Shown here one piece after another: positions 1 through 24,000 of a stretch of 24,000 bases of DNA. Source of the DNA: Gordonia sp. (in: high G+C Gram-positive bacteria) (lineage in GTDB: Bacteria; Actinomycetota; Actinomycetes; Mycobacteriales; Mycobacteriaceae); NCBI RefSeq assembly GCF_047602025.1, contig NZ_JASGII010000001.1:619201-643200 (forward strand). Reading direction: 5' to 3'. The notes beneath the pieces are model-generated. The model was not told where the DNA came from and searched no databases. It saw only the letters and a list, made by a program, of their open reading frames with translations. Positions within the stretch are counted from its first letter, which is position 1, and each line of letters opens with the position of its first letter. The translations under genes were made by a program, and so were the position numbers.

Positions 1-763
1 CGCCGCGCACGACTTCACCGCCCCGGCCGTGGCCATCATCAAGCACGCCAACCCGTGCGGCATCGCCGTCGGCGACGACATCGCGCAGGCGCACCGCAAG
101 GCGCACGAGTGCGACCCGGTCAGTGCCTACGGCGGGGTGATCGCCGCCAACCGCGAGGTCAGCGTCGAGATGGCCGAGACGGTGGCGGGGATCTTCACCG
201 AGGTCATCATCGCGCCGTCGTACGCCGACGGCGCCGTCGACGTGCTGGCCGCGAAGAAGAACCTGCGGATCCTCGTCGCCGAGCCGCCGAGCCAGGCGGG
301 CGCCGAAATCCGCCCGGTGTCGGGCGGCATGCTGATGCAGCGGCGCGACGTCCTCGATGCGGAGGGCGACGACCCGAAGAACTGGCGGCTCGTCGCCGGC
401 CCCGAGGCCGACGCGCGCACGCTGGCCGACCTGGAGTTCGCCTGGCGGGCCTGCCGCGCGGTCAAGAGCAACGCGATCCTGCTCGCCACCGACGGCGCCT
501 CCGTCGGCGTCGGCATGGGCCAGGTCAACCGCGTCGACTCGGCGCACCTCGCCGTGCAGCGCGCCGGGGCGCGGGCGGCCGGTTCGGTCGGGGCGTCGGA
601 CGCGTTCTTCCCCTTCGCCGACGGCCTCGAGGTCCTGCTCGACGCCGGTGTCCGGGCCGTCGTGCAGCCGGGCGGATCGATCCGCGACGAAGAGGTCATC
701 GCCGCGGCCGAGAAGGCCGGCGTGAGCCTCTACCTGACCGGGGCGCGCCACTTCGCCCACTGA
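1..763 (+). CDS. purH: Bifunctional AICAR transformylase / IMP cyclohydrolase PurH, C-terminal part (5' end outside window)
   Basis: Frame of ORF 29..763 is open to the window edge. Translation has [40 protein letters not shown] and the C-terminal GARHFAH end typical of PurH. Position matches Rv0957 synteny. Confidence 0.9.
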
Positions 764-792
764 GCACCTTGGCTCGCGGGTAGCGTGGAACC

Positions 793-2208
793 GTGGCATC
801 CAAGACTGCGAAACCCGCGAAGAAGCCGACCGCGACGACCGTCGGGGAGCTGCGCAAGACCGACCACGTCCAGCGCACCATCCGCGATGAGATCCGCAAC
901 AACCTCCTGACCGCGCTGCGGGCCGGTGACGACGCCTGGCCGGGGATCGTCGGCCTGGAGTCGACGGTCATCCCGCAGCTCGAACGGTCGCTGCTCGCCG
1001 GGCACGACATCGTGCTGCTTGGCGAGCGCGGCCAGGGCAAGACCCGCATCCTGCGGACCATCGCCGGACTGCTCGACGAGTGGACGCCGGTCATCGCCGG
1101 GTCCGAGCTGGGCGAGCACCCGTACGAGCCGATCACCCCGGCGTCGCAGCGCCGTGCCGCAGAACTCGGCGACGACCTGCCGATCGAATGGCGCCACCGC
1201 AGTGAGCGCTACAGCGAGAAGCTGGCTACGCCGGACACGTCCGTGGCCGACCTCGTCGGCGACATCGACCCGATGAAGGTCGCCGAGGGCCGCAGCCTCG
1301 GCGATCCGGAGACCATCCACTTCGGCCTCATCCCGCGCGCCCACCGCGGCATCGTGGCGATCAACGAGCTGCCCGACCTCGCCGAGCGCATCCAGGTCGC
1401 CATGCTCAACGTGATGGAGGAGCGCGACATCCAGGTGCGCGGCTACTCGCTGCGACTGCCGCTGGACGTGCTCGTGCTGGCCAGCGCCAACCCGGAGGAC
1501 TACACCAACCGCGGGCGGATCATCACCCCGCTCAAGGACCGCTTCGGCGCCGAGATCCGCACCCACTACCCGCTGGAGCTGGCCGACGAGGTCGGCGTCA
1601 TCGAGCAGGAGGCCGATCTGCTGGCCACCGTGCCCGACTACCTGCTGGAGATCCTCGCGCGCTTCACCCGCTACACCCGTGAGAACCCCGCCATCGACCA
1701 GCGCTCGGGCGTCTCGGCGCGCTTCGCCATCGCCGGCGCCGAGACGGTGGCCGCCGCGGCCCTGCACCGCAGCGCGGTCCTGGGGGAGGAGGCGCCGGTC
1801 GCCCGCGTCGTCGACCTCGAGTCGGTCATCGAGGTGCTGCGCGGCAAGATCGAATTCGAGTCGGGCGAGGAGGGGCGCGAGCTGGAGATCCTGAACCACC
1901 TGCTGCGCAAGTCGGTCGCCGACACCGTCCGCCAGCACCTCGGCGGCATCGACCTCGCGCCGATCGTCGCAGCGCTGGAGGACGGGCACCCCGTCGTCAC
2001 CGGCGACCGCGTTTCCGCGGCCGATCTGCTCGGCTCGCTGCCCGCCGACGAACCGGTCGGCAAGACCGTCGAGGCCATCGCGAAGCGATTCGATGCCGGC
2101 AGCGACGGGGAGAAGGCCGCCGCCGTCGAGCTGGCCCTGGAAGGCCTCTTCCTGGCCCGCAAAATCGGCAAGGAGGCCGACGACGACGGTCAGACCGTCT
2201 ACGGGTAG
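793..2208 (+). CDS. AAA+ ATPase of the ChlI/MoxR (Mg-chelatase-like) type, Rv0958-like
   Basis: GTG start from the ORF track. Walker A GERGQGKT, Walker B-like IVAINELPDL followed by QVAMLNVMEERDIQVRG. It sits directly upstream of a vWA gene, the classic ATPase+vWA pair. The exact start is not verified. Confidence 0.85.
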   Translation: MASKTAKPAKKPTATTVGELRKTDHVQRTIRDEIRNNLLTALRAGDDAWPGIVGLESTVIPQLERSLLAGHDIVLLGERGQGKTRILRTIAGLLDEWTPVIAGSELGEHPYEPITPASQRRAAELGDDLPIEWRHRSERYSEKLATPDTSVADLVGDIDPMKVAEGRSLGDPETIHFGLIPRAHRGIVAINELPDLAERIQVAMLNVMEERDIQVRGYSLRLPLDVLVLASANPEDYTNRGRIITPLKDRFGAEIRTHYPLELADEVGVIEQEADLLATVPDYLLEILARFTRYTRENPAIDQRSGVSARFAIAGAETVAAAALHRSAVLGEEAPVARVVDLESVIEVLRGKIEFESGEEGRELEILNHLLRKSVADTVRQHLGGIDLAPIVAALEDGHPVVTGDRVSAADLLGSLPADEPVGKTVEAIAKRFDAGSDGEKAAAVELALEGLFLARKIGKEADDDGQTVYG

Positions 2209-2212
2209 CCCC

Positions 2213-4186
2213 ATGGTCGAGCGCAGCAGCAGGTTCCACCGGTCCCGGTACGAGAAGTACCGGGGCGGTCCCGATCCGCTCGCACCGCCGCTGGACCTGC
2301 GCGAGGCGCTCGACGAGATCGGCGCCGACGTCATGGCCGGCACCTCCCCGCAGCGGGCGCTGCGCGAGCTGCTGCGCCGCGGCACCGACGGGATGCGCGG
2401 CCTCGACGAGCTGCGCGAGCAGATCAGCCGCCGCCGCAACGAGTTGCTCAAGAAGCGGAACCTGGACGGCACCTTCGCCGAGATCCGCGAGCTCCTCGAC
2501 CGGGCCGTGCTGGAGGAGCGCAAACAGCTCGCCCGCGACCTCGACGACGACGCCCGGTTCGCCGAGATGCAGATCGGCAACCTGCCCCCGTCGACGGCGG
2601 CCGCGGTGAACGAGCTCGCCGAATACGACTGGCGCAGCCCGTCGGCGCGCGCGGACTACGAGAAGATCCGGGACCTCCTCGGCCGCGAGCTCCTCGAACA
2701 GCGCTTCGCCGGGATGAAGGAGGCGCTGGAGGGCGCCGACGAGTCCGACCGCCAGGCGATCACCGACATGCTCGCCGACCTGAACGACCTGCTGGCCAAG
2801 CACAACCGCGGCGAGGACACGACCGAGGCCTTCGACGAGTTCATGGCCAAGCACGGCCAGTTCTTCCCGGAGAACCCGGCTGATACCGCCGAACTGGTGG
2901 AGTCGCTGGCCAAGCGCAGCGCCGCCGCCCAGCAGTTCTACAACTCGCTCTCGCCCGAGCAGCGCGCCGAACTCGACCAGCTCTCCCAGCAGGCCTTCGG
3001 TTCGCCCGAGCTGATGGCCGCGCTGGCCGGCGTCGACGCCCAGCTCCAAATGGCCCGGCCCGACCTGGACTGGGACGGCTCGCAGGGCTTCTCCGGCGAT
3101 CAGCCGATGGGCTTCGGCGAGGCGGCGGCCGCGATGGCCGACCTGGCCGAGCTGGACCAGCTGGGTGAGGCGATGAGTCAGCAGTACGCCGGCGCCGACC
3201 TCGCCGACATCGACCTCGAGGCGTTGGCCCGCCAGCTCGGCCCGCAGGCCGCCGTCGACGCGCGGACGCTGCAGCGGCTCGAACAGGCGTTGCGCGACCA
3301 GGGCTTCTTCGAGCGCGGCGTCGACGGCGAGCTGCGGTTGAGCCCGAAGGCGATGCGGCAGCTCGGCCAGTCGGTGCTCGCCGACATCGCCGACCGCCTC
3401 ACCGGGCGCGGGGAGCGGGCGACACGGCAGAGCGGCCGCCTCGGGGAGCCGACCGGGGCGACTCGGGAGTGGGCCTTTGGCGACACCGAGCCGTGGGATG
3501 TCTCGCGCACCATCACCAACGCCGTCATGCGGGAGGCGAGCGCCGGGGAGTTCCGGGCGGGCCGCCCGGTGCGGCTGGACATCTCCGACGTGGAGATCAC
3601 CGAGACCGAGGCGCGCAGCCAGGCCGCGGTCGTCCTGCTGGTCGACACCTCCTTCTCGATGGAGATGGAGGGCCGGTGGACGCCGATGAAGCGGACCGCG
3701 ATCGCGCTCAACCACCTGATCTCCACCCGCTTCCGCACCGACGAACTGGAGATCATCGCGTTCGGGCGGGAGGCGCGCACCATCGACGTCGGCGAGCTGG
3801 CCGGGCTGTCGCCGCGGATGGAGCAGGGCACCAACCTGCACCACGCGCTGCTCTTGGCGCAGCGGCACCTGCGCCGCCACCCGAATGCGACGCCGGTGGT
3901 GCTGATCGTCACCGACGGCGAGCCGACCGCGCACCTGGATCCGTCGGGCCACCCGTTCTTCTTCTACCCGCCGCACCCGGAGACCATCGGGTTGACGGTC
4001 GCCGAGCTCGACCACGTCGCGCGGATGGGCGCGCAGGTCACCATCTTCCGGCTCGGCGAGGATCCCGGGTTGGCGATGTTCATCGACAACGTCGCCCGGC
4101 GGATCGGTGGCCGGGTCGTCGCGCCCGACGTCGACGGTCTGGGCGCCGCGGTCGTCGGGGACTACCTGCGCGGGCGGCGCGGCTGA
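2213..4186 (+). CDS. von Willebrand factor A (vWA) domain protein, partner of the upstream AAA+ ATPase (Rv0959-like)
   Basis: ATG at 2213 lies 5 nt after the upstream stop; the track start at 2093 would overlap the ATPase by 116 nt. C-terminal MIDAS-like VLLVDTSFSM and VLIVTDGEPT motifs. Confidence 0.85.
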   Translation: MVERSSRFHRSRYEKYRGGPDPLAPPLDLREALDEIGADVMAGTSPQRALRELLRRGTDGMRGLDELREQISRRRNELLKKRNLDGTFAEIRELLDRAVLEERKQLARDLDDDARFAEMQIGNLPPSTAAAVNELAEYDWRSPSARADYEKIRDLLGRELLEQRFAGMKEALEGADESDRQAITDMLADLNDLLAKHNRGEDTTEAFDEFMAKHGQFFPENPADTAELVESLAKRSAAAQQFYNSLSPEQRAELDQLSQQAFGSPELMAALAGVDAQLQMARPDLDWDGSQGFSGDQPMGFGEAAAAMADLAELDQLGEAMSQQYAGADLADIDLEALARQLGPQAAVDARTLQRLEQALRDQGFFERGVDGELRLSPKAMRQLGQSVLADIADRLTGRGERATRQSGRLGEPTGATREWAFGDTEPWDVSRTITNAVMREASAGEFRAGRPVRLDISDVEITETEARSQAAVVLLVDTSFSMEMEGRWTPMKRTAIALNHLISTRFRTDELEIIAFGREARTIDVGELAGLSPRMEQGTNLHHALLLAQRHLRRHPNATPVVLIVTDGEPTAHLDPSGHPFFFYPPHPETIGLTVAELDHVARMGAQVTIFRLGEDPGLAMFIDNVARRIGGRVVAPDVDGLGAAVVGDYLRGRRG

Positions 4187-4208
4187 ACCCGAGCCGTCGT
4201 TTGCCGGG

Positions 4209-5150
4209 TCAGCCGAGCAACACGGCGATGAGCGCGATCACCGGGATCGACAGCAACGTCGTGACCAGGGCCGAATCGCGGGCGAGCGGCTGTCCGCGGC
4301 CGTAGCGGATCGCGTAGACCAGCACGTTCTGGGCGGTGGGCAGCGCCGCGATGACGACCTGGGCGAACAGGTGGTGTCCGGACATGCCGAAGCCCCACCG
4401 GGCGATCGCATAGGCGAGCAGCGGCATGGCGGCCATCTTCAGCACCGCGGCCAGCGCCACCTCGCGGCGCGACTGGCGGTCCTGCCCGTCGCCGGAGCTG
4501 GCCGCCCGCGCCGCGAGGGAGAGCCCGAAGACGAGCAGCGCGAGGGGGACCGACGCCTCGCCCAACATTCGGAACGGGTCGAGCACCGCCTGCGGCGGGT
4601 GCCAGCCGAAGCCGGACACGATCAGGCCGGCGACCCCGCCGATCAGGATCGGGTTGGACAGCGGGGTGACGATCGCATCGCGCCAGACCCGGCCGTCGCC
4701 GCGCGGCAGCGTGGTCAGGTCGAGGGCGACCAGGGCGATCGGGGAGTACAGCAGGATCTGGAACAGCAGCAGCGGCGCGATGAACGAGCGGTCGTCGAGG
4801 ACGTAGATCGCGATCGGCACGCCGAGGTTGACGCTGTTGACGTACGACGAGGACAGCGCCCCGATCACGAGGTCGGCGGTGGGGCGGCGCAGCCAGAGGC
4901 GCGCGATGAGCGCGTACACCAGGCCGATCGTCAACGCGGTGCCGCCGGCGACGACCAGCGTCGACGAGAAGACGTCGCGCAGGTTGGCGGTGACCAGCGA
5001 GTGGAAGAGCAGCGCCGGGGTGCACACGAAGAATACGAGCCGGGACAGCACGTCGGTGGCCGTCGGACCGAGGGTTCCGGCGCGGCCGAGGACGAAGCCC
5101 GCCCCGACCACGAGGAAGATGACGGTGAATCCCGAGATGACGCCGGACAC
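4209..5150 (-). CDS. AEC (auxin efflux carrier) family permease
   Basis: About 10 predicted hydrophobic segments. The N-terminus VSGVISGFTVIFLVVGAGFVLGR resembles AEC family starts. I chose GTG at 5150 (313 aa) because the track start at 5285 would overlap the divergent gene at 5218. No clear SD, so the transcript may be leaderless or short-leadered. Confidence 0.7.
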   Translation of the reverse strand: MSGVISGFTVIFLVVGAGFVLGRAGTLGPTATDVLSRLVFFVCTPALLFHSLVTANLRDVFSSTLVVAGGTALTIGLVYALIARLWLRRPTADLVIGALSSSYVNSVNLGVPIAIYVLDDRSFIAPLLLFQILLYSPIALVALDLTTLPRGDGRVWRDAIVTPLSNPILIGGVAGLIVSGFGWHPPQAVLDPFRMLGEASVPLALLVFGLSLAARAASSGDGQDRQSRREVALAAVLKMAAMPLLAYAIARWGFGMSGHHLFAQVVIAALPTAQNVLVYAIRYGRGQPLARDSALVTTLLSIPVIALIAVLLG

Positions 5151-5217
5151 CGCAGGAAGCCTAGAATAAAGCCGACGACGCCTCCACCCGAGCCGGACTG
5201 AATCGAGAACAAACGCG

Positions 5218-5706
5218 ATGACCAACCCCAACGACCCGGCCGGTCGCGAAGAGTCGGCGGACCAGGACGAGTGGACGGCGGTCAACCTGCCCGACGATCA
5301 GCCGCAGCAACCCGCCTATCCGCCGCCCCCGCAGCCGCCCGTCGCACCGGTGCCGCCGGGCTATGACGCCGCGGGCGGTTACCCGCCCCCGGCCCCGGGC
5401 TACCCGACCTCCGGTTACCCAGCCGCGCCGACGCCCGATCCCTACGCCGCGGCCTACGGCTATCCGGCGTACCCCGCCGGGCCGGCCAAGACCAACGGCA
5501 TGGCCATCGGCTCGCTGGTGACCGGTCTGCTCGGCCTCGGCTGCTGCTTCCCGGCCCCGATCGCCATTCTCCTGGGCATCCTCGCGCTGCAGCAGGCCGG
5601 CCAGGACCCGGCGCCCAACTCGGCGGACAAGCCGATGGCCTGGGTCGGGATCGGCCTCGGCGCCTTTGCGATCTTGTTCTTCTTCGTCGTCATCGGGCTG
5701 CGATAG
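5218..5706 (+). CDS. Pro/Gly/Tyr-rich N-terminus plus DUF4190-like two-helix membrane protein
   Basis: ATG 5218. N-terminal PPPQPPVAPVPPGYDAAGGYPPPAPGYPTSGYP. C-terminal GMAIGSLVTGLLGLGCCFPAPIAILLGILALQQAG resembles the DUF4190 signature. High GC3 in this frame. Confidence 0.7.
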   Translation: MTNPNDPAGREESADQDEWTAVNLPDDQPQQPAYPPPPQPPVAPVPPGYDAAGGYPPPAPGYPTSGYPAAPTPDPYAAAYGYPAYPAGPAKTNGMAIGSLVTGLLGLGCCFPAPIAILLGILALQQAGQDPAPNSADKPMAWVGIGLGAFAILFFFVVIGLR

Positions 5707-5711
5707 TCGTT

Positions 5712-5740
5712 TTGGCCCAGGGCGCGCGCGGATGTATCCT
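5712..5740 (+). promoter_or_regulatory. Candidate sigma-A type promoter upstream of rpmF (TTGGCC-17 nt-TATCCT)
   Basis: TTGGCC at 5712-5717 and TATCCT at 5735-5740, separated by a 17-nt spacer, about 80 nt upstream of the rpmF ATG. Hexamer match only. Confidence 0.3.
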
Positions 5741-5822
5741 GGTCGGGTTGCGCGCCCACCCGTGGCACCGCCCGGGGATGCCGGCGCAATCGCACAGACT
5801 TGAGTGAAAGAGGGGCAGAACC

Positions 5823-5996
5823 ATGGCCGTACCGAAGCGCCGCATGTCGCGGTCCAACACCCACAGCCGCCGTTCGCAGTGGAAGGCCGACAACCCGCAG
5901 CTGCAGGAGGTCAAGGTCAACGGCGTGCCGCAGCGCCTGCCGCGCCGTCTCGTGAAGGCCGCCGAGCTCGGCCTGATCGACATCGACCGCCGCTAG
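5823..5996 (+). CDS. rpmF: 50S ribosomal protein L32 (Cys-free form)
   Basis: Missing from the ORF track (57 aa). Hand translation gives [57 protein letters not shown]. The MAVPKRRxSxSxxxxRR start is the L32 hallmark. SD AAGAGGGG lies upstream. Matches the Rv0979A position. Confidence 0.9.
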
Positions 5997-6014
5997 TCCG
6001 CGACGCAGAACCCA

Positions 6015-6054
6015 ACACGGGGGCGCCCACACATCGGTGTGGGCGCCCCCGTGT
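6015..6054. terminator. Bidirectional stem-loop terminator between convergent rpmF and the SDR gene
   Basis: Perfect 18-bp arms, ACACGGGGGCGCCCACAC (6015-6032) and GTGTGGGCGCCCCCGTGT (6037-6054), with a 4-nt loop. It sits between stops at 5996 (+) and 6073 (-). Confidence 0.65.
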
Positions 6055-6072
6055 TCTGCGCTGTGACGGGCG

Positions 6073-6849
6073 TCAGTTCTTCTGCGCGATGACCTTGTTC
6101 ACCAGGCGGACGACGAAGTTCGGCCCGATCTTGCTGGCGTTGTTCAGCAGCGTCGTCTGGGTGCCGACCGAGTAGTGCGTGCGGTGGATGGCCTTGTCGG
6201 CGACCTTCGGGTGCACCGACGTCCAGACCCGTTCGGCAACCTGCTCGGGGGTGATCCGGATGCCCAACTTCTGGGCCGACTTCGTGTCGGCGTCGGCGAG
6301 GGCGGTCTTGGCCCACAGCGGCCAGATGGCGACGACGCGGATGTCGTCCTTCTGCCACTCGAGCTCCAGCGCCTCGGTGAGGCCGACGACGTAGAACTTG
6401 GCGGCCGAGTAGGTCGCGATGTCGGGCTGGCCGTAGATGGCCGACGCCGACGCGATGTTCACCAGGTGTGACCCCGGCGTCGCCTTCAGGTAGGGGTAGG
6501 CGGCCTGTGCGCCGAGCGTGACGCCGAGGACGTCGATGTCGATCTGCGCCTGCACCGCCTCGGGCGAGATTGCGTCGAGACGACCGCCGACGAGGATGCC
6601 CGCGTTGTTGTCGAGCACGTCGAGCTGACCGCCGGTGTGGGCGGTGAAGTCGGCCAGCGCCTTCTCCCACTGTGCCGCCTTGCGCACGTCGAGCTTGCCG
6701 GTGATGAACTCCGGGTGCTCCTTCTTGACCGCCTTGAGGGCGTCGGCGTCGACGTCGTAGACACCGACGGTCCAGCCTGCGGCGCCGAAGCGCTTCGCGG
6801 TGGCCAGGCCGATGCCGGCGGCGCCGCCGGAGATGAAGATGGAGGGCAT
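6073..6849 (-). CDS. Short-chain dehydrogenase/reductase (SDR)
   Basis: ISGGAAGIGLATA (TGxxxGxG), NNAG, and YSAAK (YxxxK). 258 aa. AGGA-type SD upstream of ATG 6849. Confidence 0.9.
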   Translation of the reverse strand: MPSIFISGGAAGIGLATAKRFGAAGWTVGVYDVDADALKAVKKEHPEFITGKLDVRKAAQWEKALADFTAHTGGQLDVLDNNAGILVGGRLDAISPEAVQAQIDIDVLGVTLGAQAAYPYLKATPGSHLVNIASASAIYGQPDIATYSAAKFYVVGLTEALELEWQKDDIRVVAIWPLWAKTALADADTKSAQKLGIRITPEQVAERVWTSVHPKVADKAIHRTHYSVGTQTTLLNNASKIGPNFVVRLVNKVIAQKN

Positions 6850-7026
6850 GCGTCCTGCCTTCGGGTAGTACGGGATGAGAATCGGTCATCTGAGGTTGTC
6901 ATAGTTACCGACCGGTAGCCAAGCATCGGGTCACGATTGGGCGTCATTACCCGGTCATTACCTGCGCCCGGCGGGCGCCATTGGTAACTTCTGCCTGTTC
7001 ACCAACCACGATTTTCGGGAGCCGAA

Positions 7027-7848
7027 ATGACTCAGCCGCCCATCGATCCGGGCCAGCAACCGCCGCACGTTCCGGGCCAGCAGCCCGGCGCCTACCCGCC
7101 GCCCCCGCCCCCCGGGGGCTACGCCCCGGTTCCCGGCGCACACCCGTTCAGCGTCGGCGACGGCTTCAGCTGGGCCTTCAACAAGTTCGGCAAGAACTGG
7201 GTGCCGCTGGTCCTGGCGACCCTGGTGATGTTCATCATCATGGGCATCATCAACGGCGTCTTCAGCGGCATCGCGGGCGCCCTGGCCGACACCAGCAGCA
7301 GCGTGGTGGACACCGACGACGGCTTCAGCGCCGTCTTCTCGACCTCGGGCTTCACCGCGGGCAGCTGGATCATGACGATCCTCGGCATGATCGTGTCGCT
7401 GATCGTCGGCGGCTACGTCGCCGCGGCCTACTGGAACGGCATCCTGAAGATCGCCGACGGCCAGCAGGTCACCTTCGGCTCCTTCTTCCAGCCGCGCAAC
7501 GTCGGCCAGGTCATCATCGCCTCGGTGCTGTCCGGCCTGATCATGATGATCGGTTTCGCGGCGTGCTTCCTGCCCGGCCTGGTCGCCGCGATCTTCCTGT
7601 ACTTCACGACCATCGCGGTGGTGGACCACAACCTGAAGGGTCCGGACGGGCTGTCGGCCAGCTTCAACGTCGTCAAGGCCAACTTCGGCCCGGCGTTGCT
7701 GACCGCCCTGCTCGCCTGGGTGACCGTTGCCGTCGGCCTGCTGCTCTGCGGTGTCGGTGCGCTGGCCGGTGCCCCGATTGCGGCGCTGCTCGTGGCTTAC
7801 GCCTGGCGGCACCTCACCGGCGGCTACGTCGCGCCGCAGACGCAGTAG
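7027..7848 (+). CDS. Polytopic membrane protein with Pro-rich N-terminus, paralog 1 of 3
   Basis: SD GGGAG then ATG 7027. Starts MTQPP. Shares motifs with the next two genes: FSxGxxFSWAxxKF and YxxGxLxIAxGQxxTFGSFFxPRN. About 6 hydrophobic segments. Confidence 0.8.
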   Translation: MTQPPIDPGQQPPHVPGQQPGAYPPPPPPGGYAPVPGAHPFSVGDGFSWAFNKFGKNWVPLVLATLVMFIIMGIINGVFSGIAGALADTSSSVVDTDDGFSAVFSTSGFTAGSWIMTILGMIVSLIVGGYVAAAYWNGILKIADGQQVTFGSFFQPRNVGQVIIASVLSGLIMMIGFAACFLPGLVAAIFLYFTTIAVVDHNLKGPDGLSASFNVVKANFGPALLTALLAWVTVAVGLLLCGVGALAGAPIAALLVAYAWRHLTGGYVAPQTQ

Positions 7849-7864
7849 CCTTCGCCAGACCCAC

Positions 7865-7905
7865 TTCGGGCCCCCGCCAGATTCGGCGGGGGCCCGAATT
7901 CTGTT
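7865..7905 (+). terminator. Rho-independent terminator after paralog 1
   Basis: TTCGGGCCCCCGCC (7865-7878), 6-nt loop, GGCGGGGGCCCGAA (7885-7898), then TTCTGTT. Confidence 0.7.
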
Positions 7906-7958
7906 CGTACGGATAGGGTTGGTGGGCGAACCCCCCCGATCAAACAGAGGAAGCACCG

Positions 7959-8747
7959 ATGACCCAGCCGACCGGCGACGCCTACCCGGCCCACGTTGGC
8001 GCGAGTGAGCCCCAGCAGACCGCCTACCCGGTCCACCCGGATCCCAATGCGACGCCGTACAGCATCGGCGGGGCCTTCAGCTGGGCCCTGTCGAAGTTCT
8101 CGGCGAACGCGGTCGGCCTCGTCGGGGGAGCCGCGGTCCACACCCTGCTCCTGGCGCTCGGCCCGGCCATTGCGGCCGGTGGCGCCTTTCTGTTTGCCGA
8201 CAGCTTCTCCATCGAATCCGGCGGGGGCGGCACCTATGAGGAGTTCACCGACTGGTCGCTGACCCCGGGCAGCTACGTCGCCATCGCCTTCGGCCTGCTG
8301 GTGACACTGCTGCTGACCGCCTACTCGCTCAGCGCCTACATCGGCGGCGTCGTCGACATCGCCAACGGGCAGCTGACGACCTTCGGATCCTTCTTCCGGC
8401 CGCGGAACTACGCGAAGGTGCTCGGCACCGTCGTGCTGCTGTCCCTGGCGTTGGCCCTCGGCTCGCTCGTCTTCCTCGTCGGCGCGGTCGTCGTGGTCTT
8501 CCTGTTCTGGTTCGCCATCCCGATCGTCGTCGACCGCGGCGTCGGCCCGTGGACCGCGCTCAAGCAGAGCGCATCGCTGGTGCGCGCCAACTTCGGCGAG
8601 TCGCTGGTGACGGCCCTGCTGGTCGGCATGGTGTGGGTCGTCGGCAACAGCGCCTGCGGCGTTTTCGTCATCGTCACCGCCCCGATCGCCACCCTGATCG
8701 CCGTCTTCGCCCTCCGCCGCTTCGCCGGCGACACGATCGCACCCTAG
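7959..8747 (+). CDS. Polytopic membrane protein with Pro-rich N-terminus, paralog 2 of 3
   Basis: SD GAGGAAG then ATG 7959. Starts MTQPT. Carries YSIGGAFSWALSKF and IANGQLTTFGSFFRPRN, the same layout as 7027..7848. Confidence 0.8.
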   Translation: MTQPTGDAYPAHVGASEPQQTAYPVHPDPNATPYSIGGAFSWALSKFSANAVGLVGGAAVHTLLLALGPAIAAGGAFLFADSFSIESGGGGTYEEFTDWSLTPGSYVAIAFGLLVTLLLTAYSLSAYIGGVVDIANGQLTTFGSFFRPRNYAKVLGTVVLLSLALALGSLVFLVGAVVVVFLFWFAIPIVVDRGVGPWTALKQSASLVRANFGESLVTALLVGMVWVVGNSACGVFVIVTAPIATLIAVFALRRFAGDTIAP

Positions 8748-8755
8748 GAGCCCGC

Positions 8756-9553
8756 ATGACCCAGCCGCCCGTCCCCCCGCAGGAGCCGTCGGTGACGCCG
8801 CAGCCGCCGATTCCGCCCGCCGCCCCGGCGGGGCCCGCCGGCTACGGCCCGCCCGCCTACCACCCGTCGACCGATCCCAACGCGGTGCCGTTCGGCATCG
8901 ACGTCGGCTTCAAGTGGGCCTGGTCGAAGCTGACGTCGAACGCGGCCGGGCTCATCCTCGGCGGCCTCGTGCTGCTGCTCGCGTCGAGCATCGGCGCCAT
9001 CCTCGCCGCCGTCGGAGCGGTGATGATCCTCTCCAGCGGCGACGTCGACCCCGACGGCACCCTGCACCCCGACTTCGGTTCGGGCGCCGCGATCACCGGC
9101 TTCGTCTTGGCCGTGCTCGGCGTGATCGCCCTGCTGGTCGCCTCGGCGTACCTGAGCAGTGCGTACACCGGCGGCCTGCTCGACATCGCCAACGGCGTGC
9201 CCACGACGGTCGGCTCCTTCCTGCGCCCGCGCCGACTGGGCACGGTGTTCGTGCTGCTGATGCTGCAGTTCCTGGCCACGATGGTCGGCCTGCTCTTCTT
9301 CTGCGTCGGCGCCATCGTCGTCGGCTTCTTCCTGATGTTCTCGGTGCTGGCCGTCGTCGACCGCGGCGTCGGCGCCGTCGACGGGATGAAGGCGAGCGTG
9401 TCGATCGTGCGCGCCCGGCTCGGCGATTCCTTCCTGCTGTGGTTGGTCGTCTTCGCGCTGTCGGCGGTCCTGGGGATCTTCGCCTTCCCGTTCGTTCAAC
9501 TGCTGACCGTGTACGGCTACCGGCGATTGGCCAACCAGCCGATCGCCCCGTGA
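8756..9553 (+). CDS. Polytopic membrane protein with Pro-rich N-terminus, paralog 3 of 3
   Basis: AGGAG (8746-8750) overlaps the upstream TAG and is followed by ATG 8756. Starts MTQPP. Carries FGIDVGFKWAWSKL and IANGVPTTVGSFLRPRR. The track start at 8549 lies inside the previous gene. Confidence 0.8.
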   Translation: MTQPPVPPQEPSVTPQPPIPPAAPAGPAGYGPPAYHPSTDPNAVPFGIDVGFKWAWSKLTSNAAGLILGGLVLLLASSIGAILAAVGAVMILSSGDVDPDGTLHPDFGSGAAITGFVLAVLGVIALLVASAYLSSAYTGGLLDIANGVPTTVGSFLRPRRLGTVFVLLMLQFLATMVGLLFFCVGAIVVGFFLMFSVLAVVDRGVGAVDGMKASVSIVRARLGDSFLLWLVVFALSAVLGIFAFPFVQLLTVYGYRRLANQPIAP

Positions 9554-9609
9554 TCACCGTCTGGGCGATCCTCGGCCAATTCTCAGGCGCACTGGGATAA
9601 GAAGTAGTC

Positions 9610-10293
9610 ATGCGGATTCTTGTGGTTGACGACGACCGTGCGGTGCGCGAGTCGCTGCGCCGGTCCCTGACCTTCAACGGCTACACCGTCGAGACCGCCG
9701 GCGACGGGCTCGAAGCCCTGGAGAAGGTCGTGGCGCAGCGCCCCGACCTGCTCGTCCTCGACGTGATGATGCCGCGGATGGACGGCCTCGAAGTGTGTCG
9801 GCGCCTCCGCTCGGCCGGCGACGACCTGCCGATCCTCGTGCTAACCGCGCGCGATTCGGTCTCCGAGCGCGTCTCCGGCCTCGACGCCGGCGCCGACGAC
9901 TACCTCGCCAAGCCGTTCGCCCTCGAGGAGCTGCTGGCCCGGCTGCGCGCGCTGCTGCGCCGCACCGGCCCCGACGAGGAGGACTCCGAGGCGCTCGAGT
10001 TCGAGGACCTGCGGCTCGACCCGGTGACCCGCGACGTCACGCGCGGCGAGCGGGCGATCAGCCTGACCCGCACCGAGTTCGCGCTCCTGGAAATGCTGAT
10101 GGCCAACCCGCGCCGGGTGCTCTCGCGCAGCCGCATCCTCGAAGAGGTGTGGGGCTACGACTTCCCGACATCGGGCAACGCGCTCGAGGTCTACGTCGGC
10201 TATCTGCGCCGCAAGACCGAGGCCGACGGTGAGCCGCGCCTGATCCACACCGTGCGCGGCGTCGGCTACGTGCTGCGGGAGACGCCGCCCTGA
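9610..10293 (+). CDS. mprA: OmpR-family response regulator MprA
   Basis: Receiver motifs ILVVDDD and [13 protein letters not shown]. Winged-helix end VRGVGYVL. Synteny with mprB-pepD (Rv0981-0983). Confidence 0.9.
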
Positions 10294-10355
10294 GCGTCTG
10301 GACCGACATCCGGCGATGGTCGCAGCGCCACCGCGAGGAGGTCGCGCACCGCGAG

Positions 10356-11774
10356 ATGCGGGAGCCGTTCGCGCTGACCCGCTCGGCTTCGCTGACCACC
10401 CGCGTCGCCCTGCTCTCGGCGACCGTCGTCGCCGTCTCGGTGTCGCTGATGGCCGCCGCGGCGTACTTCGTCGTCTACCGCGCCATGTACAACGACGTCG
10501 ACCGACAGCTGGAGAGCCGCGCCGACGGCATGACCGCACTCTCGCGCACCGGCGCGCTGGCCGGCAATCCGCAGCGCGTCGTGTCCGGCGCGGTGTTCTC
10601 GACGAACATCTCGGTCGCCCTGATCCGCCCGGACGGGCAGACCTTCCTGGTGGGGTCGGTGCCCTTCGACGCGGCCGAGCGCCGGATCGTGCGCAGCACC
10701 AACCGCCCGGGGCAGCACAACCAGAGCCTGCGCACGGTGGGGGACCAGCGCGTGCTGGCCCGCAAGCTCGACCAGGGCTACGGCCTGATCATGTCGCAGA
10801 GCCTGCTGCACACCGAGCGGGTCCTCAAGCGGCTGGCCTGGGTGCTCCTCGTCGTCGGCGGCGGCGGCGTGGCGCTGGCGGCGCTGGCCGGCACCACGGT
10901 GGCGCGCACGGGCCTGCGGCCGGTGTCCCGCCTGACCCGTGCGGCCGAGCGGGTCGCCCGGACCGAGGTCCTCGACCCCATCCCGGTGACCGGCAACGAC
11001 GAGTTGGCCCGGCTCACCGAGGCGTTCAACACGATGCTGGCCGCGCTGCAGAACTCGCGCGACAAGCAGGCGCGGCTGGTCGCCGACGCCGGCCACGAAC
11101 TCAAGACGCCGCTGACGTCGCTGCGCACCAACGTCGAGTTGCTCATCGCTTCGGCCGAACCGGGCGCCCCGGCGGTCCCACTGGCCGACATGATCGAGCT
11201 GCGGAGCGACATCGTCGCGCAGATCGAGGAGCTGTCCACCCTGGTCGGAGACCTCGTCGACCTGTCCCGGGAGGACGCCCCCGAGGTCGTGCACGAGGAG
11301 ATCGACATGGTCGACATCGTCGAGCGCAGCCTCGAGCGCGCTCGCCGCCGCCGCAACGACGTCGAGTTCGTCGCCGACACGGAGAGCTGGTACGTCTACG
11401 GCGACAGCGCCGGCCTGGCCCGCGCCGTGCTCAACATCCTCGACAACGCCGCCAAATGGTCGCCCGGCGGCCGCGACGTCGAGGTCAAGCTCCGCCAGAC
11501 CGCGGTGAACTCGGCGGAGCTGACCGTCGCCGACGCGGGTCCGGGCATCCCGCCGGAGGACCGCGAGCTGGTGTTTGAGCGGTTCTACCGGTCCGACGAC
11601 GCCCGCACGATGCCCGGCTCCGGCCTGGGCCTGGCGATCGCGGCGCAGGTCGTGCAGCGCCTCGGCGGAACCGTCACCGCCGGCCAGTCGCACCTGGGCG
11701 GCGCGCTGATCACCATGACACTCCCGGGGCATCCGATCCCGGTGGAACCTCCGCGCGTTGTCGTTCGTCAGTAA
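10356..11774 (+). CDS. mprB: Sensor histidine kinase MprB
   Basis: Two TM segments, a HAMP-like linker, H-box AGHELKTPLTSL, N-box NILDNAAKWSP, and G-boxes DAGPGIP and GSGLGLAIA. Confidence 0.85.
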   Translation: MREPFALTRSASLTTRVALLSATVVAVSVSLMAAAAYFVVYRAMYNDVDRQLESRADGMTALSRTGALAGNPQRVVSGAVFSTNISVALIRPDGQTFLVGSVPFDAAERRIVRSTNRPGQHNQSLRTVGDQRVLARKLDQGYGLIMSQSLLHTERVLKRLAWVLLVVGGGGVALAALAGTTVARTGLRPVSRLTRAAERVARTEVLDPIPVTGNDELARLTEAFNTMLAALQNSRDKQARLVADAGHELKTPLTSLRTNVELLIASAEPGAPAVPLADMIELRSDIVAQIEELSTLVGDLVDLSREDAPEVVHEEIDMVDIVERSLERARRRRNDVEFVADTESWYVYGDSAGLARAVLNILDNAAKWSPGGRDVEVKLRQTAVNSAELTVADAGPGIPPEDRELVFERFYRSDDARTMPGSGLGLAIAAQVVQRLGGTVTAGQSHLGGALITMTLPGHPIPVEPPRVVVRQ

Positions 11775-11808
11775 GGTGGAGACACCGAAACACCTGAGAG
11801 GCAGCGCA

Positions 11809-13125
11809 GTGACGCAACCCCCCAACCCCTCCTCGCCCAACTCGCCGTGGCAGTCGTCCGGCACGCCCGGGCAGGTCCCGCCGCAACCCGGCACGACACA
11901 GCCGGGAATCCCGGTGCCGCCCGCACCGGGTGAGTACTCGGCACCGGTCGACTACGCCGCCCCGGCTCCCGTCGCGCCGCCGACCGCCAAGCGCGGCGGC
12001 CGCAAGGTGGCGCTGGCCACCGGCGCCGTCGTCCTCGCGCTGGCCTCCGGCGGAGTCGGCGGCGTCGTCGGCGCCAACCTCGACCGCAACAACCCGCCCG
12101 CCGTCGGCGGCGACCTGCAGCGCGACGGCGAGCCGCAGGCCCAGCCGCCGGCCCCCGAGGGCAGCGTGCAGGCCGTGGCCGACAAGACGCTCCCGTCGGT
12201 GGTGTCGATCCTGGCGACCGTCGGCACCCAGCAGGGCGAGGGCTCGGGCGTGATCCTCAACGCGGACGGCACGATCCTCACCAACAACCACGTCGTCGCA
12301 CTCGGCGCCAAGGCGGCGCGCGGCCCGCAGGGCGGACCCGAGCCGAAGATCACCGTCGTGTTCCACGACGGCTCGCGCGCGACGGCCAAGCTCCGCGGCT
12401 ACGACGAGATCTCCGACATCGCGGTGCTCGAGGTCAAGAACAAGCCGAACCTGCAGCCGATCACCATCGGCTCGTCGAAGAACCTCGCCGTCGGACAGGA
12501 CGTCATCGCGATCGGCTCGCCGCTCGGCCTGGCCGGCACCGTGACCACCGGGATCATCTCGGCGCTCAACCGCCCGGTGTCGACGTCGCGCGTCGGCGAC
12601 AACACGTCGGTGATCGACGCCATCCAGACCGACGCCGCGATCAACCCCGGCAACTCCGGCGGCGCCCTGGTCAACGCGCGCGGCGCGCTGATCGGCATCA
12701 ACACCGCCATCGCCACCCTCGGCGGGCGCGACCCGAACGGCGGGCAGCGCGCGTCGGGCAGCATCGGCCTCGGCTTCGCGATCCCGATCGACCAGGCCAT
12801 GCGGGTCGCCGATCAGCTCCGCAAGACCGGCAAGGCCGATCACCCGAGCCTGGGCGTCACCGTCGGGGCCGCCTCGACCACCGACGACCAGACGCAGTCG
12901 GGCGCGCGGGTGAAGGATGTCGTCAAGGGCGGCGCGGCCGCAGTCGCCGGCATCCCCAGCGGCGCGGTGATCTCGAAGCTCGGCGGACGGACCATCGCCG
13001 GTGCCGACGACCTGGTGGCCGCGGTGCGCTCGTTCTCGCCGGGCGACGTCGTCGACGTTACCTACACGGTGAACGGCAAGACCGAGACCAAGAAGGTCAA
13101 GCTGCAGACCCTGCCCACCAACTAG
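11809..13125 (+). CDS. pepD: HtrA-family serine protease PepD with C-terminal PDZ domain
   Basis: Catalytic triad context TNNHVV / SDIAVLEV / GNSGGALVN. Pro-rich N-terminus, one TM, then a PDZ-like tail. Start chosen at GTG 11809, 7 nt after GAGAGG. The track TTG at 11758 overlaps mprB and lacks an SD. Confidence 0.85.
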   Translation: MTQPPNPSSPNSPWQSSGTPGQVPPQPGTTQPGIPVPPAPGEYSAPVDYAAPAPVAPPTAKRGGRKVALATGAVVLALASGGVGGVVGANLDRNNPPAVGGDLQRDGEPQAQPPAPEGSVQAVADKTLPSVVSILATVGTQQGEGSGVILNADGTILTNNHVVALGAKAARGPQGGPEPKITVVFHDGSRATAKLRGYDEISDIAVLEVKNKPNLQPITIGSSKNLAVGQDVIAIGSPLGLAGTVTTGIISALNRPVSTSRVGDNTSVIDAIQTDAAINPGNSGGALVNARGALIGINTAIATLGGRDPNGGQRASGSIGLGFAIPIDQAMRVADQLRKTGKADHPSLGVTVGAASTTDDQTQSGARVKDVVKGGAAAVAGIPSGAVISKLGGRTIAGADDLVAAVRSFSPGDVVDVTYTVNGKTETKKVKLQTLPTN

Positions 13126-13135
13126 GAGCCAGGCA

Positions 13136-13693
13136 ATGACCGGATCGACCTTCGACGAGACCACGCGCGACGACTCCGTGGCCGACGCCGCCGCGCGCGC
13201 GGCCGCCGCCTCCAGTGATCGCGAGACCGTCGCTGCCCGCGCCCTGGTCGTGGTAGTCGCCGACGACCACCAGGACTCCGACGGGCTCGGCGCCCTGGTC
13301 GGCGAACTCCTCGAGGAGGCCGACTTCCACGTCGACGCGACGGTCGTCGTGTCCGGTGACGAGGTGGAGATCCGCAACGCGTTGAACACCGCGGTCATCG
13401 GCGGCGTCGACGTCGTCATCTCGGTCGGGGGAGTGGGCGTGCGCGCCCGCGACGTCGCCCCCGAGGCGACCGAACCGTTGCTCGACCGGCGGTTGCCGGG
13501 CATCGAGGAGGCGGTCCGCTCGTCAGGCCTGGCCGCCGGAGCCACCGACGCGGGCCTGTCCCGCGGCCTGGCCGGCATCTCCGGGCAGACGCTCGTGGTC
13601 AACCTCGCCGACTCCCGCTCGGCCGTGCGCGACGGCATGGCGACCATCACGATGCTCGCCCACCACGTCATCGACGACATCACTGAGTTCTGA
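13136..13693 (+). CDS. moaB: MoaB/Mog-family molybdenum cofactor biosynthesis protein (MoaB2-like)
   Basis: MoCF-biosynthesis fold motifs (VVISVGGVGVRARDVAPEA, PGIEEAVR, GLAGISGQTLVVNL). Matches the Rv0984 position after pepD. Confidence 0.8.
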   Translation: MTGSTFDETTRDDSVADAAARAAAASSDRETVAARALVVVVADDHQDSDGLGALVGELLEEADFHVDATVVVSGDEVEIRNALNTAVIGGVDVVISVGGVGVRARDVAPEATEPLLDRRLPGIEEAVRSSGLAAGATDAGLSRGLAGISGQTLVVNLADSRSAVRDGMATITMLAHHVIDDITEF

Positions 13694-13703
13694 GGGCGCA
13701 CCG

Positions 13704-13886
13704 GTGACCGAGGACCCGGCCAAGGCCGATCCCGCTGCCGACGATGCGTCGGCGGAACCGGACTGGAAGCGGCGGGCCCGGCTCGACGCGGTCTTCGGCG
13801 GTGACGAGCCGGACCCGGAGGCCCCGCGAACCGGGGGACACGGGGCCGACTGGTATCGGTCAAATCGGCCGCCGCACCATTCCTGA
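13704..13886 (+). CDS. Hypothetical small acidic protein (60 aa), possibly coupled to moaB2
   Basis: GAGGG (13692-13696) lies 7 nt before GTG 13704. GC3 is high over most of the frame. No recognisable domain. Confidence 0.4.
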   Translation: MTEDPAKADPAADDASAEPDWKRRARLDAVFGGDEPDPEAPRTGGHGADWYRSNRPPHHS

Positions 13887-13912
13887 CCAGGTATGCGGGT
13901 ATTCTTACGTGT

Positions 13913-13940
13913 TTGGATGAAGGTAAACCGTTGGTATAGC
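13913..13940 (+). promoter_or_regulatory. Candidate promoter for the porin pair (TTGGAT-16 nt-TATAGC)
   Basis: It lies in a locally AT-richer 90-nt intergenic stretch. TTGGAT is at 13913-13918 and TATAGC at 13935-13940, about 40 nt upstream of the porin start. Confidence 0.3.
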
Positions 13941-13978
13941 TTTGCCGACGGGCACCGACTGGTGCGAGAAGGGTGAAG

Positions 13979-14620
13979 ATGAGCGTGAAGCGTCGTCCGT
14001 CGCGATGGGCGGGTGTGACGGTGGCGTTGGCCACCGCGGCCGCGGTGACGGTGTCGGGACTGGGCGCGGGCGACGCGGATGCGTTGCGCCTGCCGGCCGG
14101 CAAGAAGAAGTCCACCGGGATCGACGGCCAGGTCGTCCTCCTCAAGCGCTCCGCCGAGTACGTCTTCCCGCAGCCGAGTGAGGCGCGCAACGGCGCCGGT
14201 CGCTCCACGCGTGTCTCGGGCACCTACACCGCGCGGATCAACCGCGGCGGCGGCAACGTCCAGGTCGGCTACCTCGTCGGCTGCCAGGTCAACATCGGCG
14301 GCCTCGACATGGGGTTGTCCGGCGGCTTCTACGGCCTGGCGGCTCCGGTGCCGCTGGTCAACGGCACAATCTCGTTCCCGCTGCAGCCCGGCCAGATCCA
14401 GGTGGTCCAGGCGCTGTCGAAGAACTTCTACCGCAAGGTCGTGAGCATCCAGCTCTCCGGCGTGGAGATCGCCGTGCAGAGCTGCGGCGGGTTCGCCCAG
14501 GCGCGCTCGTTCATCAAGGTGCTGGCCGCCGAGGACTACAGCACCGCCAGCGGCACGGTCAGCGGCAAGAGCACGGCCATCCAGACCACCCTCTACGGCA
14601 AGCCGTTCAGCCTCGGCTGA
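13979..14620 (+). CDS. MspA-family porin-like secreted protein 1
   Basis: AGAAGGG then ATG 13979. Signal peptide ends at ...GLGAGDADA. My by-eye alignment to recalled M. smegmatis MspA pairs VQVGYLVGCQVNIGG with LELGYQIGFPWSLG, LQPGQIQVV with GPGIQEV, and C-terminal TTLYGKPFSLG with TTYGEPWNMN. Length about 213 aa, close to the MspA precursor. Confidence 0.7.
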   Translation: MSVKRRPSRWAGVTVALATAAAVTVSGLGAGDADALRLPAGKKKSTGIDGQVVLLKRSAEYVFPQPSEARNGAGRSTRVSGTYTARINRGGGNVQVGYLVGCQVNIGGLDMGLSGGFYGLAAPVPLVNGTISFPLQPGQIQVVQALSKNFYRKVVSIQLSGVEIAVQSCGGFAQARSFIKVLAAEDYSTASGTVSGKSTAIQTTLYGKPFSLG

Positions 14621-14647
14621 CCCGCAGCAAAAGGAACCTTGGACCAG

Positions 14648-15307
14648 ATGAACTCCTTGCGAACCGGCGCTCCGCGCCGGGCGGTCGCCGGCGTCGCCCT
14701 CGTGCTCGCCGCCGCGACCGCGACGATGGCCGCGGCGCCCGGCGCGGACGCCCGCCGCCTGCCCGGCGGCTCGATCAACAAGAAGCTGGTCGACGGTTCC
14801 ACCGTCAAGGCCCGCCTCTACGACGAGGGCGTGCGCTACCACCGCGGCAACGTCGCCAACATCGGGACCAGCCGCGAGGTGTGGGTGTCGGGCAAGATCG
14901 TCGCCAACATCGGCGGCGGTGCCAAGGGTGCGCACATCTACGGCGGCTACGTCGTGGGTTGCCAGGTGAACCTCATCGGGGTTGACGGCAACGGCAACGC
15001 TGGTAACAACCCCTGGATCCCCAACGGCGGCATGATGGGCAACTCCGGCACGACGCTGCACATCGGCCCCGGCCAGGCCGGCTGGGTGCCGATCATCCAG
15101 GCCGTCCCGCAGGCCGGCGGCAACCCGCTCAACACCTTCACCTTCCGAGGCAACCGCGGTGGCCTCGCCTATAGCCAAGAGGGTTTCCGCGTGAACGGCT
15201 GTGCCGGGCACGCGTCGGCCCGAGCCCGATTCACCATCGAGGTCGAGACCGAGACGGTGCGCGCCCAAGTCGTCCTGTGGGGGAAGCCATTCACCCTCGG
15301 CGGCTGA
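14648..15307 (+). CDS. MspA-family porin-like secreted protein 2 (paralog of 13979..14620)
   Basis: Signal peptide ends at ...AAAPGADA. Carries GGYVVGCQVNLIG, HIGPGQAGWVPIIQ and C-terminal VVLWGKPFTLGG. Start is ATG 14648, or TTG 14639 as in the track. The SD AAGGAA is 11 nt upstream of the ATG, so the start is uncertain by 9 nt. Confidence 0.7.
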   Translation: MNSLRTGAPRRAVAGVALVLAAATATMAAAPGADARRLPGGSINKKLVDGSTVKARLYDEGVRYHRGNVANIGTSREVWVSGKIVANIGGGAKGAHIYGGYVVGCQVNLIGVDGNGNAGNNPWIPNGGMMGNSGTTLHIGPGQAGWVPIIQAVPQAGGNPLNTFTFRGNRGGLAYSQEGFRVNGCAGHASARARFTIEVETETVRAQVVLWGKPFTLGG

Positions 15308-15434
15308 TGGGCCGACACAACCACAACTAGGCAACACCCCGGCGCCGCAGCAGCGGTGACGCAGCCGGCGACGATCCCAGCGATCGTCGTGGGCCTATTC
15401 GGTGATGCCGAAGACGATGCTTTGAGGAGCACAC

Positions 15435-16127
15435 ATGACCACGACGCGACAGGCACTCCTGGCCGCACCATTGCTGGTGGCCGGCCTGAGCCTCGGCACC
15501 ACCACCGCATATGCCGATCCCGCGCCCGCGCCGGGCGCCACCCAGCCGGTCAACCCCGGCTCGAAGCTGTGGGACCAGATCAAGAACGGTCTCGGCGGCG
15601 GAAACAACCAGGGCCACGGCCACGACGATCACGATCACGACGGCGACGGCCACGATGACCACGACCACGATGATCACGACCACGACGGCGACGGCCACGA
15701 CGATCACGACGGCCACGACCACGAGGGCGGCACCGGCGGCACCGGTGGCATCCCCGGTGGCACCGGAGGGTCGACCGGCGGCGGGCACAGCTGCAATGAC
15801 GGCCACGGCCACTGCGACAACAACAGCACCGCCGGCGGCGGCATGGGCGGCGGTGGCGGCGGCGGCCACAACCACGGTCACGGTCACGACCACAGCGGTC
15901 ACAACCACGGCTCGACCGGGCCGGGCAGCGCCTACGGCGAGCGTGGCAACGCCCTCGACGACGAGTCGCCGGTGTGCAAGAAGGCGAAGAAGCGCGGCAA
16001 GCGGGTCGTGAAGTGCGCCCCGCCGCGCCGCGGCTCGACCCCGCCGCCCCCGCAGCGGTCGGCGCCCCAGCACGGTCACGACCACCACGACCACGACGGT
16101 CACGACCACCACGGGCACAGCCACTAG
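15435..16127 (+). CDS. Secreted His/Asp/Gly-rich low-complexity protein (putative metal-binding)
   Basis: GAGGAG lies 5 nt before ATG 15435. Signal peptide MTTTRQALLAAPLLVAGLSLGTTTAYA then DPAP. Three His blocks and four Cys (HSCNDGHGHC and VCKKAKKRGKRVVKC). CAC/CAT and GAC/GAT variation falls on third positions of this frame. Confidence 0.8.
   Translation: MTTTRQALLAAPLLVAGLSLGTTTAYADPAPAPGATQPVNPGSKLWDQIKNGLGGGNNQGHGHDDHDHDGDGHDDHDHDDHDHDGDGHDDHDGHDHEGGTGGTGGIPGGTGGSTGGGHSCNDGHGHCDNNSTAGGGMGGGGGGGHNHGHGHDHSGHNHGSTGPGSAYGERGNALDDESPVCKKAKKRGKRVVKCAPPRRGSTPPPPQRSAPQHGHDHHDHDGHDHHGHSH
15612..15725 (+). repeat. In-frame His/Asp run GHGHDDHDHDGDGHDDHDHDDHDHDGDGHDDHDGHDHE
   Basis: By my count, 13 His and 17 Asp in 38 residues. 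CACGACGGCGACGGCCACGA occurs twice. A second block, QHGHDHHDHDGHDHHGHSH, forms the C-terminus (16068-16124). Confidence 0.8.
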
Positions 16128-16256
16128 CGCAACGGAGCAAACTGGCAATCCCCTGTGCATCGCCGTCAGGGTGCCTGAAGTTCCTGGAAATGGGTCAACT
16201 GTCCAGCTAGCGTCGAAGGCGTAGGAAATGGTCGGGACAACGAAAGGGATGTCACC

Positions 16257-16403
16257 ATGCGTCACCACTACGGCCCTCGCCGCTACTACGGCCCGCGCCG
16301 CTACTACGGACCCCGCGGCCCGCGCGGCTACTACGGTCCTCGCCGCTACTACGGCCCGCGCCGGTACTACGGCCCGCGCCCGCGCTACTGGGGTTCGTAC
16401 TGA
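16257..16403 (+). CDS. 48-aa Tyr/Arg/Gly/Pro repeat peptide (YYGPRR)n; not in the supplied ORF track
   Basis: GAAAGGGA (16242-16249) lies 7 nt before ATG 16257. Translation is MRHHYGPRRYYGPRRYYGPRGPRGYYGPRRYYGPRRYYGPRPRYWGSY, ending at TGA 16401-16403. Differences between repeat units are third-position synonymous in this frame (CCT/CCG/CCC, GGC/GGA/GGT, CGC/CGG). Hairpins follow the stop. Confidence 0.7.
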   Translation: MRHHYGPRRYYGPRRYYGPRGPRGYYGPRRYYGPRRYYGPRPRYWGSY

Positions 16404-16408
16404 CCCAG

Positions 16409-16427
16409 CGCTTCCCTAGCGGAAGCG
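16409..16427 (+). other. Small hairpin immediately after the peptide stop codon
   Basis: CGCTTCC (16409-16415), loop CTAGC, GGAAGCG (16421-16427). It abuts the terminator stem. Confidence 0.35.
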
Positions 16428-16480
16428 GATTCGACCACCGGATGAAGACTCCCTGCTTCTCCGGTGGTCGAATCTTATTA
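16428..16480 (+). terminator. Rho-independent terminator or attenuator between the peptide gene and the ABC exporter
   Basis: Perfect 15-bp arms, GATTCGACCACCGGA (16428-16442) and TCCGGTGGTCGAATC (16460-16474), with a 17-nt loop, followed by TTATTA. Confidence 0.7.
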
Positions 16481-16536
16481 GGCTGACAAGAGATCGCGGC
16501 GCCGCCAGGCGGCCCGCACCCCGACCCGAGGATCAG

Positions 16537-18495
16537 ATGGCCCGCAACCGCATGAGGCTCTTCCCGTCCGCTCGGGGCGCTCACCGCGCCCCCGATCGCT
16601 TCGACGAGGATGGCGACTTCGACTGGGCCGAGCAGGCCATGATCGACGAGTCGATCGGCGATGACGCGGTTTCCTGGGACGTCGAGCGCTGGCAGCAGCA
16701 GGATGGCGAGCCGCTGCCCGACGCCATGCTGGTGCCGCCCGCGACCCCGTTGCACGTGTTGGCCGCGATTCGCCGGTTCCGCCCGTACATGAAGGGCCTC
16801 TACGGCCGCCTGGTCCTCGGTATCATCCTGCAACTGGTCGACCTGCTGGCCAACGTCGCCAGCATCGCGCTGTTCGCGACGATCGTCGACAAGGTGCTTG
16901 TGCCCGGCGGCAAGTTTGAGAACCTCGCCCAGCCGATGACCCTGTGGATCGCGGTGACCCTCATCGGCGCGCTCGCCTCCTATTTCGGCGAAGTCCTCAC
17001 CGGTGTCGTCGCCGAGCGCATGGTCATGCGCGTGCGCGACGACCTCTACGAGCACACCCAGCAGCTGGCTCCGCACGTGCGGCGCAAATACCCCTCCGGT
17101 GATCTGATCGCCCGGCACAGCGGCGACGTCGAGTCGACCGAGCACCTGGTGTCCTCGGCCGTCGTCGACGCGACGTTGGCCGTCATCTCGGTCATCGTCT
17201 ATGCGGCCGCGGCGCTGAAGGCCGACTGGAAGCTCGCCATGGTCGCCTTCGTGCTGGCGCCCATCCTGGCGATCATCTCGCGGTGGTTCGGCGTCGTACT
17301 CAAACGCGTGTCTCGCCGCGAGCGGATCGCCAACGGCAAGATCAGCGCCCTGGTCGCCGAGGGCGTCGACAACTCGCTGGCCATCCAGGCAGACAACCAG
17401 GGGCCCGCCGACCGGCGTCGAGTGCGAGCCCAGTCGCTCGAATGGATGCGGGCGCGCGTCACCGAGATCAAGGCAGGCGAGATCTACGGCCAGGCCGTGG
17501 CCATGGTCGAGTTGTTCGTCATGCTCGGCGTCCTCGTCCTCGGGGCCTGGCAGATCACGCACGGCCACACCACCCTCGGTGCGCTGATCGCCCTCACCGG
17601 CTATCTCGGCCAGCTGTACCCGCAGATCCAATCCCTGGGCAGCCTGGCGGTCTCCATCACCACCGCGACGGCCAGCGCCGAGCGTGTCGCCCAGGTCCTC
17701 GACGAGCCGATCGCCATCGCCGACGACGAGGTCGACACCGACCCCGAGTCCGAGCTGCCGGTGCCCGCCGCGCTGCCCGTGCACACCAAGGGTGGGGTGC
17801 CGGTGGCCTTCGAACACGTCGACTTCGCCTACCCAGACTCGGGCACCAAGGTCTTCGACGACTTCAACCTCGACTTGGGCGCGGGCGAGTTCGTCTCCCT
17901 CGTCGGACCGAGCGGCGCCGGCAAGACGACCGTCACGCACCTGCTGCTGCGGTTCTACGACCCGGACTCGGGCACCGTGCGGATCGACGGCACCGACCTG
18001 TCGACCGAATCGCTCACCGCGGTCCGCAACCACATCACCCTGCTGCCGCAGCGGATCGCGATCTACCGCGGCACGATCGCCGACAACATCCGGTTCTCCT
18101 GCCCCGGCGCCTCGCGCGAGGAGATCGTCGCCGCCGCCCGTGCCGCCGACGCACACGACTTCATCGTGGGCCTCCCCGACGGCTACGACACCGAGCTGCG
18201 CGACGCCGGTGCCAACCTGTCCGGCGGCCAGCGACAGCGGATCGCCCTGGCGCGCGCCTTCCTGCGCGACACCCCGGTGCTGATCCTGGACGAGCCGACG
18301 ACCGGCCTGGACGCGGCCACCACCGAGCGCGTCCTGGAGCCGATGATGCGGTTGGCGACCTCGCGCACGACCATCCTGATCACGCACGACGCGGAGCTGG
18401 CGGCCAAGGCGCCGCGCGTCGTCGAATTGACCCCCGTCGCAGACGCGTCGGACGACCGACCCGCCCGGCGGGCCGAGGGAGAGGGAGTCCAATGA
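16537..18495 (+). CDS. ABC exporter, fused permease + ATPase (type I exporter fold) with ~70-aa acidic N-terminal extension
   Basis: GAGGA lies 4 nt before ATG 16537. Six TM segments, then Walker A GPSGAGKTT, Q-loop LLPQ, signature LSGGQRQRIALARAF, Walker B VLILDEPT and H-loop ITHD. Confidence 0.9.
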   Translation: MARNRMRLFPSARGAHRAPDRFDEDGDFDWAEQAMIDESIGDDAVSWDVERWQQQDGEPLPDAMLVPPATPLHVLAAIRRFRPYMKGLYGRLVLGIILQLVDLLANVASIALFATIVDKVLVPGGKFENLAQPMTLWIAVTLIGALASYFGEVLTGVVAERMVMRVRDDLYEHTQQLAPHVRRKYPSGDLIARHSGDVESTEHLVSSAVVDATLAVISVIVYAAAALKADWKLAMVAFVLAPILAIISRWFGVVLKRVSRRERIANGKISALVAEGVDNSLAIQADNQGPADRRRVRAQSLEWMRARVTEIKAGEIYGQAVAMVELFVMLGVLVLGAWQITHGHTTLGALIALTGYLGQLYPQIQSLGSLAVSITTATASAERVAQVLDEPIAIADDEVDTDPESELPVPAALPVHTKGGVPVAFEHVDFAYPDSGTKVFDDFNLDLGAGEFVSLVGPSGAGKTTVTHLLLRFYDPDSGTVRIDGTDLSTESLTAVRNHITLLPQRIAIYRGTIADNIRFSCPGASREEIVAAARAADAHDFIVGLPDGYDTELRDAGANLSGGQRQRIALARAFLRDTPVLILDEPTTGLDAATTERVLEPMMRLATSRTTILITHDAELAAKAPRVVELTPVADASDDRPARRAEGEGVQ

Positions 18496-19193
18496 AGAAC
18501 TGGAAGCTGACGGCGGCGCTCTCCGCGCCGATCCTCGCCGCCGGTGTGCTGATGGGCGGCGGCGCCGTCTACGCCGCACCGGGTGACGGCGGCGGCAACG
18601 GTGGCGGCGGCGGCAATTCCGGCGGCCCGAGCGGCGGTGGTGGCAACCACGGCGGCCCCAGCGGCGGCGGTGGCGACCACGGCGGCCCGAGCGGCGGCGG
18701 TGGGCACCAGGGCGGTCCGGGCGGCGGCCTGGGCGGCGATGGTGGCCGAGGCGGCGACGGCGGTCGCGGCGGTGAGCACGGCGATCGCGGTGGTGACGGC
18801 GGCCGGGGCGGCCACGACCATGGGGATCGGGGCCCGCGCGGCGATCGCGGTGACCGGGGCGATCGCGGCGACCGTGGCGACCGCGGTGACCGGGGCAATC
18901 GCGGTGACCGTGGCCATCGGGGCGATCGCGGACATCGCGGCGACCGTGGCCACTGGGGCGATCGCGGCCCGCGCGGCCCGCGCCACGACCACCGCCACCC
19001 GCGGGGCAACGGCCCGTGGTACGACCCCAACCCGTACAACCGGCCGCACCGGCACAACCCGCGGCAGCGGCCACCGCACTACGGCCCGCAGTACTGGCCC
19101 GAGAACAACCGGCGCTACCGCGAGATGCGTCGGCAGTACCGCGGTCACTACCACTACTACGGCCCGTGGGCGGTCCCGCGCAGCTGGAGCTAG
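18492..19193 (+). CDS. Secreted Gly-rich / collagen-like (Gly-Asp-Arg)n protein with Tyr/Arg/Pro/His-rich C-terminal tail
   Basis: ATG 18492 overlaps the ABC stop (ATGA), and GAGGGAG lies 4 nt upstream. Signal peptide [28 protein letters not shown] then APGD. Next come GGPSGGGG(N/D/H)H repeats, 18 uninterrupted G-X-Y triplets, and the tail ...[26 protein letters not shown]. Confidence 0.8.
18822..18983 (+). repeat. 18 consecutive in-frame Gly-X-Y triplets ([54 protein letters not shown])
   Basis: 9-nt periodic DNA (GGN GAY CGN) with synonymous variation between units. A broader Gly-rich region starts near 18583. Confidence 0.85.
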
Positions 19194-19206
19194 TCGGCCA
19201 TGACTG

Positions 19207-19242
19207 ATTCGGCCCCCGTCCACGTGTGGACGGGGGCCGAAT
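19207..19242. terminator. Bidirectional stem-loop terminator between the collagen-like gene and convergent mscL
   Basis: ATTCGGCCCCCGTCCAC (19207-19223) and GTGGACGGGGGCCGAAT (19226-19242), followed by TCTGTCTG. It sits between stops at 19193 (+) and 19257 (-). Confidence 0.7.
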
Positions 19243-19256
19243 TCTGTCTGTGCCCG

Positions 19257-20048
19257 CTAGCGCGAGTGGCGGCCGGGGTGGTCCGGCGGCAGGTCCGGAT
19301 CGGGGTACCCGGGGTAGCCGCCGTCGGAATACCCCGTGTCGGAGTAGCCACCGTCGTCGTAGCCACCGGCCTGGTAGCCGCCGCCGGCCGGCGGCGGCAC
19401 GGGCGGCTGCGAGCCGGTGGGGTAGCCGCCGCGCGGCTGGTAGGCGCCGGGTGCGGGCGGGGGAGTGCCGACCGGGGGCTGCGAGCCGGTGGGGTAGCCG
19501 CCGCGCGGCTGGTAGGCGCCGGGTGCGGGCGGGGGTCCGCCGACCGGGGGCTGCGAGCCGGTGGGGTAGCCGCCGGCGGGGCGGATCATCGGCGCGGCAT
19601 CGGCCTTGGCCTTCGCGTCGGCCTTCGCGTCGGCGTCAGGATCCATCAGGTTGCGGATCTCGGTGAGCAGCGAGACCTCGGTGTCCTCGTCCTTGTCGCC
19701 ACCGGACACCAGGCCGGACAGCTTGTTGTACGGCAGCACGATGATGAAGTAGACGACGGCGGCCACGATCAGGAAGTTGATCGCCGCGGTGATCACCGCG
19801 GAGAGGTCGACGTAGTTCAGCGCGCTGGTGACGTTGGTGTTGTCCTTGGCGAGCCGGCATTCGCCGATGCAGAAGCCGAGGCCCTTGACGGCGTTGGGGT
19901 CGTTGCCGCCGAACGAGTTGATCAGCGGCTGGATGACCTTCTCGGTGAAGGCGGTGACGATCGCGGTGAACGCGGCGCCGATGATGACCGCCGTCGACAA
20001 TTCGACGACGTTCCCGCGAAGGATGAAGTCCTTGAAGCCTTTGAACAC
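19257..20048 (-). CDS. mscL: Large-conductance mechanosensitive channel MscL with long Pro/Gly/Tyr-rich C-terminal extension
   Basis: GAGAGGGG lies 6 nt before GTG 20048. The N-terminus (V)FKGFKDFILRGNVVELSTAVIIGAAFTAIV is the MscL signature. 263 aa versus about 130-150 aa typical. The track start at 20090 adds 14 non-conserved residues. Confidence 0.85.
   Translation of the reverse strand: MFKGFKDFILRGNVVELSTAVIIGAAFTAIVTAFTEKVIQPLINSFGGNDPNAVKGLGFCIGECRLAKDNTNVTSALNYVDLSAVITAAINFLIVAAVVYFIIVLPYNKLSGLVSGGDKDEDTEVSLLTEIRNLMDPDADAKADAKAKADAAPMIRPAGGYPTGSQPPVGGPPPAPGAYQPRGGYPTGSQPPVGTPPPAPGAYQPRGGYPTGSQPPVPPPAGGGYQAGGYDDGGYSDTGYSDGGYPGYPDPDLPPDHPGRHSR
19405..19574 (-). repeat. 72-bp tandem repeat (~2.4 copies) inside the mscL 3' region
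   Basis: Units begin at 19405, 19477 and 19549. Copies 1 and 2 differ at 3 of 72 positions. On the minus strand they encode GGYPTGSQPPVG(G/T)PPPAPGAYQPR. Confidence 0.85.
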
Positions 20049-20218
20049 TGTGAGCCCCTCTCTCGGTATGCACAGTCTGTTTTTCGCCAAGCGTCCCGAC
20101 CCGAAGACGCAGCACAGTTGGCTGAATCGTAAACCCGGACCCCCACCAGGTCTGTCGTCTGACTTCGAATGGTTGTTTCATCGTGTGCAATCCGAGACGT
20201 TGCCGAATCAACCTCCCA

Positions 20219-20893
20219 TCAGTGGATGACGACGGTCAGTGCCGTGGTCAGACCCGCTGCCGCCACCCGGTTGGCGGCCGTCGATCCCATTGCCAGCAAC
20301 ACCGGCGATCCGCTCTCCCGGCGCCCGGGCTTGGCGCCGCGGCCCAACGCCACGACCGCCCCCTCGGCGACGACGACCGGCGGATCGCCCGCCCCGCCCT
20401 TGGTGAGGACGTCGACGACGTCACCGGGCTCCAGGAGGTCGGCGGTTCCGGTGTCGGCGAGGTGGACCGGGACGAGCCGGGCGCGCGGATCCCCGACCAG
20501 GCGGCGCGGCAGTCGCGAGCCGAGCAAGCGCGAGTCGGTGAGGATCTCCCCGCGCCGGACGGCCGAGGTCACCGTGCGGCCGCGGGCGTCGGCCGACAGC
20601 GCGAGGGCGCCGTCGGGAACGATCTCGGGGCGCACGCGCAATACCGCGACGTCGTCGGCGGTCAGCGGCGCCCCCGGCCGCAGGTCGCGGGTCGCGACGA
20701 CCACCGCGTCGCCGGGCGCCGCGCGCCGATCGGCGAGGAACGCACCCAGGGCCGCGAGCACCAGCAGGGCCGCGATAGCGCGTCGGACGAGGATCGACCG
20801 GGTCCAGCCCGGGCGCACCGCCCGGCGCGCGCGATCGCGCCAGCGCGGTGCCAGCTCGTGCCCCCGGCGGGGGCGTGTGCGCCGATCAGCCAT
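20219..20893 (-). CDS. SAF-domain (RcpC/CpaB-like) membrane-anchored protein
   Basis: Arg-rich N-terminus, one TM (AIAALLVLAALGAFL), then a VVVATRDLRPGAPLTADDV...RRGEILTDSRL SAF-like module. No obvious SD, so the start is uncertain. Confidence 0.7.
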   Translation of the reverse strand: MADRRTRPRRGHELAPRWRDRARRAVRPGWTRSILVRRAIAALLVLAALGAFLADRRAAPGDAVVVATRDLRPGAPLTADDVAVLRVRPEIVPDGALALSADARGRTVTSAVRRGEILTDSRLLGSRLPRRLVGDPRARLVPVHLADTGTADLLEPGDVVDVLTKGGAGDPPVVVAEGAVVALGRGAKPGRRESGSPVLLAMGSTAANRVAAAGLTTALTVVIH

Positions 20894-21000
20894 GGGACGA
20901 ACGTAGGCCGTCCCACCGTCGTGGCCCCTGCGGATGGCCCGGCTCCGCCAGTGGCCTGTGGACGCCTCCGGTCTGTGGATTGCCGCCGCGGACGGGCCGC

Positions 21001-21029
21001 GCTGGCACTCGGAATGAATGAGTGCCAGC
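21001..21029 (+). promoter_or_regulatory. CIRCE-type inverted repeat (HrcA operator)
   Basis: GCTGGCACTC-GGAATGAAT-GAGTGCCAGC, with perfect 10-bp arms and a 9-nt spacer. It matches the GCACTC-N9-GAGTGC core of the CIRCE consensus TTAGCACTC-N9-GAGTGCTAA. It lies 48 nt upstream of the zinc-ribbon gene. Confidence 0.75.
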
Positions 21030-21035
21030 GTCGGT

Positions 21036-21041
21036 TAGAAT
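21036..21041 (+). promoter_or_regulatory. Candidate -10 hexamer TAGAAT just downstream of CIRCE
   Basis: TAGAAT lies 35 nt upstream of GTG 21077. With this layout CIRCE would occupy the -35/spacer region, the usual repressor arrangement. Confidence 0.35.
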
Positions 21042-21076
21042 CAGCGAGTAACACGACGATCCGTGGAGGTTCCCTC

Positions 21077-21409
21077 GTGCCCACCTACTCCTACGCCTGC
21101 ACGAAGTGCGACAACAAGTTCGACATCGTGCAGTCCTTCTCCGACGACGCGCTCACCGAGTGCCCGGAGTGCAAGGGCAAGCTGCGCAAGCTGTTCAACA
21201 GCGTCGGCATCGTCTTCAAGGGCAGCGGCTTCTACCGGACCGACTCGCGAGCGGGCTCGGTGAAGGCCGACTCGGGCGACTCCGGCTCCTCGTCGGGCGA
21301 GAAGTCGTCGTCGAGCGAGAAGTCCTCGTCGACGGAGAAGTCGTCGTCGAAGTCGAAGTCCGCCGACAAGTCCTCGTCGAAGTCGAGCGGCTCCACCAAG
21401 TCGGCCTAG
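21077..21409 (+). CDS. FmdB-family zinc-ribbon protein with Ser/Lys-rich disordered tail (Rv0991c/Ruc-like)
   Basis: GGAGG lies 7 nt before GTG 21077. The N-terminus VPTYSYACTKCDNKFDIVQSFSDDALTECPECKGKLRKLF has two CxxC pairs. The tail has SSSGEKSSSSEKSSSTEKSSSKSKS repeats. 110 aa. Confidence 0.85.
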   Translation: MPTYSYACTKCDNKFDIVQSFSDDALTECPECKGKLRKLFNSVGIVFKGSGFYRTDSRAGSVKADSGDSGSSSGEKSSSSEKSSSTEKSSSKSKSADKSSSKSSGSTKSA

Positions 21410-21984
21410 CCGCCGACGCGGGTGAACCCCCCGGTCGGCGTCAGCACCCAGTCCATCGGCACGTCGGTCGGTTCGGCCGGCAACTCGGCCAACACCTCGT
21501 CGTCGTAGACGATCGCAATCCGCACCGCGCCGGCATCGGCCAGGCTGCGGTCGTAGTAGCCGGCGCCGCGGCCCAGCCGCGTGCCGTCCGGCGCGACCGC
21601 CAGGGCCGGCAGGAAGACGACGTCCGCGTCGGCAATCGCCTCGGGCCCCAGGGCGCCGGTCGTCGGCTCGGCCAATCCCCAGCGACGGGTGGTCAGCGCC
21701 TCGCCCGGCCGGTACTCGGCCCAGTGCAGCGGTTGCGGATCGCCGTCGGGGACGACGGGAACGAGAACGCGGAAGCCCTGGTCGACCAGGGCGTCGAGCA
21801 TCGAGTCCGAGCCCGGTTCGGTGCCGACCGGGAGGTAGCAGGCGATGGTGGCGCCCGGTGCTGCGTCGACGGGCAGGCGGTACATCCACTCGGCGAGGTT
21901 CAGCGCGGCCGACTCCACGTCGAAAACCGCCCTGGCCTCGCGATTCGCGCGCAATCGGGCCCGCACGTCGTGCTTGGATGTCAT
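21406..21984 (-). CDS. 5-formyltetrahydrofolate cyclo-ligase
   Basis: Start at ATG 21984 (MTSKHDVRARLRANR) after GGGAGAG. C-terminal GTRLGRGAGYYDR matches the family motif G-x-RLG-x-G-x-GYYDR. Matches the Rv0992c position next to galU. Confidence 0.8.
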   Translation of the reverse strand: MTSKHDVRARLRANREARAVFDVESAALNLAEWMYRLPVDAAPGATIACYLPVGTEPGSDSMLDALVDQGFRVLVPVVPDGDPQPLHWAEYRPGEALTTRRWGLAEPTTGALGPEAIADADVVFLPALAVAPDGTRLGRGAGYYDRSLADAGAVRIAIVYDDEVLAELPAEPTDVPMDWVLTPTGGFTRVGG

Positions 21985-21991
21985 CGACTCT

Positions 21992-22029
21992 CCCGCGATT
22001 GTCGCGGGCGGCCCCGCGCCGCCTACAGT
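21992..22029. promoter_or_regulatory. Divergent control region: palindrome CCCGCGA-TTG-TCGCGGG plus TACAGT -10 placed for a leaderless galU mRNA
   Basis: Palindrome arms at 21992-21998 and 22002-22008. TACAGT at 22024-22029 ends 8 nt before the galU ATG (22038). No SD precedes galU. Confidence 0.3.
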
Positions 22030-22037
22030 GTAGAGCC

Positions 22038-22961
22038 ATGAGCGCATCCCGATCGGACGCCGCGACCGCCCCGCCCATCCCGCGGACGGCGGTGGTGCCC
22101 GCCGCCGGTCTCGGCACCCGCTTCCTGCCGGCGACCAAGACGGTGCCCAAGGAACTGTTGCCCGTCGTCGACACCCCCGGCATCGAGTTGGTGGCCGAGG
22201 AGGCCAAGTCGGCCGGCGCCCAACGACTGCTGATCATCACCTCGCCCGGCAAGGACGGCGTGGTCGCCCACTTCGTCGAGGACCTGGTCCTGGAGAACAC
22301 CCTTGCCAGCCGCGGAAAGGCGGCCATGCTGGCGAAGGTCCGCAATGCGCCGAACCTGCTCGAGGTGGCCTCCGTCGTCCAGGAGCAGCCGTTGGGCCTC
22401 GGTCACGCGGTCGGGTGCGTCGAGGAGTACCTCGCCGACGACGAGGATGCCGTCGCGGTGCTGCTGCCCGACGACCTGGTCCTGCCCGGCGGGGTCCTGG
22501 AGACCATGGCGCGCGTGCGCGAGCGCCGCGGCGGATCGGTGCTGTGCGCGATCGAGGTCCCCGACGACCAGCTGTCGGCCTACGGCATCTTCGACGTCGA
22601 GACGCTGCCCGACGCGGCCAACCCCGACGTGCTGCGCGTGCTCGGCATGGTGGAGAAGCCGGAGCCGGGACAGGCGCCGTCGAACTTCGCCGCCGCCGGC
22701 CGCTACATCCTCGACCGCAAGATCTTCGACGCGCTGCGCCGCATCAAGCCCGGCGCCGGCGGCGAGCTCCAGCTCACCGATGCCATCGCGCAGCTGATCG
22801 CCGACGGCGAGCCGGTCCACGTCGTCGTCCACCGGGGCACCCGGCACGACCTGGGCAACCCCGGCGGCTACCTCAAGGCGGCGGTCGATTTCGCCCTCGA
22901 CCGCGACGACTACGGGCCCGAACTGCGGGCCTGGCTGCTCGAGCGCCTGCACGAGGGCTGA
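22038..22961 (+). CDS. galU: UTP--glucose-1-phosphate uridylyltransferase GalU
   Basis: AAGLGTRFLPATKTVPKELLPVVD (the GxGTRxLPxTK motif), and VEKP. 307 aa. The track start at 21858 overlaps the divergent gene. Confidence 0.9.
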   Translation: MSASRSDAATAPPIPRTAVVPAAGLGTRFLPATKTVPKELLPVVDTPGIELVAEEAKSAGAQRLLIITSPGKDGVVAHFVEDLVLENTLASRGKAAMLAKVRNAPNLLEVASVVQEQPLGLGHAVGCVEEYLADDEDAVAVLLPDDLVLPGGVLETMARVRERRGGSVLCAIEVPDDQLSAYGIFDVETLPDAANPDVLRVLGMVEKPEPGQAPSNFAAAGRYILDRKIFDALRRIKPGAGGELQLTDAIAQLIADGEPVHVVVHRGTRHDLGNPGGYLKAAVDFALDRDDYGPELRAWLLERLHEG

Positions 22962-23069
22962 GGACCGCCGGCGCCGTCGTCGGCGTGGCACCGCGGGCGC
23001 CGCGATCGGCGGCGCTAGAGTCGGGGCTGTTGACTTCTGTGCGCGAGACGAGATCACTTGGGAGGCGAA

Positions 23070-24000
23070 ATGCGGTCGGTCGATGAGCACTTGGCGCGGA
23101 TCACCTCCTCCGCCGTGGTTCCCCGACCGGTCAAGATCGCCATCTCCGAGGCCCAGGGCCTCATGTGCGCCGAAGAGGTCCTCACCGAGCGCCCGCTGCC
23201 CGGCTTCGACCAGGCCGCCGTCGACGGCTACGCGGTCCGCGCGGTCGACGTCGCGCTCGCCGGCGTCGTGGCCCCCGGTCCCGACGAGGCCTTCGATGCG
23301 GGCGAGGCCGACCTCGACGCACTGGTCCCGGGCGACCCGATCGCCGTCTTCCTCCCCGTCGTCGGCGACGTCGAGCCCGGCTCGCGCACGCCGATCCGCC
23401 TCCAGCCGCGTCAGGCCGTCCGCGTCGAGACCGGTGCGCCGATGCCCACCCTCGCCGACTCGGTCGTCCCGCTGCGCTGGACCGACGGCGCCACCCAAAA
23501 GGTGCGCATCGCCCACGGCGTCGACAGCGGTTCCTACGTGCGGCGCGTCGGCGACGACGTGCAGCCCGGCGACGTGGCCGTCCGCGCCGGCGAGATCATC
23601 GGACCGGCGCAGGTCGGCCTGCTCGCCGCCGTCGGCCGCTCCCGCGTGCTGGTGCACCCGCGGCCGCGGCTGTCGGTGATCGCCGTCGGCTCGGAACTCG
23701 TCGACATCGACCGCGTTCCCGGCCAGGGGCAGGTCTACGACGTCAACAGCTACGCGCTGGCCGCCGCCGCGCGCGACGCGGGCGCCGACGTCAACCGCGT
23801 CGGCATCGCCGAGCGCGACCCGGCCCGCCTGCGCGAGATCGTCGAGGCACAGCTGATCCGCTCGGAGATCGTCGTGATCTGCGGGGCGGTCGGCGGCTCG
23901 TCGTCGAAGGCCATCGCCGACGCCCTCAGCGAGCTCGGCGATCTGGACATCGCCCGTATCGCCATGCACCCCGGCTCCGTGCAGGGCTTCGGCCGCCTCG
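23070..24000 (+). CDS. moeA: Molybdopterin molybdenumtransferase MoeA, N-terminal ~310 aa (3' end outside window)
   Basis: Not in the ORF track because there is no stop in the window. GGGAGG lies 4 nt before ATG 23070. Hand translation gives MRSVDEHLARITSSAVVPRPVKIAISEAQGLMCAEEVLTERPLPGFDQAAVDGYAVRAVDV..., the MoeA N-terminal signature. Matches the Rv0994 position after galU. Confidence 0.9.
   Translation, partial: MRSVDEHLARITSSAVVPRPVKIAISEAQGLMCAEEVLTERPLPGFDQAAVDGYAVRAVDVALAGVVAPGPDEAFDAGEADLDALVPGDPIAVFLPVVGDVEPGSRTPIRLQPRQAVRVETGAPMPTLADSVVPLRWTDGATQKVRIAHGVDSGSYVRRVGDDVQPGDVAVRAGEIIGPAQVGLLAAVGRSRVLVHPRPRLSVIAVGSELVDIDRVPGQGQVYDVNSYALAAAARDAGADVNRVGIAERDPARLREIVEAQLIRSEIVVICGAVGGSSSKAIADALSELGDLDIARIAMHPGSVQGFGRL

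Follow-up and report, generated by a model that had tools for sequence, protein, structure and literature searches.

Six genes lie between moaB2 (13136-13693) and the convergent mscL (19257-20090, - strand) in the 24,000-nucleotide stretch of Gordonia DNA analysed here (the window), and they raise the question of whether they form one system and what their low-complexity products might do. The first-pass annotation read them as a single six-gene insertion. Its gene calls were correct: all six ORFs are present on the + strand, with mprA-mprB-pepD upstream on the moaB2 side, no enzyme, regulator, integrase or transposase inside the block and, as it had stated, no such block between these flanking genes in M. 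tuberculosis. One point needs correction: a conserved 60-aa ORF (13704-13886) separates the block from moaB2. GC3 is 0.84-0.94 across the six ORFs, all of which look coding. The gap upstream of the first gene (13887..13972, + strand) does have a lower GC content (~0.65 vs 0.70-0.73 nearby), but the promoter annotated there is a candidate only, because a scan of the gap found no match to the sigma-70 consensus. At the other end, the bidirectional terminator common to the block and mscL (19206..19243, both strands) is borne out by a 17-bp stem of -50 kcal/mol (z = -9.2 on the + strand and -10.2 on the - strand).

Our comparison covered no more than nine loci, eight of them relatives of the window locus. 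The Gordonia set has seven members (the window, L081 from G. crocea, L082, L083, L084, L086 and L088), and loci outside the genus come from Williamsia (L209), Pseudonocardia (L210) and Saccharopolyspora (L085). Two MspA-family porin genes followed by an ABC transporter gene occupy the moaB2-mscL junction in 6/7 Gordonia loci, namely the window, L081, L082, L083, L086 and L088. The genes for a Tyr/Arg-rich peptide and a Gly/Asp/Arg-rich (GDR) protein accompany each other in three of the seven (window, L081 and L088), and neither is found in the remaining four (L082, L083, L084 and L086), a co-occurrence that holds despite the 2-kb ABC gene in between. Homologues of block genes are thus co-localised in related genomes, and the scatter by which the first-pass annotation would have been refuted was not observed. 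The single six-gene insertion, on the other hand, is refuted by L081 and L088, which lack a His/Asp-rich gene found in the window, by L086, where porins and ABC are present but peptide and GDR are missing, and by G. pseudamarae, where the ABC gene is located elsewhere. The best explanation divides the locus into three layers that differ in age: the porins (together with the ABC gene), a peptide-exporter module and the His/Asp-rich protein.

The porin genes encode 215 aa (13973..14620, +) and, 18 nt further on, 222 aa (14639..15307, +), and both match Pfam PF09203 (76.9 and 98.7 bits, respectively, cut-off 22.9). The first paralogue, which has a signal-peptide-like N-terminus and a GC3 of 0.94, is syntenic in L081, L082, L083, L086 and L088. 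Tandem MspA-like genes are already known on their own, as NfpA/NfpB of Nocardia farcinica and PorA/PorB of Rhodococcus ruber (PMC9233653), which that paper, citing Klackta et al. 2011, describes as paired cell-wall channels. The Gordonia pair resembles them in its adjacent same-strand PF09203 genes with signal peptides, in its mycolic-acid host and in the divergence of its paralogues (29% identity), but it consistently precedes an ABC half-transporter, an arrangement not described in the NfpA/NfpB papers. By analogy, the two products are probably mycomembrane porin subunits that form a hetero-oligomer, and they are best read as an NfpA/NfpB-like channel separate from the peptide-exporter module. 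Judged by gene order, porin pair and half-transporter are a genus-level fixture of this junction in Gordonia.

The third gene (15435..16127, +) encodes a secreted His/Asp/Gly-rich protein of 230 aa with a signal-peptide-like N-terminus, 33 His, 28 Asp and 4 Cys, a net charge of -17 and a GC3 of 0.88; Pfam and NCBIfam searches gave no match. Among the Gordonia loci compared, it is found only in the window genome. In L081 and L088, the closest relatives, which keep the rest of the block, the stop codon of the second porin gene runs straight into the upstream region of the peptide gene. We read the His/Asp protein as a later, strain-specific addition, probably a periplasmic metal-binding or counter-ion protein.

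The peptide gene (16257..16403, +) encodes a 48-aa Tyr/Arg/Gly/Pro repeat peptide, MRHHYGPRRYYGPRR..., of net charge +13, which has the form MRHH(YGPRRY)n...RYWGSY and lacks a signal peptide. It is built on an 18-nt tandem repeat (GC3 0.88) whose units, like the Gly-X-Y triplets of the GDR gene, differ synonymously only (GGC/GGT/GGA, CCT/CCG/CCC, CGC/CGG/CGT, GAC/GAT), and the high GC3 and synonymous-only variation together argue that this small ORF is translated. Orthologues of 53 and 56 aa sit at the matching position in L081 and L088, so that the frame is preserved in two other species although lengths differ. The C-terminal aromatic motif is RYWGSY, YGFWGS or YYGSL depending on the locus. 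None of the low-complexity products of the block has a family assignment. Mussel foot protein 3 (MFP3, UniProt Q9GUX8; sequence from PMC9287526) is similar in that it has 46-56 aa dominated by Tyr, Arg, Gly and Pro and shares with the Gordonia peptides the strings YYGP and YGPPRRY(Y)GG, the latter with the G. crocea orthologue. However, BLASTP showed no significant homology (E = 0.014 to 0.3, single pair), MFP3 is made with a signal peptide and depends on modification to DOPA and hydroxy-Arg, and a tyrosinase gene is absent from the window; we regard the likeness as at most one of convergent composition. Unannotated secreted proteins of about 100-140 aa with tandemly expanded YYGPRR or FYGPRR units also occur in GC-rich soil metagenome contigs. 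These differ in that they carry Sec signal peptides and are not actinobacterial, and neither Pfam nor NCBIfam has a family for them. Their neighbours at five examined loci are glyQ/glyS and a methyltransferase-like gene, and an ABC gene is absent there.

Upstream of the peptide gene lies a candidate -10-like hexamer, TAGCGT (TANNNT, 16208..16213, +), which reads TAGCGT in L088 and TAGGTT in G. crocea (alignment A1). Past the stop codon, a small hairpin (16410..16426, +), held in position though not in sequence in L088 (GGCCUCC-UUCG-GGAGGCC) and L081, is followed by a long terminator-like hairpin (16427..16475, +) and CUUAUU. The stem and loop of the latter (ACUCCCUG) are nearly invariant in L088 and L081, and the 88 nt that contain both hairpins have a folding energy of -46.6 kcal/mol (z = -7.6). 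Downstream, a second -10-like hexamer (TAGGCT, 16479..16484, +) could be a separate ABC promoter: its surroundings, CTAGGCTTG, are retained in L088 and in the peptide-less L086, and the G. crocea version, CTACGCTTG, has one substitution.

The ABC gene (16537..18495, +) encodes an ABCB-type half-transporter of 652 aa with a transmembrane and a nucleotide-binding domain (PF00664 and PF00005) and an acidic N-terminal extension of ~90 aa. Its best NCBIfam and PDB matches are of the MsbA, Sav1866 and ABCB1 types, and neither a C39 peptidase domain nor a substrate-binding domain can be recognised. Among characterised proteins it is closest to exporters of lipids and drugs, which, like the missing domains, counts against peptide export. 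Orthologues are 49-84% identical within Gordonia and 38-43% in Williamsia, Pseudonocardia and Saccharopolyspora. The annotated role of dedicated exporter is plausible, the more so given the cationic small ORFs upstream of orthologues elsewhere, but exclusive dedication does not hold: since L086, L082 and L084 have orthologues without an upstream peptide, the transporter is not solely dedicated to it. The acidic extension is likewise uncoupled from the peptide, being present in L086 and absent in Williamsia.

The GDR start codon overlaps the ABC stop codon (ATGA), and the same 4-nt overlap in L081 and L088, three species in all, indicates that the GDR gene is translationally coupled to the ABC gene. 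The secreted product (18492..19193, +; 233 aa, net charge +11) is Gly-rich with a (Gly-Asp-Arg)n repeat and has 18 uninterrupted Gly-X-Y triplets, among which variation is synonymous, and a Tyr-rich tail whose aromatic motif, for instance YFGPFRIPKNWS, parallels the end of the peptide. As GDR is itself cationic, simple charge complementarity with the peptide fails. The description of GDR as collagen-like suits the window genome and L088 and does not suit G. crocea. A signal peptide followed by highly charged Gly-X-Y triplets recalls bacterial collagen-like proteins (Scl1/Scl2 type; PF01391), phmmer retrieves thousands of collagen-like proteins and the L088 orthologue scores above the Collagen threshold of Pfam (29.5 vs 27.2 bits). 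At E <= 0.01, however, the window protein has no Pfam Collagen match, the repeats of the G. crocea orthologue are GGDRQQ hexads without Gly-X-Y periodicity, and GDR has neither a trimerisation domain nor a cell-wall anchor. The N-terminal signal and C-terminal tail are kept in all three species, and on these alignments they are the conserved part of the family.

An arrangement of a cationic small ORF (+5 to +13, with RBS and high GC3), a 12-19 bp hairpin and an ABC gene is also found in L209, L210 and L085. Between genera the encoded peptides cannot be aligned, yet they are strongly cationic with aromatic residues, which, together with the synonymous-only repeat variation, speaks for selection on the product. 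By gene order, then, Gordonia, Williamsia and Pseudonocardia, and possibly Saccharopolyspora, share a module of a 30-56 aa polycationic ORF without signal peptide, a strong hairpin and an ABC gene; the ORFs of L083 (GC3 0.68) and L085 are uncertain as genes, and in GC-rich DNA between genes chance alone can produce small ORFs rich in Arg and Pro. We consider the peptide-exporter module a real functional unit.

The main rival to peptide export, which we consider unlikely, casts the small ORF as a regulatory leader whose product has no function of its own, ribosome progress over its Tyr/Arg/Pro/Gly-rich codons setting termination at the hairpin and so tuning ABC and GDR. Polybasic and Pro-rich nascent chains slow ribosomes, the one-strand order of small ORF, terminator-like hairpin and ABCB exporter recurs in four genera, and the ORF is missing from some ABC orthologues, as expected of a dispensable regulator. 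The precedent is BmrB of Bacillus subtilis, a 53-aa leader that acts by ribosome-mediated attenuation upstream of the ABCB exporter bmrCD (PMC4191407), and both loci have a codirectional set of ~50-aa ORF, intrinsic terminator and ABCB-type exporter. In bmrB, however, the terminator/antiterminator lies inside the ORF (PMC4191407), whereas the Gordonia-type hairpin starts 21-50 nt past the stop in 5/6 loci (3 nt for the uncertain L085 ORF). No antiterminator emerged when, at six loci, the 3' end of the ORF was folded together with the terminator's left arm, and in 5/6 no alternative fold beat shuffled controls. Further, the -10-like element past the terminator is kept at a locus that lacks the ORF, the peptides stay extremely cationic and aromatic from genus to genus with only synonymous variation among the expanded repeats, and a mere leader leaves unexplained a co-occurring second gene with a YYGP tail in common. 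It is doubtful, too, that the genes are neighbours without common function. In that case the ABC would export lipids or drugs, the small ORF would be spurious or would encode a basic peptide that stays in the cytoplasm and binds nucleic acid or polyphosphate, and GDR and His/Asp would be independent, fast-evolving low-complexity envelope proteins. The MsbA and multidrug types among the best ABC matches, the L084 and L085 orthologues without peptide, GDR or porins, the strain-specific His/Asp gene and the lack of family assignments would fit this, but the ABC/GDR coupling in three species, the joint presence or absence of peptide and GDR in 7/7 Gordonia loci, the cationic ORF and hairpin before ABC orthologues in other genera and the case for small-ORF translation argue against it.

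A defined role within the export hypothesis, quite unlikely in our estimation, is that of a leaderless cationic antimicrobial peptide (bacteriocin-like or Pro/Arg-rich), for which the ABC would be exporter and self-protection pump, the MspA-type channels the exit and GDR an immunity or chaperone factor on the envelope side. Small, strongly cationic, aromatic-rich leaderless peptides that diverge fast beside a conserved transporter suit this role, and the tails RRRQWLWIWR in Williamsia and RPRTFPWFFGS in G. terrae resemble Arg/Trp-rich antimicrobial peptides. There is ample documentation of leaderless bacteriocins that come with ABC export and immunity, Actinomycetota included (PMC6131525, PMC11580447), and the aureocin A53, lacticin Q and enterocin DD14 loci likewise pair a small cationic peptide with an ABC exporter. 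The known ones are helical and saposin-like, though, a fold that the sequence of the Gordonia peptide excludes with Gly or Pro every few residues; these Gly/Pro-rich repeats come from a diderm mycolate host, with no recognisable immunity gene and in a conserved chromosomal housekeeping neighbourhood rather than an accessory island. Highly improbable is a metal-handling module in which the His/Asp and GDR proteins buffer or capture periplasmic Zn, Ni or Cu, the porins admit metal and the ABC exports a metallophore or excess metal. The composition of the His/Asp protein, whose signal peptide precedes two pairs of Cys as well as the many His and Asp, and 17 His in GDR point that way, and HDHDHD runs resemble ZnuA-type metal-binding loops. 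Yet the closest relatives keep the other block genes without the His/Asp gene, the window has no metal regulator, metallochaperone, P-type ATPase or metallophore synthesis gene, and the peptide offers only 2 His as metal ligands, which leaves the metal-capture role first proposed with the strain-specific His/Asp protein as its sole support.

Overall, we tentatively favour a composite locus in which the peptide is exported by the ABC transporter and has an envelope role together with GDR. The peptide gene, with its own -10-like element and strong terminator and with the exporter gene next, would yield peptide in excess from a short, hairpin-stabilised transcript. The transporter, as a homodimer with an acidic N-terminal extension on the cytoplasmic side, would capture the peptide for transport across the plasma membrane. 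In the window clade, the peptide may have become a (YGPRR)n repeat, and the exporter gene may have gained a coupled, Sec-secreted, disordered Gly/Asp/Arg-rich protein with a YYGP/aromatic tail like that of the peptide. The two would meet in the periplasm or cell wall, where Arg-Tyr and Arg-Asp contacts could bind peptide to GDR as envelope-associated material. The porin pair is an ordinary, known arrangement next to an undescribed peptide/hairpin/ABC/GDR module, and the new result is the smaller module of polycationic small ORF, hairpin and ABC family.

The block lies in a Gordonia sp. metagenome-assembled genome (MAG); an NCBI entry listed as "MAG: Gordonia sp." matches its ABC protein at 100% identity. 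By Pfam, the genes upstream are, in order, purH, a Mg-chelatase-like/VWA pair, mprA, mprB, pepD and moaB2, and mscL follows downstream on the opposite strand. The first-pass annotation had framed this neighbourhood on M. tuberculosis Rv0981-Rv0985c, and the mprA-mprB-pepD-moaB2 and mscL borders bear that out. All six plus-strand ORFs that it had called are present at their positions, and the 17-bp inverted repeat ending the block is indeed a bidirectional terminator. The six are coding genes with a GC3 of 0.84-0.94. Copies of the 18-nt repeat in the peptide gene differ from one another at synonymous positions only, and so do the 18 unbroken Gly-X-Y triplets in the gene for the secreted Gly/Asp/Arg-rich (GDR) protein, which argues for selection on the encoded protein and not on the DNA repeat. 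An Rfam scan of 13600-19400 gave no credible match, and a sigma-70 promoter scan gave none at all, as expected in an actinobacterium; the terminator rule of the latter scan overlooked the real hairpins. In an exact cluster look-up, the only ORF found with the same annotated boundaries was a 60-aa ORF (WP_415030603.1), and exact look-ups of the window ABC protein and of the entries P0005 and P0006 returned none on record. This 60-aa ORF (13704-13886, plus strand; …RRRARLDAVFG…DWYRSNRPPHHS) lies directly 3' of moaB2, just outside the block as first drawn. It is conserved, with orthologues in two other Gordonia loci (L088, from a Gordonia sp., and L086) and a similar 71-aa ORF in Gordonia terrae, and received no family assignment.

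We compared the block with eight related loci and found that it is not one system but is built of three layers. The loci of Gordonia crocea and L088 carry mprAB-pepD-moaB2, two MspA genes, a (YGPRR)-type peptide of 53 or 56 aa, a hairpin, the ABC gene, a coupled GDR-like protein and mscL; neither locus has the His/Asp gene. L086, with an ABC protein 80% identical to that of the window, reads MspA-MspA-ABC-mscL and has neither peptide nor GDR. The same order is seen in Gordonia sp. TBRC 11910, with a doubtful 41-aa Arg-rich ORF in addition, while in G. terrae MspA-MspA-ABC is followed by an esterase and two further ABC genes before mscL. In Gordonia pseudamarae the ABC gene is located elsewhere. 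By this comparison, the porin pair plus ABC gene has long been part of the moaB2-mscL junction in Gordonia. Three loci have both the peptide and the GDR gene and four have neither, though the ABC gene separates the two; they are gained or lost together.

Several further features of these loci were observed. In G. pseudamarae (9729-12996 of its locus), the relocated ABC orthologue is accompanied by a polyphosphate-related set of CotH, DUF4956 and VTC-domain genes along with a two-component system, and an MspA-family gene lies ~6.5 kb downstream. No small ORF precedes the ABC gene in the G. terrae locus. Adjoining mscL in this locus, at 16601-16729 on the minus strand, is a 42-aa basic peptide (MAHKITPNRQ…RPRTFPWFFGS; RBS GAAGGA, GC3 0.83) that ends in aromatic-Gly-Ser, as the G. 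crocea peptide does. The window mscL (19257-20090, minus strand) has a C-terminal extension of ~130 aa that derives from a 72-nt repeat at 19400-19579 (2.5 copies, 95% identical) and encodes the Pro/Gly/Tyr-rich GGYPTGSQPPVGGPPPAPGAYQPR; the mscL orthologues of related loci are also long (270-317 aa).

The porin part of the locus is ordinary. Both MspA-like proteins (13973-14620 and 14639-15307) score above the curated PF09203 cut-off of 22.9 bits, at 76.9 and 98.7 bits. The paralogues are 29% identical and their genes lie 18 nt apart. Read directly from the sequence, their N-termini have a basic n-region, a hydrophobic core and an A-x-A-type site, and the host Gordonia contains mycolic acids. 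A phmmer search against the PDB had zero matches. MspA-family proteins form an oligomeric goblet channel in the mycomembrane, and paired genes can give a hetero-oligomer. In Nocardia and Rhodococcus, MspA-like genes in tandem are known to encode porin subunits that work as pairs (PMC9233653).

The peptide gene (16257-16403 in the window) belongs to a recurring module. The three orthologous Gordonia peptides (MRHHYGPRRYYGPRR...RYWGSY, MKNDAYGPRRYYGPRGYHGPRRPYGPGYYGPRR...RRYYGSL and ...HYGPPPRRYYGGPRGYYGPRRHYGPRRPYGFWGS) vary in length and repeat order. All contain the YGPRR unit, carry a net charge of +11 to +13, have an aromatic C-terminus and lack a signal peptide. A homologue search with the 48-aa peptide returned only three weak matches (E = 4-6) because of composition correction. 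In each case the peptide is followed by a small hairpin whose sequence differs by species and then by a long hairpin with an almost invariant stem and loop. Outside Gordonia, Williamsia maris has a small ORF of 35-44 aa (...TKRRQRTWDPRRRQWLWIWR) followed by a 12-bp hairpin, Pseudonocardia has a 42-aa Lys-rich ORF (RBS GAAGGAG, GC3 0.98) followed by a 17-bp hairpin, and Saccharopolyspora, a possible case, has a 30-aa Pro/Arg-rich ORF followed by a 19-bp hairpin. The architecture of cationic ORF, hairpin and ABC gene thus recurs across genera. The small peptides cannot be aligned between genera yet all are strongly basic, which speaks for selection acting on the product's physical character.

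Two details of the Gordonia modules were also seen. In G. crocea, the peptide gene includes at its start (L081, about 7667-7706) a perfect 20-nt tandem duplication, TTGAAGTTCAACGTCGATCG twice, so the true start may be an upstream TTG that aligns with the window ATG, giving ~60 aa. The hairpin at window 16443-16458 and its equivalents in L088 and G. crocea have an almost invariant stem and 8-nt loop (ACUCCCUG), and the flanking intergenic DNA is only ~50-70% identical among the three. A plain terminator needs no conserved loop, so this hairpin may be a protein- or RNA-binding site.

The ABC protein (16537-18495) is a single polypeptide with a transmembrane and a nucleotide-binding domain (PF00664 and PF00005), that is, a half-transporter of the ABCB / type IV fold, with Walker A (GPSGAGKTT), signature (LSGGQRQR) and Walker B (VLILDEPT) motifs. 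Its relatives in the PDB are Sav1866, MsbA and ABCB1, and its N-terminal 90 aa form an acidic low-complexity extension. Pfam found no C39 peptidase or C39-like domain in the protein. We rejected a peptidase-containing bacteriocin transporter of the PCAT / TIGR01193 type, as the TIGR01193 score is only 206 bits against a cut-off of 524 and there is no peptidase domain. The ABC stop codon overlaps the GDR start codon (ATGA), so that the two genes are coupled. Orthologues are 49-84% identical across Gordonia and 38-43% identical in Saccharopolyspora, Williamsia and Pseudonocardia; no Mycobacterium orthologue was among the matches listed. In a contig scan with the ABC protein, all 80 of 80 loci held paralogues of 27-36% identity from unrelated phyla, the generic ABC motifs having swamped the scan. 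In W. maris (L209, 8656-9888, minus strand) and Pseudonocardia (L210, 7618-8580, plus strand), the ABC orthologue has a Ser/Thr protein kinase gene as its direct neighbour, and the small ORF of Williamsia is closely preceded by genes for a PspC-domain sensor kinase and a LuxR-type regulator.

The GDR protein (18492-19193) has a signal peptide (M-K-x-x-K...APILAAGVL...A-x-A) and a Tyr-rich tail (Y-Y/F-Y-G-P-W/F-x-x-P-R/K-x-W-S) that are both conserved in three species, and the protein is net cationic (+7 to +11). The tail echoes the YYGP/W-G-S ending of the peptide and is the sole sequence-level link between the two products. The middle varies. It is (Gly-Asp-Arg)n in the window, where 18 Gly-X-Y triplets are present yet PF01391 gives no Pfam match; in L088 it is Gly-Pro-Arg / Gly-Asp-Arg plus (YPG)n and passes Pfam Collagen; in G. 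crocea it consists of GGDRQQ hexads with no Gly-X-Y periodicity. The earlier label "collagen-like" applies to L088 and, judged by its triplets, apparently to the window, but fails in G. crocea, and is a local state and not a defining property. A full-length phmmer search against 1.84 billion representatives gave 11,742 matches, and in every one of the 150 listed the top-scoring stretch fell in the Gly-rich/Gly-X-Y region, residues 30-185 (one row had no stretch), so the search is uninformative on orthology. A chimeric alignment of GDR signal peptide and C-terminus found zero matches and also missed the known orthologues. The His/Asp protein (15435-16127) carries a signal peptide and a net charge of -17, and its residues include 33 His, 28 Asp and two Cys pairs. 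It is plausibly metal-binding or a polyanionic partner of the cationic products. Its gene is private to the window genome, where in alignment A1 it follows the MspA2 stop codon and precedes the conserved stretch 5' of the peptide; since close relatives lack it, it cannot belong to the core. None of the three low-complexity products is covered by a Pfam or NCBIfam model.

What the small ORF does is best weighed against known arrangements. It lies upstream of the ABC gene with an intrinsic terminator between them, as would a leader peptide that attenuates ABC expression in the manner of BmrB/bmrCD or trpL. However, the 53-codon leader ORF of BmrB-bmrCD itself contains both terminator and antiterminator (PMC4191407), whereas here the hairpin starts 21-50 nt past the stop codon (3 nt past it for the uncertain Saccharopolyspora ORF). 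Pairing of the ORF 3' end with the left arm of the terminator was no better than in shuffled controls at five of six loci, a thermodynamic test only that could miss a weak alternative, and the left arm was mostly unpaired in ORF-end folds. L086, which has no peptide gene, also keeps TAGGCT, a hexamer of the TANNNT type just past the hairpin, and this suggests that the ABC gene has its own promoter. Attenuation seems unlikely to us. The stop-to-hairpin distance, the failure to find an antiterminator by folding and the TAGGCT hexamer together favour a structural peptide gene, a strong terminator and then an exporter, which is a common layout in bacteriocin and lantibiotic operons.

On this favoured layout, the ABC protein would export the peptide, and peptide and GDR would act jointly in the envelope, a tentative reading that we place somewhat short of an even chance. 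That the genes are mere neighbours with no joint function is doubtful. A small leaderless peptide gene adjoining an ABC exporter is also what a leaderless bacteriocin would present, but Gly or Pro at every 2-4 residues should be incompatible with a helical saposin-like fold, and we consider an antimicrobial peptide quite improbable. Metal handling is very improbable indeed. Adhesive, matrix, antimicrobial or metal-related roles are ones that we can only infer here. Gordonia is known for adhesion, aggregation and foaming. A more speculative version of the export reading, to which we attach little probability, is an undescribed route for signal-less cationic peptides to the mycolate envelope: the ABCB half-transporter would pump the peptide, the coupled extended periplasmic protein (here collagen-like) would receive or escort it, and an MspA-type channel would pass it to the surface, where it could form a mussel-foot-protein-like cation-pi adhesive or coacervating coat that aids adhesion, aggregation or foaming. 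A tripartite efflux-like complex of ABC protein, periplasmic rod and MspA channel was kept at low probability only, because G. crocea does not retain the Gly-X-Y rod and porins also occur without GDR.

In size, composition and short strings (ADYYGPKYGPPRRYGGGNYNRY..., PMC9287526), the Gordonia peptide resembles mussel foot protein 3 (MFP3). Homology was rejected, as single pairwise BLASTP comparisons gave non-significant E values of 0.014 and 0.30, and the likeness is a lead on material properties and not a classification. A Pfam scan of the window genes, covering all except three ORFs downstream of mscL (20219-22961), found no tyrosinase or oxidase domain, as the Tyr-to-DOPA modification of an MFP3-like adhesive would require. 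The string YYGPRR has no occurrence in the searchable literature. A metagenome pattern scan, by comparison, revealed more than 100 small proteins, encoded beside glyQS on GC-rich contigs from soil, in which (Y/F)YGPRR repeats come after a Sec signal peptide, making the repeat a recurrent exported motif. Unlike these proteins, the Gordonia peptide has no signal peptide and instead adjoins an exporter. Members of this large, unannotated metagenome family (among L089-L208; e.g. L089 5261-6041, L110 1199-1555, L188, L132 and L182) are 95-140 aa long, carry (Y/F)YGPRR / YYGPPR repeats, come from soil and rhizosphere, and often occur as two adjacent paralogues with subtype tails RRVWNGYRWVIRPVRVCR or GYYRPGIGVGVGPFGFRVF. 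At the five loci examined, their genes are flanked by a methyltransferase-like gene on one side and glyQ/glyS on the other; no NCBIfam match or family model was found. The scan also retrieved, in L093, L097, L098 and about 30 other loci, actinobacterial-looking ~300-aa proteins (MSPLRGEEFTGRTVEEAIERGL…) with a conserved tail GGYGPRRGYGPRPGGYRPRPERGP, seemingly unrelated to the Gordonia module and, by eye, putatively RNA-binding and Jag/R3H-like; in these, YGPRR strings serve as protein tails.

A small peptide beside an ABC exporter is of a known kind; the host and the products are what is unusual here. To our knowledge, little has been established on how signal-less proteins and peptides of mycolic-acid bacteria get to the mycomembrane and the cell surface, with PorA/PorH of corynebacteria as the classic unexplained case. 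The conserved peptide-hairpin-ABC module, which in Gordonia lies beside outer-membrane channel genes, is a genetically tractable candidate for such a delivery route, and its peptide is a natural, genetically encoded example of the Tyr/Arg repeats that research on phase separation and wet adhesion deals with. A secreted peptide could influence cell-surface behaviour of Gordonia such as aggregation and sludge foaming, and may be of interest for biomaterials; if the small ORF is a leader peptide, it would represent a new attenuator class for actinobacterial ABC exporters. Under either reading, the soil metagenome proteins show the (Y/F)YGPRR repeat to be a recurring, uncharacterised building block.

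Follow-up and report, generated by a model that had tools for sequence, protein, structure and literature searches.

A probable small gene for a tyrosine- and arginine-rich repeat peptide upstream of an ABC exporter in Gordonia

Introduction

Does a short GC-rich tandem repeat lying between a pair of porin genes and an ABC exporter gene in Gordonia encode a peptide and, if so, where and how might that peptide act? We sought to answer this question for a 24-kb stretch of a Gordonia MAG, referred to here as the window. An earlier note made from the sequence of the window had read the repeat as an unlisted gene for a 48-residue peptide, and had put forward three candidate roles, namely an exported cationic peptide, a substrate for Tyr cross-linking and a regulatory leader peptide. 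If translated, the gene would be a clear case of a conserved micro-gene missed by standard annotation in high-GC actinobacteria. Among eukaryotes, the mixture of Tyr and Arg that it encodes has been linked to adhesion and to phase separation; for bacteria we found no curated family or paper describing such a composition. Members of Gordonia are known for sticking to surfaces and for making sludge foam, so a surface-active peptide could be of relevance there.

Results

The open reading frame (ORF) occupies positions 16257..16403 of the plus strand and comprises 48 codons. Mechanical ORF listing and translation gave the product MRHHYGPRRYYGPRRYYGPRGPRGYYGPRRYYGPRRYYGPRPRYWGSY, which is exactly the peptide translated by hand in the earlier note, and its residue counts agreed as well (13 Tyr, 13 Arg, 9 Gly, 8 Pro and 2 His, with no Asp or Glu). 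Tyr and Arg together account for 54% of the residues, and Tyr, Arg, Gly and Pro for 90%, at a net charge of +13. The chain consists of six (Y/H)YGPR(R/G) units and also holds the segments GPRPR and GPRGPRG. Its N-terminus reads MRHHYGPRR, and no Tat motif, lipobox or hydrophobic segment was found in it. With no in-frame start codon upstream and hydrophobic residues at only 2 of 48 positions, the peptide lacks a signal peptide, as had been claimed. The Shine-Dalgarno element GAAAGGGA could likewise be read at 16242..16249 (plus strand), leaving the expected 7-nt spacer before the ATG at 16257. Further upstream, about 43 nt 5' of the start codon, a candidate -10 box of the TANNNT type (TAGCGT, 16208..16213, plus strand) was read from the sequence; a scan for the sigma-70 consensus found nothing, and the promoter role of TAGCGT is putative. 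The peptide is indeed unlisted, in that its exact sequence has no called-gene record in large protein collections. An AlphaFold2 model of the 48 residues contained no secondary structure (pTM 0.13), and the Gordonia peptides, at 48-56 residues, are predicted to be intrinsically disordered.

At the DNA level the ORF is a tandem repeat with a period of 18 (6.8 copies), better fitted by a period of 63 (1.9 copies, 91% match); the 48-codon gene is thus two 63-nt half-repeats. The repeat units had been said to differ at third codon positions only. This stood for the 15 aligned codons of the two halves, where all four substitutions were synonymous third-position changes (p about 0.01 under random positions), and failed at the ends of the halves, which carry in-frame indels and non-synonymous changes. 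A count of 0/0/20 by codon position across the repeat units was discarded as circular, because the units had been defined by peptide identity. The GC content at third codon positions (GC3) of the ORF was 0.857 and was highest in the peptide frame. The same frame had the highest GC3 in all three Gordonia species that carry the gene (0.86-0.89), like the bona fide neighbouring genes, and the sole other high-GC3 frame lies on the opposite strand and is riddled with stops. Among the three species dN/dS was 0.36-0.57, with one-sided Fisher p values of 0.02, 0.03 and 0.15 for the three species pairs, figures that are statistically weak since they rest on three or four instances and since aligning repeats biases towards identity. 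Selection was spread along the whole peptide in this comparison and did not centre on a stalling motif. The dS of the peptide gene (0.43-0.49) was close to that of the neighbouring ABC gene (0.46-0.70), which fits vertical co-inheritance. Taken with the GC3 peak and the open Y/G/P/R frame kept in two other Gordonia, these values uphold the earlier view that the peptide frame is under selection. Orthologs were free of frameshifts and stops in this frame, with the caveat that in a G. crocea isolate 22 nt around the start codon are duplicated. Two other frames were rejected as genes. The +1 frame contains an Ala/Thr-rich 63-aa ORF (16228..16419) whose GC content peaks at codon position 2 and which has no counterpart in G. 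crocea; an exact-sequence look-up of its product returned no record. A 940-aa ORF on the minus strand is the antisense shadow of the ABC gene.

We compared the window with two peptide-bearing relatives (loci L085 and L120) and with the peptide-less loci L121, L122/L123, L124/L126 and L125. Gene order is shared in the three peptide-bearing genomes, running from two MspA porin genes through the peptide gene and a hairpin to the ABC exporter. The syntenic peptides are diverged Y/G/P/R chains of 56 aa (L085) and 53 aa (L120), which lack a signal peptide as the window peptide does. The DNA of the ORF is only about 64-72% identical among the three Gordonia, yet composition and frame are preserved and all length differences are in-frame; across the 48-56 aa peptides the net charge stays at +11 to +13 and the Tyr/Arg/Gly/Pro share at 77-90%. 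A start codon and a Shine-Dalgarno element 5-7 nt ahead of it are kept in all three; the element reads GAAGGGA in L085, and AAAGGGA both in L120 and in the P0066 contig. The ortholog of the cultivable isolate G. crocea NBRC 107697 (nbrc107697_10320) is a called gene at NCBI, and gene callers skipped the ORF in two of the three genomes. In the G. crocea isolate the start nearest the Shine-Dalgarno element is cut off from the ORF by the 22-nt duplication, a hint that constraint on the peptide gene is relaxed; a near-identical, independent JGI contig is without the duplication and has its Shine-Dalgarno element and TTG start intact. The cassette is missing at L121, L122/L123, L124/L126 and L125, all of which have the ABC gene, with 79-80% identity in the ABC orthologs of L122, L124 and L126 and 61% in that of L121. 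A metagenome scan with an ABC-specific probe gave two matches, both to peptide-less types already among the compared loci. Among the matches listed, the known instances of the peptide number three or four, all in one Gordonia subclade. The gene is most likely a genuine small coding gene limited to one Gordonia lineage, and on the sequence evidence it is highly probable that it is real and translated.

Two hairpins follow the ORF. The shorter (GCTTCC-CTAGC-GGAAGC, 16410..16426, plus strand) begins 7 nt past the stop codon, and a short hairpin of other sequence folds at the same place in L085 (GGCCTCC..GGAGGCC) and L120 (GGCTCTG..CAGAGCT). The longer (16427..16475, plus strand, with a 39-nt core at 16432-16470) ends in the U-rich tail CUUAUUA and resembles an intrinsic terminator. 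The 106-nt hairpin region has a folding energy of -49.1 kcal/mol (z = -5.5 relative to shuffled sequences), and 36-38 of the 38-39 nt of the core are identical across the three species, compared with about 64-72% for the ORF. This two-hairpin terminator architecture is conserved in the three Gordonia species, and the whole-transcript minimum free energy (MFE) fold keeps the terminator intact in each of them. Neither the gathering nor the permissive thresholds of Rfam gave a real match for the region, and a metagenome scan with the conserved core gave 0 matches. Right after the terminator, 52 nt before the ABC start, lies a second candidate -10 box read from the sequence (TAGGCT, 16479..16484, plus strand). 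Its conservation 3' of the terminator, as TAGGCT or TACGCT in L085, L120 and the peptide-less L122, suggests that the ABC gene may have a promoter of its own. The first box also aligns across loci, as TAGCGT in L085, TAGGTT in L120, TAGCGT in the peptide-less L124 and TACGGT in the peptide-less L122. Since the strong terminator is conserved and the cassette is absent from other Gordonia that keep the ABC gene, we take the peptide gene to be accessory and equipped with a ribosome-binding site and a terminator of its own, and probably not an attenuator leader.

The ABC gene (16537..18495, plus strand) encodes an ABCB-type half-transporter of the exporter kind (Pfam ABC_membrane and ABC_tran) with an acidic N-terminal extension of about 80 aa. 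The peptide gene had been placed directly upstream of this exporter. Its position is upstream as stated, but the two genes are not contiguous, being separated by a 133-nt gap that holds the very stable hairpin. The ABC protein matches generic transporters (MsbA, Sav1866 and ABCB1) and shows neither a C39 peptidase domain nor a signature specific to bacteriocin exporters. Its orthologs occur across Gordonia, in genomes that have the peptide gene and in genomes that do not. Because the transporter is generic and present in peptide-less genomes, it was not recruited specifically for the peptide. Exact-sequence look-ups of the ABC protein and the neighbouring proteins returned no record. ATGA-coupled to the ABC gene is a gene for a secreted collagen-like protein of 233 aa with GDR/GPR triplets and a Tyr-rich C-terminal tail (18492..19193, plus strand), which matches SclA collagen-like sequence weakly (E = 4.8e-4). 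The GXY run of the locus belongs to this downstream protein and not to the peptide, where Gly recurs with a period of 6, the only triplet-like stretch is GPRGPRG, and no extended series of Gly triplets of the collagen kind was found. In L085 and L120 the tail of the orthologous collagen-like protein is rich in Tyr, and in the peptide-less L124 it is free of Tyr; L121 and L122 lack the gene. The peptide co-occurs with the Tyr-tailed form. Every product of the gene island is an envelope or secreted protein (two MspA porins, a secreted protein rich in His, the ABC exporter and the collagen-like protein), and no nucleic-acid-related genes lie near the peptide gene. The 24-kb window encodes no radical-SAM or other RiPP-type enzyme, and neither there nor in the G. 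crocea flanks is a tyrosinase or oxidase encoded.

The low complexity of the peptide defeats homology statistics. A HMMER search of a 5.8-billion-protein collection with the peptide as query yielded 164 word-sharing candidates, none of them significant, the low-complexity correction defeating the search, and an exhaustive phmmer search of 1.84 billion representatives gave three matches, all to unrelated repeat proteins. Pfam, NCBIfam and PADLOC had no match to the peptide or to compositionally similar proteins, including the Bradyrhizobium type described below, and neither viral contigs nor plasmids matched the locus. A literature search on YYGPRR or YYGPR repeats found nothing relevant. A genome-wide pattern scan listed at least 119 loci, mostly proteobacterial, whose products have YYGPR repeats behind a signal peptide. 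These look-alikes, for example in Bradyrhizobium (WP_211413991.1), Bosea, Pseudomonas and Cupriavidus, are all annotated as 'hypothetical protein'. They resemble the Gordonia peptide in their tandem (Y/F)YGPR(R/P/Y) units, their composition, a repeat region of 40-60 aa and the lack of acidic residues, and the Bosea members have exact YYGPRRYYGPRR runs as the Gordonia peptide does. They differ in starting with a Sec signal peptide or lipobox, and their repeats are often preceded or followed by a stretch that contains Cys, whereas the Gordonia peptides have no leader and nothing besides the repeat. The look-alikes also belong to different phyla and to gene neighbourhoods unrelated to that in Gordonia. 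They matched a profile built from the Gordonia trio only at E = 0.13-5, values that in sequence of such low complexity do not establish homology. No conserved neighbour was seen in the look-alike gene neighbourhoods. All compositionally similar proteobacterial proteins among the matches listed carry signal peptides.

Discussion

We propose, tentatively, that the locus is a genuine Gordonia gene for a disordered Tyr/Arg 'sticker' that acts at the cell envelope or surface after export by a non-Sec route, a reading derived from sequence comparison that we prefer while rating it somewhat short of an even chance. The peptide would act multivalently, with alternating Tyr and Arg side chains that make electrostatic and cation-pi contacts to polyanions and to surfaces, aromatic ones among them. 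The (Y/H)YGPR(R/G) units would serve as repeated low-affinity binding modules, in which case selection would hold composition and repeat pattern and not the exact sequence. Both the sticker mode of action and the envelope location are what we infer by analogy. The look-alikes with signal peptides and the wholly envelope or secreted neighbourhood make the envelope or surface the most likely site of action. The co-occurrence of the peptide with the Tyr-tailed collagen-like protein and its likeness to mussel foot protein 3 would fit such a role. Without a signal peptide, action there would call for non-Sec export, for which the adjoining ABCB-type exporter is the obvious candidate. The earlier suggestion of an exported cationic peptide is a possibility, with the reservation that the ABC protein is generic and not specific to peptide-bearing genomes.

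The peptide could instead stay in the cytoplasm as a binder of RNA, ribosomes, DNA or polyphosphate, working for example as a condensate scaffold or as a stress or storage factor. It has no export signal, very few hydrophobic residues and predicted disorder, and its gene is terminated separately from an ABC gene that also occurs without it. Arg/Tyr peptides have been proposed as condensate formers (PMC13339138). We regard a cytoplasmic binder as rather unlikely, since the compositionally similar bacterial proteins among the matches listed all have signal peptides and the island encodes envelope or secreted proteins with no nucleic-acid-related genes nearby. It is improbable, too, that the locus is a non-functional GC-rich tandem repeat, perhaps an RNA or structural DNA element, that is open by chance and conserved through recent ancestry and repeat homogenisation. 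Such a reading would accommodate the three or four instances among the matches listed, confined to one subclade, the openness of most frames in DNA of 71% GC, the omission of the ORF by gene callers in two of three genomes, the disruptive 22-nt start duplication in G. crocea and a hairpin better conserved than the ORF. It would not account for a GC3 peak in exactly the peptide frame in three species, a Shine-Dalgarno element and start codon conserved at the right spacing, in-frame length differences with a synonymous excess, or an amino-acid composition kept despite about 30% DNA divergence; the hairpin region also has no Rfam match.

About as improbable is a leaderless Arg/Pro-rich antimicrobial peptide that the adjacent ABC transporter exports and to which it may confer immunity. 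The Gordonia peptide shares small size, cationic charge and ribosomal synthesis without a cleaved leader with animal proline/arginine-rich antimicrobial peptides (PrAMPs) and with leaderless (class II) bacteriocins, and with the latter also an adjoining ABC exporter. At 48-56 aa, with GPRPR and GPRGPRG segments, it is encoded by an accessory gene whose patchy distribution and fast evolution are typical of bacteriocin genes. It is nevertheless neither amphipathic nor hydrophobic and is not predicted to form a helix, which sets it apart from known leaderless bacteriocins with their amphipathic helix or hydrophobic core. PrAMP families differ from its make-up, which is dominated by Tyr and only 17% Pro. 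The exporter is not a dedicated one, having neither a C39 peptidase nor a bacteriocin-exporter signature and being kept in the peptide-less L121, L122, L124 and L125; no immunity gene was evident, and there was no match to PADLOC or other families. Least probable of all, in our estimate, is the regulatory leader peptide suggested in the earlier note, a cis-acting uORF whose translation would control terminator read-through into the operon of the ABC and collagen-like genes. The anatomy of a short ORF, a terminator hairpin and then an operon is that of trp/his-type attenuators and antibiotic-responsive uORFs; the upstream TANNNT box is common to loci where it directly precedes the ABC gene, and the composition of the peptide echoes the G/R/P/Y-rich protein downstream. 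Yet the whole-transcript MFE structures of the three species hold no anti-terminator helix competing for the 5' arm of the terminator, which looks strong and constitutive. At 48-58 codons the repetitive ORF is long for a leader and is selected along its whole length without a stalling motif, a second -10-like box is conserved after the terminator, and the ABC gene occurs without the cassette at four other loci, in L124 together with the collagen-like gene.

Returning to the envelope sticker that we prefer, a close analogue in size and composition is mature mussel foot protein 3 (Mfp-3, UniProt Q9GUX8), ADYYGPKYGPPRRYGGGNYNRYGRRYGGYKGWNNGWKRGRWGRKYY (PMC9287526). The two chains compare at 46 and 48 aa, with Tyr at 22% and 27%, basic residues at 26% and 27%, Gly at 26% and 19%, and charges of +11 and +13 for Mfp-3 and the Gordonia peptide, respectively. 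Both contain YYGP and GPPRRY/GPRRY motifs and an aromatic-rich terminal tail. Mfp-3, however, is an animal protein secreted by means of a signal peptide; it has much Asn, Lys and Trp but little Pro, and for adhesion it relies on the enzymatic conversion of Tyr to DOPA. A secretion signal of the Mfp-3 type and a nearby Tyr-modifying enzyme were both absent for the Gordonia peptide, the latter in the window and in the G. crocea flanks, and the resemblance is at most a convergence in composition, without sequence homology.

A bolder version, which we consider speculative and unlikely, would make the product a Tyr/Arg 'glue' of 5-6 kDa, exported with no classical signal, and a convergent counterpart of Mfp-3, coating or cross-bridging the mycomembrane surface by cation-pi or electrostatic coacervation. 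Its partners could be the Tyr-tailed collagen-like protein or the MspA porins; in canonical MspA the pore is acidic. If true, a genetically encoded Tyr/Arg peptide of 48 aa that adheres or coacervates could interest biomaterials research. In the same version, the Gordonia peptide and the proteobacterial YYGPR proteins would form an unrecognised class of envelope adhesive or condensate mini-proteins. We found no curated family covering the secreted proteobacterial YYGPR-repeat set, which is large and taxonomically broad, and a function for any one member would annotate hundreds of 'hypothetical proteins'.

Coding status of the mini-ORF

The mini-ORF at 16257..16403 on the forward strand translates to MRHHYGPRRYYGPRRYYGPRGPRGYYGPRRYYGPRRYYGPRPRYWGSY, in agreement with the hand translation of the earlier note, and the residue counts given there (Tyr 13, Arg 13, Gly 9, Pro 8, His 2, no acidic residue) were reproduced. 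The proposed Shine-Dalgarno (SD) sequence, GAAAGGGA, is found at 16242-16249 with the ATG 7 nt downstream. No in-frame start was found further upstream, so the ORF conceals no signal peptide, in line with the earlier note. AlphaFold2 predicted no secondary structure for the product (pTM 0.13).

Tandem Repeats Finder described the repeat as 6.8 copies of period 18, though two 63-nt halves matching at 91% describe it better. The repeat units had been said to differ only at third codon positions. This holds for the 15 aligned codons of the 63-nt halves, where all four substitutions are synonymous, but not towards the ends, where in-frame indels and non-synonymous changes occur. The third-position pattern (about p=0.01) is suggestive and not decisive by itself. 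The window has a GC content of 70.9%, and its genuine genes show the usual signature of GC3 far above GC2, as in the ABC exporter gene (0.70/0.46/0.93 at codon positions 1/2/3). Across the repeat region the highest GC3, 0.857, belongs to the Y/G/P/R frame. The sole other frame with comparable third-position GC lies on the opposite strand but is full of stops, and the Ala/Thr-rich 63-aa alternative ORF (16228..16419) is not coding-like because its GC peaks at codon position 2.

Orthologs in Gordonia

We scanned one genome per species with a back-translated DNA pattern for YGPRxYYGPR, which matched at least 119 loci. Among the matches listed, one was actinobacterial, a Gordonia MAG locus (L085) that is collinear with the window (mprB-pepD-moaB-MspA-MspA-peptide-hairpin-ABC-collagen-like) and encodes M(TM)KNDAYGPRRYYGPRGYHGPRRPYGPGYYGPRRPYGPGYGGPRRYYGPPRRYYGSL at the same position. 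G. crocea (L120) was reached through the ABC orthologs, which are all from Gordonia (49-84% identity), and has a 53-aa peptide, MKFNVDRYGRGPHRGGPRGHYGPPPRRYYGGPRGYYGPRRHYGPRRPYGFWGS, whose gene NCBI had already called as a hypothetical protein. Y, R, G and P together account for 90%, 86% and 77% of the peptide in the three species, and the net charge is +13, +11 and +11. In all three, GC3 peaks in the Y/G/P/R frame (0.86-0.89), and the start codon follows an AAGGGA-type SD at a distance of 5-7 nt.

DNA identity of the ORF among the three species is only about 64-72%. The dN/dS of the peptide is 0.36-0.57 (Nei-Gojobori; three short sequences with an ambiguous repeat alignment), compared with 0.20 for the ABC gene and 0.37-0.40 for the collagen-like gene, and its dS of 0.43-0.49 is near that of the ABC gene (0.46-0.70). 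Of the three pairs that three species allow, two show a nominally significant excess of synonymous changes (p = 0.02, 0.03, 0.15). The Gordonia orthologs thus add comparative evidence to the earlier proposal of selection on the peptide frame, and we consider it likely that the ORF is a real gene. Selection would appear to maintain composition and repeat pattern, not exact sequence.

The peptide gene is known from three or four genomes only. At the peptide start, the G. crocea isolate carries a 22-nt tandem duplication (TTGAAGTTCAACGTCGATCGT twice; L120 4665-4710), in which the SD-proximal TTG reads MKFNVDR-stop (7 codons), with the main ORF beginning anew at a TTGA stop/start overlap. The peptide encoded on P0066, a contig from JGI, is identical to that of G. 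crocea, and this contig is free of the duplication.

Similar repeat proteins in other bacteria

The other matches listed from these at least 119 loci were nearly all from Proteobacteria, including Bradyrhizobium, Bosea, Pseudomonas, Cupriavidus and Methylocystis, with a few in Planctomycetota, Acidobacteriota, Bacteroidota and Chloroflexota MAGs. Almost all of these look-alikes have ~80-170 residues and combine a Sec signal peptide or lipobox with (Y/F)YGPR(R/P/Y) repeats downstream of it; some contain exact YYGPRRYYGPRR runs. Examples are L071 (6881-7168 and 7325-7639), L009 (6784-7071) and L011 (7182-7424). They are annotated as hypothetical proteins, no Pfam or NCBIfam model matches them, no conserved neighbour genes were found among their loci, and a literature search for the repeat motif found no paper containing it. 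The Gordonia peptide is a leaderless actinobacterial variant of a widespread kind of Y/G/P/R-repeat mini-protein, although sequence searches gave no statistical link between it and the look-alikes, nearly all of which carry a signal peptide or lipobox. Unusual in composition and overlooked by annotation, the peptide draws attention to a large class of unstudied proteins. Among the look-alikes, those of Bradyrhizobium have a Cys prefix, 'VCNAWGRCWWRPN', those of Bosea are encoded by a tandem gene pair with one product ending CF..DRRVWNGYRWV.RPVRVCR, and those of Pseudomonas are lipoproteins.

Terminator-like hairpin and distribution of the cassette

After the stop codon, all three species have a short hairpin, then a 17-19-bp hairpin and a U-rich tail. 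The short hairpin is kept in structure and varies in sequence, while the core of the long one is identical at 36-38 of 38-39 nt; judged from these alignments, such conservation would exceed the need of a plain terminator. In the window, the long hairpin lies at 16427-16475 (forward strand; core 16432-16470), in a region with a folding energy of -49.1 kcal/mol (z = -5.5); L085 and L120 have its equivalents. Minimum-energy folds of the full transcript preserve it and show no competing anti-terminator helix, and no Rfam family matches it. The hairpin is far better conserved than the adjacent ORF (about 64-72%), and its flanks are unalignable. Its conserved loop, ACUCCCUG, includes a UCCCU complementary to the AGGGA core of the peptide's SD.

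Two TANNNT boxes on the forward strand, TAGCGT at 16208-16213 upstream of the ORF and TAGGCT at 16479-16484 just downstream of the terminator, are candidate promoters. Both align with the short MspA-ABC spacer of peptide-less loci. The cassette of peptide ORF and hairpins is missing in Gordonia sp. TBRC 11910 (L121), in two MAG lineages (L122/L123 and L124/L126; ABC 79-80% identical) and in G. pseudamarae (L125), where the ABC gene has a different genomic context. This distribution makes the peptide gene an accessory and self-contained unit, and the ABC gene is independent of it.

Genomic neighbourhood

The locus corresponds to the mprA-mprB-pepD-moaB ... mscL region of Corynebacteriales, into which an island has been inserted; all genes of the island described here lie on the forward strand. 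Two MspA-family porins (13973-14620 and 14639-15307) come first. This tandem paralog pair is kept in every syntenic Gordonia locus examined (L125, with its different context, excluded); in L124 two called genes stand in place of the second copy, which may be frameshifted. A secreted 230-aa protein (15435-16127) encoded between the porins and the mini-ORF is probably metal-binding, given the long stretches of His and Asp that it contains (HGHDDHDHDGDGHDDHDHDDHDHD...HGHDHHDHDGHDHHGHSH). Its ZrgA-like match is weak (E = 0.019), and its gene occupies this position in the window genome only, L085 and L120 being without it.

Downstream of the mini-ORF lies an ABCB-type half-transporter (16537-18495), for which a Gordonia sp. 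MAG has a protein of 100% identity. The N-terminus of the transporter (16537-16780) is a strongly acidic cytoplasmic extension of ~80 aa (e.g. DRFDEDGDFDWAEQAMIDESIGDDAVSWDVERWQQQDGEPLPD), a character retained even in peptide-less genomes. An ATGA overlap translationally couples the ABC gene to that of a secreted collagen-like G/D/R/H-rich protein (18492-19193), composed of a signal peptide, Gly-rich and (GDR)n/(GPR)n triplet runs and a Tyr-rich tail, whose C-terminus, HYGPQYWP included, echoes the peptide. All three peptide-bearing loci encode the collagen-like protein with its Tyr-rich tail. In the peptide-less L124 the tail of this protein is free of Tyr, and both genes are missing from L121 and L122. 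This co-occurrence, from very few genomes, is intriguing. Nowhere does the window encode a tyrosinase, a radical-SAM enzyme, a peptidase or any other peptide-modifying enzyme.

At its C-terminus, MscL (19257-20132, reverse strand) is extended by ~130 aa of low-complexity sequence in which G, Y, P, Q and S abound. The extension includes a 72-nt tandem repeat (19400-19579; 2.5 copies, 95% match), and the L120 and L122 orthologs bear similar ones. Elsewhere, the forward-strand genes 7027-7848 and 7959-8747 encode paralogs with Pro/Gln-rich N-termini and hydrophobic C-terminal parts and are followed by a third tandem ORF (8914-9600); Pfam gave no match for any of the three products.

Possible function

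The peptide places Tyr and Arg along a Gly/Pro backbone. Multivalent sticky binding would be its most economical mechanism, in which the peptide acts as a low-specificity binder through electrostatic and cation-pi contacts, with polyanions, aromatic surfaces or Tyr-rich molecules as its proposed partners. Arg-Tyr cation-pi contacts have been proposed to drive condensate formation (PMC13339138). We favour a location in the cell envelope because nearly all look-alikes carry a signal and all neighbour gene products are secreted; the adjacent generic ABCB exporter would then be a candidate export route.

A polyanion-binding role in the cytoplasm is a serious rival to this envelope location. An antimicrobial role is possible, but the Gordonia peptide is neither amphipathic or hydrophobic, as leaderless bacteriocins are, nor as rich in Pro as PrAMPs, and the ABC exporter is not dedicated to it. 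The earlier note had also suggested a regulatory leader peptide; since the ABC gene occurs without the cassette and the folds contain no anti-terminator helix, this reading is disfavoured. The closest characterised analogue of the peptide that we know of is mussel foot protein 3 (Mfp-3), by analogy and not homology. Mfp-3 is secreted and depends on DOPA formation, whereas the Gordonia peptide lacks a signal peptide and no oxidase is encoded near it. The mature Mfp-3 sequence has 46 aa (Y 22%, R+K 26%, G 26%) and a net charge of +11, and holds YYGP and GPPRRY (PMC9287526).

Follow-up and report, generated by a model that had tools for sequence, protein, structure and literature searches.

The last gene of the ABC-transporter unit in the window (the whole 24,000-nucleotide stretch of Gordonia sp. 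DNA analysed here) encodes, as judged by translation of its open reading frame, a secreted repeat protein rich in Gly, Asp, Arg and His. We lean towards reading it as an envelope protein that is confined to one clade, exported through Sec and non-globular, and whose repeat core would have turned, in a single sub-lineage, into a short collagen-like tract stabilised by Arg; on the sequence evidence, we give this reading a little better than an even chance. The protein is a modest curiosity: it is secreted and of low complexity, and its Gly-Asp-Arg stretch is shared by the window strain and its closest relative alone. No new export mechanism follows from it, and the neighbouring ABC exporter is independent of the repeat-protein gene. 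The features on which the argument is built are collected in Table 1.

Table 1. Features of the repeat-protein locus, in window coordinates
Feature	Position	Strand	Basis or remark
Second secreted ORF of the same cluster	15435..16127		HDDHDHD and HGHDH repeats
Leaderless (Tyr-Tyr-Gly-Pro-Arg-Arg)n peptide	16257..16403		48 aa; upstream of the ABC gene
ABC half-transporter gene, exporter type	16537..18495	+	Pfam ABC_membrane 9.7e-30, ABC_tran 1.2e-31
Shine-Dalgarno-like purine tract GAGGGAGAGGGAG	18475..18487	+	Direct reading; 4 nt 5' of the ATG
Repeat-protein gene	18492..19193	+	Translation; 233 aa, stop codon 19191-19193
Sec-type signal peptide, aa 1-28	18492..18575	+	Predicted cleavage V-Y-A|A-P; basic n-region, hydrophobic core, small -3/-1
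Gly-rich decapeptide repeats GGPSGGGG(N/D/H)(H/Q)	18603..18728	+	TRF period 30 bp, 4.2 copies, 85% matches
Collagen-like tract, 18 uninterrupted Gly-X-Y triplets, aa 111-164	18822..18983	+	Arg in Y 17/18
His-cluster / Pro-Arg-rich segment (HDHRH, HRH)	18984..19076	+	His clusters there in 4/4 orthologues
Conserved Tyr/Arg-rich C-terminal tail	19077..19190	+	Alignment to L085 and G. crocea
17-bp-stem hairpin	19206..19243	.	Between the convergent repeat-protein gene and mscL; likely bidirectional terminator

Coding status and genomic setting

The start of the gene is as the first-pass annotation had proposed: its ATG (18492-18494) overlaps the TGA of the ABC gene (18493-18495), and the ribosome-binding site can be read in the purine tract upstream, of which GGGAG is the proximal part. 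Similar tracts occupy the equivalent site in two orthologues (GGAGGAG in G. crocea, locus L081, and GGAGAGGAAG in L085, a Gordonia MAG). The annotation had also argued from synonymous variation in the repeats that this frame is translated, and the codons of the tract bear this out for Gly (GGC 13, GGT 3, GGG 1, GGA 1), Asp (GAC 6, GAT 5) and Arg (CGC 10, CGG 4, CGT 3). The non-repeat ends of the gene agree, with a GC3 of 0.93 (aa 1-29) and 0.96 (aa 161-233) and with GC1 and GC2 values typical for the genome, and both the start and the C-terminal WS-stop stay in frame across three orthologues of 163, 165 and 233 aa. By NG86, the ends that can be aligned have an omega of 0.40, versus 0.21 for the ABC gene. 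Taken as a whole, the ORF is a genuine protein-coding and fast-evolving gene.

The opposite reading is that there is no gene at all, and that GC-rich tandem repeats 3' in the ABC operon merely keep a spurious frame open. High-GC repeats do hold several frames open here (the antisense frame -0 is stop-free in 4/4 loci), and the protein is absent from the protein collections searched: a homology search with the whole protein gave low-complexity matches only (collagens and the tails of ribosomal S6/S18), neither an orthologue nor the protein itself being among them, and look-ups by sequence identity found no record of the ORF or of either of two start variants of the ABC gene. We nevertheless give the absence of a gene next to no chance. 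Besides the composition of the non-repeat ends and the omega value, the RBS, the start codon, the signal peptide and the C-terminal motif are all kept despite length differences of 210 nt, the orthologues were annotated by independent gene callers, and the differences of the repeat units from their consensus are skewed by codon position (8/3/23 at positions 1/2/3, p = 7e-5). The antisense and alternative frames were rejected on GC-by-position, RBS, signal peptide and conserved ends, all of which favour the forward frame.

The ABC protein combines transmembrane and nucleotide-binding domains behind an acidic N-terminal extension of ~90 aa. Its best NCBIfam matches, of the MsbA, CydD and HlyB types, all lie under the cut-offs, and a domain scan found no C39 peptidase domain on it. 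Orthologues with 79-84% identity are present in the G. crocea / G. araii clade, and a scan of the genome collection with the ABC protein returned only paralogues at ~30% identity. The gene order runs mprA/mprB-like, pepD-like, moaB, MspA, MspA, ABC, repeat-protein gene and, on the minus strand, mscL. The 71-nt stretch that holds the terminator hairpin (19190-19260) folds with -50.2 kcal/mol (z = -9.2 versus shuffles); an Rfam scan of 13000-20500 gave only sub-threshold noise, located on this hairpin. At loci that do not have the repeat-protein gene, an equivalent hairpin directly follows the ABC stop codon. Since the gene always lies directly 3' of the ABC gene, before the terminator shared with mscL, it would be co-transcribed as the last cistron of the ABC unit, and it appears usually to be translationally coupled through the ATGA.

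The coupling itself is conserved in part. All four carriers have the gene next to the ABC gene, on its 3' side, while the ATGA overlap is found in three of them (the window, L085 and L081) and is replaced in L087, a metagenomic contig, by a 13-nt spacer. The claim that the coupling implies a functional link is weak. Overlaps of 4 nt are a common packing feature of actinobacterial operons. Moreover, when presence and absence are placed on the tree of the ABC gene, L083 (ABC 80-85% identical), L082 and a G. effusa-type contig are without the repeat-protein gene, and the ABC-mscL arrangement is the same in all three. Because these three syntenic Gordonia loci keep the ABC gene without it, the exporter needs no repeat protein.

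The four carriers make up the whole family in our comparison, which covers these loci and leaves aside the close relatives G. araii and P0040; the gene appears to be restricted to a small Gordonia clade. A profile search with the conserved tail yielded one candidate sharing words, and none that scored. The sole match of a metagenome scan with the three-protein alignment, L086, was rejected as an unrelated Gly-X-Thr/Lys collagen-like protein.

Layout of the protein and the Gly-X-Y tract

The window protein has the layout of a Sec pre-protein, and this layout is common to the four orthologues, which share a Sec-type signal peptide, a Gly-rich stretch and a highly charged Asp/Arg/His block with His clusters. 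The signal peptide, which we judged by eye and hydropathy only, agrees with its first description, with MKNWK, a hydrophobic core (maximum 12-aa Kyte-Doolittle mean of 2.05) and the V-Y-A|A-P site. Neither a Cys lipobox nor a twin-Arg motif was found in the N-terminus. No segment of the family is better conserved than the signal peptide: three orthologues have APILAAGVL without change and the fourth has APLIAAGVL, and all four retain a small-x-small motif for cleavage (VYA|A, VHA|A, AQA|V and AHA|E). The decapeptide repeats that follow were described as GGPSGGGG(N/D/H)H; they are there, except that the third unit ends in HQ. The middle of the protein evolves as short in-frame repeats are gained, lost and replaced.

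Every orthologue carries His clusters (HxH, HxHxH or HHH) where its repeat core gives way to the tail. Translation confirms the His/Tyr/Arg/Pro-rich end that had been reported; a stretch of 10 residues in it is identical in L085, with YYYFGPFRIPKNWS as its counterpart in G. crocea, and the aromatic/basic C-terminus is clear in three of the four orthologues, L087 being without most of the tail motif. The Tyr/Arg peptide encoded upstream of the ABC gene was considered as a homologue of this tail and rejected, its scores arising from composition (over 12 comparisons, between 8 and 383 of 500 shuffles score at least as high). The mature window protein has 205 residues, 35% of them Gly, no Cys and a pI of ~10.8, and it contains 17 His and 23 Asp+Glu for a net charge of ~+11. 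No Pfam or NCBIfam domain was found in the regions flanking the tract, and the AF2 single-sequence model has a mean pLDDT of 47 and one short helix (204-216) of low confidence, being uninformative on trimers. The lack of Pfam domains, the low pLDDT and the composition support a non-globular protein.

The tract itself counts exactly 18 uninterrupted triplets, as announced, and is indeed dominated by GDR with some GHR (11 GDR, 3 GPR, 2 GHR, 1 GNR and 1 GHW); it contains nine RGD tripeptides. The DNA beneath it has periods of 9, 18 and 36 bp (TRF). At the local Gly fraction of 0.35, the chance of Gly at 18 consecutive third positions is ~6e-9 per start site, so the tract is the product of tandem repetition and not of chance. 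Within it, the Gly slot has 5 synonymous and 0 non-synonymous changes and the Y slot 7 and 1; when the tract of L085 is added, the Gly slot reaches 13 synonymous and 0 non-synonymous changes, and the X slot varies freely. Gly is thus strictly constrained in the two species that carry the tract. As both of them keep Gly and Y-Arg strictly, we argue for a real structural constraint, and to call the protein mainly disordered may understate the collagen reading in the window strain.

The periodicity is restricted to the window and its sister locus L085 and is not conserved across the family. The longest Gly-X-Y run is 18 triplets in the window, 16 in L085 and 4 in G. crocea, and by reading the sequence we see no such run in L087; the G. 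crocea and metagenomic orthologues have instead Gly/Asp/Arg/His-rich sequence without Gly-X-Y. The L085 protein passes the Pfam Collagen model PF01391 (29.5 bits versus a threshold of 27.2), whereas the window protein does not match it even at E <= 10, nor do the G. crocea and L087 proteins match it. A PDB search with the tract returned collagens as its sole matches. An exhaustive HMMER search of 1.8 billion representatives placed no family member among the best 150 of 11,742 matches listed; those 150 are all long proteins, matched on their Gly-rich or collagen-like part.

Possible functions

According to the reading we favour, the protein would be exported through Sec and not through the ABC pump, with cleavage of its signal peptide. 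The mature form would then remain in the cell-wall zone, a strongly basic chain of extended, non-globular shape; its cationic and aromatic tail would probably retain it there, and metals bound by the His/Asp clusters may contribute. In the window strain, three chains may be zipped together through the Gly-X-Arg tract into a short collagen-like rod of ~15 nm, which would be a lineage-specific elaboration and not the ancestral function. The ABC exporter would work without the repeat protein, and what connects the two would be co-expression, not dependence.

A view that builds on the first-pass annotation takes the protein for a bona fide collagen, a (Gly-Asp-Arg)n homotrimer held by Y-Arg and Arg-Asp pairs and forming a surface or periplasmic fibre that acts with the substrate of the ABC exporter. 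We see this as a possibility to be kept in mind, but we would not expect it to be right. Arg in Y matches the stabilising effect of hydroxyproline to within ~0.1 deg C in host-guest peptides (PMC12862961), and collagens usually prefer Asp/Glu in X and Lys/Arg in Y (PMC3368898). The uninterrupted run with its Y-Arg, the Gly left unreplaced across two tracts, the Pfam score of the sister orthologue, the collagens among the PDB and best 150 of 11,742 library matches and the conserved adjacency to the ABC gene all speak in the same sense. Against a collagen stand the periodicity missing from two of the four orthologues, the failure of the window protein to match the Pfam model, and the three loci that keep the ABC gene alone. 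Moreover, Scl1/Scl2 have 50-79 triplets and also need a V trimerisation domain (PMC8968730), while Pfam, NCBIfam and the AF2 single-sequence model detect no trimerisation domain here, and the tract includes His and Trp (GHR, GHW), which characterised phage collagen domains do not contain (PMC3368898). The claim that a triple helix is possible in principle is supported, as far as the sequence goes, by the chemistry of the Gly-X-Arg tract, which suits a helix free of hydroxyproline, and by the constrained Gly; the periodicity across the family does not support it. The conserved 38-aa tail could still serve as a triple-helix nucleator.

A metal buffer or chaperone outside the cytoplasm, whose His clusters and Asp blocks bind Zn, Ni, Cu or Co near the MspA-type porins and whose repeats multiply the sites, is in our opinion unlikely. 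The His clusters of all four orthologues and the His and acidic residues of the mature protein would suit it, as would the second secreted ORF of the cluster, which is window-specific, strongly His/Asp-rich, equipped with a similar signal peptide and weakly matched by the ZrgA (zinc uptake) NCBIfam model. But this match reaches 14.6 bits for a cut-off of 185, the His content of the repeat protein is moderate (5-8%) with Arg dominant, its positive net charge disfavours cation binding, and the surroundings contain neither a metal-responsive regulator nor a riboswitch nor any gene known for metal transport. Less probable still is a role as an accessory subunit of the ABC transporter, docked on it through an uncleaved N-terminal anchor, or as its cargo, with a type-I-like C-terminal secretion signal. 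An uncleaved membrane anchor in contact with the transporter would also account for the N-terminal hydrophobic segment, where conservation is highest, ATGA coupling favours near-equal expression of both proteins, and Gly/Asp-rich repeats with a conserved C-terminus next to an ABC exporter superficially recall RTX substrates. The cleavage motif kept in every orthologue argues against this role, as do the loci with the ABC gene alone, the failure to find a membrane-fusion protein, a C39 domain or an RTX nonapeptide match, and L087, which has neither the overlap nor most of the tail motif. We grant only a slender chance to a composite scheme in which the ABC pump exports the 48-aa Tyr/Arg peptide and forms, with this peptide and the Sec-exported protein, an envelope module beside the MspA-type porins; the Gly-X-Arg protein would then be a hydroxyproline-free collagen stalk of 18 Arg-stabilised triplets, reaching from the plasma membrane to the mycomembrane and capturing or organising the peptide via its similar Tyr/Arg/Pro-rich tail.

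Should the Gly-Asp-Arg tract, with its 54 residues, indeed fold as a triple helix, few natural collagen segments free of hydroxyproline would be as short and as simple, and the design of collagen mimetics would gain a clean natural test of Y-Arg stabilisation and Arg-Asp pairing. It is rarely seen how an ordinary low-complexity region of Gly, Asp and Arg turns into a collagen-like tract; the four orthologues show this happening through 9/18-bp repeat amplification and then purifying selection. For the biology of Gordonia, the protein would represent a clade-specific envelope component added next to porin genes.

Comparison with known systems

The closest parallels are with bacterial collagen-like proteins such as Scl1/Scl2 of Streptococcus, BclA of Bacillus, Lcl of Legionella and the PF01391 family, which are likewise secreted and carry an uninterrupted (Gly-X-Y)n without hydroxyproline; the charged tract, acidic in X and basic in Y, and the repeat number that differs among relatives are also shared. 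The window protein differs from them in missing the Pfam model, in the His and Trp of its tract and in the absence of the tract from half of the orthologues. Compared with Scl, its run of triplets is far shorter, and it shows no recognisable trimerisation domain, LPXTG or other anchor. Its tract is almost pure Gly-Asp-Arg, whereas the Gram-positive collagens are rich in Pro, Thr and Gln.

With the substrates of type I (RTX) secretion, the protein shares tandem repeats rich in Gly and Asp, conservation at the very C-terminus and an adjoining ABC exporter of the HlyB/MsbA fold class. Unlike them, it has an N-terminal Sec signal peptide and no GGxGxDxUx nonapeptides, and the exporter gene is conserved without it. 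No RTX-type Pfam match was found on the repeat protein and no membrane-fusion or TolC-type partner was found, nor was a HlyD-type gene among the window ORFs scanned. Double-glycine-leader export, which combines a C39 domain with GG-leader cargo, does not describe the locus either, the ABC protein having ABC_membrane and ABC_tran only. The His-rich periplasmic metal binders (ZrgA, ZinT-type segments) resemble the protein in being secreted and in their clustered His/Asp motifs, and differ in that its family-level matches are all under cut-off and a metal-regulon context is absent. The comparison with the Gly-rich surface proteins of low complexity in mycolic-acid bacteria, such as the PE_PGRS proteins of mycobacteria, bears on mode of evolution: the window protein has no PE domain or ESX link, and has a Sec signal peptide, a charged Asp/Arg core and a tiny single-copy family, but it is, like them, a fast-evolving, repeat-driven and Gly-rich exported envelope protein of the mycolata, with in-frame repeat turnover.

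The Gly-Asp-Arg repeat gene and its orthologues

The sequence-level statements of the first-pass annotation about the repeat ORF proved to be correct. Its ATG at 18492 overlaps the TGA (18493-18495) of the ABC half-transporter gene, the purine-rich tract GAGGGAGAGGGAG ends 4 nt before this ATG, and the 233-aa product opens with the expected Sec-type signal peptide (basic n-region MKNWK, hydrophobic core, V-Y-A/A-P). The repeats described as GGPSGGGG(N/D/H)H are present as three full decapeptides (30-bp period, 4.2 copies, 85% matches), which end in NH, DH or HQ, so one departs from the formula. Looser GG(D/R) units lead from there to exactly 18 uninterrupted Gly-X-Y triplets, as claimed (aa 111-164; 11 GDR, 3 GPR, 2 GHR, 1 GNR and 1 GHW), and then comes the predicted tail rich in His, Pro, Arg and Tyr. 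The mature protein has 35% Gly, 34 Arg+Lys, 23 Asp+Glu, 17 His and no Cys, with a pI of 10.8.

This ORF is a real gene, on four lines of evidence. The GC1/GC2/GC3 values of its two non-repeat ends (0.66/0.55/0.93 and 0.70/0.56/0.96) follow the pattern of the other window genes. Three orthologues were found via the ABC orthologues, in a Gordonia sp. MAG (L085, 233 aa), in G. crocea (L081, 163 aa) and on a metagenomic contig (L087, 165 aa), and each has the window type of signal peptide at its N-terminus, the core common to the family being APILAAGVL or APLIAAGVL. Their reading frame is preserved although the genes differ in length by as much as 210 nt. The NG86 omega is 0.40 for the alignable ends of the repeat gene vs 0.21 for the ABC gene, which argues for relaxed but purifying selection. 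The aromatic C-terminus is kept in L085 and L081 and much diverged in L087; its last 10 residues are the same in the window and L085, and read GPFRIPKNWS in G. crocea.

Two long open frames, of 346 and 940 aa, run antisense to the ABC and repeat genes. Such frames are usual in high-GC coding DNA, and the G+C of the window is 70.9%. We rejected them as genes, since they have an atypical GC pattern by codon position and no supporting features and look like the usual shadow ORFs; they do not compete with the coding evidence for the plus frame. Searches of collections of 5.8 billion proteins and 1.8 billion representatives did not return the window protein or any of its orthologues, despite the latter being annotated on their contigs by gene callers. 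Low-complexity proteins of this type seem effectively invisible to both indexes.

Gene neighbourhood and coupling to the ABC gene

Features of the window around the repeat gene
Feature	Position	Strand	Remark
Response regulator gene	9601	+	
Histidine kinase gene	10233	+	
HtrA/PepD-type protease gene	11719	+	
MoaB-type protein gene	13073	+	
MspA-family porin gene, first	about 13973-14620	+	
MspA-family porin gene, second	14639-15307	+	
His/Asp-rich ORF	15435-16127	+	230 aa
Antisense frame	16252-19074	-	940 aa
(YYGPRR)n peptide ORF	16257-16403	+	48 aa
Hairpin after peptide ORF	about 16427-16476		z = -5.4
ABC half-transporter gene	16537-18495	+	
Antisense frame	18183-19223	-	346 aa
Gly-Asp-Arg repeat protein ORF	18492-19193	+	
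Hairpin after repeat ORF	19206-19243		17-bp stem
mscL	19257-20090	-	convergent with repeat gene
Tandem repeat in mscL	19400-19579		72 bp, 2.5 copies

Between the moaB-like gene and mscL, beside an mprA/mprB/pepD-like envelope-stress cluster, lies an insertion of the two tandem porin genes and the ABC exporter gene; their order is kept in all same-arrangement loci that reach far enough upstream (L081, L082, L083, L085 and L087). ABC orthologues show 79-84% identity in G. crocea, G. araii and further Gordonia, and 50-61% in other Gordonia, which places the source of the window in the crocea/araii group of the genus; the G. pseudamarae homologue (L088, 53%) lies in an unrelated context. MscL carries a Pro/Gly/Tyr-rich C-terminal extension of about 130 aa, whose tandem repeat (copies 95% identical) encodes PGAYQPRGGYPTGSQPPV-type units, and its length ranges from 270 to 317 aa among related loci. 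A SAF-domain gene and then moeA lie beyond mscL.

Between the repeat ORF and mscL stands a hairpin, within a 71-nt stretch whose folding energy is -50 kcal/mol (z = -9.2), and the ABC unit therefore ends with the repeat ORF as its last cistron. The start-stop overlap had been taken to imply a functional link with the exporter. It is indeed kept in three carriers (window, L085 and L081), but L087 has a 13-nt spacer and its own RBS instead, and dependence of the exporter on the gene is contradicted by three loci that share the ABC-mscL arrangement but have no repeat gene: L083, whose ABC protein is 80-85% identical, L082 (Gordonia sp. TBRC 11910) and a G. effusa-type contig. In the sequence of L083 and L082 a terminator hairpin directly follows the ABC stop codon; for the G. 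effusa-type contig the absence is read from gene calls. The exporter therefore does not require the repeat gene, and the coupling shows co-expression, not dependence. The ABC tree groups L083 in a single clade with the carriers and leaves the other two loci as outgroups, a distribution that fits one putative gain and one loss.

Two small ORFs lie upstream of the ABC gene. The first lies in a window-specific segment of about 0.8 kb between the second porin gene and the ABC gene, absent from L081, L083, L085, L087 and L082. Its Sec-type signal peptide (MTTTRQALLAAPLLVAGLSLGTTTAYA/DP) is similar to the one on the Gly-Asp-Arg protein, and with four Cys and long HDDHDHD, HGHDH and HNHGHGHDH runs its product looks like a secreted metal-binding protein; there is no Pfam match, only a weak ZrgA NCBIfam match (14.6 bits). 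The second encodes a leaderless (YYGPRR)n peptide, MRHHYGPRRYYGPRRYYGPRGPRGYYGPRRYYGPRRYYGPRPRYWGSY; the ORF has high GC3 and an RBS, and a strong hairpin with a U-rich stretch comes after it. Gene calls give Tyr/Gly/Pro/Arg repeat orthologues at 5687-5848 of L081 (G. crocea) and 4631-4801 of L085, with none in L083, L087 or L082 and no Pfam match. This peptide could be a cargo of the adjoining exporter, though the exporter is conserved without it. Homology to the repeat-protein tail was rejected, the resemblance being compositional only.

The Gly-X-Y tract and a possible triple helix

In 17 of the 18 triplets Y is Arg, and X is most often Asp, a chemistry that suits a collagen triple helix without hydroxyproline: in host-guest peptides Arg in Y and hydroxyproline differ by no more than about 0.1 deg C (PMC12862961), an acidic residue in X and a basic one in Y are the normal collagen preference (PMC3368898), and Scl2, without hydroxyproline, is stabilised by charged residues (PMC8968730). 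The codons also favour this reading. Differences from the unit consensus at codon positions 1/2/3 number 8/3/23 (p = 7e-5), and all changes in Gly codons, 5 in the window and 8 in L085, are synonymous, while the X slot changes freely; both species therefore show selection for Gly at each third residue. The L085 protein passes the Pfam Collagen threshold (29.5 bits vs 27.2), and sequence searches of the PDB and the 1.8-billion-representative collection gave essentially only collagens among the matches listed.

The window protein, however, has no Pfam Collagen match, its tract is short against the 50-79 triplets of Scl1/Scl2, which need a trimerising V domain (PMC8968730), and no flanking domain is detectable beside it; His and Trp occur inside the tract, and the AF2 model (pLDDT 47) has one short helix only. 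The periodicity is also missing elsewhere: G. crocea has GGDRQQ and DRxRQDR units with a longest Gly-X-Y run of 4, and the L087 protein shows no such run on reading its sequence. Composition, rather than the triplet, is what the family conserves. Weighing these points together, we consider it rather unlikely that a triple helix forms in the window strain. What stands of the proposed collagen-like tract is the 18 triplets and the Gly constraint; a Pfam match for the window protein and conservation among orthologues do not stand. In our view the tract is a trait derived in the lineage of the window and L085.

Proposed role and known systems

We infer export, localisation, oligomeric state and ligand from these features. 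The repeat protein is most likely Sec-exported, with cleavage after Ala28, to the cell-wall zone, where it would be an extended, non-globular, strongly basic polyampholyte. Retention there would probably be due to the cationic and aromatic tail, perhaps helped by His/Asp-metal contacts; His clusters are found in all four orthologues, the window included. The repeat core probably turns over by slippage; in one sub-lineage it is now a Gly-X-Arg tract under constraint, which may fold into a rod about 15 nm long.

Among known systems, a type I secretion substrate was rejected, since the protein has a signal peptide and no RTX repeats, and neither a membrane-fusion protein nor an outer-membrane partner was found among the window ORFs scanned. 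A double-glycine-leader cargo was rejected as well because the ABC protein lacks a C39 domain. Bacterial collagen-like proteins are the closest known kind: the window protein shares their Gly-X-Y triplets but falls below the Pfam threshold, and its tract is not conserved among orthologues. As for a trimerisation domain, the C-terminal tail of 38 aa may yet serve as a nucleator. The first-pass observation is confirmed and its interpretation partly supported, the product being a clade-restricted, secreted, low-complexity protein with a short, Arg-rich, lineage-specific collagen-like tract.
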